Shown: positions 1 to 49,442 of the stretch, piece by piece
How the letters are laid out: the number at the start of each line of letters is the position of its first letter
How positions within the stretch are numbered: the stretch's first letter is position 1
Origin: a virus
Strand: one strand, 5' to 3'
Virus record (IMG/VR): IMGVR_UViG_3300010167_000030
Location: 1-49,442 of that record
Length of the DNA stretch: 49,442 nucleotides
Translations under genes and position numbers: made by a program
Notes under the pieces: generated by a model
What the model saw: the letters and a program-made list of their open reading frames with translations, nothing else
Told to the model about the DNA's origin: nothing
Databases searched by the model: none

Positions 1-48
1 GGTTTCCTAAACCGTGCGTCGGATGTTCGAATCATCTCGGGGGTACCA
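1..48 (+). tRNA. Partial tRNA gene (3' part, Arg-CCU type) = probable att core
   Basis: GGT|TTCCTAA|ACCGT gives anticodon loop U-U-CCU-A-A. Variable region GCGTC, T-arm GGATG-TTCGAAT-CATCT, acceptor 3' strand CGGGGGT, then A and CCA. The 5' half lies outside the window or is absent. Confidence 0.65.
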
Positions 49-54
49 TCAAAA

Positions 55-98
55 ATCCTTGTAATCATGCAAATTCAAACGATTACGGGGATTTTTTC
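55..98 (+). terminator. Rho-independent terminator of the tRNA fragment (inside the terminal repeat)
   Basis: Stem ATCCTTGTAATC (55-66) pairs with GATTACGGGGAT (81-92), including two U-G pairs. A T6 run follows at 93-98. Confidence 0.6.
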
Positions 99-120
99 TT
101 TTATTCTAAATGGTTATATT

Positions 121-190
121 TACCAACGTTTTATCCTTTTTACTCCTTTTTTATCGATTTTTATTCTTTAATTGGTATAACTTTGGTATA
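121..190 (+). promoter_or_regulatory. Putative integrase arm-type binding sites (P' side)
   Basis: TTGGTATA at 172-179 and 183-190 (11-bp phasing), plus inverted TACCAA at 121-126. The same octamer pair occurs on the other side of the att core (49249-49266). Confidence 0.45.
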
Positions 191-196
191 TTTTTA

Positions 197-225
197 TTGA
201 CGAATTACAGCTAATTTGCTATAGT
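197..225 (+). promoter_or_regulatory. Canonical sigma-A-type promoter upstream of int
   Basis: TTGACG (197-202), 17-nt spacer ending in TGc (extended -10), then TATAGT (220-225). Confidence 0.6.
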
Positions 226-269
226 TAGCGTATGGAATGTTATATTTTTAATACGAATGGGGTAGTATA

Positions 270-1445
270 ATGACACAAAACACGACAAGGAAAAAGAGAA
301 ATTATGGGGAAGGTTCTATATATTTTGCCGAAGCTAATAATAAATGGGTAGCGAAATACAAGCCGGAAGGATGGTCGAAACCCAAAATATTTTACGCTAC
401 CACAGAAACAGAAGTAAGGAGGAAACTAAAACAATTTAAAAAAGAATCATCAAAGCAAACACTCATTGAGATTCAGAAAATGCCGGTAAAAGAATATATG
501 GATGATTGGCTTACTAAGGTAAAAACACTCGAATTAAAACCAAAAAGTTATGACCGTCTTGAGGATACCCTTAAAAACCAAATCTATCCGACATTGGGAG
601 ACATCCAGATTCATGCTTTAACCCCAGATGATATTCAGGGATTAATTAAGCATTTGCTGGATGAGGGATATTCGTATTCCACAATAAAAAAGACATATGA
701 GGCCTTCGATGGTTGCTTCAAATTGGGCGTCGAGAAAGGGGACTTGAGTGGTAACCCTGCTACTGGCGTTAAGTTACCGACAAAGATTAAAATCTCGAAG
801 AAAGCACGAAGTAAAAAGATTCGATTTTTTTCAGACGAGGAAGTTAAAGCCATTTATAATGAGTGCCTCATAGAATACAAGCATGGAAAGCGTGGATATC
901 GCCTTAGCCAGGCTTTAATAATACTATTGTATACGGGAATCCGGATAGGCGAATTACTTGGATTAAAGTGGGAACACGTCGATTTTGACAATAAAACCAT
1001 TGAGATCGTCGAAAGCGTAGTGCTAGTGCGTGCGAGAAAAGATGAAAAGACGAAGTATATTTTGCATGAGCAGGACGATACAAAAACCGAGGCAGGCGAC
1101 GGACGTGTCATACCGTTGAATAAAAAGGCCATGGCAGCGCTCCAGCAATTACATGATATTAACGGCAAATGGGATTATGTGGCGGCCAATACTAACGGGA
1201 CCGTAGTACGTCCAAGGAATTTTGATAGGATGATACGTAACATATTGAAAAAATGTGAAATAGAGCCATGTGGAGCTCATGTTTTCCGTCATACTTTTGC
1301 CAGTATGCTATTTAAGAAAGGCATCGATGTTAAATATGTCTCAGAACTACTGGGCCATGCTTCCATCGAGATTACATACGATACTTATATTCATCTTATC
1401 GAAGCGCAAAAGAAACAGATAATTGCGATACTGGATGAACTTTAA
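270..1445 (+). CDS. int: Tyrosine recombinase (phage integrase)
   Basis: 391 aa. Catalytic-domain signatures: TGIRIGELLGLKW (Arg), HVFRHTFAS (H-x-x-R), LLGHASIEITYDTYIH (His and nucleophile Tyr). Adjacent to the tRNA-derived att repeat. Confidence 0.92.
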   Translation: MTQNTTRKKRNYGEGSIYFAEANNKWVAKYKPEGWSKPKIFYATTETEVRRKLKQFKKESSKQTLIEIQKMPVKEYMDDWLTKVKTLELKPKSYDRLEDTLKNQIYPTLGDIQIHALTPDDIQGLIKHLLDEGYSYSTIKKTYEAFDGCFKLGVEKGDLSGNPATGVKLPTKIKISKKARSKKIRFFSDEEVKAIYNECLIEYKHGKRGYRLSQALIILLYTGIRIGELLGLKWEHVDFDNKTIEIVESVVLVRARKDEKTKYILHEQDDTKTEAGDGRVIPLNKKAMAALQQLHDINGKWDYVAANTNGTVVRPRNFDRMIRNILKKCEIEPCGAHVFRHTFASMLFKKGIDVKYVSELLGHASIEITYDTYIHLIEAQKKQIIAILDEL

Positions 1446-1565
1446 TTTTACATTCTATTTTGTTTTTCCATTTTACTTTTTCTAACCTAGATTAGGCAGG
1501 AAAGGTTTTCTGCAATTTTTATATTTTAGGTACGCAGGTGACAATAATATGTGTTATTGTGTTAG

Positions 1566-1595
1566 TGCGTGAAAATTACATATTCTTTAATGAAG
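1566..1595 (+). promoter_or_regulatory. Phage promoter-like motif copy P0a (CGTG variant)
   Basis: CGTG-AAAATT-ACA-TATTC-TTTAAT-GAAG, in the same register as the other copies. Confidence 0.5.
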
Positions 1596-1625
1596 AAGAT
1601 ACGATTTCGGTCTTCTTTTTATTTT

Positions 1626-1655
1626 TTCGCGAAATAAACAGCTTCTTTAATGGAA
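1626..1655 (+). promoter_or_regulatory. Phage promoter-like motif copy P0b
   Basis: CGCG(1628)-AAATAA-ACA-GCTTC-TTTAAT-GGAA. Confidence 0.5.
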
Positions 1656-1687
1656 ACATAAAATTTTTCTTGAAAGGAGAGAATGAA

Positions 1688-2050
1688 ATGAATGAAGAGG
1701 GTACTAGAAACTTATTGAAGGAGGAAATAGAGACGAAATTTCTTAGGTTGCTCCATCTTGAATCTGGATCAAAAGAGGAAAAAGGGGCGATAGACGATTT
1801 AATAGTTTTATACAGGCTAAAAATCGACGAAGATAAAGTTAAGCTAGAGGATCAATTTAAGAAAGATCAATTATCGGAACAAAAAAAGGATCGATATTTT
1901 AGAACTGCGATAGAGGCGGTTGGAATTGTCTCATCATTGATATTTTATGCTGTCTGGATGACAAGGGGATTTAGATTTGAGGAAACTGGATCTTATACCT
2001 CAGCAACGTTTAAAGGATTTTGGAGTCATTTTAGACCAACAAGAAGGTAA
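1688..2050 (+). CDS. Hypothetical protein, coiled-coil with C-terminal TM helix
   Basis: ATG at 1688 lies 6 nt after AAAGGAGAG. The ORF-track start (1538) would run through two promoter-motif copies. Hydrophobic segment AIEAVGIVSSLIFYAVWM. Confidence 0.6.
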   Translation: MNEEGTRNLLKEEIETKFLRLLHLESGSKEEKGAIDDLIVLYRLKIDEDKVKLEDQFKKDQLSEQKKDRYFRTAIEAVGIVSSLIFYAVWMTRGFRFEETGSYTSATFKGFWSHFRPTRR

Positions 2051-2065
2051 TATGGTTTACGGATG

Positions 2066-2096
2066 AAGAGTCTTAACAAAGGCTCTTTATTTTTTA
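2066..2096 (+). terminator. Rho-independent terminator
   Basis: Stem AAGAGTC/GGCTCTT (7 bp, one U-G), 8-nt loop, then a T-rich tail. Confidence 0.55.
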
Positions 2097-2108
2097 TTTG
2101 GAGTTTTT

Positions 2109-2468
2109 ATGCGCTACCACTATGAAAAACCAACAATCTATTTATCGATGTACGGACAATTTTATATTTGCGATCATCCGGCCTATGACTGCTGTACTCT
2201 GTTTCAAATAAATAGTAAAGGTTTAGCGGTGATACAGCAACGTTTTAATCCAGATAATAAAAGCACTTGGTGGAGCGAAATAGATTCCTGGATCATTGAT
2301 GATTTATATTTGCATCCAAGATTCAAGAAGTATTTCGATGAGCGTGCGGATACTTGCTTAAATGGTTTATATCCTACTGTTACAGTTAGACAAATTATGT
2401 GGGCTTTAAAGATGAAACCCATTCGCAGGGAACGATGGGAAACAGCCTTTGACAGAAGGGATATTTAA
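2109..2468 (+). CDS. Hypothetical protein
   Basis: 119-aa ORF with a GGAG upstream. No motif recognised. Confidence 0.6.
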   Translation: MRYHYEKPTIYLSMYGQFYICDHPAYDCCTLFQINSKGLAVIQQRFNPDNKSTWWSEIDSWIIDDLYLHPRFKKYFDERADTCLNGLYPTVTVRQIMWALKMKPIRRERWETAFDRRDI

Positions 2469-2480
2469 AAGGAGGTCGAA

Positions 2481-3125
2481 ATGACAAATAAGAAATTTTA
2501 TATTTTTAGTGGCGTTTCCGGTTTTGTGATCGGAATCGTTTTTACTATTATGACGTTTTCTATTTTTGACGTTAAAACCTCAAATGTTTTGCCGGAACTA
2601 AACCAAGACCAAACAATTGAGATATTTTCTAAAATTGGTTATGCCCACGATTTAGTCAATTTAGATGACCCATACGATTATTTCCCTGATATTCCATTAT
2701 GTTCAGAATTGCAGATATTTATTGGAGAAATGGCCGAACGATACGAAATAGACAAGTTTCTTATATTGGCGATCGCGCATGTGGAGACAGGAGGGACATA
2801 CAATACCGAATTGGTCGGCGGACCTAGCGATAAAGGAGTTTATTTTTACGGACTGATGCAAATTGATCCGGGTTGGTTGTCTTGGGGGAAGGAGCGAAAC
2901 GACGGACGAAAATTATATTTAATGGATCCATATGACAATATTCAATTAGGCACCATGATACTGAAATACTATCAGGACATGGCCCATGTTGGAACGGACT
3001 TGCATAAACTTGCGATGTGTTACAACGGAAATGAGGGATACGCTAGAGAGTTATGGGATAAAGGGATATTTGAAACGAAATACAGTCGCGCTGTTGTGGA
3101 TATTTATAATAAATTAAAGAATTAA
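2481..3125 (+). CDS. Membrane-anchored lytic transglycosylase (SLT-like)
   Basis: N-terminal TM helix (FYIFSGVSGFVIGIVFTIMTF). LAIAHVETGG...YGLMQI resembles the SLT catalytic-Glu and GLMQ motifs. Confidence 0.6.
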   Translation: MTNKKFYIFSGVSGFVIGIVFTIMTFSIFDVKTSNVLPELNQDQTIEIFSKIGYAHDLVNLDDPYDYFPDIPLCSELQIFIGEMAERYEIDKFLILAIAHVETGGTYNTELVGGPSDKGVYFYGLMQIDPGWLSWGKERNDGRKLYLMDPYDNIQLGTMILKYYQDMAHVGTDLHKLAMCYNGNEGYARELWDKGIFETKYSRAVVDIYNKLKN

Positions 3126-3149
3126 ATGTGAAAGGGAGAAAATGTTACC

Positions 3150-3569
3150 ATGGGAACAACAACACGCCCTGAATTATCCGGGAAGAATCAATACTGGATC
3201 GAGAAACACAGATATTATGAATTGAAACATTTTTGTCTCCAATACCCAATATGGGAGAAAGCTTATGAGGGTTTAGATGGCTTGAATAAGACTAAGGAGG
3301 GCCTGGATATTCTCAGCAAAACAAACAACATAACAGACTTAACATTTAAATGTGTTGAGGCTAAATTATTTTATTCTGAGAAAATGGACATGGTTAAGCA
3401 GGCGGCCATTGATACCAATCACATTCTATCAAGTTATATTTTAAAAGCGGTAACAGAAGGTCTTTCTTATGACCATCTGAAAAATAGAATGGGGGTCCCA
3501 TGTTGTAAGGGTATGTATTACGAATTATATAGACAATTTTTTTGGAACCTTAATAAACTACGACAATGA
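3150..3569 (+). CDS. Putative small transcription factor (RinA / sigma region-4-like)
   Basis: 139 aa. Layout is reminiscent of phage late activators: N-terminal YELKHFCLQYPIWEKAY and a C-terminal HTH-like GLSYDHLKNRMGVPCCKGMYYELYRQFF. Assignment from memory only. Confidence 0.4.
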   Translation: MGTTTRPELSGKNQYWIEKHRYYELKHFCLQYPIWEKAYEGLDGLNKTKEGLDILSKTNNITDLTFKCVEAKLFYSEKMDMVKQAAIDTNHILSSYILKAVTEGLSYDHLKNRMGVPCCKGMYYELYRQFFWNLNKLRQ

Positions 3570-3573
3570 TATT

Positions 3574-3603
3574 TGCGCGAAATTTACACGTTCTATAACG
3601 AAG
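3574..3603 (+). promoter_or_regulatory. Phage promoter-like motif copy P1
   Basis: CGCG(3576)-AAATTT-ACA-CGTTC-TATAAC-GAAG. Ends at the first base of the tRNA-like gene. Confidence 0.55.
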
Positions 3604-3674
3604 AGATAGTTAGCTCAACGGGAGAGCAACCGACTTGTAAAGGGTTGATACGGGTTCGATTCCTGTACTATTTC
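3604..3674 (+). tRNA. tRNA-like gene, Thr(UGU)-type anticodon loop, defective anticodon stem
   Basis: Acceptor AGATAGT/ACTATTT. D-arm GCTC-AACGGGA-GAGC. Anticodon loop CTTGTAA. T-arm ACGGG-TTCGATT-CCTGT. The anticodon stem ACCGA/AGGGT has only 3 pairs (G-G and A-A next to the loop). No encoded CCA. Confidence 0.6.
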
Positions 3675-3700
3675 TTTTATATTTTGAAAGGAGAGAGAAA

Positions 3701-4147
3701 ATGAAGAAGGATTTTCGCATTACGAAACACAACCCGAATACAATAAAAAACTTAATTGAAACCAGAGATCCAAAGGGGTTATTTTATTGCATCGAAACAA
3801 GAGAATGGGAGGGTAATAATGTTGGTTGGGAGGAAAAGGTATATGTTGCCGTCGATAACAGTACCGGAGATGCGTGGGTAGATGAATTTCCAGATTTGCG
3901 AAGTTGTAGACGATGGCTTTTAAGAAATGAAAAACAACCAAAACGACCTAAAAAACCAAAACCCAAGCCAAAGGCATTATATTTATGTGATCGTAAAGCT
4001 TGTTCAAAACCTTCAAGTCATTGCGGAGTTTATTGTTTTCATACATCAGATTTGAAACACGCAATCTCATTTGAAAAGGATGGCGCTTGGTATTTTGAAA
4101 GGAGAGAAAATCATGAAAACGATTCCATTTACAAGGGGGAATTATGA
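3701..4147 (+). CDS. Hypothetical protein (paralog set D, copy 1)
   Basis: Strong RBS. IETRDPKGLFYCIE...VAVDNSTGDAWVDEFPDLRSCRRWLL matches the next ORF. Lys/Pro-rich linker and Cys/His-rich C-terminus. Confidence 0.75.
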   Translation: MKKDFRITKHNPNTIKNLIETRDPKGLFYCIETREWEGNNVGWEEKVYVAVDNSTGDAWVDEFPDLRSCRRWLLRNEKQPKRPKKPKPKPKALYLCDRKACSKPSSHCGVYCFHTSDLKHAISFEKDGAWYFERRENHENDSIYKGEL

Positions 4148-4395
4148 GAGAAAAAGAGATTATTAAGCTAAGATTGGACGAAGCAAAAGACGTAATTGAA
4201 ACCAAAATTCCAAATGGTCTGTTTTATTGCATTGAGAAATTGGAGGATAAAAATATATATATTGCTATTGATAATAATAATGGCCATTTATGGATAGAGG
4301 AATTTCCAGATTTACGACGTTGCAAGCATTGGCTTATGAACGAAATAGGAAGCAGGTATTTTATTTATAGGTTAAAAGAAGATAGATGGAAATAG
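4144..4395 (+). CDS. Hypothetical protein (paralog set D, copy 2)
   Basis: ATGA overlap with the upstream gene. IETKIPNGLFYCIE...IAIDNNNGHLWIEEFPDLRRCKHWLM. Confidence 0.75.
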   Translation: MREKEIIKLRLDEAKDVIETKIPNGLFYCIEKLEDKNIYIAIDNNNGHLWIEEFPDLRRCKHWLMNEIGSRYFIYRLKEDRWK

Positions 4396-4646
4396 GAGGA
4401 AGTGATAATTTAAGAAAGGTGAGGATTAAGATGGAAGACGAAATTAAAATCAACGAAAAGACAATTAATATTTACGAGGCATACATTAAGGTTAATAGAT
4501 TATGTGATATTGTCGAAAAAGAATATTGCATGTCAAATGAAACGTGTCCGGCAATTAATGGAATCCGGATATGGATGAATGATATTCTCGCGTTCTTCGA
4601 AGCAAAGCCGAAAGAAACCGAAGAAATGAACTGGAAAGAGAGGTAA
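4386..4646 (+). CDS. Hypothetical protein
   Basis: ORF. The internal ATG at 4431 has the better RBS (AAGGTGAGG), so the true start may be 4431. Confidence 0.55.
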   Translation: MEIGGSDNLRKVRIKMEDEIKINEKTINIYEAYIKVNRLCDIVEKEYCMSNETCPAINGIRIWMNDILAFFEAKPKETEEMNWKER

Positions 4647-4650
4647 GAAA

Positions 4651-5367
4651 ATGTCGCTACGAAGATTAGTTATTAAAAATAGTCCATTTATATTTACCAG
4701 TTTGGCAACCATCGGAGTAGTCGTAACGGCGATATTTGCATCAAAAGATACGATTAAAAATTTCGAAGAAAATGAGAATCGCCGATTTCAAACATTAAAA
4801 TGTTATATTCCAACAATCACCATTGGCCTTATAACAATTTCTTGTATTATTAGCGCCCACGCGCTCAATAAAAAACAGCAAACTGCTCTTATTAGTGCTT
4901 ATATATTTTTAAATAAGGCGTACCAAGAGTATAAAAAGAAATCAAATGAGATATTTGGAGAAAACGCTAGCGACCAAATTCGAAATGAAGTAGTAAAAGA
5001 AAGGTATTTAAAATTAGATGAAAAAGAGGGAAATAATATTTGTAAGACGAACGAGAAAGAACTATTTTATGAAGAATATTACGGGAAATTTTTTGAACGT
5101 ACAAAAGAGGAGGTATTAAACGCCGAATGGCATTGTAATCGAGATTTTATATTAAAAGGATACGCTTCTTTAAACGATTTCTATGAGTATCTCGATCTTG
5201 AACCAACGGAGTTTGGCAACGTGGTAGGTTGGGGCATAGATGTCGGTCATGAGATTTATGGATATTCTTGGATAGACTTTAATCATGAATTAGTTACAAC
5301 TGCCGATAACGAATTAGAATACAATTTTATAACAATGACGTATCCGCCAACTACGAATTATATTTAG
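4651..5367 (+). CDS. Two-TM membrane protein (paralog set A, copy 1)
   Basis: Shares NSPFIF plus TM1 plus K-D/A-T, TM2, N..AL.SAY...EY and C-terminal LNDFYEYLDLEPTEFGNVVGWG with 6104-6931 and 9208-10161. Confidence 0.8.
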   Translation: MSLRRLVIKNSPFIFTSLATIGVVVTAIFASKDTIKNFEENENRRFQTLKCYIPTITIGLITISCIISAHALNKKQQTALISAYIFLNKAYQEYKKKSNEIFGENASDQIRNEVVKERYLKLDEKEGNNICKTNEKELFYEEYYGKFFERTKEEVLNAEWHCNRDFILKGYASLNDFYEYLDLEPTEFGNVVGWGIDVGHEIYGYSWIDFNHELVTTADNELEYNFITMTYPPTTNYI

Positions 5368-5370
5368 TCT

Positions 5371-5400
5371 TGCGCGAATTAAACACGTTCTGTAATGAAA
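5371..5400 (+). promoter_or_regulatory. Phage promoter-like motif copy P2
   Basis: CGCG(5373)-AATTAA-ACA-CGTTC-TGTAAT-GAAA. Confidence 0.55.
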
Positions 5401-5414
5401 GGATGTGATATTTT

Positions 5415-5675
5415 ATGACAAAAGATGCGCAGAAAAAAAAGATTAAAGAAATTTTAGATGAATTAACTGAAATTGAATTAGAGATTCATCGATCAGCGGC
5501 GCAACTCGGTCAATGTATTGTTAATATTAATGAATGCTTAAAAATTGATGATATTGATGCCGCATTACTATATTATCGAGTAAATTGCAAGCTTCGATTG
5601 AATTACAAATTCGTTAAAGAAAATCTTGAAGAAAAAGAATCGAAAATCTGGGAAAAAATTTATGAAGTATACTAA
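5415..5675 (+). CDS. Hypothetical 86-aa helical protein (paralog set B, copy 1)
   Basis: Aligns by eye with 6947-7198 (ILDELTEIELEIHR..LGQCIVNINECLKIDDIDAALLYY versus ILKKVANILINLHK..MDACIVAINNSIVINNVDTITKFY). Confidence 0.75.
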   Translation: MTKDAQKKKIKEILDELTEIELEIHRSAAQLGQCIVNINECLKIDDIDAALLYYRVNCKLRLNYKFVKENLEEKESKIWEKIYEVY

Positions 5676-5686
5676 ATTCAATCAAT

Positions 5687-5716
5687 AAAGAGTTTGATAA
5701 AAACTCTTTATTTTTT
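5687..5716 (+). terminator. Rho-independent terminator
   Basis: AAAGAGTTT-GATAA-AAACTCTTT (9-bp perfect stem) followed by ATTTTTT. Confidence 0.8.
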
Positions 5717-5718
5717 CT

Positions 5719-5748
5719 TACGCGAAAAAAACATACTCTATAATGAAC
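5719..5748 (+). promoter_or_regulatory. Phage promoter-like motif copy P3
   Basis: CGCG(5721)-AAAAAA-ACA-TACTC-TATAAT-GAAC. Directly precedes the 108-nt structured RNA. Confidence 0.6.
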
Positions 5749-5856
5749 AACAGTAGAAGCTTAATGCTTAGGAAGAATTCACCGATGAATAGAGAATTAC
5801 TCTATCGACCATTCGGTGATGGGGTTCGAGTCCCCACGTTAGATGCTTATACTGTT
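5749..5856 (+). ncRNA. Structured tRNA-like RNA (canonical T-arm, non-cloverleaf body)
   Basis: Perfect T-arm TGGGG-TTCGAGT-CCCCA (5820-5836). A 10-bp terminal stem pairs CAGTAGAAGC (5751-5760) with GCTTATACTG (5845-5854). A 41-nt extended arm (5779-5819) has TCACCGA/TCGGTGA and TAGAG-AATTA-CTCTA. Bracketed by promoter copy P3 and a T-run. I could not fold it as a standard tRNA. Confidence 0.5.
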
Positions 5857-5861
5857 TATTT

Positions 5862-5891
5862 TTCGCGCTATTTACAATGTCTGTAATGAAG
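5862..5891 (+). promoter_or_regulatory. Phage promoter-like motif copy P4
   Basis: CGCG(5864)-CTATTT-ACA-ATGTC-TGTAAT-GAAG. Confidence 0.55.
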
Positions 5892-5904
5892 GGAGTGATA
5901 TTTT

Positions 5905-6045
5905 ATGAATAATGAGAAAGCGATTGTATTTATTGGGTTAGCTGTTAGTTTTATATCAACATTAATAATTGGTTGGACTAACGGTCGATTAACGAAAATG
6001 GCAGTCACAAAATTAGTAGAAGAAGCACTTGCAAAAAGAAATTAA
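5905..6045 (+). CDS. Small (46-aa) single-TM peptide
   Basis: Not in the ORF track (<60 aa). MNNEKAIVFIGLAVSFISTLIIGWTNGRL.... Has the shared GGGAGTGATATTTTATG leader and is followed by a terminator. Confidence 0.5.
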   Translation: MNNEKAIVFIGLAVSFISTLIIGWTNGRLTKMAVTKLVEEALAKRN

Positions 6046-6056
6046 AAACGGAGAAG

Positions 6057-6078
6057 GACTCTTAATAAGAGTCTTTTT
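6057..6078 (+). terminator. Rho-independent terminator
   Basis: GACTCTT-AAT-AAGAGTC followed by TTTTT. Confidence 0.7.
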
Positions 6079-6103
6079 CTTTATATTTTTGAAAGGAGAA
6101 ACA

Positions 6104-6931
6104 ATGAATACGTTAATTCTGGATAGATTTATGAGAAATATTCAGAGAGTCACCAATAAATACAGTCCTGAAATCCTATCTGGAATCGGGATCGCAGGTA
6201 TGATAACGACAACTATTTTAGCCGTTAAGGCAACTCCTAAAGCTCTAAGATTATTAGAAGAGGCTGAAAAAAGATATTTAGATTCTTCGACGTCCAAAGC
6301 ATCTAAAGGCGAATTGGTAGATAGCAAAGGAAAGGAGATCCCGATATTTAAGCCGTTAGAAAAGGTTAAAATAGTTTATACATGTTATATTCCATCCGTC
6401 GTTATTGGTTTTCTGTCTATATTTTGCCTTGTTGGTGCGAGTTCCGTAAACCTACGGAGAAACGCAGCGTTAGCAACCGCATATACGCTCTCTGAATCGG
6501 CTCTACGAGAGTATCAGGAGAAAGTTATTGAGACGATTGGCAGCAAAAAGGAGCAGGCAATCAAAGATGATATTGCTAAAGATAGAATCGATAAAAATCC
6601 CGTAACAAGCAGGGAAATAATCATTACAGAGAAAGGGAATACATTATGCTATGACGTCATTTCCGGAAGATATTTCAAATCTGATATGGATAAAATCAAA
6701 AAAGCTGAAAATCAACTTAATCTACAGTTGCGATACGATATGTTTATATCCTTGAACGAGTTTTATGACGAAATAGGTTTACATCCAACAAGCCTAGGTG
6801 ATCAACTTGGATGGACAATTGATGATGGATATATTGAATTGAAATTCAGTTCAGCGTTGACGGATAGCGGAAGTCCGTGCCTGGTTATTGACTATAGAGT
6901 TGCTCCGAGGTACGACTATAAAAACGGATAA
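6104..6931 (+). CDS. Two-TM membrane protein (paralog set A, copy 2)
   Basis: ATG at 6104 follows GAAAGGAGAAACA. The ORF-track start 6029 would read through the terminator at 6057-6078. KYSPEILSGIGIAGMITTTILAVKAT...LNEFYDEIGLHPTSLGDQLGWT. Confidence 0.8.
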   Translation: MNTLILDRFMRNIQRVTNKYSPEILSGIGIAGMITTTILAVKATPKALRLLEEAEKRYLDSSTSKASKGELVDSKGKEIPIFKPLEKVKIVYTCYIPSVVIGFLSIFCLVGASSVNLRRNAALATAYTLSESALREYQEKVIETIGSKKEQAIKDDIAKDRIDKNPVTSREIIITEKGNTLCYDVISGRYFKSDMDKIKKAENQLNLQLRYDMFISLNEFYDEIGLHPTSLGDQLGWTIDDGYIELKFSSALTDSGSPCLVIDYRVAPRYDYKNG

Positions 6932-6946
6932 GGAGGTGTGATATTT

Positions 6947-7198
6947 ATGATGGAAAATTCTCAAAAAATTGAAGAAATCTTAAAAAAAGTAGCTAATATC
7001 CTTATAAACTTGCATAAACTTTACAATCAAATGGATGCCTGTATTGTGGCCATTAATAATTCTATAGTAATAAATAATGTTGATACCATAACAAAGTTTT
7101 ATGAATCGACTACTCCATATAATCGAAATTGGAAGAAATTAGTGGTAGAAATCAACGACCAACTCGAAGAACTTTATGGGGCGATCAAAAGTATATAA
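6947..7198 (+). CDS. Hypothetical helical protein (paralog set B, copy 2)
   Basis: ATG lies 10 nt after AAGGAGG. Paralog of 5415-5675. Confidence 0.75.
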   Translation: MMENSQKIEEILKKVANILINLHKLYNQMDACIVAINNSIVINNVDTITKFYESTTPYNRNWKKLVVEINDQLEELYGAIKSI

Positions 7199-7247
7199 AA
7201 AATGTGATGTTTAAAGAAAAAGCAAAACGGATAAGGAGGTGATATTT

Positions 7248-7745
7248 ATGACGGAAAAGAAGAAATGTATAGGGTGCCAGACTGAACTTAAATTAGGGAA
7301 ATTCGCCTATAACCAAGAACTTTGTTGGGATTGCTTCAATAAAGAGATCCAGATTATTCTTAAACGAATTGATTGTTATCCATCATGGTTTTGGGGAAAG
7401 CGGGAACTACACAAAAGTATTATCAAGCATATGCAAGCATGTATGGTTATGATATTTAGAGGGGATGGTCAAAAAGTTACATATCATAAAGAAGTCAAAT
7501 TTAATACTAAAAAAGAAGCCGAAGCAGTTTTATCCGATATGAAAGAAATAATAGAGAGTTATGGGTTTATTGCTTTAGGCGGGTTATATTATTTAATCGC
7601 ACTTCCTTCAACCGAAGAAGATAATAAATATGGTTGGATTAATCTTAGTGAGGCTAAAATTAATCGAATAAAAGATGGGTATTTGCTTACTTTACCACGA
7701 CCAATTCTATTAGGTCAAGAAACGCAATTGAAAGGGGAAAAATAA
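7248..7745 (+). CDS. Hypothetical protein with N-terminal CxxC..CxxC and conserved C-terminal domain (paralog set C, copy 1)
   Basis: C-terminus EAEAVLSDMKEIIESYGFIALGGLYYLIALPSTEEDNKYGWINLSEAKINRIKDGYLLTLPRP aligns with the C-terminus of 8477-9184. Confidence 0.75.
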   Translation: MTEKKKCIGCQTELKLGKFAYNQELCWDCFNKEIQIILKRIDCYPSWFWGKRELHKSIIKHMQACMVMIFRGDGQKVTYHKEVKFNTKKEAEAVLSDMKEIIESYGFIALGGLYYLIALPSTEEDNKYGWINLSEAKINRIKDGYLLTLPRPILLGQETQLKGEK

Positions 7746-7746
7746 A

Positions 7747-8061
7747 ATGAAATTTGATATTTCATATGAAGATTTCTGGGGTTATTATAAAAGCGCATTA
7801 TTAGAAGATATTGAAAAAGCAAATCTTATCATAGATAAACTAAGTGACGAGGAGGATAAAGATATTCTTAAAACTTTGCTAAATTCCTTGAGCAAGGAAA
7901 TTATTACTACGGTCGAGGGAATACTTGATTTTGCAAAGGAAGATAGCCTTCCAAAGCCAAAAAGCGAATACGGGAAGAGGATGAGAGCCAATCTCGCAAT
8001 AACCGAATACAAGCAGAAGATGATGCCTGATTTAGCAGAAGGTGATAAAAACTTTGATTAG
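7747..8061 (+). CDS. Hypothetical acidic protein
   Basis: 104-aa ORF starting 1 nt after the upstream stop. Confidence 0.65.
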   Translation: MKFDISYEDFWGYYKSALLEDIEKANLIIDKLSDEEDKDILKTLLNSLSKEIITTVEGILDFAKEDSLPKPKSEYGKRMRANLAITEYKQKMMPDLAEGDKNFD

Positions 8062-8065
8062 TAAA

Positions 8066-8095
8066 CGCGCGCGAAAAACATACCCTTTAATGAAG
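8066..8095 (+). promoter_or_regulatory. Phage promoter-like motif copy P5
   Basis: CGCG(8068)-CGAAAA-ACA-TACCC-TTTAAT-GAAG. Confidence 0.55.
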
Positions 8096-8137
8096 AAAAC
8101 CAAATAAAATTTCTATTATTGAAAGGAGAAAAATAAA

Positions 8138-8389
8138 ATGGAAAATGTCATAGCAAACGAAGATGTCATGGAGACTGTCGAGGGAATGGTTGTAAAAACT
8201 GGTTCTGGAGATTATGTTCGGATTATTGCGATTGGTGCGATAGTGATTATTGCTTGTGGGGCTACCTACAAGTATGTCGTCAAACCCATCATAGCAAAAA
8301 TCAAACTAAAAAAGAACGGTAAAAAGCCAAACCTGCGGGTTGTTGACGGAGGCGATTATGATGAGGAATCCAACGAAGATCAAGAATAG
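8138..8389 (+). CDS. Small single-TM protein
   Basis: Strong RBS. TM helix VRIIAIGAIVIIACGATY. Basic then acidic tail. Confidence 0.7.
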   Translation: MENVIANEDVMETVEGMVVKTGSGDYVRIIAIGAIVIIACGATYKYVVKPIIAKIKLKKNGKKPNLRVVDGGDYDEESNEDQE

Positions 8390-8412
8390 GGAAGGTTTAA
8401 AAGAAAGTGAAG

Positions 8413-8443
8413 ATACCTGTAACAAGGTATTTTCGCTTTTTTA
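8413..8443 (+). terminator. Rho-independent terminator
   Basis: ATACCT-GTAACA-AGGTAT followed by TTTCGCTTTTTT. Confidence 0.55.
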
Positions 8444-8476
8444 TTTGAGAGCGAGTTAGTGAAAGGAGGAGCATAA

Positions 8477-9184
8477 ATGGACGAATACAGATCAAACTCG
8501 CACGAATCAAAAGAAGAAAAAATATATTTCGATCCAATAGAAAACAAAATTAAAAAGATGGTTATGGATAAGGAAAAGTCTAAAATGGAAAAACAATACA
8601 AATCAAACTCGCACGAATCAAAAGAAAGAACCGACGAATCCATTCCAAATAAAAAAATCGAAAAAGTAGTTAAAGGAGAAGTTAGATCCAGAAAGAAAAA
8701 CGAACTTCAAAAGTTTACAGATGTCTTTATATCCGAGGATGTGGGTAATCTTAAAGATTATATTTTTATTGAGGTACTTGTCCCGGCAATTAAAAAAGGA
8801 ATCTATGATGTTGTTACAAATGGCATTGATATGATTCTTTATCGTGGAACCGGAAAAAGAAAAAATTTCTCGCCTTCGAAGATATCCTATAAAGATTATA
8901 GTGATGACCGTAGCAGGAGAAATAATTATTCGGGGCCGAGCGTGACTAATTATGAAAATATTATCATAGAGAGTCGAGGAGAAGCGGAAGACGTTTTATA
9001 TCGAATGGATGAATTAATAGATGAATTCGGTTTGGTTAGCGTGGCTGATTTATACGATTTAGTCGGTATTTCGGGAAATTATACAGATAATAGATACGGT
9101 TGGACTGATATTCTGAGTGCCAAAGCAGTTCCTGTAAGAGACGGATATATTCTTAAATTGCCAAGGGCGCTAGCATTCAAATAA
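8477..9184 (+). CDS. Hypothetical protein (paralog set C, copy 2) with internal 31-nt direct repeat
   Basis: C-terminus EAEDVLYRMDELIDEFGLVSVADLYDLVGISGNYTDNRYGWTDILSAKAVPVRDGYILKLPRA. The N-terminus contains Y(R/K)SNSHESKE twice (DNA 8485-8515 and 8596-8626). Confidence 0.8.
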   Translation: MDEYRSNSHESKEEKIYFDPIENKIKKMVMDKEKSKMEKQYKSNSHESKERTDESIPNKKIEKVVKGEVRSRKKNELQKFTDVFISEDVGNLKDYIFIEVLVPAIKKGIYDVVTNGIDMILYRGTGKRKNFSPSKISYKDYSDDRSRRNNYSGPSVTNYENIIIESRGEAEDVLYRMDELIDEFGLVSVADLYDLVGISGNYTDNRYGWTDILSAKAVPVRDGYILKLPRALAFK

Positions 9185-9207
9185 ATAAAAAGGAGAGAAT
9201 ATGTAAT

Positions 9208-10161
9208 ATGGATAAATTAAACATTATAAACGGCATGAACAAAACTTTTGCGAGAGTAAATTTTCAGGTAATGAAACATAGTCCTGAAATTTTTCTTATT
9301 GCCGGATTATGTGGAGTGGTCGCCAGTACGGTCATGGCGTGCAAGGCAACTACAAAAATTAATACCATTCTTAGCAACCATAAAAAAGATATTGAGACAA
9401 TTCACACTTATGCTGAAGACGAATCTTATAAAGAAGAATATTCAGAGGAAGACAGCAAAAAGGATTTACTAATTGTCTACACGCAAACCGCTTTTAAATT
9501 CTTAAAACTCTACGGTCCGGCAGTCGCCGTTGGAATTTTGTCAATCGGATGTATATTAGCATCCAATAATATTATGCGTGCCAGAAACATAGCTCTTGCA
9601 AGCGCATATGCCACGATAGATAAAGGTTTCAAGGAATATCGGAATCGAGTTATTGAGCGTTTTGGGAAGGACGTCGATCACGAACTAAAATACAACATAA
9701 AAGCAAAGAAATTCGAAGAAACTATCGTCGATGAAAAAGGAAAAGAAAAGAAAGTCGAGAAAGCCGTTGATATTGCAAATCTTGATTATTGTAGCGAGTA
9801 CGCCCGTTTCTTTGATGCAGCATCGAGACATTGGGAGGATAATTCCGAGTACAATTTAATGTACGCTCGCCTTCAGCAGCAATATGCAAATAATTTACTT
9901 CGGTCTAGGGGATATTTATTTTTGAATGAGGTATATAACATGTTTGATATTCCGATTTCGAAGGCCGGGCAAATTGTCGGGTGGACCTATGATTTAAAAA
10001 ACCCTAAAGGCGATAATTATGTTGACTTCGGAATTTATAAAGCAAGTATTGAAAAATTGGATAATACTGATTTTGTCAACGGTTACGAACCGGCAGTATT
10101 ACTGGACTTTAATGTCGATGGTGATATTTGGAGCACAATAGAGCATTCATTAAAAAAGTAA
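9208..10161 (+). CDS. Two-TM membrane protein (paralog set A, copy 3)
   Basis: KHSPEIFLIAGLCGVVASTVMACKAT...NIALASAY...EYRNRVIERFG...LNEVYNMFDIPISKAGQIVGWTY. Confidence 0.8.
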   Translation: MDKLNIINGMNKTFARVNFQVMKHSPEIFLIAGLCGVVASTVMACKATTKINTILSNHKKDIETIHTYAEDESYKEEYSEEDSKKDLLIVYTQTAFKFLKLYGPAVAVGILSIGCILASNNIMRARNIALASAYATIDKGFKEYRNRVIERFGKDVDHELKYNIKAKKFEETIVDEKGKEKKVEKAVDIANLDYCSEYARFFDAASRHWEDNSEYNLMYARLQQQYANNLLRSRGYLFLNEVYNMFDIPISKAGQIVGWTYDLKNPKGDNYVDFGIYKASIEKLDNTDFVNGYEPAVLLDFNVDGDIWSTIEHSLKK

Positions 10162-10282
10162 AAAAGAAAGGAAATGAAGTCATGAGAACTAAATCAGTAT
10201 TGATATCTTATACTTTAGCGGCAATGGCCGGGATTTGTTTCTTTGGAGGAATTGCTATTTTATCAGGGGGAGAAAAGGAAGT

Positions 10283-10447
10283 ATGGGCGGCTTAGATAAT
10301 CTTATTGGGATGTTAGATTATGTACTGGATACAAAGCGAAAACGTCATATTACCGGCGGTATTTTGCTAAGTATTTCTATGCTATTTGGGGGATTAGCCC
10401 TAACAGTTATGACTATTAAAAACGAGGAGGAAAATGATTATGAATAA
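10283..10447 (+). CDS. Small membrane protein
   Basis: ATG at 10283 after GAAAAGGAAG. TM helix GGILLSISMLFGGLALTVM. The ORF-track start 10235 lacks an RBS. Confidence 0.5.
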   Translation: MGGLDNLIGMLDYVLDTKRKRHITGGILLSISMLFGGLALTVMTIKNEEENDYE

Positions 10448-11057
10448 TAGTGTAATTAATATTGCTATGTTTATATTTGGCGCTGGAGTTGGTTCGGCGA
10501 TTACTTTACTGTGTTTAAAGAAAAAATACGAAACCCTGGCGCAAAGAGAAATTGATTCGGTTAAGGAAAGATTTTCTAAAAAAGCCGAAGAACTAACAAT
10601 TGGTACCGATTTAGCAAAGCAACCCGATCGAACAGTAATAACAGAGAAGCCGGAACTTGCTGAATATGTGAAAGAAATTCGCAAAATCCATATGCAAGAA
10701 AAACGTGCTCACAAAATAGACTATTCAAAATTAGGGACTGCTGCGAAGAAGAATGAAGAGGATGGTAAAAACATGGATAAACCGTATGTGATAACGCCAG
10801 ATGAATTTGACAATGGCGAATATGAAAAAATCGGTCTTTTTTATTATGCTGATGGCAAATTAGCAGATTATGAAAACGAACTGGTAGATAGTATTGAGGA
10901 TACTGTCAGCCATGATTGCCTTGAACACATTGGAGAATACGAAGAGGACCTTCTCCACGTCAGAAATGATATTACTGAATTCGACTACGAGGTCATTAAA
11001 GACGTAAGGAAATATTCGGATGTTGTCAAGACAAAACCTCATCAGGTAGATGAGTAA
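10434..11057 (+). CDS. Hypothetical protein, N-terminal TM, acidic C-terminal domain
   Basis: RBS GAGGAGG upstream (ATG 10434 or 10440). TM helix INIAMFIFGAGVGSAITLLCL. Confidence 0.75.
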   Translation: MIMNNSVINIAMFIFGAGVGSAITLLCLKKKYETLAQREIDSVKERFSKKAEELTIGTDLAKQPDRTVITEKPELAEYVKEIRKIHMQEKRAHKIDYSKLGTAAKKNEEDGKNMDKPYVITPDEFDNGEYEKIGLFYYADGKLADYENELVDSIEDTVSHDCLEHIGEYEEDLLHVRNDITEFDYEVIKDVRKYSDVVKTKPHQVDE

Positions 11058-11605
11058 TGGCCAAAAACGAGTTGAAAACTGAATACTTCAAATGGATGTA
11101 TCAACTCGTATGCAATGAAAAATATTTTAACAAGCTATCCTATCGGAAACTCCTACATTATCTCCATTCTATGGACTTTTTTTATATTATCGAAATGGAC
11201 AAAAATCGGGCGCAAGATGGGATAGATCTTAGATATCGATTTGGATACGAAAATTCGATTGATGACTCCATAATACAAACTCAATTAGATAATCGTCCAT
11301 GCAGCGTCTTAGAAATGATATTAGCTTTGGCCATACGTTGCGAAGAGCATATTATGGACGATGAAGATATTGGTAACCGTACGGGCCAATGGTTTTGGAA
11401 TATGATTGTTAATCTCGATTTAGGATCCATGCATGATGCGAATATGGATGAAAATTACGCAAATGATATCCTTCAAAGGTTTCTTAATCGAGAATACGAA
11501 CGAAACGGAGAAGGCGGGCTATTCACAATTAATAATTGCGATCACGATTTACGGGATGTCGAGATATGGTATCAAATGTGTTGGTATCTGAATACGATTC
11601 TATGA
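11057..11605 (+). CDS. Hypothetical protein
   Basis: 182-aa ORF with start overlapping the upstream stop. Confidence 0.75.
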   Translation: MAKNELKTEYFKWMYQLVCNEKYFNKLSYRKLLHYLHSMDFFYIIEMDKNRAQDGIDLRYRFGYENSIDDSIIQTQLDNRPCSVLEMILALAIRCEEHIMDDEDIGNRTGQWFWNMIVNLDLGSMHDANMDENYANDILQRFLNREYERNGEGGLFTINNCDHDLRDVEIWYQMCWYLNTIL

Positions 11606-11617
11606 AAGGGGATATTT

Positions 11618-11809
11618 ATGATTATAAACAACGAACCTGAGCTTAGACTTTCGGACGAGGAAATTTATTTATATTTAACTGGAATGATCACTCTATGGAA
11701 AGAAAAACGCGATAATCCAAAAGATCCGCTGCATAGAGATTTAAAAGAAATAGCGCCGTATTATATTGACGCTTACCAAGCTATAAAAACCACATTATTT
11801 TTTAGATAA
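11618..11809 (+). CDS. Hypothetical protein
   Basis: 63-aa ORF with the GGGGATATTTATG leader. Confidence 0.6.
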   Translation: MIINNEPELRLSDEEIYLYLTGMITLWKEKRDNPKDPLHRDLKEIAPYYIDAYQAIKTTLFFR

Positions 11810-11843
11810 ATCGAACGGTTAAATTCGAGGAAAGGAGATATTT

Positions 11844-12056
11844 ATGAATAATGTAATTTGGTATTATTACAGCTATGTCGGACCTATTGAGAAATTAGTA
11901 AAAAAGCAAAAACGGGTTAATCGTCAAATTACAATGTTTGATTTAATAGCAATCAGTGTTATTTATTTTATTCTTGAGGAATTTTGTAAACGTAATAAAA
12001 AGATAAAAAAACTGAATACGGAAATTGATAAATTAAAGCGTGAAAAAGGAGCATAG
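11844..12056 (+). CDS. Small TM protein
   Basis: 70-aa ORF with the GGAGATATTTATG leader. TM helix MFDLIAISVIYFILEEF. Confidence 0.6.
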   Translation: MNNVIWYYYSYVGPIEKLVKKQKRVNRQITMFDLIAISVIYFILEEFCKRNKKIKKLNTEIDKLKREKGA

Positions 12057-12063
12057 AAAGGTT

Positions 12064-15000
12064 ATGATCGACTTTTTAGTGATATCAACGCGTAACACAA
12101 AACGCGGGATAGTCGAAATCTATCCAAAGTTCATTATCAAAAAAAGTTCCGATCTAATGATTCGAGGAGGGGATTTCTATGCTATCTGGATTGAGGAACG
12201 CGGCCTATGGTCTACGGACGAGCAAGATGCATTGCAATTAATAGACCGCGAACTGGATAGATATGCAGAAGAAAATCGTCAACGCTTTGATTTTGGTATT
12301 AAGATTCTACATATGTGGGATGCTGAATCAGGAATGATAGACACTTGGCATAAATATTGTCAAAGGCAAATGAGAGATTCATTCCATATGCTGGATGAAA
12401 AACTTATATTCTCAAATACTGAAACAAAGAAAAAAGATTATGCCAGTAAAAAATTGAGTTATCCGTTAGAATCAGGGGATTTAACGGCTTATAATAGATT
12501 AATGTCTACTCTTTATATTGACGACGAAAGGCATAAAATTGAATGGGCTATTGGTTCGGTCGTTTCCGGAGAATCAAAGAAATTACAGAAATTTATAGTC
12601 CTATACGGCGCAACCGGAACTGGCAAATCGACGGTACTGAATATTATTCAACAATTATTTGAGGGATATTATTCGGTATTTGACGCCAGAGCGCTTGGCT
12701 CCTCGAATAATGATTTTGCTTTAGAGGCTTTTAAAAGTAACCCGCTCGTAGCAATCCAGCATGATGGCGATTTGTCAAAAATTGAGGATAATACAAGATT
12801 AAATACTTTAGTTTCTCACGAAATGATGATAGTAAATGAGAAATTTAAAACGTCATATTCTAATCGATTTAAATGCTTTTTATTTATGGGGACAAATAAA
12901 CCAGTTAAGATCACAGACGCCAAATCAGGCCTTATTCGGAGACTCATCGATGTATCGCCATCTGGAAACAAATTAAAACTAAGCGAATATACAGCCACTG
13001 TAAAACAGATTGCCTTCGAACTTGGAGCAATAGCGCATCATTGTCAGGAAGTATATTTGAGCGATCCTGATATTTACAATAACTATTTGCCAATTGGGAT
13101 GCTCGGGGCCTCGAATGATTTTTATAATTTCATTATTGATTCTTATCATATTTTTAAAAAAGAAGATGGCACCACTCTCAAAGTTGCATGGGAAATGTAT
13201 AAGACATATTGTGATGAGGCCAAAGTAACATTCCCATTCTCCCAAAGAATATTCAAAGAGGAACTCAAAAATTATTTTTGGGATTACAAAGAACGATTTA
13301 ATTTTGACGATGGCTCCCGTGCCCGTAGTTATTATATTGGGTTCCGTACTGACAAGTTTGAGAAAGAATTAATGAACGAGAAAAGCGAAAAGATATTGCT
13401 CAAATTGGAATCTACTAAATCCATATTGGATAAAAAATATTCCGATTGCAAGGCCCAATATGCAAATTCAAAAGAGACTCCGGTGAAAAAATGGGAAAAT
13501 GTTACTACAAAATTATCAGATCTGGATACGACTAAACTCCATTACGTAATATTACCAGAAAACCATATTGTAATAGATTTTGATTTGAGAGACAAGAAGG
13601 GAGAGAAATCAATTGAACGGAATATTGAGGAAGCAAGTAAATGGCCCTCGACCTACGCCGAGTACAGCAAGAGCGGAAAAGGGATCCATTTGCATTACAT
13701 TTATGTCGGGGACGTTGCGCAAATCAATAACGTATTCTCTGATGGAATTGAGATTAAGACATTTACCGGTAACTCTGCGATTCGTCGAAAAGTTACGCTT
13801 ACGAACGATTTGCCAGTGACTGTTTTAAGTAGCGGACTCCCAATGAAAGGAGAAAAATCAGTGATAAATTTCGAAGCGGTCAAGAATGAAAAAAATCTTC
13901 GAACGCTTATAAAACGCAATCTTAATAAGGAAATACATCCAGGCACTAAACCAAGTATTGATTTTATTTATAAAATACTCGAAGATGCATACTCCAGCGG
14001 CTTAAATTATGATATTACAGATATGCGCAATGCGATACTGGCCTTTGCCGCAAGTAGCACTAATCAGGCCGATTACTGCATTAAACTGGTCAATAAAATG
14101 CAATTTAAATCCCTGGAGCAATCGAAAAATCAAAAGAACGACGAAGAGAAACTTATATTTTTTGACGTCGAGGTTTTTCCGAATTTATTTTTAGTAAACT
14201 GGAAAATCGAAGGCCTAGGTAAGCCGGTAGTCCGAATGATTAACCCATCGCCGAGTGAAATTGAGGATATTATTAAGTTCCGATTAGTCGGATTCAATTG
14301 TCGCCGATACGACAATCATATTTTATATGGCAGGTTGATAGGATATTCGAACGAGCAACTTTTCAACCTATCTCAAAAGATAATTAACGGAAGCCCGAAT
14401 TGTTTTTTCGGAGAAGCTTATAACATCTCATATACGGACGTATATGATTTCTCAAGCGAAAAGCAATCCCTCAAAAAATTTGAAATTGATTTAGGCATCA
14501 GTCATCGAGAACTCGGTTTGCCATGGGACCAGCCCGTCCCCGAAGATATATGGATCAAAGTTGCTGAATACTGTGATGCCGACGTTATTGCAACCGAAGC
14601 TATATTTAATGCGAGAAAAGAAGACTTCGTTGCTAGACAGATATTAGCAGATTTAGCCAGCATGACCGTAAATGATACCACGAACACCCTAACAACCAAA
14701 ATTATATTTGGCGGTAACCGTAAGCCACAAGACCAATTCAATTACCGAGACATGGGAAAAATACAAGAAGGCCCATATGGTAAAGATTTATGGACTTATG
14801 CAAATGGCGATTATATTACTTGTAATATTATCTTCGACGAATACACTATTTTTGATAAAGATTTAAAACCTATATTCCCGGGCTATAAATACGAGATGGG
14901 CAAGTCGACCTATCGAGGCGAGGAAGTAGGAGAAGGAGGTCATGTATATTCGGAGCCGGGTATATATGGAGACGTAGCATCTATGGATATTTCCTCCATG

Positions 15001-16023
15001 TATCCAAGTGGCATTGTCGCAGAGAATCTTTTTGGAACCGAGTACACGCAACGATTCAAAGACCTCCTGGATGCCCGTATAGCCATAAAGCATAAAGATT
15101 TCAAAAAAGCCAAAAAAATGTTGGACGGAGCTTTGGCAAAATACTTATCTGACGAAACCATGGCAAAAGGCTTGGCTGGGGCCCTAAAAATCGCGCTCAA
15201 CTCCGTATATGGCCTTACTTCGGCAAGTTTCGAGAATGCATTTTATGATAAGCGCAATGTCGATAATATTGTGGCAAAGCGTGGGGCTTTATTTATGATA
15301 AACCTTAAACACGAGGTCCAGGAACAAGGATTCAAAGTAGCGCATATTAAAACCGATTCCATCAAAATACCAGATGCCACGAGTGATATTATCAATTTCG
15401 TAATGGACTATGGGAAGGCGTATGGCTATACGTTTGAGCATGAGGCGACGTATGATAAATTGTGTCTACTGAATGACGCAGTTTACGTCGGCAAGTACAA
15501 AGACGGAGAGGATAAAGGAAAATGGCAGGCAATCGGTACGCAATTAATCCATCCTTATGTCTTTAAAACTCTGTTTAAAGAAGGTTATATTACCGGCGCC
15601 AAGATTCCAATTTCCGGTCCGATAGAATTTAAAGACATGTGCGAGACAAAGACGGTAACCACGGCATTATATTTGGATATGAATGAGGAACTTGCGCCGG
15701 GCGAGCATAACTATCATTTTATTGGAAAAGTTGGCCAGTTCTGTCCAATAAAAGAAGGTTGTGGTGGCGGGATATTACTCAGAGAATCGATTAATAAAAA
15801 AACCGAAGAGAAATCTTATAACGCTGTTACCGGAACGAAAAATTATAGATGGCTCGAATCCGAAATGATCCGCGAATTGGGCAAGGAAGACGATATTGAT
15901 ATTTCGTATTACGAGAAAATGGTCAAGGATGCTATGGACGCAATATGGAATTATGGAATGATTGAGTGGTTTCTTTCGGATAAACCATATTTGAAAAATG
16001 ATAATGAGATTATACCGTTTTAG
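12064..16023 (+). CDS. Fused replicase: D5/P4-type P-loop NTPase + AEP (prim-pol) primase + family-B DNA polymerase with 3'-5' exonuclease
   Basis: Walker A LYGATGTGKST (DNA 12607-12633), Walker B-like AIQHDGD, motif C MGTNK. AEP motifs VIDFDL and SGKGIHLHY. PolB ExoI FFDVEVFPN, ExoII FNCRRYDNHIL, ExoIII YCDADVIATE. Motif A DISSMYPS (14986-15009), motif B KIALNSVYG, motif C IKTDSI. The start may be GTG 12040 (ORF track) or ATG 12064. Confidence 0.85.
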   Translation: MIDFLVISTRNTKRGIVEIYPKFIIKKSSDLMIRGGDFYAIWIEERGLWSTDEQDALQLIDRELDRYAEENRQRFDFGIKILHMWDAESGMIDTWHKYCQRQMRDSFHMLDEKLIFSNTETKKKDYASKKLSYPLESGDLTAYNRLMSTLYIDDERHKIEWAIGSVVSGESKKLQKFIVLYGATGTGKSTVLNIIQQLFEGYYSVFDARALGSSNNDFALEAFKSNPLVAIQHDGDLSKIEDNTRLNTLVSHEMMIVNEKFKTSYSNRFKCFLFMGTNKPVKITDAKSGLIRRLIDVSPSGNKLKLSEYTATVKQIAFELGAIAHHCQEVYLSDPDIYNNYLPIGMLGASNDFYNFIIDSYHIFKKEDGTTLKVAWEMYKTYCDEAKVTFPFSQRIFKEELKNYFWDYKERFNFDDGSRARSYYIGFRTDKFEKELMNEKSEKILLKLESTKSILDKKYSDCKAQYANSKETPVKKWENVTTKLSDLDTTKLHYVILPENHIVIDFDLRDKKGEKSIERNIEEASKWPSTYAEYSKSGKGIHLHYIYVGDVAQINNVFSDGIEIKTFTGNSAIRRKVTLTNDLPVTVLSSGLPMKGEKSVINFEAVKNEKNLRTLIKRNLNKEIHPGTKPSIDFIYKILEDAYSSGLNYDITDMRNAILAFAASSTNQADYCIKLVNKMQFKSLEQSKNQKNDEEKLIFFDVEVFPNLFLVNWKIEGLGKPVVRMINPSPSEIEDIIKFRLVGFNCRRYDNHILYGRLIGYSNEQLFNLSQKIINGSPNCFFGEAYNISYTDVYDFSSEKQSLKKFEIDLGISHRELGLPWDQPVPEDIWIKVAEYCDADVIATEAIFNARKEDFVARQILADLASMTVNDTTNTLTTKIIFGGNRKPQDQFNYRDMGKIQEGPYGKDLWTYANGDYITCNIIFDEYTIFDKDLKPIFPGYKYEMGKSTYRGEEVGEGGHVYSEPGIYGDVASMDISSMYPSGIVAENLFGTEYTQRFKDLLDARIAIKHKDFKKAKKMLDGALAKYLSDETMAKGLAGALKIALNSVYGLTSASFENAFYDKRNVDNIVAKRGALFMINLKHEVQEQGFKVAHIKTDSIKIPDATSDIINFVMDYGKAYGYTFEHEATYDKLCLLNDAVYVGKYKDGEDKGKWQAIGTQLIHPYVFKTLFKEGYITGAKIPISGPIEFKDMCETKTVTTALYLDMNEELAPGEHNYHFIGKVGQFCPIKEGCGGGILLRESINKKTEEKSYNAVTGTKNYRWLESEMIRELGKEDDIDISYYEKMVKDAMDAIWNYGMIEWFLSDKPYLKNDNEIIPF

Positions 16024-16039
16024 TGAAAGGAAAAAGATA

Positions 16040-16210
16040 ATGGAAAAAGAAAAAACCATGAAAGATATTTTTAATACCTTATCGGACGAACAAAAGACAT
16101 TGTTATATTTTTTCGTTGGCAAGGCCCTTGGAAAAAGTCATTATCAAGAGGAGATTTCGCCTCCGGAGTCACTTATACTTAATCTAAAAGGAGAGAATAA
16201 AAATGGTTAG
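16040..16210 (+). CDS. Hypothetical small protein
   Basis: ATG at 16040 after GAAAGGAAAAAG. 56 aa. Confidence 0.5.
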   Translation: MEKEKTMKDIFNTLSDEQKTLLYFFVGKALGKSHYQEEISPPESLILNLKGENKNG

Positions 16211-16448
16211 ACAAGTTTTATTTTTATGCAATGGTTTAGATTGCCAGGAACTCTATGGTGGTAGCTGCTTCGAAAAGCAGTCAACATGCAAATATACGAC
16301 AAATCCTATATTTTCTAAGAATGCTGAATACGATACACTTAAATGGTTTATGGGATCATTCGTATATGTCCCCGCAAGCGAAACATTAAAAGAAGTTGAG
16401 TTAATCGAAACGTCCAAAGTAAAGGAGGAAAAATCTGATGCCATATAA
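16203..16448 (+). CDS. Hypothetical Cys-containing small protein
   Basis: 81-aa ORF with RBS AAAGGAGAG. Confidence 0.6.
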
Positions 16449-16914
16449 ACCCGTTGATAATCTTATTATCGAAAACGCTCATGTTATATTTCGTAATTTT
16501 GCCGGAAGGGGATCGCAATACAACCGAGCCGGAAACAGAAATTTCAGTATTATTATTGACGACCCGGACCAATCTAATAAATTAGCCGAAGACGGATGGA
16601 ATGTAAAAATAAGGGTCCCTCGCAATGAAGGCGACCCATATCATTATATTACAGCCAATGTTAATTTTGAAAACATCCCCCCAAAAGTCATAATGATATC
16701 CGGAAGGCGAAAAATTAAACTCGACGAAGAATCTATTGAAGCTTTAGATTATGCCGAAATTCGTAATGCCGATGTAACGCTCCGTCCATATTATTGGGAG
16801 GTAAACGGCAAAGAAGGAATAAAAGCATATTTAAAAACTATGTACGTCACGATCGAAGAAGACGAATTCGAAGGCAAGTACCCGGACGATGTAGTATTGG
16901 CGATAGATAAATAG
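16438..16914 (+). CDS. Putative ssDNA-binding (OB-fold-like) replication protein
   Basis: 158 aa, acidic C-terminal tail ([12 protein letters not shown]), sits in the replication block. [22 protein letters not shown]...DGWNVK is a pattern I associate with phage SSB-like proteins. Weak assignment. Confidence 0.4.
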
Positions 16915-16945
16915 TCATTTATATTTTTTCAAAGGAGAGAAAGTC

Positions 16946-17368
16946 ATGAATTACGATCGCCTTATTATTGAATTGCTAAATCGAACGCTGGATTTGGAAA
17001 GAGAGGTTGATGTTCTGAAAAGAGAGGTCGATGTTCTGAAAAGAGAAAAAACTTCAGAATTTAAGGTCTTAGAATCAAGTCCAAGCAATGTCATTAAAAA
17101 AATTAGCAGAAAATATGATGCCATTTCGAATTATTTACGGGAATCTAAAAACGACCAAGTAAAATTATATTTTATAGATATAGTTGAAAACCTGAAAATT
17201 GATCTGCCCCCATCGGCGTATAATCATAAATGTTTTTGGGCAAATACGAAAACTCATTCCATGGCACTTTCTTGGCTGAATGTCGGTTACAAAGTAATCG
17301 AAATTGATATTAAGAATAAATATATCATTTTTAAGCGCGCTTTTCCTAATCAGATGAGTAAGCCGTAA
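16946..17368 (+). CDS. Hypothetical protein with REVDVLK tandem repeat
   Basis: A 21-nt unit is repeated 2.3 times at 17000-17047. The C-terminal domain ...LPPSAYNHKCFWANTKTHSMALSWLNVGYKV... was not assigned. Confidence 0.7.
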   Translation: MNYDRLIIELLNRTLDLEREVDVLKREVDVLKREKTSEFKVLESSPSNVIKKISRKYDAISNYLRESKNDQVKLYFIDIVENLKIDLPPSAYNHKCFWANTKTHSMALSWLNVGYKVIEIDIKNKYIIFKRAFPNQMSKP

Positions 17369-17596
17369 AATATCGCAATTTTCTGAAAAATTGACCCCTC
17401 AGAATGCCCCACACCAAACGAAAAACATCATTCAGGCATCATAAGTCAAAAACATACTAAAATTGCACGTAGACGCTTTTAAGGGCCTTATACGCGATAT
17501 TTGCAAAATTGGCTCTTTTTAGCGTGATATTTACCAATTTATGGAACAAAAAGGAGGCGAAAAGCTATATCAGGGATTAATTTATACGATTACCAA

Positions 17597-18868
17597 TTGG
17601 ACGCTGTCCGAAAAATGAAAAATGGGTGCATCCTTTGTGGCGGGGTTGGCAGTGGAAAATCTCGTACCGCCCTCGCATATTATTATTTGAATGAAGGTGG
17701 CGATCTCTGCACAAAAAAATACGTGCCAATGAATAATCCGCCAAAAGATTTATATATTATCACGACAGCGCATAAACGCGATTTATTAGAATGGGAGGGC
17801 GAACTAACACCCTTCCTTCTTTGTACTACTTCGGAATTCAATTTATATTCTAATAAAGTTGTTGTGGATTCTTGGAACAATATTAAAAAGTATTCAGATG
17901 TCACGAATTCCTTTTTTATATTCGACGAGCAGCGTTTAGTTGGCAGGGGGGCTTGGGTAAAGTCATTTCTCAAAATTGCTAACGCTAATAAGTGGGTTTT
18001 GCTGACGGCTACCCCAGGAGACAAATGGCAGGATTATATTCCTGTATTTATTGCGAACGGCTTCTATAAAAACCGGACACAATTTGGAAGGGACCATATC
18101 GTATATTCTCAATTCTCCAATTATCCGAAAATAGATAGATATTTAAATACCGGACGTCTAATCAGATTGCGAGAAAAGATATTAGTTACGATGGACTATG
18201 ACCGCGAGACTATTTCCCACCACGAAAACATTTATGTCTCCTATGATATTTACGCTTATAAGGAAATGCTTAAAAATCGGTGGGATATTTGGAAAAACGA
18301 GCCCATTACAAATGCTAGTGGGTTTTGCTTTGCGTTGCGTAAAATTGTCAACACGGATGAGTCCCGAAGCGTCATGCTCCTGGAGTTACTCGACAGCCAC
18401 CCAAAAGCTATTATATTTTACAATTTTGATTACGAGCTTGAGATTTTAAGAAACCTTGGATATTTGCCAGGGACAGAGATAGCCGAATGGAATGGCCATA
18501 AGCATCAGCCGGTCCCGGACGGAGACGCTTGGGTATATTTGGTACAATATACATCCGGTTGCGAGGGGTGGGAATGCATCAAGACTGATACTATTATATT
18601 TTACTCTCAGAATTACTCATATAGAGTTATGACGCAAGCCGCCGGACGTATCGACCGATTAAACACACTGTATACGGATTTATATTACTATCACCTAAAA
18701 TCGAGGGCCGGAATCGACCTTGGCATTAGTCGCGCCCTAAAAAATAAAAAAGATTTTAATGAAACTGGTTTTGTGAGGAATAGGGTTAAATTCGATACAT
18801 TAATGTCAACTGGAAAAAATGAAAGGAGATTCACAGATGGAAGAAAACAAAACACACGACCCAGTTAA
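17597..18868 (+). CDS. SF2 helicase (DEAD/SNF2-like)
   Basis: Walker A GGVGSGKS, motif II FIFDEQ, motif III LLTATPG, C-terminal QAAGRIDR. The Q-motif-like LYDYQ lies in frame upstream of the annotated TTG, so the true start is probably near 17567 (see findings). Confidence 0.85.
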   Translation: MDAVRKMKNGCILCGGVGSGKSRTALAYYYLNEGGDLCTKKYVPMNNPPKDLYIITTAHKRDLLEWEGELTPFLLCTTSEFNLYSNKVVVDSWNNIKKYSDVTNSFFIFDEQRLVGRGAWVKSFLKIANANKWVLLTATPGDKWQDYIPVFIANGFYKNRTQFGRDHIVYSQFSNYPKIDRYLNTGRLIRLREKILVTMDYDRETISHHENIYVSYDIYAYKEMLKNRWDIWKNEPITNASGFCFALRKIVNTDESRSVMLLELLDSHPKAIIFYNFDYELEILRNLGYLPGTEIAEWNGHKHQPVPDGDAWVYLVQYTSGCEGWECIKTDTIIFYSQNYSYRVMTQAAGRIDRLNTLYTDLYYYHLKSRAGIDLGISRALKNKKDFNETGFVRNRVKFDTLMSTGKNERRFTDGRKQNTRPS

Positions 18869-19076
18869 CCACCCGGCCCATTACACAAGCGGGAAAATAG
18901 AGGTAATTGATTTTATTGAGGACCAGGAACTAGGATTTTGTCTTGGGAATGCAGTTAAGTATATTTCCCGGTCCGGCAAAAAAGATTTGTCAAAAGCATT
19001 TGAGGATTTGCAAAAGGCGGCTTGGTATTTAAATCGTGAATTGGAAAAATATAAGAAAGCAGGGGAAAAGCAATGA
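18837..19076 (+). CDS. DUF3310-like small phage protein
   Basis: NHPAHY..GKIEVIDFI...GFCLGNAVKYISRSGKK..DLQKAAWYL. ATG at 18837 after GAAAGGAG. Confidence 0.55.
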   Translation: MEENKTHDPVNHPAHYTSGKIEVIDFIEDQELGFCLGNAVKYISRSGKKDLSKAFEDLQKAAWYLNRELEKYKKAGEKQ

Positions 19077-19357
19077 TTAATATTTTTAAGGAAATTAAAA
19101 ACTCTATTGAGCGTAAAGCATGTTTTAAAATGCGTATGAAAGAGGGCATCGCTGTTTATCAGATGTGTAACAGTTTTCCGAATGAAAGCTTATTAATCTG
19201 TATTGGATGTGAATATTATATTAACTCGATAAAGGCTTGCTCTGGCTGTGCGTGTGGCCCCCCTGATTTATGCGGTAATTGGAATATGTGTGGCCCGCAA
19301 AAAGATTTATATGTTGATTACTTATTTGATCAATGGTTAGGAGGAGACGAGCAATGA
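19073..19357 (+). CDS. Hypothetical Cys-rich protein
   Basis: 94-aa ORF with multiple CxxC-like pairs. Confidence 0.65.
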   Translation: MINIFKEIKNSIERKACFKMRMKEGIAVYQMCNSFPNESLLICIGCEYYINSIKACSGCACGPPDLCGNWNMCGPQKDLYVDYLFDQWLGGDEQ

Positions 19358-19653
19358 GTTTAAATACTACAAAAGTTATTGATAACATACAAGTTGGGGA
19401 CTTGGTTTTAATATCTTTTGGCGCCTACAAAGAAACTATAGGTACCGTACTTGCTTTGGACGTCAGATACCCATATCCAAAGCAACGGATGAAAGGCATT
19501 TTATTGAGGCTTCATGATAACACAGAAAAAGTTATATCCTATAAAAATATCAGGATAGTTAACGATGAATTATATGAGGAGATTCGTAAAAAATACGAGA
19601 AATACAAAAAATTAGTAATGGTACTTGAACTTATTATGAAGGGGAAAATATGA
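19354..19653 (+). CDS. Hypothetical protein
   Basis: ATG at 19354 after GGAGGAG, with ATGA overlap onto the upstream stop. Confidence 0.65.
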   Translation: MSLNTTKVIDNIQVGDLVLISFGAYKETIGTVLALDVRYPYPKQRMKGILLRLHDNTEKVISYKNIRIVNDELYEEIRKKYEKYKKLVMVLELIMKGKI

Positions 19654-20009
19654 AAACCGTAAAAGAAATTGAAGTCATATTGAGGAACTCGTATGGGGCA
19701 GCTTGCTATCATGCATATTCATTATTTGATTCGTATCCGGTCATTACTGATGGGGTTAAAAACGTAGCCGATGCTGCTGAATGCTATTGGTTTCTGGATA
19801 TTATAGGAAGTTATCAGAAAGATAAAAATCTCAATAAATGGTTCCAGGTCTGGAAACTTACAAAACGCGAAGATGAAAGTTGCATCGTAGAAGGTTCCAA
19901 TGATAGAAAATTAATCATTACTCAAGAAGTCCCTTATACTGATTTTCCAATGAAAGAATTAGTATTGTGGCTTGAGAACGGCGTGATATTACTGCCGTCT
20001 GAGCATTGA
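19650..20009 (+). CDS. Hypothetical protein
   Basis: 119-aa ORF with ATGA overlap. Confidence 0.7.
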   Translation: MKTVKEIEVILRNSYGAACYHAYSLFDSYPVITDGVKNVADAAECYWFLDIIGSYQKDKNLNKWFQVWKLTKREDESCIVEGSNDRKLIITQEVPYTDFPMKELVLWLENGVILLPSEH

Positions 20010-20027
20010 GAAAGGGGGTAATCAAAA

Positions 20028-20237
20028 ATGACTAAAATGGAATACGTATGCGGTAAAGTATCCCAGCAAGTTATGGACAGAATCCTCGAATATGTAAAAC
20101 AAGGCTATGACGTACTGAAAATGGATATATCTTGGGTTCCCATCGGTAATTCTAATGATATTGTTATGGAAGCCTATATTATTGCGATTCTATCGCTAGA
20201 AGGGAACGAATCGGATGAAAAATCTTGCCCTTCTTAA
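20028..20237 (+). CDS. Hypothetical protein
   Basis: 69-aa ORF with RBS AAGGGGG. Confidence 0.6.
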   Translation: MTKMEYVCGKVSQQVMDRILEYVKQGYDVLKMDISWVPIGNSNDIVMEAYIIAILSLEGNESDEKSCPS

Positions 20238-20592
20238 TAAAATAATTGCGGTTGATTTTGATGGAACCCTTTGTGAAAACGCATGGCCGGATATTGGTGC
20301 TCCAAATGAAAGCCTAATTATATTTCTGAAAGAAGAAAAAAGTAGGGGTAGTAAATTGATATTGTGGACCTGTCGAATCGGAGAGAATCTGGATGCTGCC
20401 GTGACCTGGTGCAAACAACGCGAATTGATATTTGACGCTGTCAATGAGAACCTGCCCGAGACGATTTTATTTTTCGGCGGCGATACGAGAAAGGTATTTG
20501 CACATGAGTATATAGATGATCGTTCTTATATTTTTTCATGGCGAAAGGAGAACAATAATGGGAATGTTAGACTGGGCGAGGAAAGAAGTTAA
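20215..20592 (+). CDS. HAD-superfamily phosphatase-like protein (possible nucleotidase)
   Basis: N-terminal IAVDFDGTL is HAD motif I (DxDGT). 125 aa. Confidence 0.55.
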   Translation: MKNLALLNKIIAVDFDGTLCENAWPDIGAPNESLIIFLKEEKSRGSKLILWTCRIGENLDAAVTWCKQRELIFDAVNENLPETILFFGGDTRKVFAHEYIDDRSYIFSWRKENNNGNVRLGEERS

Positions 20593-21235
20593 GTTGGCTT
20601 GCGAAAAGGAAGCCGCTACCGAAGAAAACAATGCTTTAAAAGGGTATGGCGCTCATTGCTATAAAAGCGCCCTTAGAGCATTTAAGAAACTTATTAATGA
20701 CCGTCATAGCGGATTCGGTATCATGATAACTCGGCAAATATTAAATCGTCTTATTGATGGAAAACCCCTTACTGAAATTGAGGATACCGATGATATTTGG
20801 AATCTGATAACCGACGAAAAGGAGGACTATAAATTGTATCAATGTAAACGCATGAGTGCTTTGTTTAAATATGTTTACAACGATGGGACAATTAAATATG
20901 ACGATATTAACCGCTATTATTGCGTTGATGCTTATGACCTTGAAGGAACCTATAGTTTAAAATTAGTCGGGGATATTATAAATGAATTATATCCGATCAC
21001 GATGCCGTATTATCCCGGAAAGAAAATGAAAGTTTATTGCGAAACGTTTCTTACCGACGAAGCCAATGGAGACTTCGATACTGTAGGTGTGTTTTATATT
21101 CTTAAGCCAGAACTTGAGAAAATTAAAATCAATCGGTTTTTTAAGGTAGGAGAAGATGGTTGGATCGAAATTAAAAAGAACGAATTCAATGAGAGGAAAA
21201 AGGTAAAAATATCATGTTGTGGAACCGAGAATTAA
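20558..21235 (+). CDS. Hypothetical protein
   Basis: ATG at 20558 after GAAAGGAGAACAATA. 225 aa. Confidence 0.7.
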   Translation: MGMLDWARKEVKLACEKEAATEENNALKGYGAHCYKSALRAFKKLINDRHSGFGIMITRQILNRLIDGKPLTEIEDTDDIWNLITDEKEDYKLYQCKRMSALFKYVYNDGTIKYDDINRYYCVDAYDLEGTYSLKLVGDIINELYPITMPYYPGKKMKVYCETFLTDEANGDFDTVGVFYILKPELEKIKINRFFKVGEDGWIEIKKNEFNERKKVKISCCGTEN

Positions 21236-21375
21236 TAAAGAATAAAATCATAGCATTGCTGCTTGTTTTTGTCGGGGCATTAAATATTTTAGTTAATAAG
21301 GATGCCACAATTTTTATATTTACATTAATTATTGGGTTCCCATTATTTTTTTCGAAAGAAAATTGGATTGTATAA
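21214..21375 (+). CDS. Possible small (53-aa) two-TM peptide
   Basis: MLWNRELIKNKIIALLLVFVGALNILVNKDATIFIFTLIIGFPLFFSKENWIV. Not in the ORF track; weak RBS. Confidence 0.3.
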   Translation: MLWNRELIKNKIIALLLVFVGALNILVNKDATIFIFTLIIGFPLFFSKENWIV

Positions 21376-21396
21376 TTCTAAAAAATATGGTAAAAT
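21368..21396 (+). promoter_or_regulatory. Canonical sigma-A-type promoter (extended -10)
   Basis: TTGTAT, 17-nt spacer ending in TGg, then TAAAAT. Fires into the repeat array. Confidence 0.5.
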
Positions 21397-21500
21397 ATAA
21401 GGGAGAAAATTACCAATTTTTTCGACTAAATGGTTGTGTTAAACATGGCCTTTTAGTTTTGGAAAATTGGATAATTATGTAAAAAAATGATATTTTTCCT

Positions 21501-21782
21501 AGCCCACTTTTGTTTTCTGAAAATGGGCTTTAGCCCACTTTTTTTGGGCTTTTTTCGCTTCAAAATTGGAAGCTGGGAATATTTACCATTTTTAGCCCAC
21601 TTTTTGTGGGTTTTAGCCCACTTTTAAAATCAAAAGTGGGCTTGAAAGAATATAGCATTTGCAAGGGTTTGAAGGTGGTTTTTTGGCCAAAAGCCCACTT
21701 TCCCACTTTTTTTCCCTATTAAATGCGATAGAAAAAACAATATATATATATAATAGGGGGGTTAAAAGTGGGTTTTTGGGCT
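21501..21782. repeat. Iteron-like array of AGCCCACTTT(T) in both orientations, plus AT-rich tract
   Basis: Full forward copies at 21501, 21532, 21594, 21615 and 21692. Inverted copy at 21632-21642, forming an 11-bp perfect palindrome with the 21615 copy. Partial copies at about 21521, 21541, 21601, 21702 and 21764. (TA)n at 21741-21755. No ORF across 21376-21843. Confidence 0.85.
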
Positions 21783-21843
21783 TTGATGACTATGACAATA
21801 AAATGGTGACGAGATAAAAAATCGAAAAAGGGGATAAAATTTT

Positions 21844-22212
21844 ATGGGATTTGAATTTATTTTTGGTAATAAATATTTGGGAAAATCTAGGTTTATTTCT
21901 GACAAAGAAATGGACAAAATAGATTTTAGAAATCGTAACGACGATAGCATACCATGTGTCGTTAAATGTTTTTCGTGTGGGATCTATATGGATTATAAAA
22001 AAGGGGACCGAGGAATATTTGATAGCTATTGGGTATGTCCGTCATGCAAAAGAAAAATTAAAGAGGAAGCGATATATAATAAGCTCGAAAAAGAAAACGA
22101 ATATTGGTTAAAGAATAACATGCCTTCTCTGAATGACGAACCTGAATGTTGTATAGCATGTGGTGGACCATGGCCATATTGCAAAACGACATGTAAAATA
22201 TTTGACGCTTAG
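21844..22212 (+). CDS. Zinc-finger-rich hypothetical protein
   Basis: CVVKCFSCG...WVCPSCKRK...CCIACGGPWPYCKTTC. Confidence 0.7.
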   Translation: MGFEFIFGNKYLGKSRFISDKEMDKIDFRNRNDDSIPCVVKCFSCGIYMDYKKGDRGIFDSYWVCPSCKRKIKEEAIYNKLEKENEYWLKNNMPSLNDEPECCIACGGPWPYCKTTCKIFDA

Positions 22213-22249
22213 ATATTTTTAACAGATGAATATTAGTGTTTTTATAAGG

Positions 22250-22274
22250 CCTATATCGCTTGATATGGGTTTTT
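22250..22274 (+). terminator. Rho-independent terminator
   Basis: CCTATATC-GCTT-GATATGGG (one U-G pair) followed by TTTTT. Confidence 0.65.
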
Positions 22275-22292
22275 ATATTTGGTAAAATTTGT

Positions 22293-22322
22293 CACGCGAA
22301 AAAAACATTCACTTTAATGAAG
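22293..22322 (+). promoter_or_regulatory. Phage promoter-like motif copy P6 (upstream of the nuclease and RNAP-candidate genes)
   Basis: CGCG(22295)-AAAAAA-ACA-TTCAC-TTTAAT-GAAG. A degenerate second copy follows at about 22327-22356. Confidence 0.55.
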
Positions 22323-22382
22323 AAAGAGGCATTTTTCTAAAAAAAAGCACTTTCTTTAATTCTTGTTTGGGAGGTCCTTATT

Positions 22383-22670
22383 TTGGAAAAAGATTTTCAA
22401 AAAGCACTCATCAAAGAACTGAAAGAAAAGTTCGATGGATGTATTGTTATGAAAAACGATTCGAATTATATTCAAGGAATCCCGGACATACTTGTGCTTT
22501 ATAAAAACAAGTGGGCGGCATTAGAGTGTAAAGAAAATAAGAAAGCTAAGAAAAGGGCAAACCAAGAATACTATATTCAACGAATGAACAAAATGTCATT
22601 TTCGAGTTTTATTTATCCGGAGAATAAGGAGGAAGTATTAAATGAACTTCAACGATCATTCAGAACTTGA
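22383..22670 (+). CDS. VRR-NUC-type nuclease
   Basis: QGIPDILVLYKNKWAALECKE...ANQEYYIQRM fits the G-x-PD...E-x-K...Q pattern. TTG start after GGGAGG. Confidence 0.6.
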   Translation: MEKDFQKALIKELKEKFDGCIVMKNDSNYIQGIPDILVLYKNKWAALECKENKKAKKRANQEYYIQRMNKMSFSSFIYPENKEEVLNELQRSFRT

Positions 22671-23199
22671 AGGAGATCATGCTTTTCTTAGCCCAAGTAA
22701 ATATCATTGGATTAATTATGACGAATTGAAATTAGCAGAATCATATTCCAAATTTATGGCGACGCAAAAGGCAGTTGTCATTCATTCGTTCGCGGCTACG
22801 TGTATCGACCTTGGGCAGAAATTACCTAAATCACAAAAGACATTAAACACATATGTGAACGATGCTATTGGATATAAGATGACGCCAGAACAAGTTTTAT
22901 ATTATTCCATAAATTGTTTTGGGACGGCCGATACAATTTCGTTTCGTAACGGTCAACTTAGAATTCATGATTTGAAAACCGGAGTAGTTCCCGCCAACAT
23001 GGGGCAATTAGAAATTTATACTGCTCTTTTCTGTTTGGAATATACGAAGAATCCTAATGATATTGAGATAGAATTAAGGCTTTATCAAAATAATGAAATT
23101 ATATTTCACCATCCTGATCCAAAAGAAATTACTTTAATAGTCGATAAAATAATTAAATTCGACAAAGTAATAAACCAAATCAAAGAACGGGAGGAATAA
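22642..23199 (+). CDS. PD-(D/E)XK (Cas4/RecB-like) nuclease
   Basis: GTADTISF..GQLRIHDLKTG....MGQLEIYTALF fits D...D-x-K...Q..Y. Confidence 0.6.
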   Translation: MNFNDHSELEGDHAFLSPSKYHWINYDELKLAESYSKFMATQKAVVIHSFAATCIDLGQKLPKSQKTLNTYVNDAIGYKMTPEQVLYYSINCFGTADTISFRNGQLRIHDLKTGVVPANMGQLEIYTALFCLEYTKNPNDIEIELRLYQNNEIIFHHPDPKEITLIVDKIIKFDKVINQIKEREE

Positions 23200-23202
23200 T
23201 CC

Positions 23203-25848
23203 ATGAACACAATCGCAAGAGAAATCCTGACGCATTATGGAATGCCTAGACGTTCTGGACGATATCCTTATGGTTCTGGGGATAATCCCTATCAACGAAG
23301 TGGCGATTTTTTAAGCCGAATAGAAGAGTTAAAAAAAGAGGGGAAAACCGATAAAGATATTTATGAATTAATGGGGCTTAAATCATCTGAATATAGAATT
23401 CAAAAAGCATTGGCGAACGACGAAAGAAGGTCACTTCTGGTTTCTCAAGCAAAAGCATTAAAAGATAAAGGATATAGTTTAAAAGAAATTACAAGAAGAA
23501 TGGGATATTCGAGCGATTCATCAGTAAGATCCCTTCTTGATGAAAGAGCAGAAGGTAGAATGAATCAAGCAAGGAACACTGCCGACATTCTTAAAAAAGA
23601 GATTGATAAAAAAGGAATGATCGATGTTGGCATAGGCGTAGAAAAAGAACTTAACATTTCTTCGGAAATGAAAAAACAAGCATTATATTTACTTGAGATG
23701 GAAGGGTATCCTGTTTACGGCGGACGTCGTTCGCAAATCACTAACCCAGGAAAGAAAACTACTTTACTAATTGCATGTCCTCCCGGTACTGAGCATAAGG
23801 AAATTTTTAATGCTGAAAACGTTCATTCCCTTAAGGATTATATTTCTTATGATGGCGGCTATACATATAAAAAACCGTTCGTCTACCCAAAGAGTATGGA
23901 TTCGAATCGTATTAAAATTAATTATGCGGAAGAAGGAGGGGATAAGGAAGATGGGCTTATTTATATTCGTAGAAACGTAGAAGATTTAAGTTTAGGGAAA
24001 GCTCACTATGCGCAAGTAAGAATTCTTGTAGATAATGATAAGTATTTAAAAGGGATGGCCGTTTATTCGGATAATATGCCAGATGGCATTGATGTTATAT
24101 TTAATACTAATAAAAAAATAGGAACGGATAAATCAAAAGTTTTTAAATCGATTAGTAATGATCCAAATAATCCATTCGGATCTCTTATAAAAGAAAAAGG
24201 AGGTCAAAGTTATTATCTGGATAAAAATGGAGTGGACCAGTTATCGTTAATAAATAAAAGAGCCGAAGAAGGAGACTGGAAAGATTGGTCTAATAAATTA
24301 GCTTCTCAATTTTTATCAAAACAAAATAAAGCTTTAATAGATAAACAATTGAATTTGACAATCGCCGATAAAATGGAAGAATTTGATGAGATTCGTTCGT
24401 ATACAAACCCAACAATTAAGAAAATACTGTTAAACTCTTTTGCTGACGATTGCGATGCTGCCGCGGTTCATTTAAAAGCTACCGCGTTGCCGAGACAGCA
24501 ATATCATGTCATTTTGCCAATTACCACAATGAAAGATAACGAAGTATATGCTCCGAATTATGAAAATGGAGAAAAATTAGCACTCGTAAGATTTCCACAC
24601 GGAGGAACTTTTGAAATACCAATTCTTACCGTTAATAACAAACAGCAGGATGCCAAAAAAATACTTGAAAATAGCATAGATGCTATAGGCATTAATAGTC
24701 AAGTAGCTTCGAGGCTATCGGGGGCTGACTTTGACGGCGATGCAGTAATGACTATACCGATTACTAATAAAATAAAAATCAGTCACGAGCCTCCATTGAA
24801 AGAACTTGAAGGATTTGACGTTAAATTAGAGTATCCATATCGAGAAGGCATGAAAAAAATGACGAACACCCAAAACGAAATGGGCAAAATCACGAATCTA
24901 ATTACTGATATGACCTTAAAAGGAGCAACTAAAGAAGAATTAGCAAAAGCCGTTAAACATAGTATGGTTGTAATAGATGCTGAGAATCATAATCTTAACT
25001 ATAAACAGAGTGAAATCGACAATAATATTTCTGCTTTAAAAACGCGTTATCAAGAAGGCGGAGCTTCAACGTTACTGTCAAGGGCTAAATCACGAACGAC
25101 AATAATTAAGAGACGAGGAAGCCCTAAAATCAATCCGCAAACTGGAGAATTAGAATGGAAAGAGACGGAAAATCCGACATATGTAGACGAAAAAGGAAAA
25201 ATTAAAACAAAAACTCAAAGAAGTACAAAAATGGCCGAAACAAAAGATGCTAGAACATTGTCTTCGGGGACTCCACAAGAAGAAGCATACGCCATATATG
25301 CTAATAAAATGAAAGCCATGGCCAACGAAGCCCGTAAAGAAATGATTACTACTAAAAAGATACAATACTCCCCCTCTGCGAAAGCCGTATACCAGCAAGA
25401 AGTTAATTCGTTATTAGCTCAACTTAATATAGCATTAAAGAATGCCCCTCGTGAACGACAAGCTCAAGGCCTTGCCGGCGTTGCCGTGGCCGATAGGATT
25501 AAAGGAATTAAAGACATTAAAAAGAAAGAACTTAAGAAACTTAATCAACAAGCCATTACCGCTACTAGAATAACAGTTGGCGCCCAAAGACATCCCATTA
25601 AAATTTCAGATCGAGAATGGGAAGCGATTCAAGCTGGAGCAATTAGTGAGAATATGCTTATTAAAATTATTAAAAATGCTAATATTGATGAACTTAAAGT
25701 TCGAGCTACTCCACGAGCTACAACAAACTTGAGCGCTGCTAAAATTAATAAAATTTCTTCTATGAATTCTTCTGGTTACACAATTAAAGAAATCGCAAAA
25801 GCTATTAATGTATCAACTTCGACCGTATCCAAGTATTTAAAAAATTGA
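23203..25848 (+). CDS. Candidate single-subunit double-psi-beta-barrel RNA polymerase (YonO-like)
   Basis: LVRFPHGGTFEIPILTV...IGINSQVASRLSGADFDGDAVMTIP. The GADFDGD sits at DNA 24721-24741 and matches the NADFDGD metal loop of beta-prime and the DxDGD of YonO/RdRP-type enzymes. HTH-like segments near both termini. Confidence 0.6.
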   Translation: MNTIAREILTHYGMPRRSGRYPYGSGDNPYQRSGDFLSRIEELKKEGKTDKDIYELMGLKSSEYRIQKALANDERRSLLVSQAKALKDKGYSLKEITRRMGYSSDSSVRSLLDERAEGRMNQARNTADILKKEIDKKGMIDVGIGVEKELNISSEMKKQALYLLEMEGYPVYGGRRSQITNPGKKTTLLIACPPGTEHKEIFNAENVHSLKDYISYDGGYTYKKPFVYPKSMDSNRIKINYAEEGGDKEDGLIYIRRNVEDLSLGKAHYAQVRILVDNDKYLKGMAVYSDNMPDGIDVIFNTNKKIGTDKSKVFKSISNDPNNPFGSLIKEKGGQSYYLDKNGVDQLSLINKRAEEGDWKDWSNKLASQFLSKQNKALIDKQLNLTIADKMEEFDEIRSYTNPTIKKILLNSFADDCDAAAVHLKATALPRQQYHVILPITTMKDNEVYAPNYENGEKLALVRFPHGGTFEIPILTVNNKQQDAKKILENSIDAIGINSQVASRLSGADFDGDAVMTIPITNKIKISHEPPLKELEGFDVKLEYPYREGMKKMTNTQNEMGKITNLITDMTLKGATKEELAKAVKHSMVVIDAENHNLNYKQSEIDNNISALKTRYQEGGASTLLSRAKSRTTIIKRRGSPKINPQTGELEWKETENPTYVDEKGKIKTKTQRSTKMAETKDARTLSSGTPQEEAYAIYANKMKAMANEARKEMITTKKIQYSPSAKAVYQQEVNSLLAQLNIALKNAPRERQAQGLAGVAVADRIKGIKDIKKKELKKLNQQAITATRITVGAQRHPIKISDREWEAIQAGAISENMLIKIIKNANIDELKVRATPRATTNLSAAKINKISSMNSSGYTIKEIAKAINVSTSTVSKYLKN

Positions 25849-25867
25849 AAGGAGTGAACAAAGTAAA

Positions 25868-26107
25868 ATGACTTATGCAATAACAACGCATGACAATCCT
25901 TATGACCCGTTTGAACAGTTCCTTCCTTGGTTTCTGTTCGATGAAGAAAAAGGATATCACTCTTGTTCTCGTTTAGGAAGGATTGCACAAACATCCAATC
26001 AGTATTCAGAGCAAGAAAACGATCAAGAAATAGAAAGAGCAATTGATGAAATCATTAAATACGATATTTTGAATGTTTATAAGAAAGTAAAAAGGAGAAG
26101 GCAGTAG
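25868..26107 (+). CDS. Hypothetical protein
   Basis: 79-aa ORF with an RBS upstream. Confidence 0.65.
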   Translation: MTYAITTHDNPYDPFEQFLPWFLFDEEKGYHSCSRLGRIAQTSNQYSEQENDQEIERAIDEIIKYDILNVYKKVKRRRQ

Positions 26108-26131
26108 AGGGCATCACATCCTAATGGGTAT

Positions 26132-26158
26132 GGGGGGTATTTTAAAGCGACACCCCCC
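26132..26158. repeat. G7/C7 inverted repeat in the pre-terminase spacer
   Basis: GGGGGGT (26132-26138) and ACCCCCC (26152-26158). GC-rich island in an AT-rich genome. Confidence 0.8.
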
Positions 26159-26260
26159 TGTCCCATCGCGCTCACCTCATGAAATACCCCGGTGGTGATA
26201 TTTTTAGGTAGTAAAAAAACCGAGGGTAATAATTAAGCTCATACTTTTGTTTACGATAGC

Positions 26261-26362
26261 ATTTAAACGGGTTCGTAGCGTTGATTACTAGCACATGTCT
26301 TTTTTTCTCTTGCTCTCCTTTCAAAGAAAAGAGGCATATCAATTCTGCGAACTCGTTTAAAT
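26261..26362. repeat. 15-bp long-range inverted repeat in the pre-terminase spacer (cos/pac or late-control candidate)
   Basis: ATTTAAACGGGTTCG (26261-26275) against CGAACTCGTTTAAAT (26348-26362), 14 of 15 complementary. Confidence 0.75.
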
Positions 26363-26404
26363 ACTATTTAAGTCGTTTTATTTGGAGAAAGGAGGAGGAA
26401 GAAT

Positions 26405-26749
26405 ATGAAAAAAGCGAAAACAATAAGTTCTTCCTCTGACACAAAAAAGGTAAGGCCTGCATTAACACCAGAGGCTAGGGAGAATCAATTAGTATGTCTG
26501 GCAGTTGACCTCGCCGAACAACAATTAATCGATGGAACTGCCTCTTCGCAAGTTATTACGCATTATTTAAAACTAGGATCGACAAAAGATCGAATCGAGA
26601 AAGAGATTCTTGAAAAGCAGAAAGAACTTATTGCAGCAAAAACGGAATCACTACAATCAGCAAAGCGAGTCGAGGAACTCTATATTAATGCACTTAATGC
26701 GATGAGGTCATATACAAGCGTTCAAGGAGGAGATGAAGAGTATGATTAG
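26405..26749 (+). CDS. Putative terminase small subunit
   Basis: 114 aa. First gene after the 300-bp spacer, immediately upstream of HNH. The ENQLVCLAVDLAEQQLIDGTASSQVITHYLKLGS pattern is one I recall from small-terminase annotations. Positional and weak. Confidence 0.45.
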   Translation: MKKAKTISSSSDTKKVRPALTPEARENQLVCLAVDLAEQQLIDGTASSQVITHYLKLGSTKDRIEKEILEKQKELIAAKTESLQSAKRVEELYINALNAMRSYTSVQGGDEEYD

Positions 26750-27158
26750 ATGTTATAGAGAACTTATTCTCCTACCTACTTTCGAAGAACGTTTTGAGTA
26801 TTTAAGGCTCGGGGCAATGGTCGCTCAAGAAACATTTGGTTATAGTCGATATTTAAATCAGGTTTTGTATACGTCTCTTTTATGGAGACAAACAAAAGAT
26901 GAAATCTTAATTCGCGATAACGGATGCGACCTTGGAATTATTGGAAGAGAGATATTTGATCGGCCACTAATTCATCATATCAATCCAATAACCATGGAGA
27001 ACATTAAGAATCGAGATGACTGTATCATTGATCCCGAAAATCTTATAACCACCGTTCACAATACCCATAACGCAATACATTATGGCGATGCATCATTACT
27101 AATAAGATTACCACCGGAAAGAAAGAAAGGAGATACCAATTTATGGAAAGTATATTGA
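26742..27158 (+). CDS. HNH endonuclease (packaging-associated)
   Basis: DNGCDLG...IHHINPIT...NLITTVHNTHNAIH. ATG at 26742 is better spaced from GAGGAG than 26733. Confidence 0.8.
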   Translation: MIRCYRELILLPTFEERFEYLRLGAMVAQETFGYSRYLNQVLYTSLLWRQTKDEILIRDNGCDLGIIGREIFDRPLIHHINPITMENIKNRDDCIIDPENLITTVHNTHNAIHYGDASLLIRLPPERKKGDTNLWKVY

Positions 27159-27502
27159 CTTCGATAAAAAAACTTCTTGGCATCGAAAAAGAATACGAAC
27201 ACTTTGATTCTGAGTTGATAGTCTTTATTAATGGCGCCTTAATGAATGCAAACCAATTAGGAATAGGCCCAAAAGAAGGTTTCTTCATAACCGGCGATTC
27301 TGAAACATGGGAGGATTTCGTTGGAAATCGAATAGCAGAGCTTGAGGCAATTCAGACGTACGTCTTTCAGAAAGTGAAGTTGGCTTTCGACCCTCCTCAA
27401 ATTGGATTTTTAGTTGATGCTTTGCAGAAACAAATACTTGAACTTGAATGGCGATTAAACGTTCAAATAGAAACGCCAAAGGAGAAGGAGGAAGAGAAAT
27501 GA
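27143..27502 (+). CDS. Putative head-tail connector (gp6-like) protein
   Basis: ILTSIKKLLGI..EYEHFDSELIVFINGALMNANQLGIGP...WRLNV resembles phage gp6-like connector/DNA-packaging proteins. From memory. Confidence 0.45.
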   Translation: MESILTSIKKLLGIEKEYEHFDSELIVFINGALMNANQLGIGPKEGFFITGDSETWEDFVGNRIAELEAIQTYVFQKVKLAFDPPQIGFLVDALQKQILELEWRLNVQIETPKEKEEEK

Positions 27503-27897
27503 ACAGCGAGTTAACTCATTACGGCATCCTCGGTATGAAATGGGGGATAAGGCGTTTTCAGAATTCCGACGGATCTCGAACTGCTGAAGGAAGAAAACGA
27601 GAAGCAATGAAGAAAATTAAAGATCAGCGAATTAAAGATAAAAAATATCGTTCTTTAATGTCAGACGAAGAATTATTTAGAAAGCTAGGACGCTTAGAAA
27701 AAGAAAAGAAATTTCGCGAACTTACGCAACAAGAAGTTGCACCAGGTCGTACGGCAGCTTCAAAGATTCTTAAAGATATAGGAAGAACTGCTGTTGTAAC
27801 GGTTGGAGTTGGCGCTAGTGTATATACAGTTAGAGCCGTGTTACAAAAGAAATTCGATCCCAAAGAATTAGCCAGGGCGCTTACGCCAAAAAAATAA
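27499..27897 (+). CDS. THYGILGMKWG-motif protein 1 (basic, C-terminal hydrophobic helix)
   Basis: ATGA-coupled start. N-terminus MNSELTHYGILGMKWGIRRFQNSDGSRTAEGRKR. C-terminus GRTAVVTVGVGASVYTVRAVL. Confidence 0.75.
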   Translation: MNSELTHYGILGMKWGIRRFQNSDGSRTAEGRKREAMKKIKDQRIKDKKYRSLMSDEELFRKLGRLEKEKKFRELTQQEVAPGRTAASKILKDIGRTAVVTVGVGASVYTVRAVLQKKFDPKELARALTPKK

Positions 27898-27898
27898 A

Positions 27899-28267
27899 TT
27901 ATTTAGGAACGAGTTTACTAATTTCTTTTACTAATTTTGGTCCCTCGTTCGACACTACTTTAATGCCTTCTTTGATAGCTTCGGCAGCTTTTGGCATAGC
28001 AACTATTGTGGTAGGAATTACTGTTATAGCATTTTTAGCGAGTTGTATCCGTTTTTCTTTAAGTTTTTCATCTTTAGCAATGCAAGAAGGACAAAAGGGC
28101 TCGTCTTTATCGGTAATTGGTAAAAGCGCATAGCATCTTCTTTTTCTGCAAACATATTGGAGATCGTTTTTACAAAATGGACAATACTTATAACTCATGT
28201 TGAATTTAGTTTTGGTTTTATTGGCGTCGCATTCTCGATTAAAACATCCTTTTTGCTTTTTCATCAT
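27899..28267 (-). CDS. Zinc-ribbon protein (the only minus-strand gene)
   Basis: 122 aa. CFNREC..(18)..CPFC..(9)..C...(17)..CPSC. AAGGAG RBS and its own sigma-A-type promoter. Confidence 0.75.
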   Translation of the reverse strand: MMKKQKGCFNRECDANKTKTKFNMSYKYCPFCKNDLQYVCRKRRCYALLPITDKDEPFCPSCIAKDEKLKEKRIQLAKNAITVIPTTIVAMPKAAEAIKEGIKVVSNEGPKLVKEISKLVPK

Positions 28268-28298
28268 TTAATCTCCTTTGCATAATGGGTGTTTAATA

Positions 28299-28327
28299 AT
28301 ATTATCATCAAAAGGAGGAAATTACAA
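28299..28327 (-). promoter_or_regulatory. Canonical sigma-A-type promoter for the antisense zinc-ribbon gene
   Basis: On the minus strand: TTGTAA, 17-nt spacer ending in TGa, then TAATAT. The -35 overlaps the ATG of the + strand gene at 28327. Confidence 0.55.
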
Positions 28328-28863
28328 TGGCTAATAATGAACTCACACACTATGGGATCCTCGGAATGAAATGGGGAGTTAGAAGGTATCAGAATCCAGA
28401 TGGGTCTTTAACCGAAGTAGGTAAAAAACGCGTTGGAAAAATCGCAAAAAGCGCTGGAAGAAGCTATGCGACCTCGGCTAACATTAGAAAAGATACATTA
28501 AAAGTAGTAAGAGAATCGAAGAAAAGCGCTAAAGAAGCAGAAGAATTTAGTCGAGAACATGCGAAAAAAGGAAATAAAATAAGATCTTGGATTGGCGCTG
28601 CCTCGGCGTACTATAATAAACAGGATGCGAAAGAGATGAGAAGTATTGGGTTAAAAGATGCGAAGAGATGGATCGAATATGGAGACTATAGAAAACAAAA
28701 AGCTTACGATTTTGTTGACAAATACAATAAAGGAAATAAAAAAACAAAAAAATTAGTCGACGCCACGATTCAACAATATTCTAATACATCTTACAAATTA
28801 TTTACGACCAATTATCAAAACGATCTTAAAAAACAAGTACAAGGAATAAGAGCGGTTAGATAA
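28327..28863 (+). CDS. THYGILGMKWG-motif protein 2 (Lys-rich)
   Basis: N-terminus MANNELTHYGILGMKWGVRRYQNPDGSLTEVGKKR. Confidence 0.8.
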   Translation: MANNELTHYGILGMKWGVRRYQNPDGSLTEVGKKRVGKIAKSAGRSYATSANIRKDTLKVVRESKKSAKEAEEFSREHAKKGNKIRSWIGAASAYYNKQDAKEMRSIGLKDAKRWIEYGDYRKQKAYDFVDKYNKGNKKTKKLVDATIQQYSNTSYKLFTTNYQNDLKKQVQGIRAVR

Positions 28864-28896
28864 TTCATTATTAAACAAAAATAAGGAGAATCAATC

Positions 28897-30642
28897 ATGG
28901 CACTCTCAAACACCGCCGTTCCCAAGTATTACGGCTTGTTTAGAGATGCCGTAATCCAAGGATACATTCCTGTAAATAAAGAAATCTCAATGGAGATGAA
29001 TCGTATCGATGATTTAATTGAAAACCGAGGAGTTTATTACGATGAAGATGCAATTGAAGGGTATGTTCAATTTTGTGAATGCGAATTGACTCTTACAGAT
29101 GGTTCTAATTTAAAACTTCTCGATACTTTTAAATTATGGGCAGAGCAAATATTTGGTTGGTACTATTTTGTAGAACGAAGTGTTTATGAACCAACCGAAG
29201 ATGGTTATGGCGGGCGCTATGTCCGTAAGATGATTAAAAAGCGACTGACGAATAAACAATATTTGATTGTTGCCCGTGGCGCTGCTAAATCGATGTATGG
29301 GTCCTCTATCCATAATTACTTTCTTAATGTCGATACGACTACCACGCATCAAATTACAACGGCCCCTACTATGAAACAAGCCGAAGAAGTAATGTCTCCA
29401 ATACGTACCGCTATTACACGGGCACGCGGTCCTTTGTTTCAATTTTTAACCGAGGGGTCGCTACAGAATACTACGGGTTCTAGGGCAAATCGACAGAAGC
29501 TCGCTTCGACTAAAAAAGGGATTGAGAACTTTTTAACCGGATCGCTACTTGAGGTCAGGCCCATGTCAATCGATAAGCTACAAGGTTTAAGGCCAAAGAT
29601 TTCAACCATTGATGAATGGCTTTCCGGCGATATTCGAGAGGATGTTGTCGGAGCAATCGAGCAAGGGGCTTCCAAGCTTGATGACTATTTAATTATTGCA
29701 ATGAGTTCTGAAGGCACGGTTCGAAATAGTTCGGGCGATACAATTAAAATGGAATTAATGGAGATTCTTAAAGGAGACTACGTTAATCCTCATGTTTCTA
29801 TTTGGTATTACCGATTAGATGACGTAATAGAGATAAATGACCCGGCAACCTGGGTAAAAGCTCAACCAAACATTGGGAAAACCGTTACATACGAAGCCTA
29901 TCAACTTGATGTAGAGAGAGCTGAAAACGCTCCGGCGACAAGAAACGATATTTTGGCAAAACGTTTCGGGATTCCGATGGAGGGCTATACTTATTACTTC
30001 ACTTATGAAGAAACGCTTCCGCATCGTGTGCGGGATTATTGGCAACTGCCTTGTGCATTAGGAGGAGACCTGTCACAAGGAGATGACTTTTGTTCGTTTA
30101 CATTTTTGTTCCCTTTGCAGAATGGGTGTTTTGGCGTTAAGACTCGTAACTATATTTCATCGTTAACATTAATGAAATTACCAGCAGCAATGAGAATCAA
30201 ATATGATGAGTTTATTAACGAAGGAAGTTTAATGATACTTGATGGCACAGTTTTAGACATGATGGAAGTGTACGATGACTTGGATGAGCATATTACTGAA
30301 CGTGGTTATGACGTTCGTTGTTTTGGATATGATCCGTATAACGCAAAAGAATTTATTGAAAGGTGGGCGGCCGAGAACGGGCCCTTTGGGATTGAGAAAG
30401 TAATTCAAGGAATAAAAAGTGAATCCGTGCCATTAGGAGAATTAAAGAAGCTCTCAGAAGAAAGAATGTTGTTGTTCGACGAAGAATTAATGACTTTTGC
30501 CATGGGCAACTGCATAACTTTAGAAGACACAAATGGTAATAGGAAATTGCTCAAGAAAAGGCAATCGCAAAAAATTGATGCTGTCGCGGCTATGATGGAC
30601 GCGTATATTGCCTATAAACGAAATCGAGATGCTTTTGAGTAA
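28897..30642 (+). CDS. terL: Terminase large subunit
   Basis: 581 aa. Walker-A-like LIVARGAAKSMYGS, then a C-terminal nuclease region with acidic motifs (GGDLSQGDDF, FGYDPYNA, IDAVAAMMDA). Position is consistent. Confidence 0.85.
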   Translation: MALSNTAVPKYYGLFRDAVIQGYIPVNKEISMEMNRIDDLIENRGVYYDEDAIEGYVQFCECELTLTDGSNLKLLDTFKLWAEQIFGWYYFVERSVYEPTEDGYGGRYVRKMIKKRLTNKQYLIVARGAAKSMYGSSIHNYFLNVDTTTTHQITTAPTMKQAEEVMSPIRTAITRARGPLFQFLTEGSLQNTTGSRANRQKLASTKKGIENFLTGSLLEVRPMSIDKLQGLRPKISTIDEWLSGDIREDVVGAIEQGASKLDDYLIIAMSSEGTVRNSSGDTIKMELMEILKGDYVNPHVSIWYYRLDDVIEINDPATWVKAQPNIGKTVTYEAYQLDVERAENAPATRNDILAKRFGIPMEGYTYYFTYEETLPHRVRDYWQLPCALGGDLSQGDDFCSFTFLFPLQNGCFGVKTRNYISSLTLMKLPAAMRIKYDEFINEGSLMILDGTVLDMMEVYDDLDEHITERGYDVRCFGYDPYNAKEFIERWAAENGPFGIEKVIQGIKSESVPLGELKKLSEERMLLFDEELMTFAMGNCITLEDTNGNRKLLKKRQSQKIDAVAAMMDAYIAYKRNRDAFE

Positions 30643-30655
30643 AGGAGGAATAATC

Positions 30656-31543
30656 ATGTGGGCTTATAACTATACCATATACCCTTCCGAGTTGTATCAT
30701 CATGGGGTTCTTGGAATGCGGTGGGGTAAAAGAAATGGCCCACCTTATCCTCTTGGAACAGAGGGGCGTCAAGCAAATAGAAGAGTATTTAGGAGAGAAG
30801 GTCGATCGGATGCGCCAAAAGAAAAATCTAAACATCGATCGAGATTAGAAGAGCGTTATCGTAGCAAGGGAATGAATCAATCAGAAGCCGAAAAAGCAGC
30901 TGCTAAAAGGATTAAAATTGAGAAAATTATAGCTGTTGCTGGCGTAATGACAGTTACTGCGGCTACGGCTTATGTGATACATAAGAAACTTGGGAAAGAA
31001 AAATTCGGAGGAATACTAAATAAATCAGTGTCAGAGATTACAAAACATGGTAAACTAAATTTACCAACGTGGGAACGTATTCCGACTACGAAAGAGGCTT
31101 TAAAAGCTTCTAATCCTTCTGGGCATACGAAAAATTGCGTAGGTTCGGTTCTTGCATTTGAATTAAATAAACAGGGGTATAAAGTAGAGGCCCTTTCTAG
31201 CAATACTCTCAGTTTAAAGGCTGTTTGCGATATTTTTGGTAAAAAAGCTAGCGATGTTAAAACCATTTCTTCAGAAACTGATAAAATCAAAGAACTTAAA
31301 CGAGTGTCGAATAGCTGGGGAGAAGGCTCAAGAGGATTTTTAGGTCTTTATATGAAAAACGGAGACCATCATGCGGCCGCTTTCGAGAGGGCGTTGCAAA
31401 AAACAGATTTCTTAGACCCACAAACAAAAAATGGTAATTTCGAAAAAGTTGTTGCTTCAGCGGAAAAGATTATATATTTTCGAATGGATAATGCGAATTT
31501 TGTAGAAGAAGCGATTTTACCATTTATAAAGAAATCAATCTAA
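30656..31543 (+). CDS. HHGVLGMRWG-motif protein 3: basic region + TM + papain-fold (Tox-PL1-like) C-terminal domain
   Basis: ELYHHGVLGMRWGKRNGPPYPLG. TM helix IIAVAGVMTVTAATAYVI. NPSGHTKNCVGSVLAFELNKQG (Cys) ... GDHHAAAFE (His) ... DFLDPQT. Confidence 0.7.
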   Translation: MWAYNYTIYPSELYHHGVLGMRWGKRNGPPYPLGTEGRQANRRVFRREGRSDAPKEKSKHRSRLEERYRSKGMNQSEAEKAAAKRIKIEKIIAVAGVMTVTAATAYVIHKKLGKEKFGGILNKSVSEITKHGKLNLPTWERIPTTKEALKASNPSGHTKNCVGSVLAFELNKQGYKVEALSSNTLSLKAVCDIFGKKASDVKTISSETDKIKELKRVSNSWGEGSRGFLGLYMKNGDHHAAAFERALQKTDFLDPQTKNGNFEKVVASAEKIIYFRMDNANFVEEAILPFIKKSI

Positions 31544-31551
31544 AACATTAT

Positions 31552-31581
31552 TACGCGTTAATAACACCTCCTTTTATGAAA
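31552..31581 (+). promoter_or_regulatory. Phage promoter-like motif copy P7 (inside the late region)
   Basis: CGCG(31554)-TTAATA-ACA-CCTCC-TTTTAT-GAAA, in exact register with P0-P6. Confidence 0.45.
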
Positions 31582-31616
31582 AACATTGAATTAAAATTTA
31601 AAGGAGGAAATGAACT

Positions 31617-31868
31617 ATGTTAAAGTATAAGCACATTGAGGCAAGTCGAGAGGTAAGACTTTGGTTAGGACAAATAATAATACCGGCCGTATTAGTAGGG
31701 ACGATAATACTTAATAACAACCCAAGGCTTAGATACTCGATTTCGAGAAAAATTAGAAAAACAAAAAACTCTATTGCGAATAGAATTCAAAAAATCAAAT
31801 GGAAAATAGAAAATAAAAAGAGAACAAGAAGGCTAATGAAATGGCAAGCAGAAAAAAGAGCATTATAA
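31617..31868 (+). CDS. Small TM protein with highly basic tail
   Basis: TM helix LWLGQIIIPAVLVGTIIL followed by a K/R-rich tail. Confidence 0.65.
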   Translation: MLKYKHIEASREVRLWLGQIIIPAVLVGTIILNNNPRLRYSISRKIRKTKNSIANRIQKIKWKIENKKRTRRLMKWQAEKRAL

Positions 31869-31891
31869 AATGTTTAAAAGGAGAGAAAGAA

Positions 31892-32158
31892 ATGAACATT
31901 AAAGAAGCATATAAAAAAGTAAAGGAATTAGGAGATGAAAGAAATTATTTAGATAGATGCTATGAGTTCAATGATAAATGGTATTTTTTCTTTTTCGACA
32001 AAGAGTATCCGTCAGATGAAAAACCTTTTGGAGGGGGCTATGATGTGATTGATCAGAAAACCGGCGAAATTACATTTATATCAACCGGGAACGAGGAATT
32101 TCATGAAGCTTTTGAAAAAGATTTAGTAAAAAAAATAGACGTTGCTATATTTAAATAA
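31892..32158 (+). CDS. Putative immunity-like small protein
   Basis: 88 aa, ATG after AAAGGAGAG. Small acidic alpha/beta-looking protein directly downstream of the toxin-like domain gene. Assignment is by context. Confidence 0.45.
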   Translation: MNIKEAYKKVKELGDERNYLDRCYEFNDKWYFFFFDKEYPSDEKPFGGGYDVIDQKTGEITFISTGNEEFHEAFEKDLVKKIDVAIFK

Positions 32159-32180
32159 ATAATCAAAGAAAGAAAACTAA

Positions 32181-32213
32181 AGGTAGAGTCGCGATAAGCA
32201 CTCTATCTTTTTA
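32181..32213 (+). terminator. Rho-independent terminator between the inserted cassette and the portal gene
   Basis: AGGTAGAGT-(10-nt loop)-ACTCTATCT followed by TTTTTA. Confidence 0.6.
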
Positions 32214-32241
32214 TTTGGAGAAAATGGAGGTAATGGATTAC

Positions 32242-33492
32242 ATGGACGAGAGATCATTTGGTTCCAGGCTTAAACACGCATGGAATGTTTTCCTTAACAA
32301 AGATCCAACCGAAGACTATCGAGACCTTGGAGCGAGTTATACGTATAGACCAGATAGGCCGCGCTTTACTCGTGGCAACGAGCGCTCGATTATAACTGCC
32401 GTATATAATCGCATTGCACTTGATACGGCGTCTATTAGCATTCAACATGTACGATTGGACGATAATGATCGATTTCTATCCGTTATCGAATCCGGATTGA
32501 ATAATTGCCTAACAAAAGAAGCAAATGTTGATCAGACTGGGCGAGCATTTATTCAAGATATTGTCATGTCTATGATGGACGAAGGAAGCGTAGCCATTAT
32601 TCCAATTGATACAAGTTTCAATCCGCAAATTACCAATTCCTACGATATTCTTACAATGCGAACCGGAAAAATTATGGAATGGATGCCACAACACGTAAAA
32701 ATTCGTGTTTACAACGAACGAACTGGTTTAAAAGAAGACATCAAAGTATCTAAAAGAGTTGTCGGTATCATTGAAAATCCACATTATGCGGTGATGAATG
32801 AATTTAATTCGACCATGCAACGTTTGGTAAGAAAACTTAATCTTTTAGATGTTATGGACGATCAAAACAGTTCCGGTAAATTAGATTTGATCATACAGTT
32901 GCCATATATTATTAAAACCGAGGCAAGACGCGAACAAGCGGAAATTAGAAGAAAAAATATAGAAACTCAGTTAGCAGGTTCTAAGTACGGAATCGCTTAC
33001 GCGGATGGGACAGAACGCATTACACAATTAAATCGTCCGGTTGAAAACAAATTAATGTCTCAGATTGAATATTTAACGAGTATGCTGTATAGCCAGTTAG
33101 GAATCACTCAGAGTATATTAGATGGCACTGCCGACGATAAGACAATGCTGAATTATTACAACCGAACAATTGAACCGATTATTTCAAGTATTGTAGATGA
33201 AATGAAAAGAAAATTCCTGACTAAAACAGCTATGTCACAGTTGCAATCGATTTTGTTCTTCAGAGATCCATTTAAACTTGTTCCGGTTTCTAGTATTTCC
33301 GAAATTGCTGATAAATTTACCAGAAACGAAATAATGAGCTCAAATGAATGGAGGCAAGTTATTGGAATGAAGCCGTCCAAGGATCCTAAGGCAGATGAAC
33401 TTAGAAATAAGAATTTATCTGCGCCAAAAGAACAGAACGATGATAATGTCATCGAACAGGAAACAAATTCAAAGGAGAAGGAGGAAGTTTAA
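32242..33492 (+). CDS. Portal protein (positional)
   Basis: About 416-425 aa between TerL and the protease-capsid gene, with an acidic C-terminus. Start is ambiguous (TTG 32215, ATG 32224/32233/32242); 32242 has the best GGAGG spacing. Confidence 0.6.
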   Translation: MDERSFGSRLKHAWNVFLNKDPTEDYRDLGASYTYRPDRPRFTRGNERSIITAVYNRIALDTASISIQHVRLDDNDRFLSVIESGLNNCLTKEANVDQTGRAFIQDIVMSMMDEGSVAIIPIDTSFNPQITNSYDILTMRTGKIMEWMPQHVKIRVYNERTGLKEDIKVSKRVVGIIENPHYAVMNEFNSTMQRLVRKLNLLDVMDDQNSSGKLDLIIQLPYIIKTEARREQAEIRRKNIETQLAGSKYGIAYADGTERITQLNRPVENKLMSQIEYLTSMLYSQLGITQSILDGTADDKTMLNYYNRTIEPIISSIVDEMKRKFLTKTAMSQLQSILFFRDPFKLVPVSSISEIADKFTRNEIMSSNEWRQVIGMKPSKDPKADELRNKNLSAPKEQNDDNVIEQETNSKEKEEV

Positions 33493-35286
33493 ATGGAACC
33501 ATATGATTTTAGTGGTTGGGCTACCAGAAATAATCTTAGATGCTCTGACGGGAGAACAATTTTGAAAGACGCTTTTAAAGGAAACGACGGACAGAAAGTT
33601 CCCTTGGTTTGGAATCATCAACACAATGAACCGTTTAATGTTTTAGGCCATGCTCTGTTGGAAAATCGCGATAGCGGCGTATATGCATATTGCATATTTA
33701 ATGGAACGGAATCCGGCCAAAACGCAAAACTTATAGTCGAGCATGGAGATGTTTTATCGCTTTCCATTTATGCTAATCAACTTAAACAGCAAGGTGGAAA
33801 TGTATTTCATGGATCTATTCGAGAAGTAAGTCTCGTTCTTGCGGGAGCAAACCCAGGGGCTTTTATTGATTCGGTATTAAGCCATGGAGAAGAAGCTAGC
33901 GAAGAAGAGGCTATTATTTATACCGGAGAAAACATTGCCCTATATCATGCAGACGATAAAAAACAAGAAGATATTCCCAACCAAAATACTTTAGAAGGAG
34001 ATGGAACGATGATTGGAAAAGAAGAAGCCTTAGCACACGCGGAGGTAGAGAGTAGAAAAGATGAAAGCGAAGAAACCGTTGCTGATGTTTTTAATACCCT
34101 AACCGAGAAACAGAAAACTGTAGTATATGCAATGATTGGTCAGATCGCCGAAGAAGTGAGTGGAGAAGATGAAGAAGGAGAAGGAGATAAAAATATGAAA
34201 CACAACATATTTGATTACGATCAAGAAGATAATAAGGACTATTTAAGCCATGCTGATACGGAAGCGATATTTGCAGATGTCAAACGCTATGGAAGTTTAA
34301 GGGATAGCGTTGCTGCTCATGGTATTGAAAAAATTGATTACTTATTTCCCGATGCCCAGAATGTAACGAATACCCCTCAACTCATACAGCGAGATATGGA
34401 TTGGGTCCGTAGGGTTATGAATGATGTCCATAAAACTCCTTTTTCCAGAATTAAATCCATATTTGCCGATCTTACAGAGGACGAGGCAAGAGCAAAAGGC
34501 TATATAAAAGGCAAAGCAAAGAAAGAAGAAGTTTTCTCGTTGCTTAAACGCACAACAACTCCGCAAACAATCTATAAAAAGCAGAAAATAGATCGTGATG
34601 ATGTAATTGACATTACAGACTTTGATGTCGTTGCGTGGATAAAAAGTGAAATGAGAACAATGTTGGATGAAGAAATTGCACGTGCGATTCTCGTTGGGGA
34701 CGGACGTCTTAGTTCTTCCGATGACAAGATCAAAGAAGACAACGTTCGTCCGATTTGGACAGATGCGGAATTGTATACCATTAAGGCTTTGATAGAACTT
34801 CCCGCAACTGCTACCACGGATCAAAAAGCAAAACAATTTATTCGCACTGCCGTTAAAGCTAGAAAGAACTATAAAGGTTCTGGCTCTCCGACTTTGTACA
34901 TAACGGAAGATGTACTTACAGATTGCTTGTTATTAGAAGACCTTAACCAGCGTGTAATTTATGATACGGTTGACAAATTAGCTACTGCTTTACGCGTAAG
35001 AGAGATTATAGCAGTTCCGGTAATGGAGAACCTATCGAGAACGGTAGATGGAAAAACGACCAATCTCATGGGGATAATAGTTAATCTTACCGATTACAAT
35101 ATTGGCGCGGACAAAGGCGGGGCTATAAACATGTTTGACGATTTCGACATCGATTACAATGCTTTGAAATACTTAATTGAAACTCGTTGTTCCGGGGCAT
35201 TAATAAAGCCATACTCTGCAATTGTTTTGGAAGCGACTGCTTCAGAAACAACAGGCGGCGAAGGCGGAGAAGAAGTCTCGGGGTGA
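33493..35286 (+). CDS. Prohead protease (HK97 S78-type) + acidic linker + major capsid protein fusion
   Basis: N-terminus VPLVWNHQH...VLSLSIYA...IREVSLVLAGANPGAFI fits S78/U35 proteases. E-rich segment at aa 135-235. The C-terminal roughly 350 aa is capsid-like (..LDEEIARAILVGDGR..). Confidence 0.7.
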   Translation: MEPYDFSGWATRNNLRCSDGRTILKDAFKGNDGQKVPLVWNHQHNEPFNVLGHALLENRDSGVYAYCIFNGTESGQNAKLIVEHGDVLSLSIYANQLKQQGGNVFHGSIREVSLVLAGANPGAFIDSVLSHGEEASEEEAIIYTGENIALYHADDKKQEDIPNQNTLEGDGTMIGKEEALAHAEVESRKDESEETVADVFNTLTEKQKTVVYAMIGQIAEEVSGEDEEGEGDKNMKHNIFDYDQEDNKDYLSHADTEAIFADVKRYGSLRDSVAAHGIEKIDYLFPDAQNVTNTPQLIQRDMDWVRRVMNDVHKTPFSRIKSIFADLTEDEARAKGYIKGKAKKEEVFSLLKRTTTPQTIYKKQKIDRDDVIDITDFDVVAWIKSEMRTMLDEEIARAILVGDGRLSSSDDKIKEDNVRPIWTDAELYTIKALIELPATATTDQKAKQFIRTAVKARKNYKGSGSPTLYITEDVLTDCLLLEDLNQRVIYDTVDKLATALRVREIIAVPVMENLSRTVDGKTTNLMGIIVNLTDYNIGADKGGAINMFDDFDIDYNALKYLIETRCSGALIKPYSAIVLEATASETTGGEGGEEVSG

Positions 35287-35328
35287 TGAAAATGAAGGAA
35301 AAATTCAAAATGGAAGTAGGAAAATGTA

Positions 35329-35661
35329 ATGGGAAAATTTTATGGTGTTATAGGCTACGCCGACCAGGTCGAAAAAAGCCCAGGTGTTTGGACGGAGCAG
35401 ATAACAAAACGATATTACTCGGGCGATGTGCTTAAACAAGCTATAAATCGACGAGATGGCGAGAATTTGAATTCGAGCGTTACTGTCGATAACCGTTTAA
35501 GCATTGTATCCGACCCATTTGCTGAACAAAACTTTCAAAAAATACGTTACGTAACATGGATGGGGGCTAACTGGCAGATTAAATCTGTAGAAGTTCAACG
35601 CCCCCGTTTAATTTTGACGATCGGAGGAGTTTACAATGAACAGAAGGTTGGAGCTTCATGA
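35329..35661 (+). CDS. Head-tail joining / neck protein (positional)
   Basis: 110-aa ORF downstream of the capsid gene. Confidence 0.5.
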   Translation: MGKFYGVIGYADQVEKSPGVWTEQITKRYYSGDVLKQAINRRDGENLNSSVTVDNRLSIVSDPFAEQNFQKIRYVTWMGANWQIKSVEVQRPRLILTIGGVYNEQKVGAS

Positions 35662-35956
35662 CCTTTTTATTGGGATACTCGGAACAGAAGAAGAGGAGTT
35701 TTCTCGTGTTTACTTTCAGCCTCCGCAAGACGTCCAGCTAATGTTTCCGTGTATCATTTATCGGCGTAACACGAACGATACAAGATATGCCAGCGATAAA
35801 TTGTATAAGACAAGGAAGTCTTATTCGGTAACCGTTGTTGATTCTGATCCGGATGGTTTAATTCCGGACAAAGTAGCTCTTCTGCCTTACAGTCGTTTTG
35901 AACGGCATTATACGGCAGATAATCTAAATCATGACGTATTCAACGTCTACTATTAA
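35636..35956 (+). CDS. Head-tail joining / tail completion protein (positional)
   Basis: 106-aa ORF. Confidence 0.5.
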   Translation: MNRRLELHDLFIGILGTEEEEFSRVYFQPPQDVQLMFPCIIYRRNTNDTRYASDKLYKTRKSYSVTVVDSDPDGLIPDKVALLPYSRFERHYTADNLNHDVFNVYY

Positions 35957-35969
35957 GGAGGAAAGCATA

Positions 35970-36656
35970 ATGTCTAAATTACAATGGGATGCTATTGGTG
36001 AAAGATTTTATGAAACAGGCACGCGCATGGGCGTTCTTTACCCACAAGATAAAGATGGAAAGTATCCAAAAGGAGTTGCATGGAACGGTTTAACCGCCGT
36101 TACCGAAAGTCCATCCGGAGCTGAACCAACCCCGCTTTATGCTGACGATATAAAGTATCTTGTATTGATGTCGGTCGAGGAATTCGCGGCCACCATCGAA
36201 GCTTATACATATCCAGATGAATTTATGCCATGTGACGGATCTGGAGAACTTGTTCCTGGAGCATACCTCGGTCAACAGAATCGTCAATCGTTTGGAATGT
36301 CGTATAGAACCGTCCTTGGGAACGATACCGAAAGAGAGGAATATGGCTATAAATTGCATTTAATTTATGGGGCCACTGCATCTCCTTCGGAAAAAGCATA
36401 CCAGACAATAAATGATACTCCCGAAGCAATTACGTTTTCATGGGAAGTTGCGACGGTTCCTGTTCCGGTAGAAGGATTTAAACCAACGGCTTGTTTGACT
36501 CTTGATTCTAAGAAAATTGGAGACGCCGCGATGAAGGCGATTGAGGATGTTCTTTATGGGTCCGATGAAGGAAATGGCGAGCCAAGGCTTCCTCTTCCCA
36601 ATGAAATAAAAAGTATAATTTCAGAAATCGAGCCAAAGGAATCAATAGCAGGTTAA
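35970..36656 (+). CDS. Major tail (tube) protein
   Basis: ATG after AAGGAGG. WDAIGERFYETG..GVLYP....GVAWNGLTAVTESPSGAEPTPLYADD...IEAYTYPDEF is a pattern I associate with siphovirus major tail proteins. Confidence 0.65.
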   Translation: MSKLQWDAIGERFYETGTRMGVLYPQDKDGKYPKGVAWNGLTAVTESPSGAEPTPLYADDIKYLVLMSVEEFAATIEAYTYPDEFMPCDGSGELVPGAYLGQQNRQSFGMSYRTVLGNDTEREEYGYKLHLIYGATASPSEKAYQTINDTPEAITFSWEVATVPVPVEGFKPTACLTLDSKKIGDAAMKAIEDVLYGSDEGNGEPRLPLPNEIKSIISEIEPKESIAG

Positions 36657-36691
36657 AAATAGTTAATGGGAATTTGAAAGGAGAAATAATC

Positions 36692-37081
36692 ATGTTAAAG
36701 AAAACCGTTACTTACAAAGATTACGACGAGAACGAAAGGACCGAAGATTTTTACTTTAATCTTACTAAAGCAGAAGTTTTCGAACTTGAGTTGGGAAGCG
36801 TTAAGGGTAAGTTAACTGACATGATTGAAAAAATTGTTAAAGAAAACAATAATCAAGAGCTAATTAAACTTTTTAAAAAAGTTGTTCTTATGGCTTATGG
36901 GCAAAAATCGCTTGACGGTCGAACGTTTATTAAAAATGACGAGATAAGAGCCGAATTTGAGCAAACAGAAGCGTATTCCGTGATATTTATGGAACTTGCT
37001 ACGGATGCCGATGCTGCGGTTTCGTTTTTTAATGGGATAATTCCACAGAGCCCTCAAGATCATCAAGTGAAACAAAATTAG
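36692..37081 (+). CDS. Tail assembly chaperone (G-like)
   Basis: Position upstream of the tape measure. 129 aa, acidic. Confidence 0.55.
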   Translation: MLKKTVTYKDYDENERTEDFYFNLTKAEVFELELGSVKGKLTDMIEKIVKENNNQELIKLFKKVVLMAYGQKSLDGRTFIKNDEIRAEFEQTEAYSVIFMELATDADAAVSFFNGIIPQSPQDHQVKQN

Positions 37082-37099
37082 TTGGAAGGAGACGAGTAG

Positions 37100-37642
37100 G
37101 TGTTTCAGGTTGTTATACCCGAATCGGAAAACTGGGATGAGACAAAAGAAGAATTCGTACAAATTAAATCAGTGACTTTTCAGATAGAACATTCTCTCGT
37201 CTCTCTTTCTAGATGGGAATCTAAATGGAACATACCGTTCCTTGAAAAAAATGATAAAACGACTGAACAGATAATTGACTATGTACGTTGTATGACCACT
37301 ACTCAGAATGTCGACCCAAAAATTTATCAAAGATTAACAGCTCCGATATTTTCACAAATTTCTGAGTATATAGAAGCGCCAATGACGGCAACTTGGTTTA
37401 ACGATGAACTTGACGCAGCGAGAAAGAAGGAAGTCATAACAGCAGAGATTATCTATTATTGGATGATCGTTCAGAACATACCCCTAGAATGCCAAAAATG
37501 GCACCTTAACAGGCTTTTAACGCTTATTAGGGTCTGTAGTATTAAGAATGCCCCTCCTAAGAAAATGGGGCGAAAAGACATGCTTGCTCAGCGAAAAGCA
37601 TTAAATGAAACTCGACGTAATCGAATAAATTCCAAAGGATGA
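37100..37642 (+). CDS. Second tail-chaperone-region protein (T-like position)
   Basis: GTG start 8 nt after AAGGAG. Same reading frame as 36692-37081, separated by TAG-N15-TAG. Confidence 0.55.
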   Translation: MFQVVIPESENWDETKEEFVQIKSVTFQIEHSLVSLSRWESKWNIPFLEKNDKTTEQIIDYVRCMTTTQNVDPKIYQRLTAPIFSQISEYIEAPMTATWFNDELDAARKKEVITAEIIYYWMIVQNIPLECQKWHLNRLLTLIRVCSIKNAPPKKMGRKDMLAQRKALNETRRNRINSKG

Positions 37643-37655
37643 GAGGAGAATTAAA

Positions 37656-37955
37656 ATGCCGAAGACTAGAAAAGAAGATGAAGGAGATCAAGAACTAAAA
37701 GAATCCGAAAGCGAAACCGTAGCTGTAACCGAAACAGAGACTGAATCGTTTAAAAAGTATCAAGTTAAGATCAGTGTCCCAGCATTAAATGTTCGTAAAG
37801 GTCCCGGAAAGGGTCATGAAGTAATTGCCACTATTTTAAATAAGGATAAAGAGTACACAATTATCAAGGAATTTGAAGGATCGGGAGATATTAAAAAGTG
37901 GGGAAAATTAGAATCGGGCGGTTGGATTTCTCTTGATCATGTAAACCTCATTTAA
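37656..37955 (+). CDS. SH3b-domain protein
   Basis: YQVKISVPALNVRKGPGKGHEVIATILNKDKEYTIIKE....WGKLESGGWISLDHV is typical of a bacterial SH3 fold. Confidence 0.6.
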   Translation: MPKTRKEDEGDQELKESESETVAVTETETESFKKYQVKISVPALNVRKGPGKGHEVIATILNKDKEYTIIKEFEGSGDIKKWGKLESGGWISLDHVNLI

Positions 37956-37971
37956 GGTTGAAAAATTCAAA

Positions 37972-38352
37972 ATGGGAGTAGTAATTAAGCATTATGGCGA
38001 TTTTAGTAATCTCGATAAATTCCTCCGGAATTACGATCGTCAAAAATTGATTGGAGTTCTTAATTCACTTGGCCAAGAGGGAGTAAATGCTCTTGCGTCA
38101 GCTACTCCCATTGATTCTGGCGTAAGCGCGAGTTCTTGGGGGTATGAGGTTCAAGCAAGAAAGAATTCTTTTAGTATAAGATGGACGAATTCAAACGTTA
38201 ATAAAGGAATACCTATCGTTATACTCATACAGTACGGTCATGCCACTGGTTCTGGAGGTTACGTTCAAGGAAGAGATTTTATTAATCCTGCTATTCAACC
38301 TATTTTTAACAGAATTTCAAATGCTATATGGGAGGAGGTCAATAGACTATGA
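37972..38352 (+). CDS. HK97 gp10-like tail component
   Basis: ATPIDSGVSASSW...IQYGHATGSGGYVQGRDFINPA fits the gp10 family pattern (P-x-D-T/S-G ... E/Q-x-G ... F-h-x-P-A). Confidence 0.5.
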   Translation: MGVVIKHYGDFSNLDKFLRNYDRQKLIGVLNSLGQEGVNALASATPIDSGVSASSWGYEVQARKNSFSIRWTNSNVNKGIPIVILIQYGHATGSGGYVQGRDFINPAIQPIFNRISNAIWEEVNRL

Positions 38353-41300
38353 GTATAGATAAACGCATAGTCGATATGCAATTCAATAATGCAGCTTTTG
38401 AAAAAGGCATAGGAACTACGTTATCCTCCTTAGAACAACTTAAGAAAAGTCTCGATTTCGATGGTGGTAGGGGTTTTGACAATCTTACAAAAGCGGCCCA
38501 AGGAGTCGATGCCGGTATAGAAGCTATAAAAGTGAGTTTTTCAGCATTACAAATTGTTGGAATTACTGTTTTATCTGAATTAACTAAGGGCGCTCTTAAT
38601 ATGGGCAAACAGATTGTTGGCTCGTTGACGGATCCTTTAATTTCTGGCGGTAAAAAAAGGGCGCAAAACATCGAACAAGCTAAATTTATGTTTAAGGGTC
38701 TTGGAATGGACACCGAAGAAGCGATGAAAAATTCCAGGGAAGCGGTTCTTGGTACGGCTTACGGTTTGGACGAAGCCGCTAGGATTGCTGCCCAATTAGG
38801 GGCGTCCGGCGTGGAACTTGGAAACGATATGACGACAGCCCTAAAGGGCATTGCTGGTGTTGCGGCCATGACTAGCAGCGATATGACATCGATCGGCTCT
38901 ATATTTACAACGGTTGCAGGTCAAGGAAAACTCATGACGATGCAATTAAGACAGATGGAGAATAGAGGCCTTAATGCAGCCGCTGTTATGGGGGAAGCAT
39001 GGGGCAAAACAGAAGCCGAAGTTAGGGACATGATAACAAAAGGGCTTGTCAGCTTTGAAATGTTTTCTGGCGCTATGAGTTCTAAATTTGGCGAACATGC
39101 AACTAAAGCTAATGAGATGTATAGCGGAGCCATTTCAAATATGAGATCGGCTTTTGCCAGAATAGGTGCTGATTTCTATACGCCTTTTTATGAAAATATG
39201 AGACAGGTTATCAACGCTTTTACTCCAATCGTAAATCAGATTCATGCCGGATTAAAACCAGTTTTAAATAGTATGGAACAAGGGATGATCTCAGTTAGAG
39301 AACATATTGTCGGAGTATTTGAAGGTTTAGACCTTAGTGACTTTATTGGTAAATCGATAAAAGCTGGTCCTTACTGGACGTCAACGCTCAAAGGAATTTA
39401 TACTCAGGTTGAAGAAACGGGCACCTTATCGAGGGTAATGCTTAGCCAAATGGAGATATCGGGAATAGATGCAGCAGGAGCGATAGCTAAATCGATGGGT
39501 AAAACAAATGAAGAAATTAGAGAGATGATTTCAAACGGCGAAATTACCTTTGAAATGTTCGATAAAGCTATGAATGCGGCCGGCGCCTATCCGGGAATAA
39601 TTTTAAACAGTCTTAGTGCCATTAAAAATGTTCTGAATGTACTTTCTGAAGCGATAAAACCAGTTCGAGATGCGTTTAGAGAAATTTTCCCTTCAAAAGG
39701 AACCGGCGGTCTTGCGGCATTTGTTGAGAATTTTAAGGATTTAACTGAAAAATTCAAAATAGGGGAAGATGCAGCGAATAATATTAAACGGACATTTAAA
39801 GGAGTTTTTGCGATATTTGACATTGGCCTTATGGGAGTAAAAGGGGCAATACAAGTCCTTGGATCTGCGATTAGTTTATTAGTTGGAATTATCGCACCTG
39901 GCGCTGGCGGGATATTAGACCTTACGGCAGTTATTGGAGATTTTTTTGTATCACTGAGAGACGGAATTAAGCAAGCCGAACCATTTGCTCTCGTTGCAGA
40001 AGTAATAAGCGGGGCGCTTAATAGTATCAAAACAACTATTAATGGATTTCTTAAAGTTAGTCTTGAACCAATTAGGACCTTTTCAAGAGATGCAGAGGAT
40101 GCATTTAAACCACTTACCGTTGTTTCAACTGGTGTTACAACGGCGTTTAGCGCTATACAAAAGGTAATGGAATTCGTAGCTCCAGGCGTTAAATGGTTGG
40201 GCGGAATGATCGTAAAAGCTTTTGGTAAAATGGCTGAAGGAATTTATACTTTTATAAGCAGTCTCGGAGATGCGCAACTAACTCTCGGAATATTGAATAC
40301 ATTGCTTCTTACTGGCGTATACGTTTCTATAAAAAACGTCGCCGATCGAATACTAAAAACTATAAAAGACATTCCAGCCGCTATTGGCGGTTCGACTTTT
40401 ATAAGTATGAAAAAGGCGTTTGACGATTTGCGTATAACTTTTCAAGCTTATCAACAAAATATTAGAGCTAAAACATTAAAAGAAATTGCTATAGCTATTG
40501 GTATTCTTGCCGGTTCTTTATGGGTTTTATCTACTATTAATCCGGAAAAATTAGCGCTTGGTGTAGCTGGAATTACGACTCTTTTTGCCAATCTAACAGG
40601 CGCTATGATTCTTATGACTCAAAAATCGATTCTTAGTATGAAATTGCCAATAGTTGCATCCGGGCTTACGTTTATGGCTACTGCTATATTAATACTATCT
40701 TTTGCAATGAAAAATTTAGCAGCATTGGACTGGGAAGATCTTCTAAAAGGTTTGATTGGGGTGGGTATTTTAACTGAAATATTGATTAAAGCAGCAGATT
40801 CGATATGGATGGCGGGACCCAAACTGATACAAACCGGAATTAGTCTTATTGCTTTCTCTACGGCGATATTAATAATGACCCAGGCAGTTAAACAACTTGG
40901 CGATCTTGATCATATTTCGTTAGCTAAAGGTTTAATTGGAGTTGGCGTTTTACTCGGAGGACTTGTTATATTTTTAAAAAAGGCCAAACTTGAGAAAATT
41001 GGAATGAGTTCTGCCGTTGCTTTAATAGCTTTAGGAGTTGCTCTTAAAATTATGGCAAGCGCGGTAGCTAGTTTTGGAAACATGGATCTTATTACGTTAG
41101 CAAAAGGTCTCGGCGGCGTAGGCGTATCGTTGGCGTTACTTGCTATGTTTACTCGTATTGTAGATGATAAAAAACTTCTTGGTACTGGCATTGCCATGAT
41201 AGCGGTTGGAGCTGCAATGCTGTTATTATCAAAAGCAATTGTTACAATTGGTTCAATGAAACTCGAAGAACTTGATAATGGTTTGTTGGGAATGGCGGTG

Positions 41301-43577
41301 GCCCTTGGCGCAGTAACCGCAGCGGTTAATTTTATGCCTAAAAATATGATAGCAATTGGAATAGGATTAATGGCGGTTTCAACTGCCGTATTGATATTAA
41401 GTAAAGCATTACAAGGATTCGGCGGAATGACTCTTCAGCAGATAGCAAATGGTTTAGCAGTTCTCGGAGGAGCACTTGCTATGATTACTCTTGCTACACT
41501 TGCCATGGAAGGAGCATTAAGTGGAGCAGCAGCTATGATAGTTATATCTTTAGCTATTGGAATGCTTGTGCCTTCTCTATTACTTCTTGGAACAATGAAT
41601 TTAGAAAGCGTAAGTATTGCTTTACTTGCTTTAGCAGGAATATTTGGTGTAATCGGCGCTGCTGCATTCTTTTTAGAACCTTTGATACCAGCAATACTTG
41701 CTTTAGCCGGGGCTATATTCTTGCTTGGTTTATCGGCATTAGCAATTGGAGCAGGTCTTGCATTATTTGCAGTTGGTTTAACATCTTTATCTGTAGCGGG
41801 GGTAGCAGGCGTTACTGCATTGCAAGCTATTGTTATTGGGATGATTGAATTAATACCAAAGGCAGCTTCAGCATTGGCAGCCGGTCTTCTCGAATTTATA
41901 AAAGTAATTGGCGAAGGTATACCGGATATTGTTAAAGTAATCGTAGAACTTATTATGACTTTGGTGCGAACTCTAGCCGATAATGTTCCGGAGTTTCTCG
42001 AAAAAGGATTCGAGATATTAATGGCAATCTTAACCGGTATTCGGAATAATATTCAAAAAATAGTCGTGCTTGGTTTGGAAATTGTTTCTGAATTTCTCGA
42101 TGGAGTAGCAAACGGACTGCCAAATGTTATAAATTCAGCCGTAAATGTAGTTATTGAGTTCTTAAATGCTATCGGAGAACAAACACCACGTATTATTGAT
42201 GCCGGATACCAGATGGTAATTGATTTTCTCAATGGGACAGCCGAAGCAATACGAAAAAATGCAGAAGATTTAGGTTCGGCGTTTATGAATCTTGGCTCGG
42301 CAATAATTGAAGGAATAATATTAGGAATGCTGGGGGCGGTTAAAGGCGCTGTTAATGGTATTGTAAAAGTTGGCAACGCCATTATTGACGGATTTAAAAG
42401 CACTCTTGGCATAAGTTCCCCATCCGAAGTAATGATTGAAAATGGTAAGTATATTTGTGACGGTTTGATTAAAGGTTTAACCGATAAAATTCCACAGATT
42501 AACGAAGCAGGAAACGCTTTAGGTAATGCAATCGGAGATGGATTATCTGACGTAGCCGGAAAAGATGGAGAAACATTTTATGATACCGGAGAAATGTATG
42601 GCCTGGCATTCTCTGATGGAATGACGAATGAAAAAGTCATGAATGAATCGTGGGAAGGCGGCTCTGACTTATCGAAACGAGCGTTAGAAGGAGCAGAGAG
42701 TAATGAAGGGGCATTCGGCGAAGCCGGACAGAGGGCGGCTGAAACCTATATTGGAGGGCTTTATGAAAAAGCAATGGAAGACATCAAAAAGGCTGATAAG
42801 ATTGTAGAAAGGGCTTCTGGTGGTGGTTACGCAGCACTTAGATCGATAGAAGCAGCAACAAAGAAACAATTGCAAAAGGACCTTGGATCTTATGATACAT
42901 GGACTCCACAAATGAAAAAGGCGTATGAGGATGCAGGAGGCCCGTATAATAGCTTAGGAGCGATGGAAGCGGCAGCAAAAGCAGGCGGTATTGAAATAGG
43001 TAAAGCTACAGTAGCCGGAATGACAGAAGGTATTAATAATACAGACTATAGGGATTCGCTTAGAGGCGCCGCCTATGTGGCAGCTAAAGATGCTGAAAGG
43101 GCCGCTCAAAAAGCTCTTAAGATAGAATCACCATCTAAAGTCTTTATGGAAATTGGCGTCCAAACTCTTAAAGGATTCATTAAAGGTTTCCAAGAAGAGA
43201 CTAAAAACGTCGAAGAAAGTATCACAACCATGCTCAATGACGCGATTAACAAAATTTCAAACGTTGTCGAAGATGATGTCGGCTCCCCGACGATTCGACC
43301 GGTATTAGACCTTAACGAAATTCAAAATGGGATAAATAAAATTTCAAGCTTTTTCCAAAAAGATAATGATTTAGCCTTGAAAATTGCAAACGATACAATT
43401 TCGAAGCGTAAAAATGCCCCGATGAGTATTTTTGGAAAAGAAACAGACGAAGAAGGCGGAAATGTTATATTTAAACAATACAATACGTCACCTAAAGCCT
43501 TATCCAGAACTGAGATTTACAGACAGACAAACAACCTTGTATCGCAATTTAAAGGAAGGGTGGTGAATCCAACATGA
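38349..43577 (+). CDS. Tape measure protein
   Basis: 1,742 aa. Central run of roughly 59-aa hydrophobic repeats (L.KGL.GVG..L...). Located upstream of Dit. Confidence 0.9.
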   Translation: MSIDKRIVDMQFNNAAFEKGIGTTLSSLEQLKKSLDFDGGRGFDNLTKAAQGVDAGIEAIKVSFSALQIVGITVLSELTKGALNMGKQIVGSLTDPLISGGKKRAQNIEQAKFMFKGLGMDTEEAMKNSREAVLGTAYGLDEAARIAAQLGASGVELGNDMTTALKGIAGVAAMTSSDMTSIGSIFTTVAGQGKLMTMQLRQMENRGLNAAAVMGEAWGKTEAEVRDMITKGLVSFEMFSGAMSSKFGEHATKANEMYSGAISNMRSAFARIGADFYTPFYENMRQVINAFTPIVNQIHAGLKPVLNSMEQGMISVREHIVGVFEGLDLSDFIGKSIKAGPYWTSTLKGIYTQVEETGTLSRVMLSQMEISGIDAAGAIAKSMGKTNEEIREMISNGEITFEMFDKAMNAAGAYPGIILNSLSAIKNVLNVLSEAIKPVRDAFREIFPSKGTGGLAAFVENFKDLTEKFKIGEDAANNIKRTFKGVFAIFDIGLMGVKGAIQVLGSAISLLVGIIAPGAGGILDLTAVIGDFFVSLRDGIKQAEPFALVAEVISGALNSIKTTINGFLKVSLEPIRTFSRDAEDAFKPLTVVSTGVTTAFSAIQKVMEFVAPGVKWLGGMIVKAFGKMAEGIYTFISSLGDAQLTLGILNTLLLTGVYVSIKNVADRILKTIKDIPAAIGGSTFISMKKAFDDLRITFQAYQQNIRAKTLKEIAIAIGILAGSLWVLSTINPEKLALGVAGITTLFANLTGAMILMTQKSILSMKLPIVASGLTFMATAILILSFAMKNLAALDWEDLLKGLIGVGILTEILIKAADSIWMAGPKLIQTGISLIAFSTAILIMTQAVKQLGDLDHISLAKGLIGVGVLLGGLVIFLKKAKLEKIGMSSAVALIALGVALKIMASAVASFGNMDLITLAKGLGGVGVSLALLAMFTRIVDDKKLLGTGIAMIAVGAAMLLLSKAIVTIGSMKLEELDNGLLGMAVALGAVTAAVNFMPKNMIAIGIGLMAVSTAVLILSKALQGFGGMTLQQIANGLAVLGGALAMITLATLAMEGALSGAAAMIVISLAIGMLVPSLLLLGTMNLESVSIALLALAGIFGVIGAAAFFLEPLIPAILALAGAIFLLGLSALAIGAGLALFAVGLTSLSVAGVAGVTALQAIVIGMIELIPKAASALAAGLLEFIKVIGEGIPDIVKVIVELIMTLVRTLADNVPEFLEKGFEILMAILTGIRNNIQKIVVLGLEIVSEFLDGVANGLPNVINSAVNVVIEFLNAIGEQTPRIIDAGYQMVIDFLNGTAEAIRKNAEDLGSAFMNLGSAIIEGIILGMLGAVKGAVNGIVKVGNAIIDGFKSTLGISSPSEVMIENGKYICDGLIKGLTDKIPQINEAGNALGNAIGDGLSDVAGKDGETFYDTGEMYGLAFSDGMTNEKVMNESWEGGSDLSKRALEGAESNEGAFGEAGQRAAETYIGGLYEKAMEDIKKADKIVERASGGGYAALRSIEAATKKQLQKDLGSYDTWTPQMKKAYEDAGGPYNSLGAMEAAAKAGGIEIGKATVAGMTEGINNTDYRDSLRGAAYVAAKDAERAAQKALKIESPSKVFMEIGVQTLKGFIKGFQEETKNVEESITTMLNDAINKISNVVEDDVGSPTIRPVLDLNEIQNGINKISSFFQKDNDLALKIANDTISKRKNAPMSIFGKETDEEGGNVIFKQYNTSPKALSRTEIYRQTNNLVSQFKGRVVNPT

Positions 43578-44461
43578 TTTATGCCGTAACAGCATATAAC
43601 TATCTGGGAGAACATGTTAGGATGGAGCTAGCTTATCCAGAAAAATCAGGATTCCTAATTTATAATATTGAAGGAATCGGGCCGCCAAAAGCAAATATTA
43701 ACATCTCAGAAGTCGCCAATTTTGATGGTGGCTTTTTTAATTCGTCCAGGGCAACGACCAGAAATATTCTTTTGTCCCTTAAGCATATGGGCCAGCCGAT
43801 GGTAGAAGATACGAGGCATCGCTCATATAAATATTTCCCGCTTCAGAAACCAATAAGATTGGTTTTCGAAACAGACAGACGAACTACTGAAATCTACGGT
43901 TATGTCGAGTCAAACGAGCCGGCAATATTCTCAAAAGAGCAGCATACGAAGATTTCAATCCTCTGTCCAAGGCCATACTTTCAATCGGTACGCAATTACA
44001 TAACAGTATTCTCAGGGATCGATTCAATGTTTGAATTCCCGTTTTCGAACGAATCTTTAACCGAAAAACTCATAATTATGAGTCAAATCAAAGCAACAAC
44101 GGTGGAGACTATCTGGTACGACGGGGATGTTGAAACGGGCGTCGTCATACACATTCATGCCATTGGAGACGTTACAAACCCCGCAATTTACAATCTTGAC
44201 ACAAAAGAAGAAATTAAACTCACTACAACAATGAGTTACGGAGACGATATCGTTATCTCAACGGTTCAAGGAGATAGGTTTATACAAAAATTAAGTAACG
44301 GAGTTGTTTCAAACATAATTAATTCTGCTATGTCTTTTGATAGGCTTCCGGATTGGTTTAAACTCCGAAAAGGGCATAACACTTTTGCTTATACGGCTGA
44401 TTATGGAGTATTGAATATGACGTTCAACATGAGTAGACATATTCTCTATGAGGGGGTATGA
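43574..44461 (+). CDS. Distal tail protein (Dit-like)
   Basis: 295 aa. ATGA-coupled to the tape measure gene. Confidence 0.65.
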   Translation: MIYAVTAYNYLGEHVRMELAYPEKSGFLIYNIEGIGPPKANINISEVANFDGGFFNSSRATTRNILLSLKHMGQPMVEDTRHRSYKYFPLQKPIRLVFETDRRTTEIYGYVESNEPAIFSKEQHTKISILCPRPYFQSVRNYITVFSGIDSMFEFPFSNESLTEKLIIMSQIKATTVETIWYDGDVETGVVIHIHAIGDVTNPAIYNLDTKEEIKLTTTMSYGDDIVISTVQGDRFIQKLSNGVVSNIINSAMSFDRLPDWFKLRKGHNTFAYTADYGVLNMTFNMSRHILYEGV

Positions 44462-45570
44462 CGATGGAAGGAATAATCATAAATAAAGAATTTACCTCGT
44501 TAGCCGTTGTAGATATTTTCGATTCATTTCTTTGGATTGAGCGACTAAATTTATGCGGAGATTTTGAAATTTATGCATCTGCTACTTCATCATTACTGTC
44601 AGCAATAAAACGTAAATACTATCTCCGAATAAAAGAATCCGAACATTTAATGATTATCGAAGACATTAAAGTTGATACTGATTTCGAAGACGGCAATAAA
44701 ATTTTAATAACAGGACGATCGCTTGAATCAATACTCGATCGTCGCATTATTTGGGTCCAAACGGTTTTGCATGGGAATTTCCAGGATGAAATTGAGCGAT
44801 TACTCGATGAGGCTGTAATGAATCCCATAATTGAGCCGGAGCTAAGGAAAATTCCAAATTTTATATTTAAGCATACAGACGACCCATTAATTACATCTCT
44901 CGAAATAAAAGCGCAATTCACGGGCGCTAATCTTTACGAAGCGATATCTTCATTGTGCCAGTCCTACGGAATCGGCTTCAAGATAACGCTTAATAAATCC
45001 AATCAGTTTGTCTTTGAATTATATTCTGGTAAAGAACGGTCATTTGACCAACATGAGATTCCATATGTGATATTTTCAGAGGAATTCGACAATGTCGTTG
45101 ATAGTTCATATTTCGAATCCGATAGGTTAGAGAAGACAGCAACACTCGTTGCCGGAGAAGGAGAAGGAATTGAACGAAGGACTCATGCGGTCTATGCAAA
45201 AGTAGATGCTGCTGGACTGGAAAGACGCGAGATGTATACGGATGCCCGTGATATTCAATCAGAAGTTTATGAAGAAGGGGCTTCTGAGTCAACGATATTG
45301 CCAGAAGGAGAGTATATGAAATTGCTTGAACGCCGAGGCCTCGAAAAACTTGCTGAGAATAGTTATATTCAAACATTTGAAGCTAAAGTAAAAGAAGGGC
45401 AGGGATTTAAATTCGACGTTGATTATTTCATGGGAGACATTATACAAGTTATTAATAATTACGGAATGCAACTCAGATCAAGGGTCATTGAGCTTATCCG
45501 ATCTAATGACAAAACCGGTCTGAACATATATCCGACATTCGGCCCAATAGTGAATAAGGAGGAGGAGTAG
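44458..45570 (+). CDS. Siphovirus Gp37-like baseplate/tail-tip protein
   Basis: LAVVDIFDSFLWIERLNLCGDFEIYA...HLMIIEDIKVD...ITGRSLESILDRRIIW. Confidence 0.6.
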   Translation: MTMEGIIINKEFTSLAVVDIFDSFLWIERLNLCGDFEIYASATSSLLSAIKRKYYLRIKESEHLMIIEDIKVDTDFEDGNKILITGRSLESILDRRIIWVQTVLHGNFQDEIERLLDEAVMNPIIEPELRKIPNFIFKHTDDPLITSLEIKAQFTGANLYEAISSLCQSYGIGFKITLNKSNQFVFELYSGKERSFDQHEIPYVIFSEEFDNVVDSSYFESDRLEKTATLVAGEGEGIERRTHAVYAKVDAAGLERREMYTDARDIQSEVYEEGASESTILPEGEYMKLLERRGLEKLAENSYIQTFEAKVKEGQGFKFDVDYFMGDIIQVINNYGMQLRSRVIELIRSNDKTGLNIYPTFGPIVNKEEE

Positions 45571-45572
45571 TC

Positions 45573-47378
45573 ATGGCTGTGACATATGGATTTTTTGATT
45601 CTGTGGGAGGAGACCGAACGTACAATGCTCGTCAAATGTCTCAACTTTTTGAAGGGATTATACGAGACGGAGTATTTCGGACAGTTGGGGATAAATTAGC
45701 CGTTATGCCAAATAACGGAATGGTGGTCAATGTTGGAAGTGGCAGGGCTTGGATAAATGGGTCGTGGCTGCATAATGATGCAACTTTACCAATAGCATTA
45801 GATCCTTCAGAACAATTATTCGATAGAATAGACGCCATTGTGATGGAGATAGATGCCAGCGAAGCGGTCAGGGCCGGTCGGATTTTTAAGATTAAAGGCA
45901 TACCAGCCACTATTCCGGAGCGTCCAATAATGGTAGATGACGATTTCGTGAAGCAATACGCACTTGGTTATATTTTGGTAGAAGCTGAAACGACTGAAAT
46001 AACTGCTATTAATATTACCGATGTTGTGGGCTTCGCAGAAACTCCATTTGTTACGGGACCACTTGAAACGGCCAGCGTTGATTATTTATTTGACCAATGG
46101 TATGAAGAATTTAATAATTGGTTTCAGCATATTCAAGGGTTACTTGAGGATGACATTGTGCTGTCTTTGCAGAATCAGATAAACCAGAATAAATACGCGA
46201 TTACAGAATTGCAGAATAAAACCATATTAGCAACTCAGCAAGAAGCAGAAGAAGGTACAAGTACGGTCATTCGCGCATGGAACCCCGCATTAATTAAAAC
46301 CGTTGCGATTAATACTTCTGGCTATAACGTTGGATCATATTTATCTTTTGTTGATAAAATAAATGCCGAATCGCTCGACGCAGCATTCGGCAAAAACAAC
46401 ACAAGTAGGGTATTGAATATCGGAATGCAACTTGCCATGTTTGCTTGGTTTAAAGGAGCTGATCCAATAGCATTTCCATTTAATCAATTAAAATTTTGCG
46501 ATACTTTTGAAAAATGCGTTGAGGTGGCGTCGCTTGAAATTCTTGAAAACGACCAAATAATGGATTTAATTGAGCTTTCTCCATTTGCAATATCGCAATT
46601 TTATAGTCCTTCGGCAGTTAGAACGTGGAAAAAAAGTTATAACATAATGGAACGAATATTGTCTAAAGCTATTATAGTTAACCGCATTCGGAATACTACG
46701 GAATTACGAGAAGCATTTCATGAGAATAAAATAGCGCTGACTACTGTTGGCGCCGGAACGTTTATCGTTCCAATGGAGATTGAGGGGGATTGCATTATTG
46801 TGTTTGGGGTTGCTGGAGGAAGAGATGGAGTCGGAGGGGCATCTAGTTCTGGCGCCGGAGATGGAGGAAATGCCGGTGGTGCTTTTCAGCAGCTTATTAA
46901 AATTGTTCCTGGTCAGAGTTTTAATTATAACGTTGGAGGTGGGCAGCAAAATACTACGTTTGGTACTTTTACAGCAGTTACTACTACTCCTCCGCCAGCT
47001 CAAGATGGTTTGATTGTTAGACGTTCTGGTAATGGGGCGTCAACGGGAGGATCTGGAGGCGGTGGTGGTGGTGGATATGGTGGTGGTGGTGGTGGATATG
47101 GTAATGGAACAACAACGGCTGGGTCCGGAAAGCCAGGAATTGGTGGGTATGGTGGAAATAATGGTGGGCATGGCGGCGCAAGTAATAGTGGTAATCAGGG
47201 CGCTGCCGGTTCTGGCTTAAGAGATATAGGAGACGGAGGCGGAGGTGGTGGTGGTGGTGGATATGGTAATCCCCAAACCGCTGGTGGTAATGCGCCAAAT
47301 GGAGGCGCCGGAGGACTCGCTATCAATTATCAAAATGGTGGCAAAGGCGGTCCAGGCGCAATCGCGATATTTATGTAA
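45573..47378 (+). CDS. Tail fibre / receptor-binding protein with glycine-rich C-terminus
   Basis: N-terminus YGFFDSVGGDRTYNARQMSQLFEGIIRDGVF...VNVGSGRAWINGSW. The C-terminal roughly 190 aa are about 50 percent Gly (GGGGGGGYGGGGGGYGNG...). Confidence 0.7.
   Translation: MAVTYGFFDSVGGDRTYNARQMSQLFEGIIRDGVFRTVGDKLAVMPNNGMVVNVGSGRAWINGSWLHNDATLPIALDPSEQLFDRIDAIVMEIDASEAVRAGRIFKIKGIPATIPERPIMVDDDFVKQYALGYILVEAETTEITAINITDVVGFAETPFVTGPLETASVDYLFDQWYEEFNNWFQHIQGLLEDDIVLSLQNQINQNKYAITELQNKTILATQQEAEEGTSTVIRAWNPALIKTVAINTSGYNVGSYLSFVDKINAESLDAAFGKNNTSRVLNIGMQLAMFAWFKGADPIAFPFNQLKFCDTFEKCVEVASLEILENDQIMDLIELSPFAISQFYSPSAVRTWKKSYNIMERILSKAIIVNRIRNTTELREAFHENKIALTTVGAGTFIVPMEIEGDCIIVFGVAGGRDGVGGASSSGAGDGGNAGGAFQQLIKIVPGQSFNYNVGGGQQNTTFGTFTAVTTTPPPAQDGLIVRRSGNGASTGGSGGGGGGGYGGGGGGYGNGTTTAGSGKPGIGGYGGNNGGHGGASNSGNQGAAGSGLRDIGDGGGGGGGGGYGNPQTAGGNAPNGGAGGLAINYQNGGKGGPGAIAIFM
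47057..47105 (+). repeat. (GGT)n-GGATATGGT simple-sequence repeat inside the fibre gene (second block at 47235-47270)
   Basis: GGCGGTGGTGGTGGTGGATATGGT appears twice in tandem, with a third related block 130 nt downstream. Confidence 0.85.
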
Positions 47379-47393
47379 AGGAGGATGCTGAAA

Positions 47394-47636
47394 ATGCAAA
47401 CACTGGAAGATAAATTTACCGAGCAAATAAATGAAATCAGAGACGAATTTCATATGTTGAAACGTCAAGTCTTGGGATACCAAATACCAAATTCATGGAT
47501 CCCCAATGAATACTACTTGCACGATGACGAGTTAGAGTATCCGGAAGGAAGTGATATTTGGTATCGAGTGATAGTGCCAAGAGTCAAAAGCGAAACCCCG
47601 CCCCCAGAAGATGAGCAATCATGGGAGGCTATATAA
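47394..47636 (+). CDS. Hypothetical tail-associated protein
   Basis: ATG at 47394 lies 9 nt after AGGAGG; the ORF-track ATG at 47385 abuts the SD. Confidence 0.6.
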   Translation: MQTLEDKFTEQINEIRDEFHMLKRQVLGYQIPNSWIPNEYYLHDDELEYPEGSDIWYRVIVPRVKSETPPPEDEQSWEAI

Positions 47637-47659
47637 AATGATATTTGGAGGAAATTAAC

Positions 47660-48319
47660 ATGGTCGAAATCATAGTAGATTATATTCCGTCCGGACGGCG
47701 CAATCGTCCTGCTAAGCCGAATCCATGTAGTTACATCACAATACATAATACGGGAAATACTCAAGCCGGGTCAAACGCCAAGGCTCACGCTAACTATTTA
47801 AAGAATAGTCAAGATGTCGCAGATCCGAAAAGCCCTAAAAGCTGGCATTATACGGTAGACGGCGCAGTCATATACCAGCACATACCCGATAACGAAACCG
47901 CATATCATGCCGGAGATGGCGCTGGCAAAGGAAATACTCAGAGTATCGGCATTGAGATTTGTATGAATAGCGACGGCGACCTAATAGAAGCTACTGAGAA
48001 TACCGTTTCTCTGGTTGCTAAATTAATGAAAGACCACGACATAGCGATAGAAAACGTGGTCCAGCACAATTATTGGAGTGGCAAAAATTGTCCACAGATG
48101 TTACGAAGTGGTAATCCTTATAGTTGGACGACATTCATAGAAAAAGTAAAGGATGCAGTAATGCCAAAAGAAACGAAGCCGTCTTGGGCCGATCCGTATT
48201 GGAATCACTTAAACCAAATTGGTTGCGAAATCGAAGAAAAGCGCTATTCCAGTCCTATAACCAGAGGAGAAGTTTTTGCTTTGCTTTCTCGTTATCATAA
48301 AGCGAGAGCTCATATGTAA
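47660..48319 (+). CDS. Endolysin, N-acetylmuramoyl-L-alanine amidase (Amidase_2/PGRP type)
   Basis: ITIHNTGN...AHANYL...SWHYTVD...AYHAGDG...GNTQSIGIEIC...VVQHNYWSGKNCP. Confidence 0.85.
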   Translation: MVEIIVDYIPSGRRNRPAKPNPCSYITIHNTGNTQAGSNAKAHANYLKNSQDVADPKSPKSWHYTVDGAVIYQHIPDNETAYHAGDGAGKGNTQSIGIEICMNSDGDLIEATENTVSLVAKLMKDHDIAIENVVQHNYWSGKNCPQMLRSGNPYSWTTFIEKVKDAVMPKETKPSWADPYWNHLNQIGCEIEEKRYSSPITRGEVFALLSRYHKARAHM

Positions 48320-48341
48320 AAATTCAAAATGGAGGTAAAAA

Positions 48342-48752
48342 ATGAACGCGTTATCCAATGGTCAAATCGATAGTATAGTGCAACTTGCCGAAGCTATTGA
48401 TAACTACGGAGCGCTAATGATTGGCCTTACATTATTTGTACTGATTGCTTTAATAGCGATTTCTTTTGTTTTCAATCGCGTTAATAAAATGACAAAAGAT
48501 AGAGACGAAGATTTTAAAAACATGCGTACAAACAATCAGCAACTGTTTAAACACTTGATGGACAACGCCTTCCAAGTTGAGCAAAAAGAAGTATCCAAAA
48601 GTATATTCCCCTCAGGTGTTGTAGAAGAAAAATTACGGACTATTACAACCATATCTAACAAAAAAGCGAGTATTTACTCTATTGCCCTGCTTATGCTAAT
48701 TATTTTAATGGCGATTTTTATTCTTTTAGGGCGTCGAGTAAGTAAAAGATAG
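48342..48752 (+). CDS. Two-TM lysis-cassette membrane protein
   Basis: TM helices ALMIGLTLFVLIALIAISFVF and IYSIALLMLIILMAIFILLG. Sits between the lysin and the holin. Confidence 0.6.
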   Translation: MNALSNGQIDSIVQLAEAIDNYGALMIGLTLFVLIALIAISFVFNRVNKMTKDRDEDFKNMRTNNQQLFKHLMDNAFQVEQKEVSKSIFPSGVVEEKLRTITTISNKKASIYSIALLMLIILMAIFILLGRRVSKR

Positions 48753-48761
48753 GAGTTATTA

Positions 48762-49034
48762 ATGAATGAGTTTTTAACATGGGACGTATTGGCGACGCTT
48801 GGAGGGGCTAGTATCGCTGTCTCAGCAATGACAGAAATAATAAAATACTACGCAAAGGTTAATCCAAAATGGATAGTTTTAGTATTATCCATGGTCGTTA
48901 TGTATGGGGTCCAGATCGTTTATTACCAAACATATGAGGTTGGCGATTATTTAATGTCCGCTCTTAATGGAATAGTCGTAGCTGGAATGTCAATAGGGGT
49001 CTTTGAGGGAATTATTAAAAACTTTGAGAAATAG
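48762..49034 (+). CDS. Holin
   Basis: 90 aa with 3 hydrophobic segments and a charged C-terminus, adjacent to the endolysin. Confidence 0.65.
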   Translation: MNEFLTWDVLATLGGASIAVSAMTEIIKYYAKVNPKWIVLVLSMVVMYGVQIVYYQTYEVGDYLMSALNGIVVAGMSIGVFEGIIKNFEK

Positions 49035-49043
49035 GAGACTATC

Positions 49044-49247
49044 GTGGACGTTGATACCGATAAAATAATATTATATACTGTAAAGGATATAGGACAGATT
49101 TTTAAATGCGGGACGAAGCACGCCTACGAGATAGTTAACACTAAGGGATTCCCATCAATAAAAATCGGAGGAAGATTCTTAGTTGAGAAAAAGGCCCTTG
49201 AGAAATGGCTCGCAGATAACAAGGGCCGGTCGGTTATTGTGAATTAA
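49044..49247 (+). CDS. xis: Excisionase-type (MerR-like winged HTH) DNA-binding protein
   Basis: YTVKDIGQIFKCGTKHAYEIVNTKGFPSIKIGGRFLVEKKALEKWL. GTG start after AGGAG. Last gene before the att core. Confidence 0.7.
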   Translation: MDVDTDKIILYTVKDIGQIFKCGTKHAYEIVNTKGFPSIKIGGRFLVEKKALEKWLADNKGRSVIVN

Positions 49248-49248
49248 C

Positions 49249-49266
49249 ATTGGTATATGTTTGGTA
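49249..49266 (+). promoter_or_regulatory. Putative integrase arm-type binding sites (P side)
   Basis: TTGGTATA at 49249-49256 and 49259-49266 (10-bp phasing), between xis and the att core. Confidence 0.45.
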
Positions 49267-49319
49267 TAGATATTCTGAAAAAATTCTAAGGACGTTGAAA
49301 TCTCAATACTATTATATTT

Positions 49320-49367
49320 GGTTTCCTAAACCGTGCGTCGGATGTTCGAATCATCTCGGGGGTACCA
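49320..49367 (+). tRNA. Second copy of the partial tRNA-Arg(CCU) 3' part (att core)
   Basis: Identical to 1-48. Confidence 0.65.
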
Positions 49368-49442
49368 TCAAAAATCCTTGTAATCATGCAAATTCAAACG
49401 ATTACGGGGATTTTTTCTTTTATTCTAAATGGTTATATTTAC
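49320..49442. repeat. Terminal direct repeat, right copy (exact identity with 1..123)
   Basis: Same 123 nt as 1-123. Preceded by xis; the left copy is followed by int. Confidence 0.95.

Follow-up and report, generated by a model that had tools for sequence, protein, structure and literature searches.

A repeated promoter-like motif and its probable reader, a two-barrel RNA polymerase, in phages of Firmicutes and Actinobacteria

A 27-base motif of fixed geometry recurs nine times in the viral DNA analyzed here (IMG/VR record IMGVR_UViG_3300010167_000030, positions 1 to 49,442, hereafter the window), and in related phages of two host phyla it accompanies a gene encoding a two-barrel RNA polymerase. 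The nine copies probably represent phage-specific promoters, read by the phage polymerase encoded at 23203-25848 and not by the host sigma-A holoenzyme. What the analysis shows is the motif, its geometry, its rules of strand and position, its co-occurrence with the polymerase in different phyla and the polymerase fold; promoter function, the start site and the identity of the reader we infer from these patterns in the window and in its relatives. The relevant features of the window are as follows.

1568..1594, +, motif copy 1 (CGTG variant), hairpin plus T-run directly 3'
1628..1654, +, motif copy 2, 36 nt 5' of the ATG of gene 1688-2050 and 3' of a hairpin and T-run (1592-1628)
2061..2092, +, terminator-like hairpin, closing the unit that copy 2 would drive
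3576..3602, +, motif copy 3, with a tRNA-Thr start at motif position 28-29
3603..3675, +, tRNA-Thr(UGU), downstream of copy 3
5373..5399, +, motif copy 4, Shine-Dalgarno from motif position 27, ATG 18 nt past G25 (gene 5415-5675)
5684..5720, +, 12-bp hairpin with T-run, 5' of copy 5
5721..5747, +, motif copy 5, after the hairpin and T-run, followed by a 119-nt structured tRNA-like RNA
5745..5863, +, structured RNA that fills the gap from copy 5 to copy 6, T-arm tRNA-like, closing stem from 4 nt after G25
5864..5890, +, motif copy 6, Shine-Dalgarno GGGAG at motif positions 28-32, ATG 17 nt past G25
6050..6080, +, terminator-like hairpin, closing the unit that copy 6 would drive
8068..8094, +, motif copy 7, 5' of gene 8138-8389 and the long gene run after it
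22246..22273, +, terminator-like hairpin with T-run, 5' of copy 8
22260..22288, +, sigma-A-like promoter TTGATA-17-TGgTAAAAT, directly 5' of copy 8
22295..22321, +, motif copy 8, heading the small ORF-exonuclease-RNA polymerase operon, a placement kept in 63/63 relatives
22383-22670, +, small ORF, proposed to be co-transcribed with the polymerase from copy 8
22642-23199, +, exonuclease, likewise proposed to be co-transcribed from copy 8
23203..25848, +, 881-aa RNA polymerase, single-chain and two-barrel, HTH segments at both termini, proposed motif reader
31554..31580, +, motif copy 9, 5' of gene 31617-31868 and of portal and head genes

The motif in the window

An exact scan of the window with the pattern CGYG-N6-ACA-N5-T-N-TWAY-GRA (Y, C/T; W, A/T; R, A/G) returned nine matches, all on the + strand, against 0.01 expected by chance, and none of 100 shuffles contained nine. 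The repeated motif described in an earlier note on this DNA is thus real and was recovered at each position claimed, with ACA exactly 10 nt and the hexamer exactly 18 nt after the first C, GAA or GGA following the hexamer, and every copy lying between genes or after a stop codon. Two details had to be corrected. Copy 1 carries CGTG in place of the reported (C)GCG, and a "looser copy" proposed at 3087 is without ACA and GAA and was missed even at two mismatches, so it does not belong to the motif; allowing two mismatches added one site only, which is the chance level. The position weight matrix that had been suggested as a check was built from the nine copies and run on both strands of the window. 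The copies received 32-38 bits, which are self-scores of the training sites, and the next-best position 12.9 bits, a gap that is very large nonetheless; on the - strand no position exceeded 8 bits.

The conserved region is longer than originally described, extending from T-1/T0 to A28 and including C18, T19 and T21. Upstream of the motif only a T-rich tract and no -35 signal was found, in line with the reported lack of conservation at that position. The sigma-A-like promoters of the window (TTGnnn-17-TGnTAnAAT) are quite unlike the motif; the one at 197-225 was returned by a consensus scan, and those at 21368-21396 (+) and 28327-28299 (-) were read by eye and were not listed by that scan. The proposal that the motif is a promoter class peculiar to the phage, and different from the sigma-A promoters of its genome, is supported.

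The polymerase and its co-occurrence with the motif

The 881-aa protein, previously put forward as a candidate phage RNA polymerase, is indeed such an enzyme and belongs to the two-barrel polymerases that resemble YonO and QDE-1. Its match to PHROG 4291, 'RNA-dependent RNA polymerase', scores 1191 bits, and RLSGADFDGD and R463-x-P465 are invariant, in agreement with the invariant two-barrel polymerase residues listed in PMC2919709, where the phage 1706 protein was already placed among the YonO-like families (one of five). A Foldseek search with a model of the polymerase core (pLDDT 73.9; the full-length AlphaFold model was poor, pLDDT 56.6) retrieved QDE-1 (2.7e-8), RDR2 (1e-4), the P74 gp62 non-virion polymerase (8e-4) and AR9 beta' (0.018), with modest TM-scores of 0.33-0.38. 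When a profile of the catalytic segment was compared with the PDB, the best matches were phage polymerases, AR9 beta' at the top and the P23-45 tape-measure-fused polymerase also listed, all of them weak (E 0.15-1.4) and amid other chance-level matches.

The motif and the polymerase co-occur in thousands of phages whose hosts are Firmicutes and Actinobacteria. The geometry is unchanged in polymerase-encoding relatives infecting Faecalibacterium (phage FP_oengus, at least 12 copies), Lactococcus (phage 1706, about 10 copies of a co-diverged variant, CACA..TTTTACA..CTATAGTAGAA), Streptomyces (RosaAsantewaa, 6), Gordonia (Secretariat, 9) and Arthrobacter (Arcadia, 8). The pattern is close to diagnostic for the family: among 120 IMG/VR loci picked by the exact pattern, 97 carried family marker genes and 19 more held 2-11 sites, and none of these loci, with 653 sites altogether, had sites on both strands. 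In 80 viral contigs selected by polymerase homology alone, all 179 sites shared the strand of the polymerase gene, giving 0 of 832 on the opposite strand when both sets were pooled. A site was present 5' of the exonuclease-polymerase operon in all 63 loci with enough upstream DNA, at 0.3-1.4 kb from the polymerase gene (mostly about 0.9-1.1 kb), and the hexamer of these operon copies is almost uniformly TTTTAT. The 139-aa protein (3150-3569), also considered earlier as a specificity factor, is not supported in that role, since several phages that carry the motif, namely Lactococcus phage 1706 and those of Streptomyces, Gordonia and Arthrobacter, gave no match to a profile of 24 homologs.

Start site and proposed mechanism

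Across the family, a Shine-Dalgarno sequence and a start codon lie 10-50 nt past G25 at 77% of sites, compared with about 14% of random positions, and a hairpin with a T-run is found upstream of 40% of sites, compared with 5%. Shine-Dalgarno cores often begin at motif positions 26-28, and in 147 of the 187 sites with a close start codon the core begins at position 30 or earlier. Fourteen distinct tRNA genes start at positions 25-32, seven of them at 28 and four at 29; in the window, the 5' end of tRNA-Thr (3603) would require a start at position 28 or earlier. Given tRNA starts 3-4 nt past G25 and Shine-Dalgarno cores at 26-28, transcription would begin at about G25, 1 nt past the hexamer. A start right after TAAT points to a T7/SP6-like layout and not to a sigma-70 -10 element, and it disagrees with the earlier reading of the hexamer as a -10 with starts 5-9 nt downstream.

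With G25 as +1, the putative promoter would consist of CGCG at -24 to -21, an A/T-rich spacer, ACA at -14 to -12, C-T-n-T-A/T-A-T at -7 to -1 and G-A-A at +1 to +3. Some 10 bp separate one conserved block from the next, so that all three lie on one helix face. The upstream blocks would be bound as duplex DNA, possibly via the HTH segments at both polymerase ends, the TAAT stretch would then melt, and the purine run GAA would begin the RNA; a family-conserved cofactor may act alongside the polymerase. Such promoters would drive short units, many bounded by hairpin and T-run terminators, comprising small genes, a tRNA and a tRNA-like RNA, and the one at copy 9 would lie 5' of the portal and head genes. 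As a motif promoter heads the exonuclease-polymerase operon, it would give positive feedback.

The source of the first polymerase counts against this phage-polymerase reading, because in relatives the only recognizable promoter of the polymerase gene is usually the motif itself, usually with a terminator just upstream. In the window, the promoter at 22260-22288 is a candidate host-polymerase entry point for the first synthesis, and a nearby sigma-A-like promoter of this kind occurs in only 17% of relatives. Also against it, the motif clusters on the apparent early region, so that lytic members would need the polymerase at the moment of infection. In the phage 1706 record, 'structural protein' is annotated on several other gene products and not on the polymerase.

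Known systems and alternative readings

The proposed promoters resemble those of T7, T3 and SP6 in being contiguous (about 23-27 bp), present in many copies on a single strand and conserved through +1 to +3, with an AT-rich TATA/TAAT stretch directly before a purine start, and in serving short units closed by hairpin-U terminators. The SP6 promoter sequence is CTATAGAAGAG, and the stretch compared with it is CTATAATGAAGAG in the window and CTATAGTAGAAAG in phage 1706. However, the T7/T3/SP6 polymerases are single-subunit and Pol-I-like, unrelated to the two-barrel fold found here, and the promoter here is longer and divided into three blocks spaced by one helical turn; the sequence likeness is probably convergent. 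The early promoters of the N4 virion polymerase and of crAss-like gp66 are comparable in that clustered early genes would be transcribed by a phage enzyme with no need for host sigma. The N4 and crAss-like enzymes are packaged in the virion and injected, and N4 promoters take the form of hairpins, whereas the motif here forms no hairpin and nothing points to packaging of the polymerase.

YonO of Bacillus prophage SPbeta is likewise phage-encoded, single-chain and of the two-barrel superfamily. The polymerase described here belongs to a separate family, no sequence-level match having been obtained in a comparison that did not include YonO itself. YonO drives one late operon, its promoter sequence being then still undetermined (PMC5467207), while here many promoters would serve mostly small genes of the early region, and HTH segments are fused to the polymerase. 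Single-subunit two-barrel polymerases are also found in Thermus phages P23-45/P74-26 (gp64/gp62, non-virion; gp96, virion), whose promoters are repeated motifs upstream of starts, assigned with the help of a motif-polymerase co-occurrence argument (bioRxiv 10.1101/2022.12.01.518664). Those motifs, AT-rich and GC-rich, differ from the present one and have TSS and ChIP support; moreover, the virion-delivered polymerase makes the second one there, a relay that is not evident here.

It is unlikely that the motifs are host sigma-A promoters with the hexamer at positions 19-24 as the -10, either -10-only or helped by an activator on the CGCG and ACA blocks, a role that could fall to the 139-aa protein or to the HTH domains of the 881-aa protein, working as a transcription factor. 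This reading was already published for cluster DJ phage Vardy in a genome announcement that took the hexamer for a sigma-70 -10 element (PMC9671010), and it would settle how the polymerase operon is first expressed. As in -10-only or extended -10 promoters, the hexamer is TATAAT-like (exactly TATAAT in the phages of Gordonia and Arthrobacter), the upstream DNA is A/T-rich and the sites are intergenic, and many units are flanked by hairpin and T-run terminators, a classic bacterial-polymerase signal. However, TAnnnT at positions 19-24 is present in one of nine window copies and 57% of family sites, and position 20, the A-11 equivalent, is A in two of nine and 60%, while T21 (98%) and G25 (92%) are strongly conserved, the reverse of a sigma-70 profile. 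TG and a -35 are likewise missing, and the hexamer would occupy -6 to -1 and not -12 to -7; a sigma-type start at about position 31 would leave the tRNA 5' ends and Shine-Dalgarno cores upstream of it. The CGCG and ACA blocks, foreign to sigma-70 promoters, are kept across phages of both phyla, and neither the actinophages nor 1706 have the 139-aa protein.

An operator or regulatory box, at which a conserved DNA-binding protein of the phage would tune promoters elsewhere, would fit the helical-turn spacing of the blocks, which suits protein binding on one DNA face, and the window, which encodes an integrase, is temperate. We nevertheless consider this reading very unlikely, although the earlier note had offered an operator as its alternative: the motif is without dyad symmetry and equally present in lytic phages (1706, cluster DJ), no other conserved promoter-like signal lies between it and the genes starting 10-50 nt downstream, and the abutting tRNA genes leave no space for another promoter. 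Finally, the repeats could be recombination 'boundary sequences' for gene shuffling, a role proposed for the 32-bp repeat found in Arthrobacter phages of cluster AU, in which gene rearrangements are reported to be confined to a repeat-flanked cassette (bioRxiv 10.1101/2020.01.10.891226). The motif-rich region is indeed the most variable part of these phage genomes. Recombination, however, needs no strict co-orientation with genes, no fixed distance to a start codon and no block-wise conservation over phyla, which makes this explanation extremely improbable; gene shuffling is more plausibly a side effect of having repeated promoters.

A repeated promoter-like motif in the window

The window is a complete contig organised like a temperate siphovirus, nearly all of its genes being on the + strand. 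The gene order starts with the integrase and a small-gene region (SLT transglycosylase, three DUF6353 paralogs, a tRNA-Thr and a tRNA-like RNA), continues with a primase/family-B polymerase fusion, an annealing protein, a helicase, a Tad3-like gene, an exonuclease and the 881-aa protein (23203-25848, +), and ends with an HNH nuclease, terminase, portal, and head and tail genes. Megablast of positions 1-8400 against phage records returned no match.

Our exact scan with CGYG-N6-ACA-N5-T-N-TWAY-GRA revealed nine matches in the 49,442 bases, against an average of 0.01 in dinucleotide-preserving shuffles of the window. This bears out the earlier note, a description made from the sequence alone, which had counted at least nine copies, all on the + strand. 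Positions within the 27-base motif are counted from the first C of CGCG; the hexamer occupies 19-24 and is followed by G25.

Motif copies (exact scan) and a sigma-A-like promoter (consensus scan) in the window
1568, + strand, motif copy
1628, + strand, motif copy
3576, + strand, motif copy
5373, + strand, motif copy
5721, + strand, motif copy
5864, + strand, motif copy
8068, + strand, motif copy
22260-22288, + strand, sigma-A-like promoter, unlike the motif
22295, + strand, motif copy heading the operon of a small ORF, the exonuclease and the 881-aa gene
31554, + strand, motif copy ahead of the portal block

Seven of the nine copies are located within the small-gene region. The offsets reported earlier, with ACA 10 nt and the hexamer 18 nt after the first C, are exact in all copies, and the CGCG start holds for all except the copy at 1568, which reads CGTG. 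The conserved block is longer than first described, also taking in C18, T19 and T21. A weight matrix built from the nine copies scored them at 32-38 bits and the next-best window position at 12.9 bits, with nothing above 8 bits on the - strand, and a scan allowing two mismatches added just one site, at chance level. Both scans reject the proposed 'looser copy' at 3087 as a member. Such a matrix scan of both strands and of relatives had been suggested previously; it recovered the copies in the window, found the - strand empty and was positive in the relatives. Several copies had also been said to follow a terminator, and a hairpin with a T-run is indeed present upstream of those at 1628, 5721 and 22295.

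The first copy is directly followed by an A/U-rich hairpin and T-run (-9.1 kcal/mol; window 1568-1628), and the second begins right behind that T-run; promoter and terminator together would yield an RNA of only about 30 nt. Two gene blocks, 2092-3569 (2109-2468, the SLT gene and the gene of a 139-aa protein) and 6080-8061 (from the second DUF6353 gene to 7747-8061), lie downstream of strong terminator-like hairpins and have neither a motif copy nor an obvious sigma-A promoter.

The motif and the polymerase across the phage family

With the window matrix, at least 12 copies (GACGCGAAAAAnnCAnnnnnCTTTATGGA) were found in Faecalibacterium phage FP_oengus (49% G+C), all on the gene strand and in the same genomic places as in the window. 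Streptomyces phage RosaAsantewaa carries six copies (TCGCAAGATnTACAnGGnnTnAAATGAGACCCC), Gordonia phage Secretariat nine and Arthrobacter phage Arcadia eight. In Lactococcus phage 1706, whose polymerase is the most diverged (40% identity), there are about ten copies of a variant that keeps this geometry (CACAnGTTTTACAnnnnCTATAGTAGAAAG). The motif was found in six sequenced phages, with hosts in Firmicutes and Actinobacteria. An exact scan of IMG/VR returned at least 120 loci; among the 120 motif-selected loci listed, 97 have family marker genes and 19 more have 2-11 sites, and at least 116 are family members. These family loci hold 653 sites, and in none of them are sites found on both strands. 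In the reverse test, 80 loci picked by polymerase homology alone contained 179 sites, every one of them on the strand of the polymerase gene. The motif lies 0.3-1.4 kb (mostly ~0.9-1.1 kb) upstream of the polymerase gene in 63 of the 63 loci with enough upstream DNA, where it heads the exonuclease-polymerase operon, as in the window. Motif and polymerase co-occur across the genomes compared, a set without polymerase-free genomes as a control. The motif belongs to the phage family and not to the host. Its family consensus is TT-CGCG-aAAAww-ACA-nnnn-C-T-a-T-a-A-T-G-A-A-A, and apart from an upstream T-rich tract no information was detected outside positions -1 to 28.

The repeat has been described twice before in actinophages, namely in Gordonia phage Vardy as a 50-bp motif 'containing a TATAAT -10 sigma-70 promoter' (PMC9671010) and in Arthrobacter cluster AU as a 32-bp recombination 'boundary sequence' (bioRxiv 10.1101/2020.01.10.891226). 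In the literature on the YonO promoter, phage 1706 and clusters AU/DJ/BI, with most subscription journals outside the search, we found no paper tying the repeat to a polymerase or noting its conservation across phyla. Other repeats were seen in large gaps upstream of the polymerase region: three direct repeats of ~35 nt (ctatcacgaaaaaacttcgggaaaacttcgggatt) in phage 1706 (L124, 3634-4083), and repeated aaatcTTGACGaatctga boxes, resembling host -35 elements, in Secretariat (L125, 34900-35210).

The 881-aa protein matches PHROG 4291 'RNA-dependent RNA polymerase' with 1191 bits and has 250 homologs in sequenced phages (46-49% identity), which infect Faecalibacterium, Lactococcus, Gordonia, Arthrobacter, Streptomyces and others. 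A homology search gave at least 8,000 polymerase clusters at 90% identity, and the family is common in gut and soil viromes. The DxDGD metal-binding triad of the beta'-like barrel is present as GADFDGD (D509, D511, D513), which is invariant in relatives from six host genera. RLSGADFDGD and R463-x-P465 are likewise invariant among relatives, R463/P465 being 46 residues ahead of D509; an R-x-P about 45 residues before the triad is a two-barrel invariant, seen in QDE-1 as R962/P964 (PMC2919709). In the first (beta-like) barrel, D250/D261, R273 and K283-G284 are invariant within YAQVRI...YLKGMA...P.G.D..FNTNK and may be the counterparts of the basic and acidic invariants D709, R738 and K743 of QDE-1. 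The phage 1706 protein had already been placed among five 'YonO-like' families (Ruprich-Robert and Thuriaux, PMC2919709).

Pfam returned only HTH domains for the polymerase, and phmmer and a full-length profile against the PDB returned only the HTH parts and no polymerase. A profile of the catalytic segment listed AR9 beta' first and also the P23-45 tape-measure-fused polymerase, both aligned on the DxDGD motif, as weak matches (E 0.15-1.4) amid others at chance level. Since AlphaFold gave no usable model of the whole protein and a second homolog search with a diverse profile gave almost the same clade again, the core alone (residues 230-700) was modelled (pLDDT 73.9) and used for the structure search. 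Foldseek matched it to QDE-1 (2.7e-8), plant RDR2 (1e-4) and the P74 gp62 non-virion polymerase (8e-4), each with probability 1.00, followed by AR9 beta' (E 0.018, probability 0.84) and the large subunits of cellular polymerases; TM-scores were modest (0.33-0.38). By these residues and this model, the 881-aa protein is a predicted two-barrel RNA polymerase of the YonO/QDE-1-like single-chain kind. HTH-like segments are located near its N terminus (~residues 40-140) and at its C terminus (843-880). Within residues 1-31 (window 23203-23300), HYG..R.SGRYP.GSG is invariant from Firmicutes to Actinobacteria phages and extends as ..DNPYQ in most; this peptide is modelled as disordered (pLDDT ~33) and could be a targeting or interaction signal.

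Start site and reading of the motif

As would be expected of a promoter for a phage polymerase, the motif is repeated and strand-specific, and it closely precedes genes in a genome with a polymerase of its own. Among 617 distinct sites, 77% have a Shine-Dalgarno sequence and start codon 10-50 nt past G25 (median 32), compared with ~14% of random positions, and a hairpin with a T-run lies within 70 nt upstream of 40% of sites versus 5% of random positions. Fourteen different family tRNA genes begin at motif positions 25-32 (seven at 28, four at 29), the tRNA-Thr of the window begins at 28-29, and the closing stem of the RNA at 5745-5863 begins 4 nt past G25. Where a start codon follows within 23 nt (187 sites), the Shine-Dalgarno core begins no later than position 30 in 147 cases and no later than 28 in 129. 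The tRNA 5' ends (28-29) and the Shine-Dalgarno cores (from 26) indirectly bound the start site at position 25-27 or earlier; position 25 itself is occupied by G (92% of sites) or A (8%). Since a start 6-8 nt past a '-10' at 19-24 would truncate the tRNAs and remove ribosome-binding sites, we infer that transcription starts at about G25. This prediction, 1 nt after the hexamer, departs from the 5-9 nt previously assumed. With G25 as +1, CGCG would occupy -24 to -21, ACA -14 to -12, CTnTAAT -7 to -1 and GAA +1 to +3. The layout of T7 and SP6 promoters is similar, and the sequence resemblance to them is probably convergent. We are highly confident that the motif is a family-specific promoter element.

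If the motif were instead a sigma-A promoter of the host, the hexamer at 19-24 would be its -10 element. TAnnnT is found there in 57% of family sites, but in only one of the nine window copies, and the equivalent of the near-invariant A-11 is weakly conserved (60%) beside near-invariant neighbours; the copies of the polymerase operon read TTTTAT. No -35 hexamer is present 16-18 bp upstream: across 607 sites this position carries no information beyond T-richness, in line with the lack of TTGACA conservation noted earlier. The consensus promoter scan of the window accepted no copy's hexamer as a -10 element, and the only promoter-like matches listed that overlap copies (1635-1664, 3583-3610) use the copy's ACA block as their -35. 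Indirect evidence also comes from the start site: with a sigma-type start 6-8 nt past the hexamer, transcription would begin within 12 of the 14 adjacent tRNA genes and after most of the close Shine-Dalgarno cores. CGCG and ACA are, moreover, conserved in phages of two bacterial phyla. On these sequence features, the sigma-A reading is unlikely. The sigma-A-like promoters of the same genome do differ from the motif, as had been claimed; 197-225 was returned by the consensus scan, while 21368-21396 and 28327-28299 (-) were read by eye and are unlisted by it. The other alternative raised, that the CGCG-A/T block is an operator, is opposed by the asymmetry of the motif, which lacks dyad symmetry, and by its presence beyond temperate phages. 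The cluster DJ phage Vardy was reported as lytic or virulent (PMC9671010), as was phage 1706, going by the title of a reference cited in PMC2919709, and the annotation of the phage 1706 stretches examined has no integrase.

Regarding the reader of this promoter, the earlier note had proposed a phage-specific class served either by the phage polymerase or by a modified host RNAP, with the 139-aa protein (3150-3569) as candidate factor. The class stands, with the polymerase as the most likely reader, whereas the 139-aa protein fails as a universal factor: a 24-member profile of it found no homolog in phage 1706 or three actinophages, even at E = 10. Its homologs are confined to a Firmicutes subset, and it has no Pfam or PDB relatives. 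Because the polymerase, an apparently DNA-directed protein, accompanies the motif everywhere and has HTH segments of its own, it seems likely that the phage's two-barrel polymerase reads the motif; the three blocks, one helical turn apart, might be contacted by the HTH segments. A fuller proposal, to which we give slightly less than even chances, is that the ~100-kDa polymerase alone reads the 27-bp three-block promoter through its N- and C-terminal HTH segments, works without a sigma-like factor and initiates at the G after TAAT, the pair being nearly unchanged across Firmicutes and Actinobacteria phages and controlling the polymerase's own gene, possibly as a host-independent bistable lytic switch.

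In most relatives, a terminator and then the motif precede the polymerase operon. A sigma-A-like promoter just upstream of that motif, such as 22260-22288 in the window, is present in 17% of relatives only and is rejected as a general bootstrapping solution; Secretariat has TTGACG boxes further upstream. The first polymerase molecules may arise by terminator read-through, by weak host recognition of the operon copy, or by delivery in the virion. The phage 1706 record labels several other products 'structural protein', but not the polymerase. An operon under its own polymerase's motif would feed back positively on itself, and temperate members could use this as a switch.

That phage polymerases can have promoters of their own is well established (T7, N4, P23-45). 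Among the YonO/QDE-1-like single-chain two-barrel polymerases, the YonO paper left the promoter and any cofactor need to be determined (PMC5467207). In P23-45, a combination of motifs, start-site mapping and ChIP defined the promoters that two two-barrel phage polymerases use (bioRxiv 10.1101/2022.12.01.518664). If the polymerase alone reads the promoter, the YonO/QDE-1-like branch would gain its first defined promoter and mode of recognition, and there would be a compact orthogonal transcription system for Gram-positive bacteria, in which the small polymerase-promoter pair may work across hosts. Culturable members of the family infect Lactococcus, Faecalibacterium, Gordonia, Arthrobacter and Streptomyces, and given a consensus and a predicted +1, promoter recognition can be tested directly in available phages. 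By the same consensus, transcription units could be annotated in thousands of genomes.

Other features of the genome

Directly upstream of the integrase, window positions 1-50 resemble a tRNA 3' half (a T-arm followed by ...GGTACCA) and are probably the attachment-site core. Gene 20516-21235 has a Pfam Tad3 (Type I Thoeris inhibitor) domain (E = 5.6e-28), and its product is likely an anti-defence protein. Between the fifth and sixth motif copies lies a 119-nt structured RNA (5745-5863; -34.4 kcal/mol) with a tRNA-like T-arm (GGGGTTCGAGTCCCC) and a 7-bp closing stem. ARAGORN with introns allowed gave only an implausible tRNA-Gly there, and Rfam found only tRNA in the window, with no RNA family at the motif or at 5745-5863.

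Around the terminase gene, ORFs 27448-27897, 28327-28863 and 30608-31543 share a 25-aa N-terminal DUF7211 motif; among them lies 27899-28267 (-), the sole minus-strand gene of the window, whose promoter is of the sigma-A-like extended -10 type and whose product matched no family. The DUF6353 paralogs (4651-5367, 6104-6931, 9208-10161) alternate with phrog_4079 paralogs (7248-7745, 8477-9184), and both families are kept throughout the phage group, actinophages included. Finally, a translation-initiation region, GGAG(G)TGATATTT(T)ATG, with extended complementarity to the 16S rRNA 3' end, recurs at ~5400, 5884, 6935 and 7235, and a similar over-represented word (AATGATATTT) occurs in 11-12 copies in FP_oengus, on one strand only.

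Follow-up and report, generated by a model that had tools for sequence, protein, structure and literature searches.

In phage T4, the tRNA genes are accompanied in their cluster by two small stable RNAs, C and D (also called species 1 and 2), which have no known function. The upper half of a tRNA is the part that is recognized by RNase P, RNase Z, the CCA-adding enzyme, the enzymes that modify the T-loop, and several of the toxins that are directed against tRNA. The toxSAS and MenT toxins inspect or modify the acceptor ends of tRNAs (PMC11245113, PMC10435456), and the tRNAs of phages evade retrons and other defenses (PMC11555353). Of the tRNA-like RNAs that do not decode, YrlA has its parts in a permuted order, with a T-arm, a closed acceptor-like hairpin, and a D-arm, so that the ends of the RNA lie at the position of the anticodon stem, where they form the stem that binds Ro. 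YrlA also has the motif GNCGAA(N)G in a stem, and the gene for Ro60 is nearby (PMC4201824). In the non-decoding mascRNA, pairing between the leader and the trailer aids maturation (PMC8457004).

Here we analyze a 108-nt element at positions 5749-5856 of a complete IMG/VR virus record (49,442 bp, with terminal repeats), which is the genome of an AT-rich temperate phage. We will call the entire record the window. A first-pass annotation, made from the sequence alone, had proposed that the element is a non-coding tRNA mimic, and had left open whether it is Y-RNA-like, a nuclease decoy, or an unusual long-arm tRNA. The sequence features that it described at 5749-5856 are present, but its unpaired link, its statement that there is no ORF, and termination at the T-run were not confirmed. 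As to the interpretation, we retain the tRNA mimic, and we set aside both the Y RNA and the decoding tRNA. As judged from the predicted fold, the element is a real and strongly folded RNA gene. We put the probability that it is a tRNA-derived, non-decoding mimic of the top half of a tRNA at about 0.55.

Genomic setting

The first 50 nucleotides of the window match the 3' part of tRNA-Arg(CCU) and form the attP core. We considered whether the element might itself be an attP site or a tRNA fragment, but the attP core is at window 1-50, by the integrase gene. Also, the T-arm and 3' strand of the element were not found in bacterial tRNAs; there was one unrelated match in 185,579 species genomes. 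The early region of the phage contains three paralogous genes for membrane proteins with DUF6353 (PF19880, phrog_2152), at 4651-5367, 6104-6931, and 9208-10161. DUF6353 is a very large family, with over 8,000 matches, and is also found in phages of Arthrobacter, Gordonia, and Streptomyces. For the 86-amino-acid protein that is encoded upstream of the element, we found no relatives.

A promoter-like motif of about 30 nt (CGCGAAA..ACA..T.TAAT GAA) is repeated six to seven times in the window. Copies of the motif stand before early genes, and another copy is upstream of the gene for the phage's single-chain RNA polymerase (Table 1). In related phages, the same motif precedes tRNAs and ORFs. The motif is probably the promoter of the phage's own two-barrel RNA polymerase.

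As the first-pass annotation reported, the element is flanked by two copies of this motif, with a T-run before the second copy. It had also described a unit that runs from promoter to T-run, but a scan for terminators makes no call there. Such T-runs also precede the promoter copies that we examined in the window and in its relatives.

A second cassette in the window has the same motif followed, at the same offset, by tRNA-Thr(UGU). The promoter copy of the element is in register with this one (TATAAT GAAC AACAGUA versus TATAAC GAAG AGAUAGU). The anticodon stem of the tRNA (3603-3675) is mismatched at two positions next to the loop, and the gene encodes no CCA. The purine-rich leader of this tRNA can pair with its pyrimidine trailer (within 3599-3690), which lengthens the acceptor helix to about 11 bp. 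Similar pairing of leader and trailer is seen in the tRNAs of relatives (GGAG/CUCU in locus L010).

Elsewhere, at 1565-1660, two copies of the motif are just 60 nt apart, with a T-run before the second copy. Behind the first copy there is only a hairpin of about 30 nt (GAAGAAGA..TCTTCTT; 1592-1625). This arrangement might represent a minimal unit, or it might be what is left of a cassette.

Table 1. Features of the element and its surroundings (positions in the window; P, predicted pair probability).
Feature	Position	Strand	Remarks
Integrase gene	270-1445		attP core adjoins
Paralogous cassette: motif, then tRNA-Thr(UGU)	3573-3675	+	Called by ARAGORN; Rfam 48 bits; repeat copies in register
Promoter-motif copy (CGCGAAA..ACA..TATAAT GAA)	5718-5752	+	TATAAT -10-like box at 5739-5744
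Outer stem, 5' strand AACAGUA	5749-5755	+	Pairs with 5850-5856, P 0.55-1.0; matches acceptor 5' strand of the family by position and sequence
Middle stem AAGC (5757-5760) and inner stem UUAAUG (5761-5766), 5' strands	5757-5766	+	P 0.57-1.0 (middle) and 0.52-0.93 (inner)
12-nt single strand CUUAGGAAGAAU	5767-5778	+	Contains GG; D-loop position; unpaired in the MFE and centroid structures
41-nt hairpin	5779-5819	+	Anticodon-arm position; P 0.79-1.0
T-arm	5820-5836	+	5-bp stem with G53-C61; loop UUCGAGU, of the canonical UUCRANY type
Inner stem CGUUAG (5837-5842) and middle stem GCUU (5845-5848), 3' strands	5837-5848	+	AU bulge at 5843-5844
Outer stem, 3' strand UACUGUU	5850-5856	+	Matches acceptor 3' strand of the family (ACUGUUU); CCA not encoded
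T-run (TTTATTTTT) merging into next promoter-motif copy	5857-5895	+	Motif copy at 5861-5895; not called as intrinsic terminator
46-codon ORF	5905-6045		Driven by motif copy 5861-5895
phrog_4291 gene, single-chain "RdRP-like" (two-barrel) RNA polymerase	23203-25848		

Predicted structure of the element

Three parts of the structure are as first described: the canonical T stem-loop (TGGGG TTCGAGT CCCCA), a terminal stem between 5749-5760 and 5845-5856 (7 bp, a G.A mismatch, and 4 bp), and a 41-nt hairpin that directly adjoins the T-arm. The 8-nt link between the T-arm and the terminal stem (CGTTAGAT) had been described as single-stranded, but its first six bases are predicted to pair with UUAAUG, which gives an inner stem of 6 bp that includes two G.U pairs. 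In the predicted fold, the AU bulge is the sole part of the link (CGUUAGAU) that is left unpaired. Because the link is mostly paired, the T-arm is predicted to stack on an interrupted terminal helix of 17 bp. The T-arm abuts the inner stem and forms a three-way junction with the 12-nt single strand and the 41-nt hairpin. The single strand is plausibly the analog of a D-loop.

The 41-nt hairpin starts from a basal stem of 7 bp (UCACCGA/UCGGUGA). Beyond a 5-nt bulge (ACCAU) come 3 bp, and beyond a further bulge of 1 nt there are 5 bp that carry an apical loop of 5 nt (AAUUA); there is no 7-nt anticodon loop. The 5-nt bulge (5803-5807) contains ACCA, the sequence of the 3' end of tRNAs, which may be a coincidence.

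The minimum free energy of the element is -33.8 kcal/mol (z = -4.13), and none of 200 shuffled sequences was as stable. Most of the pair probabilities in the helices are above 0.9, and the fold persists if flanking sequence is added. Across the genome, 19 of 2,741 windows of 108 nt are as stable, which places the element in the best 0.7%; among windows with matched GC content, it is 4 of 1,178 (0.3%). The prediction agrees with the absence of a cloverleaf that had been noted at first pass: cloverleaf-like alternatives lose 3.3 and 8.4 kcal/mol in stability, and their pair probabilities are around zero.

The real tRNAs of the family have z scores of -2.0 to -2.9, and the degenerate tRNA-like RNAs that we describe below have z scores of -1.0 to -2.4. 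That the element is more structured than either group counts against passive decay. A strict T-arm pattern occurs four times in the window (in two copies of attP, in tRNA-Thr, and in the element), versus 0.2 times per shuffled window. The reverse strand is equal in folding energy, but no promoter precedes it and it cannot form the inner stem; the T-loop motif and the two G.U pairs of the inner stem are on the + strand only.

Remodeled tRNAs in related phages

To gather related loci, we used the neighboring DUF6353 gene, which gave 49 viral loci (44-66% identity) and one partial match (78%). The nearest DUF6353 protein anywhere is P0002, on a Logan contig, with 71% identity. We found no homolog of the element in the 49 loci with either BLAST or a covariance model of the single sequence (R1), and R1 found none in 14 large related records. 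Scans for DNA patterns found no homologs in IMG/VR, in JGI metagenomes, or in the genome contigs of 185,579 species genomes; the matches were ordinary tRNAs, 3' fragments of tRNAs, or chance. Since no copy was found outside this phage, the function of the element can only be inferred.

We also built a covariance model from the tRNAs of the family (R2). Real tRNAs score 75-97 bits with R2 and degenerate forms score 30-49 bits. In the element, R2 matches the T-arm alone (9.1 bits) and not the entire molecule. The tRNA cassette is sporadic, with R2 matches in 6 of 15 larger related records.

In these relatives, the same promoter is followed by normal tRNA-Ile(AAU or UAU) and tRNA-Phe, and also by altered forms. 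L038:1510-1584 and L039:739-813 contain, behind the phage promoter, a tRNA that folds well and whose anticodon loop has 8 nt (CUAAAACC); ARAGORN reads a four-base anticodon (AAAA) in it. This tRNA is a candidate for +1 frameshifting or quadruplet decoding. The tRNA-like RNAs at L013:1195-1268 and L045:1417-1486, which ARAGORN misses, have 6-nt loops in the anticodon position (R2 scores of 30.6 and 48.8 bits, respectively), and the one from L013 also has a non-canonical T-loop (CUCAAAC). L026:822-882 and L029:327-387 encode a 61-nt "mini-tRNA" that lacks the anticodon arm and whose T-arm is altered, although the acceptor stem and the D-arm are there; it is behind the phage promoter and upstream of a DUF6353 gene.

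Another form, at L005:701-830 (also L006:1-120), is a promoter-to-terminator unit of its own. It encodes an RNA (711-795) in which a perfect T-arm (CTTGG TTCGACT CCAAG) adjoins an acceptor-like stem of 5 bp, and the RNA has no arm that could decode. This unit is immediately upstream of a unit with the promoter and tRNA-Ile(AAU). The RNA is not thermodynamically unusual (z of -1.0 to 0.2), and in IMG/VR its pattern is found only in the L005 and L006 contigs.

Given that the promoter in these relatives drives both normal and remodeled forms, the slot behind it seems to tolerate or favor tRNA scaffolds that do not decode.

In a metagenome-assembled genome of Candidatus Acidoferrum (L052:5940-6020), we noticed a tRNA-like sequence with good D- and T-arms that is not called by ARAGORN. 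It shares a 21-mer with the element (GGTTCGAGTCCCCACGTTAGA), probably by chance.

Similarity to the promoter-tRNA cassette

The end strands of the element (AACAGU/ACUGUU) are those of the acceptor stems from L010 and L013, whose 5' strands read AAACAG(U/G), and the U-rich trailer without CCA is the same. The position also corresponds to that of a tRNA in the cassette: the acceptor 5' strand begins 4-5 nt past the -10 box and is followed by a matching 3' strand and the U-rich trailer. Internally, AGCUUAA..UAGG..AAG..UCAC and, further along, GUGA line up with the D-arm and the anticodon stem from L013. In the pairwise alignment, 5757-5766 corresponds to the 5' part of its D-arm, and UCAC/GUGA in the hairpin corresponds to strands of its anticodon stem. 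ACCGA of the hairpin aligns with a strand of the anticodon stem of the window's tRNA-Thr.

In global alignments, as compared to shuffled sequences, the element has z scores of 4.4 with the tRNA from L010, 3.2 with the tRNA-like RNA from L013, and 2.0 with tRNA-Thr. (A multiple alignment with the tRNAs of the family, using MAFFT, misplaced the 5' end of the element and was left unused.) Relative to a tRNA, the element has two insertions: an extension of the hairpin instead of the anticodon loop, and a segment of about 13 nt (within 5837-5848) that separates the T-stem from the acceptor 3' strand and is complementary to the 5' strand of the old D-arm.

These comparisons suggest that the element descends from the family's cassette of promoter and tRNA; the matches are short and do not demonstrate homology. 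As R2 recognizes only the T-arm, the case for descent is built from short common strands, the position in the cassette, and modest alignment scores.

A putative tRNA mimic

We propose that the element has kept the upper half of a tRNA and lost the ability to decode. The parts that would have been kept are the T-arm, an acceptor-type helix formed from both ends, and the strand with GG at the site of the D-loop. The extension of the hairpin would have replaced the anticodon loop, yielding the 41-nt arm, with loss of decoding. The insert of about 13 nt would pair with the former 5' strand of the D-arm, so that the helix on which the T-arm stacks would grow from 7 bp to 17 bp. Transcription would occur early, starting at the motif that the phage's two-barrel polymerase probably uses, and the RNA would fold into an L-like mimic of tRNA.

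Host factors that read the elbow of tRNA or the acceptor-T minihelix might bind such an RNA. Candidates include RNase P or RNase Z, the CCA-adding enzyme, the enzymes that modify the T-loop, and the defense toxins that are directed at tRNA. The element would then act as a mimic or decoy rather than as an adaptor for translation.

The confidence stated above pertains to the tRNA mimic, which agrees with this part of the first-pass annotation: a T-arm on an acceptor-like helix, the strand with GG at the D-loop site, the position in the cassette, and the lack of a usable ORF all point to it. That the element itself is a decoy we suggest tentatively. Expression and processing of the RNA are likewise presumed, from its promoter motif and its resemblance to tRNA.

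More speculatively, the cassette in this group of phages might be a freely remodeled scaffold. Across the group, the anticodon arm takes the form of a 6-, 7-, or 8-nt loop, is absent, or is a long hairpin combined with an extended acceptor. The non-decoding forms might be early decoys against defenses that target the acceptor or elbow of tRNA, or they might be templates or primers for the polymerase. (tRNA-like ends serve the replicases of RNA viruses, which is an analogy for the latter.) We consider this broader idea improbable as it stands. Phage tRNAs are known to counter bacterial defenses that are directed at tRNA. However, most of the tRNA look-alikes in phages that do not decode lack an annotation, as they escape both tRNA finders and Rfam.

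We also considered an antisense role. No complementary targets of more than 10 nt were found in the phage, which is the level expected by chance.

Alternative explanations

The main alternative to a functional mimic is that the element is a neutral relic: a duplicated promoter-tRNA cassette that was wrecked by two insertions and that now serves no function of its own, even if transcription continues. No homolog of the element turned up in any of the collections that we searched, which makes it a singleton. The relatives seem to form a series of decay, in which some RNAs have 6-nt loops, the T-loop can be aberrant, and the anticodon arm can be lost. The sporadic occurrence of the tRNA cassette and the promoter with just a 30-nt hairpin behind it (window 1592-1625) would also fit. 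On the other hand, the fold is more stable than those of the family's functional tRNAs, and there is no damage to the T-loop, to the G53-C61 pair, or to the promoter motif. Also, decay normally breaks helices, while the element has 35 predicted pairs, including two new perfect stems. The counterargument is that self-complementary insertions are paired from birth: a palindromic or template-switch insertion could build such helices at once, without selection. On balance, we think that a relic is possible but doubtful.

The element together with the remodeled scaffolds of the relatives makes up a compact set for asking whether the upper half of a tRNA has a job by itself (as a decoy, a processing signal, or a ligand of the polymerase) or whether these are cases of simple decay.

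Another explanation is that the element acts in cis, either as a spacer or insulator between promoters or as a 5' processing module for the mRNA of the 46-codon ORF and DUF6353. Both the relatives' tRNAs and the window's tRNA-Thr are directly upstream of a Shine-Dalgarno sequence and an ORF, so each would be a leader that has to be removed from the 5' end of the mRNA. The leaders and trailers of these tRNAs pair beyond the acceptor stem, and the T-run after the element is not called as a terminator. However, the ORF downstream of the element has its own copy of the promoter, so it needs nothing from the element. We view a role in cis as quite unlikely.

Known families of RNA gave little. In the window, ARAGORN (run for both tRNA and tmRNA) calls tRNA-Thr(UGU) only, and it is also the only match in Rfam at gathering scores. 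With Rfam at E ≤ 10, neither tRNA, tmRNA, nor YrlA matches the element. The single match over the element at that threshold is to mascRNA (RF01684; 17.8 bits, E = 0.38), and the fold that it implies (P ~ 0) competes with a predicted fold that is far more stable. We rejected mascRNA-menRNA because a score of this size falls far short of the gathering score (42.5). We rejected tmRNA as well: there is no frame that would encode a tag, and the tmRNA search with ARAGORN and Rfam were both negative.

A Y RNA of the YrlA type from bacteria or phages, which would bind Ro60/Rsr, had been suggested at first pass, and the element does have a long terminal stem that is joined to a tRNA-like module. Yet YrlA (RF02553) is not matched, and the topology is not permuted. 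Along the element, the first strand of the terminal helix is followed by the single strand, then by the long hairpin and the T-arm, and last by the other strand of the terminal helix; the D-arm and the closed acceptor hairpin of YrlA are absent (PMC4201824). Between 4200 and 7400, the motif GNCGAA(N)G occurs once, at 6285-6291 on the minus strand, which is outside the element, and no protein in the complete phage record matches TROVE at E ≤ 1.

A further similarity is that 25 identical nucleotides (the T-arm and CGUUAGAU) are common to the element and a YrlA-like RNA in the tRNA arrays of jumbo phages, where these bases form the closed acceptor hairpin. Because the constrained T-arm accounts for 17 of these bases, this identity is probably chance. 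Overall, we consider YrlA very unlikely. A T-arm and a terminal stem are not enough to support a label of this kind.

The YrlA-like RNA of the jumbo phages is itself unannotated. It lies at L056:1474-1580 (and is the same in L053-L055, L057, and L058); these phages have sizes of about 94-186 kb, and in their tRNA arrays the RNA is flanked by tRNA-Phe and tRNA-Ser. With RF02553 it scores 25.8 bits (E = 0.0024), which is under the gathering score, and has the order T-arm, UUCG-capped acceptor hairpin, D-arm.

The other suggestion from the first pass, an unusual long-arm tRNA, would in the sense of decoding require an exotic structure. The acceptor strands and the T-arm are of the family's type, but the apical loop of 5 nt is not a 7-nt loop bearing U33; if its closing pair is opened, the loop becomes GAAUUAC, with A at position 33. 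Searches with ARAGORN, Rfam, and R2 were all negative for a whole tRNA. Similarly, we rejected assignment to the tRNA family (RF00005), as the element lacks a D-stem, a 7-nt anticodon loop, and a T-arm that is directly joined to the acceptor 3' strand. A functional decoding tRNA is highly improbable.

Finally, there is an ORF, contrary to the first-pass annotation: a 47-codon frame (5743-5886) spans the element. Its ATG lies within the -10 hexamer (TATAATG), it has no Shine-Dalgarno sequence, it crosses the T-run and the next promoter, and its product has no match in PHROG or Pfam and no homolog among 5.8 billion predicted proteins. A small protein gene is scarcely credible for this frame or for 33 codons from an AUG at 5785, which has an SD-like AGGAAG nine bases upstream in a single-stranded segment but is buried in a 7-bp stem. 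There is no credible usable ORF in the element.

Comparison with known RNAs

The closest counterparts of the element are the tRNAs of this group of phages, such as tRNA-Thr(UGU) in the window and tRNA-Ile in L005, L008, and L010. The element has the same promoter motif at the same offset, and it is like them in its acceptor strands, its canonical T-arm, the lack of an encoded CCA, and the U-rich trailer. It differs in length (108 nt versus 73-75 nt), in the lack of a D-stem and of a 7-nt anticodon loop, in an arm that is extended by about 27-33 nt, and in the insertion of about 13 nt after the T-stem.

The degenerate tRNA-like RNAs (L013, L045, L026/L029, and L005/L006) occupy the same slot, and they too retain the acceptor stem and the T-arm with a lost or altered anticodon arm. 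The one from L013 even has AGCUUAA..UAGG..UCAC/GUGA in common with the element. Unlike the element, these RNAs are shorter and weakly structured, and they have neither the extended terminal helix nor the long hairpin.

More distantly, YrlA also combines a tRNA-like module, including a T-arm, with a long end-to-end stem, and it is found in phages as well. But the circular permutation, the closed acceptor, the D-arm, the GNCGAA motif, and the neighboring gene for Ro60 are all missing from the element. mascRNA, from MALAT1 (RF01684; PMC8457004), is also a small tRNA-like RNA that does not decode and whose leader and trailer pair. mascRNA is eukaryotic, though, and the score of the element is far under the threshold for that family.

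In the tRNA-like domain of tmRNA, the acceptor and the T-arm are likewise stacked, the D-loop has no stem, and the anticodon arm is replaced by a long helix. In contrast to tmRNA, the element has no mRNA-like part, pseudoknots, tag frame, or encoded CCA.

Follow-up and report, generated by a model that had tools for sequence, protein, structure and literature searches.

A predicted single-subunit, two-barrel RNA polymerase with HTH arms and a conserved promoter-like element in a temperate relative of phage 1706

The window (the whole 49,442-nt stretch of viral DNA analyzed here) contains an ORF with an ATG start at 23203..25848 (+), whose 881-aa product is a member of the phage-1706-type family, itself among the "YonO-like" or QDE-1-like lineages. 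Taken as a whole, the results are probably best explained by a two-barrel RNA polymerase (RNAP) that reads a phage motif and is perhaps partly packaged. A sequence-only reading had noted this ORF and proposed a phage-encoded single-subunit RNAP, a view that the family assignment, the invariant catalytic residues and the fold now support. The identity itself is not new, since bioinformatic predictions were already in print in 2010 and 2021. The phage-1706 protein was listed among YonO-like families by motif analysis (Ruprich-Robert & Thuriaux 2010, PMC2919709), and an HTH-RdRP-HTH protein was recognized with HHpred as a signature of the Actinobacteria/Firmicutes phage supercluster (Koert et al., 10.1101/842583); both published analyses agree with the RNAP assignment.

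A PHROG profile search matched the protein to phrog_4291 over its full length (E=0). The phage-1706/PHROG-4291 family comprises 1,181 clusters at 50% identity (E<=1e-30), and full-length homologs occur in 250 deposited phage genomes. The closest database relatives are 69% identical to the window polymerase, and phage 1706 orf75 is 41% identical (E=3e-138). The window protein shares with the phage-1706 ORF75 family the domain order, full-length homology, the operon (endonuclease, exonuclease, polymerase, small ORF) and the site beside the packaging module; the window phage, which encodes an integrase, represents the family among temperate gut-type phages. The genetic organization of the polymerase locus is as follows.

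22246..22283 (+), terminator-like hairpin (12-pair stem) and T-run closing the upstream transcription unit (consensus scan)
22285..22324 (+), operon-heading motif copy, core TCACGCGAAAAAAACATTCACTTTAATG at 22292-22319, followed by GAAGAA; the exact site is unique
22383..22670 (+), VRR-NUC-type endonuclease, operon gene 1 (phrog_93, E=5e-18)
22642..23199 (+), exonuclease (PD-(D/E)XK-like), operon gene 2 (phrog_3953, E=1.9e-75)
23203..25848 (+), predicted single-subunit two-barrel RNA polymerase with HTH arms, 881 aa (phrog_4291, AlphaFold (AF2), Foldseek)
25868..26107 (+), small conserved ORF, always 3′ of the polymerase gene (phrog_4303, E=3e-31)

The polymerase gene is the third of three overlapping or abutting ORFs. 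As first read from the letters, the order is VRR-NUC, PD-(D/E)XK and polymerase behind a motif copy, and all three genes have PHROG matches. The motif core precedes the start codon of gene 1 by 65 nt, with the terminator-like hairpin directly upstream of the motif copy. The syntenic homolog of gene 1 in Arthrobacter phage Paella is annotated VRR-Nuc, and the exonuclease gave weak Pfam matches to DUF2800 and PDDEXK_1 (E=0.26). The synteny of the two nucleases and the polymerase is kept in relatives, and the small ORF follows the polymerase in P118, Paella, Psst2, Tribby, 1706 and ReqiPepy6.

The catalytic strings quoted in the sequence-only reading (...KLALVRFPHGGTFEIPILTV...IGINSQVASRLSGADFDGDAVMTIP) are present in the translation. 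They contain the catalytic residues R463-F-P465 and D509-F-D511-G-D513, with 46 residues from R463 to D509; strings and numbering were correct, but the gap given as 22 aa is 17 aa (ILTV to IGIN). Since R463, P465, D509, D511 and D513 are invariant across 39 homologs at 39-70% identity, the pattern is far beyond chance. Structure models of the full-length protein and of the core alone (AF2 pLDDT of 80.8 and 72.6, respectively) show two predicted β-barrels in the catalytic core (about aa 230-640).

23911..24114 (+), first (beta-like) β-barrel, aa 237-304, predicted from β-strands in the full-length and core models
24499..24762 (+), second (beta-prime-like) double-psi β-barrel, aa 433-520, predicted from invariant residues, HMM and Foldseek

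The second barrel carries R463-x-P465 and the metal loop G507-A-D509-F-D511-G-D513, of which DFDGD was aligned by HMM to AR9 beta-prime. Invariant residues of the first barrel are D250, R273, K283-G284, D297, N301, N303 and K304; D250/R273/K283 may be equivalent to the canonical D/K/K triad. Foldseek analysis of the full-length model gave only two-barrel RNAPs as top matches: QDE-1 (E=5e-8), plant RDR2 (2e-3), and further msRNAP beta-prime chains, crAss gp66 (6vr4; E=0.035) and AR9 beta-prime (7s01_d). The core-only model matched QDE-1 (1.7e-6), RDR2 (4.4e-5) and the canonical DPBB domains of p97/NSF. Overlap with beta-prime chains covers ~150 columns at an rmsd of 3-5 Å, and the global TM-scores of the matches are low (0.3-0.4). 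Sequence-only searches of PDB with the polymerase gave exclusively sub-threshold hits (E=0.1-2.2).

The closest solved structures are therefore those of QDE-1 and RDR2 (Foldseek E 5e-8 to 4e-5, probability 1.0), which have the same two-barrel order within one chain. They differ from the window enzyme in being eukaryotic proteins of about 1,000-1,400 aa without HTH arms, at 10-13% identity to it, and they work in RNA silencing, not in promoter-driven transcription. It is extremely improbable that the window protein is an RNA-dependent RNA polymerase in the strict sense, producing antisense or double-stranded RNA in infected cells. This is the name given to the family by PHROG and GenBank, QDE-1 and RDR2 are its best structural matches, and 35 of the 39 family members weakly touch the Pfam RdRP model PF05183; however, this name came with the Pfam family and not from an assay, and QDE-1 also uses DNA templates (PMC9508822). 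Moreover, the only phage member tested, YonO, is DNA-dependent, the window protein carries several DNA-binding HTH modules, and a dsDNA phage genome has no known need for RNA copying.

By analogy with YonO, a processive DNA-dependent RNAP that transcribes the late genes of SPbeta (Forrest et al. 2017, PMC5467207), the 881-aa enzyme is very probably a DNA-dependent RNAP transcribing phage DNA. YonO (839 aa, Bacillus prophage SPbeta) is likewise a single-chain two-barrel RNAP of a temperate siphovirus, with a similar motif layout (R-x-P-H, then DxDGD ~43 aa on) and a gene just upstream of the late genes. Comparison of the family profile with the YonO sequence (hhalign) revealed no similarity beyond the motifs (probability 0.8%); no HTH arms or HYG peptide (see below) were seen in YonO, whose C-terminus has CxxC pairs instead. 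On these sequence criteria, YonO belongs to the same class but to another family. The proposed kinship with YonO was hence right as to class, but the nearest solved structures lie elsewhere.

The polymerase core is flanked by HTH modules at both ends.

23299..23613 (+), N-terminal helical region with two HTH-like units, aa 33-137 (model helices, HTH_28)
25729..25842 (+), C-terminal HTH, aa 843-880 (Pfam HTH models)

Both HTH segments noted earlier (aa 89-112 and aa 857-879) are present, but the sigma region 4/LuxR type proposed for them is not demonstrable, and the models that pass are generic. At the N-terminus, HTH_28 matches aa 87-118 with 24.7 bits (Pfam cut-off 25) and is matched by 33 of 39 family members. 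The C-terminal HTH passes the Pfam gathering scores of HTH_38 (2.7e-8), HTH_7 (6.2e-7) and HTH_23 (3.2e-6), and fails those of Sigma70_r4 (20.0 bits vs 24.1) and GerE (16.6 vs 23.5). By profile comparison, the modules are generic HTHs and not demonstrably sigma region 4. The C-terminal recognition helix S-T-S-T-[VL]-S is kept from Lactococcus to Streptomyces phages, and both the recognition helices of the HTHs and the promoter-like DNA element show conservation across phyla.

In the window, the polymerase gene lies directly upstream of the packaging and structural genes; in relatives it occupies the cos-proximal right end (~0.5 kb from the cos terminus in ReqiPepy6), and repeat arrays occur near it in 1706, Tribby, P118 and Pepy6. 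This location, together with the conserved operon with two nucleases, would also suit a non-transcriptional role, such as primer or RNA synthesis on single-stranded DNA with the operon nucleases, or an accessory function in cos-end packaging. In the latter variant the HTH arms would be small-terminase-like, and the protein would reach virions only because it remains attached to the DNA end. The packaging module of the window yielded no identifiable small terminase, the C-terminal HTH weakly matches the Terminase_5 and Phage_terminase HTH profiles, and QDE-1, structurally nearest to the window enzyme, works on both DNA and RNA in single-stranded form (PMC9508822). Such a role nevertheless appears very unlikely: the phage already encodes a large primase-polymerase, the terminase-profile matches are those of a generic HTH at low scores, and a genome-wide, strand-specific, gene-proximal motif would be left unexplained.

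This ~30-bp motif occurs in nine copies in the window by PWM scan, not seven (P1-P7) as first counted, all on the + strand and sharply separated from background. In addition to the operon-heading copy, these are listed below with the adjacent tRNA.

1558-1597 and 1618-1657 (+), two tandem motif copies (PWM 30.8 and 45.5 bits), with SD and start codon at 1688
3566..3605 (+), motif copy at the 5′ end of tRNA-Thr (PWM 31.1 bits)
3603-3675, tRNA-Thr (ARAGORN)
5363-5402, 5711-5750 and 5854-5893 (+), three motif copies before small early ORFs (PWM 44.8, 49.1 and 39.8 bits), start codons 18-41 nt downstream
8058..8097 (+), motif copy heading the replication module (PWM 41.4 bits)
31544..31583 (+), weaker motif copy before portal and head genes (PWM 25.7 bits), outside the training set

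In the window, every copy precedes an SD and start codon by 18-102 nt. Among related loci, the motif was found within 170 nt upstream of the VRR-NUC homolog in 103 of 130 (61 variants), including Arthrobacter, Streptomyces and Rhodococcus phages, and 637,555 nt yielded 58 PWM hits on the coding strand and none on the opposite strand. A blind scan of viral contigs assigned 76 of 80 matching stretches to this phage group. The motif is thus, at the sequence level, conserved at the operon head across phyla and nearly exclusive to the group. A clear full-length copy was not found in the Lactococcus lineage (1706, P118), several ~50% GC loci lack a hit, and the relatives showed no equivalent, downstream of the polymerase, of the copy at 31544..31583.

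We consider it about an even bet that the polymerase initiates at this element, CGCGAAAwwwACA-N5-CTnT(A/T)AT|GAAG, with the fused HTH arms contacting the upstream CGCG...ACA part and the start at or just after the conserved G following TAAT. Like the motif, T7-type promoters are phage-specific sequences of ~25-30 bp, repeated on one strand before genes and conserved as far as the probable start. The right-hand fold of T7 RNAP is unrelated, and the likeness concerns promoter layout, not ancestry. With the element at the head of the polymerase's own operon, any enzyme already made would boost further expression of its gene. Recognition of a CGCG...TAAT motif by the HTH modules and an autocatalytic gene had both been suggested before; the conserved operon copies and near-exclusivity lend them circumstantial support.

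The motif's conservation could also be due to a phage-encoded regulator that works with host RNAP. The enzyme would then be a non-virion late polymerase in the style of YonO, made early or in the middle of infection and transcribing the downstream packaging and structural genes across the joined cos from a promoter different from the ~30-bp motif, which host RNAP would read with CGCG...ACA as operator. YonO is itself non-virion and transcribes late genes as one long operon from a gene just upstream; the position of the window gene and the integrase fit this model. Several early motif copies have a good TATAAT, the copies cluster in the early region, and a sigma-70-like site (TTGATA-17-TAAAAT) is present at 22260-22288, just upstream of the operon copy. 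On the other hand, the -10-like part of most operon copies, the most conserved ones, reads TTTTAT or TGTTAT, lacking the A at position 2 that sigma-70-type primary sigma factors need, and no conserved -35 was found in the operon-heading copies of related loci. Sigma-70-like sites are no more numerous than in shuffles, and neither a sigma factor nor a candidate regulator was identified among the window's larger ORFs. Furthermore, the 5′ end of tRNA-Thr lies only 4 nt after the motif hexamer TATAAC, and the same element is retained by phages infecting Clostridia-type gut bacteria, Arthrobacter, Streptomyces and Rhodococcus. We regard this alternative as unlikely, and favor a polymerase that reads the motif itself.

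The N-terminus of the polymerase may link it to the packaging module.

23218..23280 (+), N-terminal HYG peptide, aa 6-26, REILTHYGMPRRSGRYPYGSG (family consensus, hhalign)
27499..27897 (+), DUF7211 protein 1, N-terminus ELTHYGILGMKWGIRR (PF23847, 31.5 bits; gathering score 27)
28327..28863 (+), DUF7211 protein 2, directly upstream of TerL (PF23847, 40.4 bits)
30608..31543 (+), DUF7211 protein 3, motif at aa 27-42 of the listed ORF (PF23847, 29.9 bits), so that the true start is probably internal

The HYG peptide (family consensus L.HYG..R.SGRYPWGSG; H11, G13, S18, G19 and R20 invariant) is predicted to be disordered in the AF2 model. Its likeness to the three packaging proteins, remarked on before, was recovered by profile-profile comparison (hhalign; first 12 columns, 93.9%), a score inflated because both alignments were regex-selected on H-x-G; a direct search with the Pfam DUF7211 HMM missed the polymerase N-terminus, even at E<=10. 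Polymerase genes and DUF7211 ORFs occur together in packaging modules (five of the latter in Psst2), and in phage 1706 both orf75 and the DUF7211-type orf7 are annotated "structural protein", a label that the note of ReqiPepy6 only repeats. It is possible, if somewhat less likely than not, that the HYG peptide directs a fraction of the enzyme into the capsid, from which it would enter the cell with the DNA.

Virion two-barrel RNAPs with the same catalytic fold are known from crAss-like phi14:2 (gp66, 6VR4) and P23-45 (gp96, PMC10770324), with N4 vRNAP as a functional analog. These greatly exceed the window enzyme in size or are joined to tail proteins, and they belong to structural modules of virulent phages; the window enzyme has 881 aa, its gene closes the replication module, and temperate phages carry it too. 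The integrase argues against an obligate virion-delivered enzyme, and, with homologs found on contigs up to 871 kb, indicates that prophage induction cannot depend on one. The suggestion of a packaged and injected enzyme thus gains circumstantial support from the HYG/DUF7211 match and the 1706 label, but not in its obligate form. In temperate members such as the window phage, the first enzyme made after induction would have to be supplied by host transcription or by read-through. Should the 1706 annotation be correct, the polymerase is also virion-packaged and could transcribe early genes.

No discussion of the promoter motif, the HYG/DUF7211 link or the virion annotation was found in the accessible text of the literature on the phage-1706 ORF75 family. 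A conserved family-specific promoter-like signal, together with hints of virion packaging, makes the mode of action of this polymerase directly testable.

The 881-aa ORF proposed in the sequence-only reading is present at positions 23203–25848 (+ strand), and all of the catalytic strings quoted from it were found in its translation, although the gap between ILTV and IGIN is 17 aa and not the 22 aa stated. The predicted protein matches phrog_4291 (“RNA-dependent RNA polymerase”) with E=0 over aa 2–880 of 881, and shares 41% identity (E=3e-138) with the product of orf75 of phage 1706. By tblastn, 250 deposited phage genomes were found to encode full-length homologues (37–49% identity); in 249 of the 250 matches, the aligned part amounted to ≥80% of the query. 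These were found in phages of Arthrobacter, Gordonia, Streptomyces, Lactococcus, Curtobacterium, Rhodococcus, Microbacterium and Faecalibacterium, as well as in human-gut siphoviruses, and are usually annotated as “helix-turn-helix DNA-binding domain protein” or “hypothetical”. At least 8,000 homologous clusters (90% identity level) were detected in a large protein collection, the best being 69% identical, while a profile search of a library of 50%-identity representatives yielded 1,181 proteins with E≤1e-30, nearly all of them 870–1,070 aa long and matched end to end.

Some family members are longer (1,036–1,068 aa). Two proteins, labeled P0281 and P0322, carry a Pfam 2′,5′-RNA-ligase-superfamily domain (PF13563); the fusion of an RNA-end-processing domain to the polymerase is consistent with an RNA-related role. 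In P0281 a long N-terminal leader precedes the HYG motif of the disordered N-terminal stretch (the HYG peptide), and in two other members (P0369 and P0372) the profile match begins at approximately residue 165.

Residue conservation was examined in an alignment of 39 sequences with 39–70% identity to the polymerase. R463, P465, H466, D509, F510, D511, G512 and D513 are invariant, as is an upstream block comprising D250-G251, R256, D261, Y269-A-Q-V-R273, K283-G284, D297, F300-N301 and N303-K304. The metal-binding loop GADFDGD occupies aa 507–513, and the distance from R463-F-P465 to D509 is 46 residues; thus, both the DxDGD signature of a beta-prime-like double-psi beta-barrel (DPBB; NADFDGD in cellular enzymes) and the R-x-P element located ∼45 residues upstream are present. 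The possibility that the ORF encodes a degenerate, non-catalytic HTH protein was rejected, since no catalytic residue varies in >1,000 clusters of the family.

The AlphaFold2 model built from this alignment (mean pLDDT 80.8, pTM 0.65) contains beta-rich domains at aa 237–301 and 433–520, long helices following the second barrel, a three-helix bundle at each end and a disordered segment (residues 1–32). Since searches of PDB sequences with phmmer/hmmsearch were indecisive (HTH matches, plus marginal AR9 beta-prime matches at E=2.2 and 0.1, the profile segment GINskvaakLSGADFDGDtvlvIP of the core being aligned to the AR9 catalytic loop at E=0.1), reliance was placed on fold comparison. The top Foldseek matches of the full-length model in the PDB were exclusively two-barrel polymerases: QDE-1 (E 5e-8 to 3e-7, probability 1.0, 800–900 columns), Arabidopsis RDR2 (E=2e-3), bacterial beta-prime subunits, the crAss-like virion RNAP (6VR4), Pol IV and the beta-prime of the AR9 non-virion RNAP (rmsd 4.2 Å, 149 columns). 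A search of BFVD returned models of phage “RdRPs”. The model of the core alone (aa 232–600; pLDDT 72.6) matched QDE-1 (1.7e-6), maize RDR2 (4.4e-5), dozens of N-domains from p97/VCP and NSF, themselves double-psi beta-barrels, and next the largest RNAP subunits of cells and poxviruses. The double-psi barrel expected around GADFDGD is modeled as such, with matches to beta-prime chains and to canonical DPBB domains.

In two-barrel enzymes, the beta-like DPBB supplies one Asp and two basic residues (D837/K979/K987 in Rpb2, D709/R738/K743 in QDE-1), and bacterial beta carries the motifs NFEDS and GDKxxxRHGxKG. By analogy with the latter, we infer that D250, R273 and K283 are the Asp/basic/Lys triad of the first barrel; these residues, together with G284, D297 and K304, are invariant within the beta-rich domain at aa 237–304. 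A Pfam scan of the polymerase gave no model for the core and HTH matches only at its ends. The Pfam RdRP model (PF05183) weakly matched 35 of the 39 aligned members at E≤10 (best 1.7e-4); the match of the window polymerase itself was absent from the top 25. Evidence from sequence alone is thus weaker than that from the fold, with which it agrees. Judged by family membership at E=0, invariant catalytic residues and predicted two-barrel fold, which support the proposal of a phage-encoded single-subunit RNAP, the 881-aa protein joins a previously described family of predicted phage two-barrel RNA polymerases.

The protein of phage 1706 has been listed among five distantly related “YonO-like” families, in which eight residues invariant in all two-barrel RNAPs are also found (Ruprich-Robert and Thuriaux 2010, PMC2919709). 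The same protein was described by Koert et al. (bioRxiv 10.1101/842583) as having an HTH at both ends, a DxDGD loop and an HHpred match to Pfam RdRP of 95.7%; they regarded its gene as a signature of the supercluster that actinobacteriophages form with Lactococcus and Faecalibacterium phages. YonO itself is a processive DNA-dependent RNAP that transcribes the late genes of SPbeta, and whether it finds promoters alone or with other factors was left as a question by its authors (PMC5467207). No biochemical study of the 1706-type family turned up in a literature search. The description of the window enzyme as YonO-like holds for the short R-x-P-H and DxDGD motifs, which have the same R-x-P to DxDGD spacing in YonO and are all that the two proteins have in common; however, homology was not detectable, since hhalign of the 39-sequence profile against the single YonO sequence gave a probability of 0.8% and no meaningful alignment. 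Because its profile fails to detect YonO, the family is a sister of YonO's and not YonO's own.

The architecture N-HTH, core, C-HTH is common to the window polymerase and the 1706 ORF75/PHROG 4291 family. The C-terminal segment (aa 843–880) exceeds the gathering scores of HTH_38, HTH_7 and HTH_23, and two HTH-like units are located in the N-terminal region (approximately aa 47–70 and 89–112), the second of which scores 24.7 bits with HTH_28 (cut-off 25), a model matched by 33 of the 39 members. Foldseek gave weak matches to LuxR-type (SdiA) and resolvase structures (E>1). Since Sigma70_r4 (20.0 bits, cut-off 24.1) and GerE (16.6 bits, cut-off 23.5) remain below threshold, the earlier label of sigma region-4/LuxR-type HTH is too specific, and the data show several generic HTH modules. 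Their putative recognition helices (N-terminal ESSVRxLL and C-terminal S-T-S-T-[VL]-S) are kept from Lactococcus to Streptomyces phages.

The polymerase is encoded by the third of three tightly packed ORFs located downstream of a copy of a ∼30-bp promoter-like motif. This agrees with the operon predicted from the sequence (motif copy, two nucleases, polymerase), and the start assigned there to the whole region, 22293, falls on the motif site:

22246–22273: terminator-like hairpin (consensus scan), 5′ of the motif site
22292–22319, + strand: unique 28-nt motif site, TCACGCGAAAAAAACATTCACTTTAATG
Downstream of the site: VRR-NUC-type endonuclease (phrog_93, 5e-18), then exonuclease (phrog_3953, 2e-75)
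23203–25848, + strand: polymerase

The order endonuclease, exonuclease, polymerase, small ORF is kept in phages P118, Paella, Tribby, Psst2, 1706 and ReqiPepy6, in all of which the polymerase gene is located at or near the right genome end, beside the packaging genes. Megablast of the locus against deposited phages gave no match, indicating that the window has no close cultured relative.

Several other features of this region were recorded. The 300-bp gap that follows the small ORF 3′ of the polymerase (26108–26404) contains a G/C-rich inverted repeat, GGGGGGTATTTTAAAGCGACACCCCCC, and could represent the window phage's cos region, since the cos terminus of ReqiPepy6 occupies the equivalent place. 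ORF 27899–28267 (− strand; 122 aa, several CxxC pairs, hydrophobic C-terminal part) is the sole sizeable minus-strand ORF of the otherwise + strand packaging module. The 597-aa product of 33493–35286 matches “head maturation protease” (phrog_3270, 4e-223) and, in its C-terminal half, also Pfam Phage_capsid and major-head-protein profiles; it is a protease-capsid fusion, annotated likewise in 1706 and Tribby. In the Psst2 locus, a second ORF (13305–13631, 108 aa), distant from the real polymerase, is also labeled “RNA-dependent RNA polymerase”, which is probably an annotation artefact.

A PWM trained on six obvious copies of the motif identified nine sites in the window (1558, 1618, 3566, 5363, 5711, 5854, 8058, 22285 and 31544), all on the + strand and scoring 25.7–49.1 bits; the next best site on either strand scored 7.5. 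A Shine-Dalgarno sequence and start codon are located 18–102 nt 3′ of every copy, so that early ORFs, among others, are preceded by the motif, which is specific to this phage group. In 51 related loci collected via the polymerase (38–64% identity; 637,555 nt in total), the window PWM at a threshold of ≥18 bits gave 58 hits on the coding strand and 0 on the opposite strand. The best-conserved copy lies 930–990 nt 5′ of the polymerase start, just 5′ of the endonuclease gene. The element was found within 170 nt of the endonuclease start in 103 of the 130 loci with an endonuclease homologue (61 variants; consensus TCGCGAAAAAAACATGCCCTTTTATGAAGAGAG), and recognisable versions of it are found at this position in four actinobacteriophages:

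Streptomyces phage Psst2: CCGTGATCAACACATGTGCTTTAATAGAAGG
Arthrobacter phage Paella: CACGCATATTAAACATCGATTATAATAGAAGG
Arthrobacter phage Tribby: CACGCTAGAATTACACGGGGTATAATGAGGG
Rhodococcus phage ReqiPepy6: CCGCACACAAAACATGGTATATAATAGAAGG

When 2.9 million viral contigs were scanned blindly with CGCGAAANNNACANNNNCTNTNATGNAG, at least 120 stretches matched. Among the matches listed, marker genes of this phage group were present in 76 of 80 stretches; in 51 the endonuclease gene follows on the same strand after ∼90–120 nt, and the polymerase is contained in 41. Taken together, the PWM, locus and blind-scan results define the element as a group-specific, strand-specific and gene-proximal signal, the simplest reading of which is a promoter. 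A search for promoter motifs in the Arthrobacter phage literature gave no result.

Some further repeated sequences and genes were noted. Several members of two early-region paralogous families are located 3′ of motif copies: phrog_2152, function unassigned (4651–5367, 6029–6931 and 9208–10161), and phrog_4079 (7239–7745 and 8477–9184). In four phages, short direct-repeat arrays, which may be origin, cos or regulator sites, are present between genes, close to the polymerase operon and to the right end of the genome:

1706 record, 51634–52081: CTATCACGAAAAAACTTCGGG, three copies, resembling the upstream half of the motif
Tribby, 45700–46000: GTGGCCAAAA-type repeats
P118, 2221–2648: CCCGGAAAA-type repeats
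ReqiPepy6, 5796–6092: GGGGTGTTTT-type repeats

The reading of the motif as a plain primary-sigma promoter was rejected, since its conserved positions do not coincide with the requirements for −35 and −10 sequences. There is no conserved −35 hexamer, the conserved CGCG...ACA block falls in the would-be spacer, and conservation runs on into GAAG(A/G)G. The −10-like hexamer is T[ATG]T[AT]AT, and the operon copy is mostly TTTTAT/TGTTAT, without an A at position 2. Moreover, the region holds no excess of sigma-70-like sites (14 found by consensus scan, compared to 17.1 expected), and neither a sigma factor nor an obvious regulator was found among window ORFs of ≥90 aa. A phage tRNA gene provides another argument:

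3603–3675: tRNA-Thr (TGT), starting 4 nt after the TATAAC hexamer of the 3566 motif copy and overlapping its GAAGAG tail

This distance is too short for the usual spacing of a sigma-70 start site, and the position of the tRNA hints at where transcription may start at this copy.

That the motif is conserved in phages whose hosts belong to two phyla speaks for a reader encoded by the phage, and no conserved phage protein other than the polymerase combines a polymerase core with DNA-binding modules. Whether it is the polymerase that initiates at the motif seems to us evenly balanced. Three observations speak against it: some motif copies contain a perfect TATAAT, a sigma-70-like sequence (TTGATA-17-TAAAAT) overlaps the terminator just 5′ of the operon copy, and the Lactococcus phages P118 and 1706 have no convincing full-length copy, just a repeat resembling its upstream half. 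It is possible that a small regulator, other than the polymerase, acts through the motif.

The N-terminus of the polymerase had been likened to those of three packaging-module proteins. The latter (ORFs 27499–27897, 28327–28863 and 30608–31543) belong to DUF7211 (PF23847), a 25-residue N-terminal motif on which no literature was found. The likeness does not extend to the Pfam model, as the polymerase N-terminus gave no match to the DUF7211 HMM at E≤10 (a DUF7211 protein of the window scored 33.4 bits alongside), but it holds for the first half of the motif, [DE]EL.HYG[IV]. The near-invariant start of the polymerase family is [DE]-x-L-x-H-Y-G-[ILV]-x-R-[KR]-S-G-R-Y-P-W-G-S-G, and the first half of the DUF7211 consensus, [DE]-E-L-x-H-Y-G-V-K-G-M-K-W-G-V-R-K, is common to it; hhalign of the two N-terminal alignments gave 93.9% probability over 12 columns, a score inflated by the selection of both sets with a regular expression (H-x-G). 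DUF7211-type ORFs were found beside the polymerase wherever the packaging module was visible, with five around TerL and portal in Psst2 (locus 23494–28610). Such paralogues (HYGxxGMKWGxRR), whose remaining sequences are unrelated, take up the region between the connector, TerL and portal genes.

The strongest pointer to packaging comes from the original GenBank record of 1706, in which the polymerase orthologue orf75 is labeled “structural protein” by the depositors, as is orf7, a DUF7211-type ORF just 5′ of TerL (N-terminus DILQHRGVIGMRWGKGRK). The label is also carried by two small ORFs inside the replication region, which suggests that it reflects detection in virions and not genome position; in the depositors' phage papers it was reportedly assigned by mass spectrometry of purified particles. 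Secondary sources on 1706 contained no description of its structural proteome, the ReqiPepy6 annotation merely echoes the 1706 label, and no virion proteomics was found in a search of the Arthrobacter phage literature.

The window phage has features that argue against an obligate virion enzyme, namely an integrase and a circularly closed genome:

270–1445: tyrosine-integrase gene (phrog_1, 1e-72)
1–123 and 49320–49442: identical 123-bp ends, closing the contig to a ∼49.3-kb circle

The end repeat contains a tRNA 3′-end-like sequence (GGTTCGAATC...TACCA) and adjoins the integrase gene, which suggests that an attP site overlaps a tRNA gene and that the phage is temperate. In addition, bacterial contigs as long as 871 kb carry polymerase homologues, and prophage induction must start without a packaged enzyme. 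We give somewhat less than even weight to packaging of the polymerase in the virion.

The most far-reaching interpretation, which we consider rather improbable as a whole, is that a large cross-phylum group of siphoviruses (phages of gut Firmicutes, Lactococcus, Arthrobacter, Gordonia, Streptomyces and Rhodococcus, with >250 cultured members) is transcriptionally self-sufficient. A compact two-barrel RNAP would recognise the ∼30-bp promoter via its own fused HTH arms, without a sigma factor, and would drive its own operon; the N-terminal HYG peptide would carry it into the cell inside the capsid, and the paralogous DUF7211 proteins would use the same capsid-targeting signal. Three elements go beyond the literature found: the close link, seen across phyla, between the enzyme and a defined promoter-like element also present at the head of the enzyme's own operon, the apparent kinship, detectable by sequence comparison, of the polymerase N-terminal peptide with DUF7211 proteins of the packaging module, and the overlooked virion annotation of the 1706 orthologue.

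At a minimum, the annotation of this gene family, usually “helix-turn-helix DNA-binding protein”, needs correction. How single-chain two-barrel RNA polymerases recognise promoters is an acknowledged gap in knowledge, for which the family offers a tractable case, having HTH modules of its own, a sharply defined candidate promoter conserved 5′ of its operon from phages of Clostridia-type gut bacteria to those of Streptomyces, and hundreds of cultured phages that encode the polymerase, many of them SEA-PHAGES isolates. Should the polymerase read the motif, it would represent a sigma-independent and promoter-specific RNAP that is compact and has a cellular-type fold; this would bear on how transcription evolved, and the enzyme could find use for orthogonal expression in Gram-positive bacteria. 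Its packaging, if this also applies, would extend virion-RNAP biology to ordinary siphoviruses and define a capsid-targeting peptide. With the three elements named above, how YonO-like polymerases find their promoters becomes a concrete question that can be approached in cultured phages.

Follow-up and report, generated by a model that had tools for sequence, protein, structure and literature searches.

A cassette at the terL–portal junction of a temperate gut phage

What is encoded by the cassette that a gut-Clostridia prophage carries between its terL (DNA-packaging) and portal genes? The window considered here is the whole 49,442-nt stretch of IMG/VR virus record IMGVR_UViG_3300010167_000030, for which the original prediction, made from the letters alone, was of a virion-deliverable effector with a separately expressed immunity partner. 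All of the elements described in that prediction (N-terminal tag, basic region, TM helix, downstream genes, motif copy and terminator) are present, either at or a few bases from the positions first assigned to them, an agreement between sequence and description that is far beyond chance. The overall reading that we favor, and regard as fairly probable, is that of a phage-borne cassette of the polymorphic-toxin type, comprising a head-loaded Tox-PL1 effector with a DUF7211 tag, an 88-aa immunity protein and an inserted 83-aa moron. Computed support covers the identity of the toxin domain, its intact signature and fold, the synteny of toxin and partner, the swapping of N-terminal modules between carriers, the position in a hotspot and the separate nature of the 83-aa gene.

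The source phage is related to Faecalibacterium phage FP_oengus and is temperate, with an integrase gene at 270–1445 of the window; 276 TerL relatives at 78–84% identity mark out a widespread group of gut prophages. The portal gene is followed directly by a protease–capsid fusion gene, and the head-module proteins scanned gave no MuF-family match. In the FP_oengus-related lineage, DUF7211-tagged genes have the terL–portal junction as a hotspot: terL and portal are directly adjacent in 29 of 68 relatives, and the remaining 39 carry inserts between them, at least 32 of which include tagged ORFs. FP_oengus itself encodes a DUF7211 protein, gp69, at this junction, and further relatives of the phage reside in Hungatella hathewayi DSM 13479 and Clostridium leptum DSM 753. 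GC content falls to 28–32% across 31450–32200.

Architecture of the 295-aa effector

The first gene of the cassette lies after the terL stop codon and has the Shine–Dalgarno sequence AGGAGG. The ATG at 30656 is confirmed by its homologues, which share the same N-terminal start (MWTYNYS...ELYHYGVLGMKWG).

30656–31543, +, 295-aa effector with DUF7211 tag, basic linker, single hydrophobic helix and Tox-PL1 papain-fold domain (ORF, RBS, DUF7211 match, family HMM)
30686–30733, +, DUF7211 tag, residues 11–26 (ELYHHGVLGMRWGKRN), including HHGVLGMRWG (PF23847, 30.0 bits against a gathering score of 27)
30926–30985, +, hydrophobic helix rich in small residues after the basic linker, residues ~91–110, IIAVAGVMTVTAATAYVI (hydropathy scan, sequence)
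31088–31540, +, Tox-PL1/Gln_amidase-like papain-fold domain, residues 145–295 (homologues, invariant columns, AF2 model, PDB matches)
31133–31138, +, candidate catalytic N160-C161 (family alignment columns)
31370–31372, +, candidate catalytic H239 (family alignment columns)
31415–31417 and 31421–31423, +, candidate catalytic D254 and Q256, respectively (family alignment columns)

The basic linker is reflected in a whole-protein pI of 9.87. The same architecture is repeated at 3232–4143 of a Pseudoflavonifractor prophage locus (L121) and at 3293–4285 of another locus (L155), and many tagged homologues are without the hydrophobic helix. Such a helix is unusual in a head-internal protein and counts against the head-loading reading. 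Pfam, PHROG and NCBIfam scans of the toxin domain and of the 83-aa and 88-aa proteins returned nothing except DUF7211, and a PADLOC scan of the same three gave no match.

The C-terminal domain is related to Tox-PL1 and OspI

As judged from its sequence and predicted fold, the C-terminal domain is a divergent Tox-PL1/Gln_amidase papain-fold relative with an intact signature, which upholds the family first proposed for it. The Pfam model of that family, PF15644, matches neither the full 295-aa protein nor residues 140–295, even at E 10, and a word-indexed homology search with the toxin domain found nothing. Exhaustive phmmer searching of 1.84 billion proteins returned 87 homologues at E<1e-3 (best non-self 2.6e-9), with 81 of 84 phmmer homologues positive for PF15644 and every cluster representative in the exhaustive search <40% identical to the toxin domain. 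A family HMM built without the 295-aa protein scores that protein at 140 bits (E 1.9e-42), its only match among the 463 ORFs of the window.

The Tox-PL1 signature has been described as NC-H-DxQ, together with MuF-Tox-PL1 fusions (Zhang et al. 2012, PMC3482391). Its counterpart here is complete (N160-C161, H239 and D254-P-Q256); the family alignment shows no variation at C161 or H239, and N160, D254 and Q256 are near-invariant. The stretches NPSGHTKNCVGSVLAFELNKQG and GDHHAAAFERALQKTDFLDPQT, both found in the 295-aa protein, include family columns C161, H239, D254 and Q256.

An AF2 model of the domain (pLDDT 94.2) was compared with the PDB using Foldseek. Every one of the best matches is a papain-fold Cys enzyme (AvrPphB, BpJOS, OspI, RavD, a C39 peptidase, MCF, Tae4/Ssp1, a papain-like toxin/immunity pair and SpeB), at TM-scores of just 0.36–0.51. 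The family profile also matches OspI (3b21, E 4.7e-5) with the NC, H and DxQ positions aligned. A match to ARMET, the sole result of a single-protein PDB sequence search, was rejected as spurious.

OspI (PDB 3b21, 4ip3; a Shigella glutamine deamidase of Pfam Gln_amidase_like) is the nearest solved relative of the toxin domain, sharing the papain fold and the Cys-His-Asp arrangement at an identity of ~17%. The two differ in context: human Ubc13 is the substrate of OspI, a T3SS effector, whereas the target of the phage domain must be bacterial. The phage enzyme, putatively Cys-His-Asp, is predicted to be a deamidase or peptidase and would covalently modify a target protein in the cytoplasm, by deamidation or cleavage.

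DUF7211 takes the place of MuF as N-terminal module

The N-terminal HHGVLGMRWG tag noted originally corresponds to Pfam DUF7211, in which H15, G17, G20 and W23 are invariant across 60 tagged proteins. A carrier unlike MuF had also been proposed, correctly: PF04233 (Phage_Mu_F) finds no match at the N-terminus of the 295-aa protein, which has DUF7211 only. Among the 84 toxin-domain homologues the carriers are DUF7211 (21), Phage_Mu_F (10), VG15 (4) and Phage_min_cap2 (1), and an HKY...YRYFY tag is found as well. Because the same toxin domain sits elsewhere on MuF, VG15 and Phage_min_cap2, DUF7211 occupies the position of MuF as N-terminal module, a position that in other phages is filled by MuF, VG15 or SPP1-gp7-like head proteins.

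The tag in turn is attached to many different proteins. We found 188 distinct DUF7211-tagged ORFs with varied C-termini beside terL in ~160 loci; 60 long ones comprise 17 with Gln_amidase, three with CW_7 and one with a transglutaminase-like domain, the others having no C-terminal domain recognised by Pfam. The toxin domain therefore occurs on several N-terminal modules and DUF7211 on several C-termini, the reciprocal exchange that defines polymorphic toxins. Single-linkage clustering of the tagged proteins was uninformative because the charged linker glues families together. Gut prophages encode two to five tagged proteins per genome, the tag extends to actinophage cousins, and DUF7211 genes flank terL and portal in all loci examined, from Clostridia to Actinobacteria phages. 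The window has two further examples:

27448–27897, +, paralogous DUF7211 protein with tag, charged linker and C-terminal hydrophobic helix; a lineage core gene upstream of terL (PF23847, 32 bits)
28327–28863, +, second paralogous DUF7211 protein, directly upstream of terL (PF23847, 40 bits)

The tag DNA of these two genes is 72% identical, and the product of the first has homologues in relatives and in actinophages. A DUF7211 protein upstream of terL was considered as a small terminase and set aside, having no HTH or TerS match and a hydrophobic C-terminal helix. Carriers of the tag may form a DUF7211 supergroup of siphophages with protease–capsid fusion genes, ranging from FP_oengus-like phages of gut Clostridia to phages of Actinobacteria (Mudcat/Circum, Count).

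DUF7211 is found at the start of many different proteins whose genes lie beside terL and portal, and this is our reason for inferring a cargo-loading role; the tag may be a new phage route for loading cargo proteins. Short terminal peptides load diverse cargo into an HK97-fold shell in the case of T4 internal proteins (capsid-targeting sequences) and of encapsulins (cargo-loading peptides); the functional likeness of DUF7211 to these is speculative and comes with no sequence relationship. The tag is not obligatory for the toxin domain, since in one relative (L094) the Tox-PL1 gene is untagged and is accompanied by a pair of immunity genes. Literature searches on DUF7211, on the GMKWG motif and on virion proteomics of FP_oengus or Circum found nothing, and no virion proteomics of any DUF7211 protein turned up in the searchable literature.

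A rival reading is that of an effector that is never packaged. The 295-aa protein would then be intracellular, made late or from the prophage and anchored in the membrane, and would modify a host protein in the service of takeover, superinfection exclusion or abortive infection, with the 88-aa protein as regulator or antitoxin and DUF7211 as an interaction motif unconnected with the capsid; the cassette as a whole would act as a moron of the toxin-antitoxin type. Basic residues flanking the hydrophobic helix, the low-GC cassette in a moron hotspot, the integrase of a temperate phage, the untagged Tox-PL1 and immunity genes of L094 (behind the repeated motif described below) and the lack of virion evidence for DUF7211 in the literature are all compatible with such a protein. 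We nevertheless consider it unlikely, given that the same toxin domain is elsewhere fused to the bona fide head proteins MuF, VG15 and Phage_min_cap2, that DUF7211 genes keep to the surroundings of terL and portal, that PADLOC recognises nothing and that the toxin gene here is without a promoter motif of its own, being translationally tight behind terL.

An 88-aa protein is the conserved partner of the toxin domain

Both downstream genes were originally counted as members of the toxin-immunity-like cassette. This holds for the second, whose 88-aa acidic product is a conserved partner; the 83-aa TM product of the first has no counterpart beside other Tox-PL1 genes.

31892–32158, +, 88-aa acidic cytoplasmic protein, conserved Tox-PL1 partner; putative immunity protein or inhibitor (locus homologues, HMM, AF2)

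The protein (pI 4.8) has no detectable signal peptide or TM segment, which places its site of action in the cytoplasm. In 71 of 80 viral Tox-PL1 loci the toxin gene is succeeded, at a distance of no more than 30 nt and without an intervening gene, by an ORF of 50–130 aa; here an inserted gene intervenes, and the 88-aa gene is 348 nt further downstream. It is 44% identical (E 3e-20) to the ORF directly 3′ of the Tox-PL1 gene in one locus (L003) and 40% identical (E 5e-18) to the partner ORF of another (L044), and an HMM of partner ORFs built without it has 31892–32158 as its only match in the window (E 2.4e-17). In a second set, of 80 prophage loci picked by terL alone, four of the five immunity-like ORFs come directly after a Tox-PL1 ORF, the fifth being a tandem copy.

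Records of Arthrobacter phages label a homologous gene "immunity protein". The link to actinophage partners is visible only via intermediate sequences and profiles: BLASTP of the 88-aa protein against Piccoletto gp05 and Nergal gp8 gave no pairwise similarity, and a word-indexed search with it returned only itself. Its AF2 model is of an alpha-beta4-alpha arrangement (pLDDT 83.7), for which fold and profile searches against the PDB yielded no relative; a cystatin- or PepSY-like inhibitor fold accordingly drew no support from these searches.

Imm35 (PF15567) has been reported as a Tox-PL1-specific immunity family and proposed to inhibit peptidases (PMC3482391). The 88-aa protein resembles it in being small, alpha+beta, cytoplasmic and encoded beside Tox-PL1, but is not matched by the Imm35 model at E 1, as is the case for 36 of 37 partner-family relatives (the exception scoring E 0.0022); the family may therefore be distinct or very divergent. 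With one Imm35 match among 37 relatives and no solved relative, the label "immunity" rests on synteny. The 88-aa protein is the dedicated partner of the Tox-PL1 domain, and its most likely role is to bind and block the enzyme, as immunity protein or inhibitor.

Could the pair instead serve the virion itself? A peptidase role in morphogenesis or release has been proposed for MuF-Tox-PL1 (Zhang et al. 2012, PMC3482391). On this view the domain would not be a toxin, and its substrates during assembly or ejection would be head or ejection proteins, or other DUF7211 cargo to be freed from its tags, with the partner as temporary inhibitor or chaperone. The several tagged paralogues per genome would be possible substrates, and the inhibitor function suggested for Imm35 would suit such a partner. 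This is improbable for a gene that is dispensable (10 Tox-PL1 ORFs in the 80 terL-selected prophage loci, and the empty junction of 29 of the 68 relatives) in a phage whose capsid protein already comes with a prohead protease fused to it. Both toxin (<40%) and partner (40–44%) are, moreover, hyper-divergent from their nearest relatives in the manner of arms-race pairs, and tandem or extra immunity genes are present in two loci (L094 and L048).

The 83-aa gene and its motif probably form a separate unit

Between toxin and partner genes lie a copy of a repeated motif and the 83-aa gene, and beyond the partner gene a hairpin.

31554–31580, +, copy of a repeated promoter-like motif, 37 nt upstream of the 83-aa gene (pattern scan, copy alignment)
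31617–31868, +, 83-aa basic single-pass membrane protein, tm83 (ORF; one TM helix, pI 11.8)
32179–32216, +, putative intrinsic terminator, hairpin 32179–32210 followed by UUAUUU, just before the portal gene (RNA fold)

The window has nine copies of the motif, CGCG-N6-ACA-N4-CT-N-T-N-ATGRA, every one of them intergenic and on the + strand, where shuffled sequence gives an expectation of 0.11; one copy falls where it had first been placed, between the toxin-like gene and the downstream genes. Eight relatives have it too. In L094 it stands upstream of the toxin gene itself, so it is not specific to immunity genes. A sigma-70 promoter reading was rejected because the motif has neither a −35 element nor a conserved −11 A, and because one copy directly adjoins the 5′ end of a tRNA. 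The window also encodes a YonO-like RNAP (23203–25848), which beside host RNAP is a candidate for reading the motif. The terminator first described before portal corresponds to a 13-bp hairpin (dG −15.2 kcal/mol, z = −3.6) that a simple consensus terminator scan of the window left unflagged.

The 83-aa protein has no Pfam or PHROG match. Its homologues are found in L121 (37% identity, E 2e-6) and in fecal phage MT835485; none lies beside the Tox-PL1 genes of the 80 viral loci. The L121 homologue is the only one in the 80 prophage loci and forms a separate unit with its own terminator and its own motif, which precedes the gene with one mismatch. On these sequence grounds the 83-aa gene and motif are probably an independent moron placed between the toxin and immunity genes, and not part of the pair. 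A functional third component (membrane receptor or anchor for the toxin helix, or second immunity factor), which would restore the three-gene system listed at the outset, would fit the position of the gene between toxin and immunity genes, its place in the immunity gene's motif-to-terminator unit and the occurrence of the L121 homologue in the same module, ~860 nt after a DUF7211-TM-Tox-PL1 and immunity pair, yet is very hard to credit when the viral Tox-PL1 loci are devoid of homologues, the sole prophage homologue is a unit of its own and toxin and partner usually adjoin with nothing between.

Phage morons are promoter–gene–terminator units within late operons, as in HK97 and HK022. The unit here (motif, tm83, immunity gene, hairpin) is like them in being lower in GC than its flanks and in occupying a variable junction, and differs in its putative promoter, a motif of 27 nt that is not sigma-70-like.

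Proposed route from virion to target cell

Under our preferred reading of a head-loaded effector with a cognate partner, we infer toxicity, neutralisation, tag-driven virion loading and the activity and timing of the promoter. The toxin gene would be transcribed with the late terL operon, and the DUF7211 tag would direct its product to the procapsid or portal vicinity, from which the protein would leave the virion with the DNA and deamidate or cleave its target in the recipient. With the moron (promoter-like motif and 83-aa gene) inserted between toxin and immunity genes, the immunity gene would also have transcription of its own, separate from that of the toxin and ending at the hairpin terminator, which might shield lysogens or cells at an early stage of infection. 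The fullest form of the model, which we put forward tentatively, is that the ~25 residues of DUF7211 are a capsid/portal-targeting and ejection signal that loads polymorphic cargo including Tox-PL1, the injected toxin disabling cells that lack moron-expressed immunity and so affording kin protection among lysogens.

Should the tag load heads in this way, a large group of genes near terL that are annotated as "hypothetical" would find an explanation, and proteins of choice could be packed into phage capsids by means of a compact, portable handle.

Comparison with MuF polymorphic toxins

Polymorphic toxins of phages are known almost solely as MuF fusions, whereas the Tox-PL1 pair here is carried on a short uncharacterised tag; the pair offers a testable Tox-PL1 enzyme with a bacterial target, and a partner family without a solved structure. 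The MuF toxins of temperate phages (Zhang et al. 2012, PMC3482391; Jamet et al. 2017, PMC5576092), of which gp04 of Arthrobacter phage Piccoletto with gp05 is a MuF-Tox-PL1 example, resemble the present system in belonging to the head/packaging module of a temperate phage, in having an exchangeable C-terminal Tox-PL1 domain and in being followed by a small partner gene. They differ from it in their carrier (~300–400 residues of MuF, compared with a 25-residue DUF7211 tag, basic linker and hydrophobic helix) and in gene order, the MuF toxin gene coming after portal and the gene described here between terL and portal. Separation of the toxin and immunity genes by an inserted moron is a further departure from the MuF arrangement.

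Genome context of the cassette

The window holds a temperate siphophage genome of 49,319 bp, either a circular assembly or complete, with an exact 123-bp terminal duplication (bases 1–123 recur as 49320–49442). It encodes an integrase (270–1445), a DNA polymerase/primase, a YonO-like RNA polymerase and an amidase endolysin. Every gene around the cassette lies on the + strand, and the elements that the original prediction had described (gene order, tag, motif copy and hairpin) are all present in the sequence.

Features of the packaging region, in order
27143–27502, + strand, connector protein (Phage_connect_2)
27448–27897, + strand, first DUF7211 protein
28327–28863, + strand, second DUF7211 protein
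28897–30642, + strand, terL
30656–31543, + strand, 295-aa effector gene, following terL
31554–31580, + strand, copy of a repeated 27-nt motif
31617–31868, + strand, 83-aa gene (tm83)
31892–32158, + strand, 88-aa gene (partner)
32179–32210, hairpin after the 88-aa gene and before portal
3′ of the hairpin, + strand, portal, then a protease–capsid fusion

The sole reverse-strand gene of the packaging module (27899–28267, − strand) lies between the two DUF7211 genes; its 122-aa product, which matches no family, has Cys-rich motifs resembling zinc ribbons and a hydrophobic segment at the C-terminus.

The effector carries a Tox-PL1 domain

Pfam recognises residues 11–26 of the effector as DUF7211 (30 bits; cutoff 27); a basic linker and a single hydrophobic helix rich in small residues come next. 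The C-terminal 150 residues gave no direct Pfam match and no homologue by word-indexed search. A tblastn search of phages connected this domain with the C-terminal parts of two proteins that match PF15644 (Gln_amidase) above cutoff, gp04 of Arthrobacter phage Piccoletto and gp7 of Mycobacterium phage Nergal, and exhaustive phmmer against 1.84 billion cluster representatives returned 87 matches (E<1e-3), with 81 of 84 such matches PF15644-positive. Within the family, C161 and H239 are invariant and N160, D254 and Q256 nearly so; these are the residues of the published Tox-PL1 signature, NC-H-DxQ (PMC3482391). When the homologous domains, minus the window's own sequence, were made into an HMM, the effector was its sole match among the 463 six-frame ORFs of the window (140 bits, E 1.9e-42). 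The AF2 model of the domain is confident (pLDDT 94.2, pTM 0.89), and papain-fold cysteine enzymes account for all of its best PDB matches, at modest TM-scores (AvrPphB, BpJOS, OspI, RavD, a C39 peptidase, MCF, Tae4/Ssp1, a papain-like toxin/immunity pair and SpeB); OspI was also found from sequence by the toxin-family profile, with catalytic residues aligned (E 4.7e-5). Homologues, signature, HMM, fold and OspI match together make the predicted Tox-PL1 assignment sound, for a domain that is nonetheless a family outlier (≤38% identity to any other cluster representative).

A conserved partner follows the toxin gene

The toxin-domain alignment was used to retrieve 80 viral loci, and in 71 of them an ORF of 50–130 aa begins no more than 30 nt from the stop codon of the toxin gene. 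The 88-aa protein resembles two of these partner ORFs (44% identity, E 3e-20, in L003; 40%, E 5e-18, in L044), from loci where the cassette likewise sits between terL and a portal 71–78% identical to that of the window. A partner-ORF HMM built without the window's own member has one match in the window, the 88-aa ORF (E 2.4e-17), which is still matched once the four closest sequences are removed (E 1.2e-10). Of five partner-like ORFs in 80 prophage loci picked without bias, by TerL alone (the best 80 of 276 stretches), four lie directly 3′ of a Tox-PL1 ORF and the fifth is a tandem second copy. The expected pairing of toxin and small partner therefore holds for the 88-aa protein, given this synteny and the unique HMM match.

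The partner is acidic (pI 4.8) and lacks an export signal, which argues for a cytoplasmic site of action for the enzyme. Its predicted fold is a helix, four strands and a helix (pLDDT 83.7), for which PDB fold and profile searches found no solved relative. Imm35 has been reported as an immunity family specific for Tox-PL1 (PMC3482391); since the 88-aa protein has no match to Pfam Imm35, we class it not with that family but as a conserved cognate partner with a putative immunity role.

Two relatives depart from the simple pair. L094 has an untagged Tox-PL1 gene (2083–2826) followed by two tandem partner genes (2823–3110 and 3147–3416), and in L048, where the toxin gene seems to be disrupted, extra partner-like genes (1394–1651 and 3354–3542) stand apart from it. 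Both arrangements resemble the orphan modules, of toxin or of immunity genes, that typify polymorphic toxin loci.

The DUF7211 tag and the terL–portal junction

TerL relatives (78–84% identity) lie on 276 genome stretches, the best 80 of which were kept as loci; hosts are mostly gut Clostridia and include Hungatella hathewayi DSM 13479, Clostridium leptum DSM 753, [Ruminococcus] torques ATCC 27756 and Blautia. Of 68 relatives, 29 have portal next to terL, at most 90 nt away; in the other 39 the junction measures 331–4474 nt, and at least 32 of these inserts hold one to four DUF7211-tagged ORFs. The isolated relative, Faecalibacterium phage FP_oengus, has a 215-aa DUF7211 protein at this junction. 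From approximately 160 loci we collected 188 distinct tagged ORFs; the C-termini of 60 long ones comprise 17 Gln_amidase domains, three with CW_7 repeats and one transglutaminase-like domain, the remainder having no Pfam-recognised domain.

In two distant actinophages the tag occurs in two or three terL-flanking genes: Arthrobacter phage Circum (L164) has gp7 (2819–3826, two tags in one ORF) and gp9 (5610–6119), and Microbacterium phage Count (L165) has gp10 (3979–4407) and gp12 (6180–7169). Both share the order connector–DUF7211–terL–(inserts)–portal–protease/capsid. In the small paralogues the tag is followed by a conserved S..EL.....RL..E..Y stretch.

Elsewhere the same toxin domain is carried by MuF, VG15 and Phage_min_cap2 head proteins, which bears out the predicted use of an N-terminal carrier other than MuF. 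A further short tag, HKY...YRYFY (in full ...LYHW..KK..HKYI.K......YRYFYS.EEY), heads many other Tox-PL1 proteins of this phage lineage (P0010, P0028, P0030, P0038, P0058, P0062, P0069 and P0084; L019 4188–5705; L022 4245–5411); this tag seems to stand in for DUF7211 as carrier, and may be Pfam DUF7178. Exchange of the toxin domain among head proteins and tags points to the DUF7211 tag as a trafficking module, and the most economical reading of this modularity, to which we give about even weight, is that the tag loads the head. Literature searches found no mention of DUF7211 or of the motif, and no virion proteomics for DUF7211 proteins.

Proposed mode of action

The toxin would be produced together with the late packaging genes and held inactive by its partner inside the producing cell, while the DUF7211 tag would bring the toxin into the head or to the region of the portal. 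Entering the next cell along with the DNA, it would deamidate or cleave a cytoplasmic target through its Cys-His-Asp centre, the hydrophobic helix perhaps keeping the protein membrane-bound close to the point of entry; protection would extend to lysogens and any other cells that express the partner from the internal motif. A rival reading is a non-packaged intracellular effector and its antitoxin, against which the recurrence of the domain on head proteins speaks and which we consider unlikely. Less likely again is a morphogenetic or release peptidase with its inhibitor. Phage-borne Tox-PL1 toxin–immunity cassettes are already known with MuF; what is new here is that such a cassette rides on the uncharacterised DUF7211 tag in a terL–portal hotspot, and the finding would gain weight should capsid loading turn out to be the function of the tag.

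The 83-aa membrane protein and the repeated motif

The motif and tm83, a basic membrane protein of 83 aa, sit between the toxin and partner genes, at a GC content of 28–32% (vs 38–43% in terL and portal). No tm83 counterpart was found beside any other Tox-PL1 gene in the 80 viral loci; its homologues occur in one fecal phage and in a Pseudoflavonifractor prophage (L121), where the gene has the same motif upstream (one mismatch), its own hairpin and T-run downstream, and lies ~860 nt from a DUF7211–TM–Tox-PL1 gene and its partner. This absence, with the separate motif and hairpin in L121, indicates that motif and tm83 are probably an independent moron. The original prediction had counted the 83-aa protein into the cassette; a three-gene system that includes it, which its place between the two genes might suggest, is very improbable.

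The motif pattern, CGCG-N6-ACA-N4-CT-N-T-N-ATGRA (CGCGaaAaaaACAnnttCTtTAATGAA), occurs nine times in the window against 0.11 expected, always intergenic and on the + strand.

Motif copies outside the cassette, all + strand
1568–1594, 1628–1654, 3576–3602, 5373–5399, 5721–5747, 5864–5890 and 8068–8094, seven copies in the left 8 kb
22295–22321, upstream of the operon containing the RNA polymerase gene

It is present in eight relatives and is kept ~5.8 kb upstream of terL in five loci (L100, L101, L104, L123 and L150). The copy at 3576–3602 ends exactly where tRNA-Thr (TGT, 3603–3675) begins, which would place a start site at the motif's 3′ end; contiguous conservation up to this likely start resembles promoters of single-subunit RNA polymerases, and the motif may well be a promoter. 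A sigma-70 reading was rejected, the −35 element being absent and the −11 position variable (no conserved −11 A). In L094 the motif precedes the untagged Tox-PL1 gene with two partner genes behind, and so is not specific to immunity genes. A candidate reader is the 881-aa YonO-like phage RNA polymerase (23203–25848), which matches phrog_4291 ('RNA-dependent RNA polymerase'); FP_oengus gp55 is annotated likewise.

The early region also contains two paralogous pairs (3701–4147 with ~4185–4340, and 6029–6931 with 9208–10161; direct repeats D6 and D15, 71–80% identity), including two phrog_2152 proteins, and Gly-rich GGTGGT repeats (GGYGGG-type, 47048–47267) fall within a 601-aa ORF (45573–47378) just before the endolysin.
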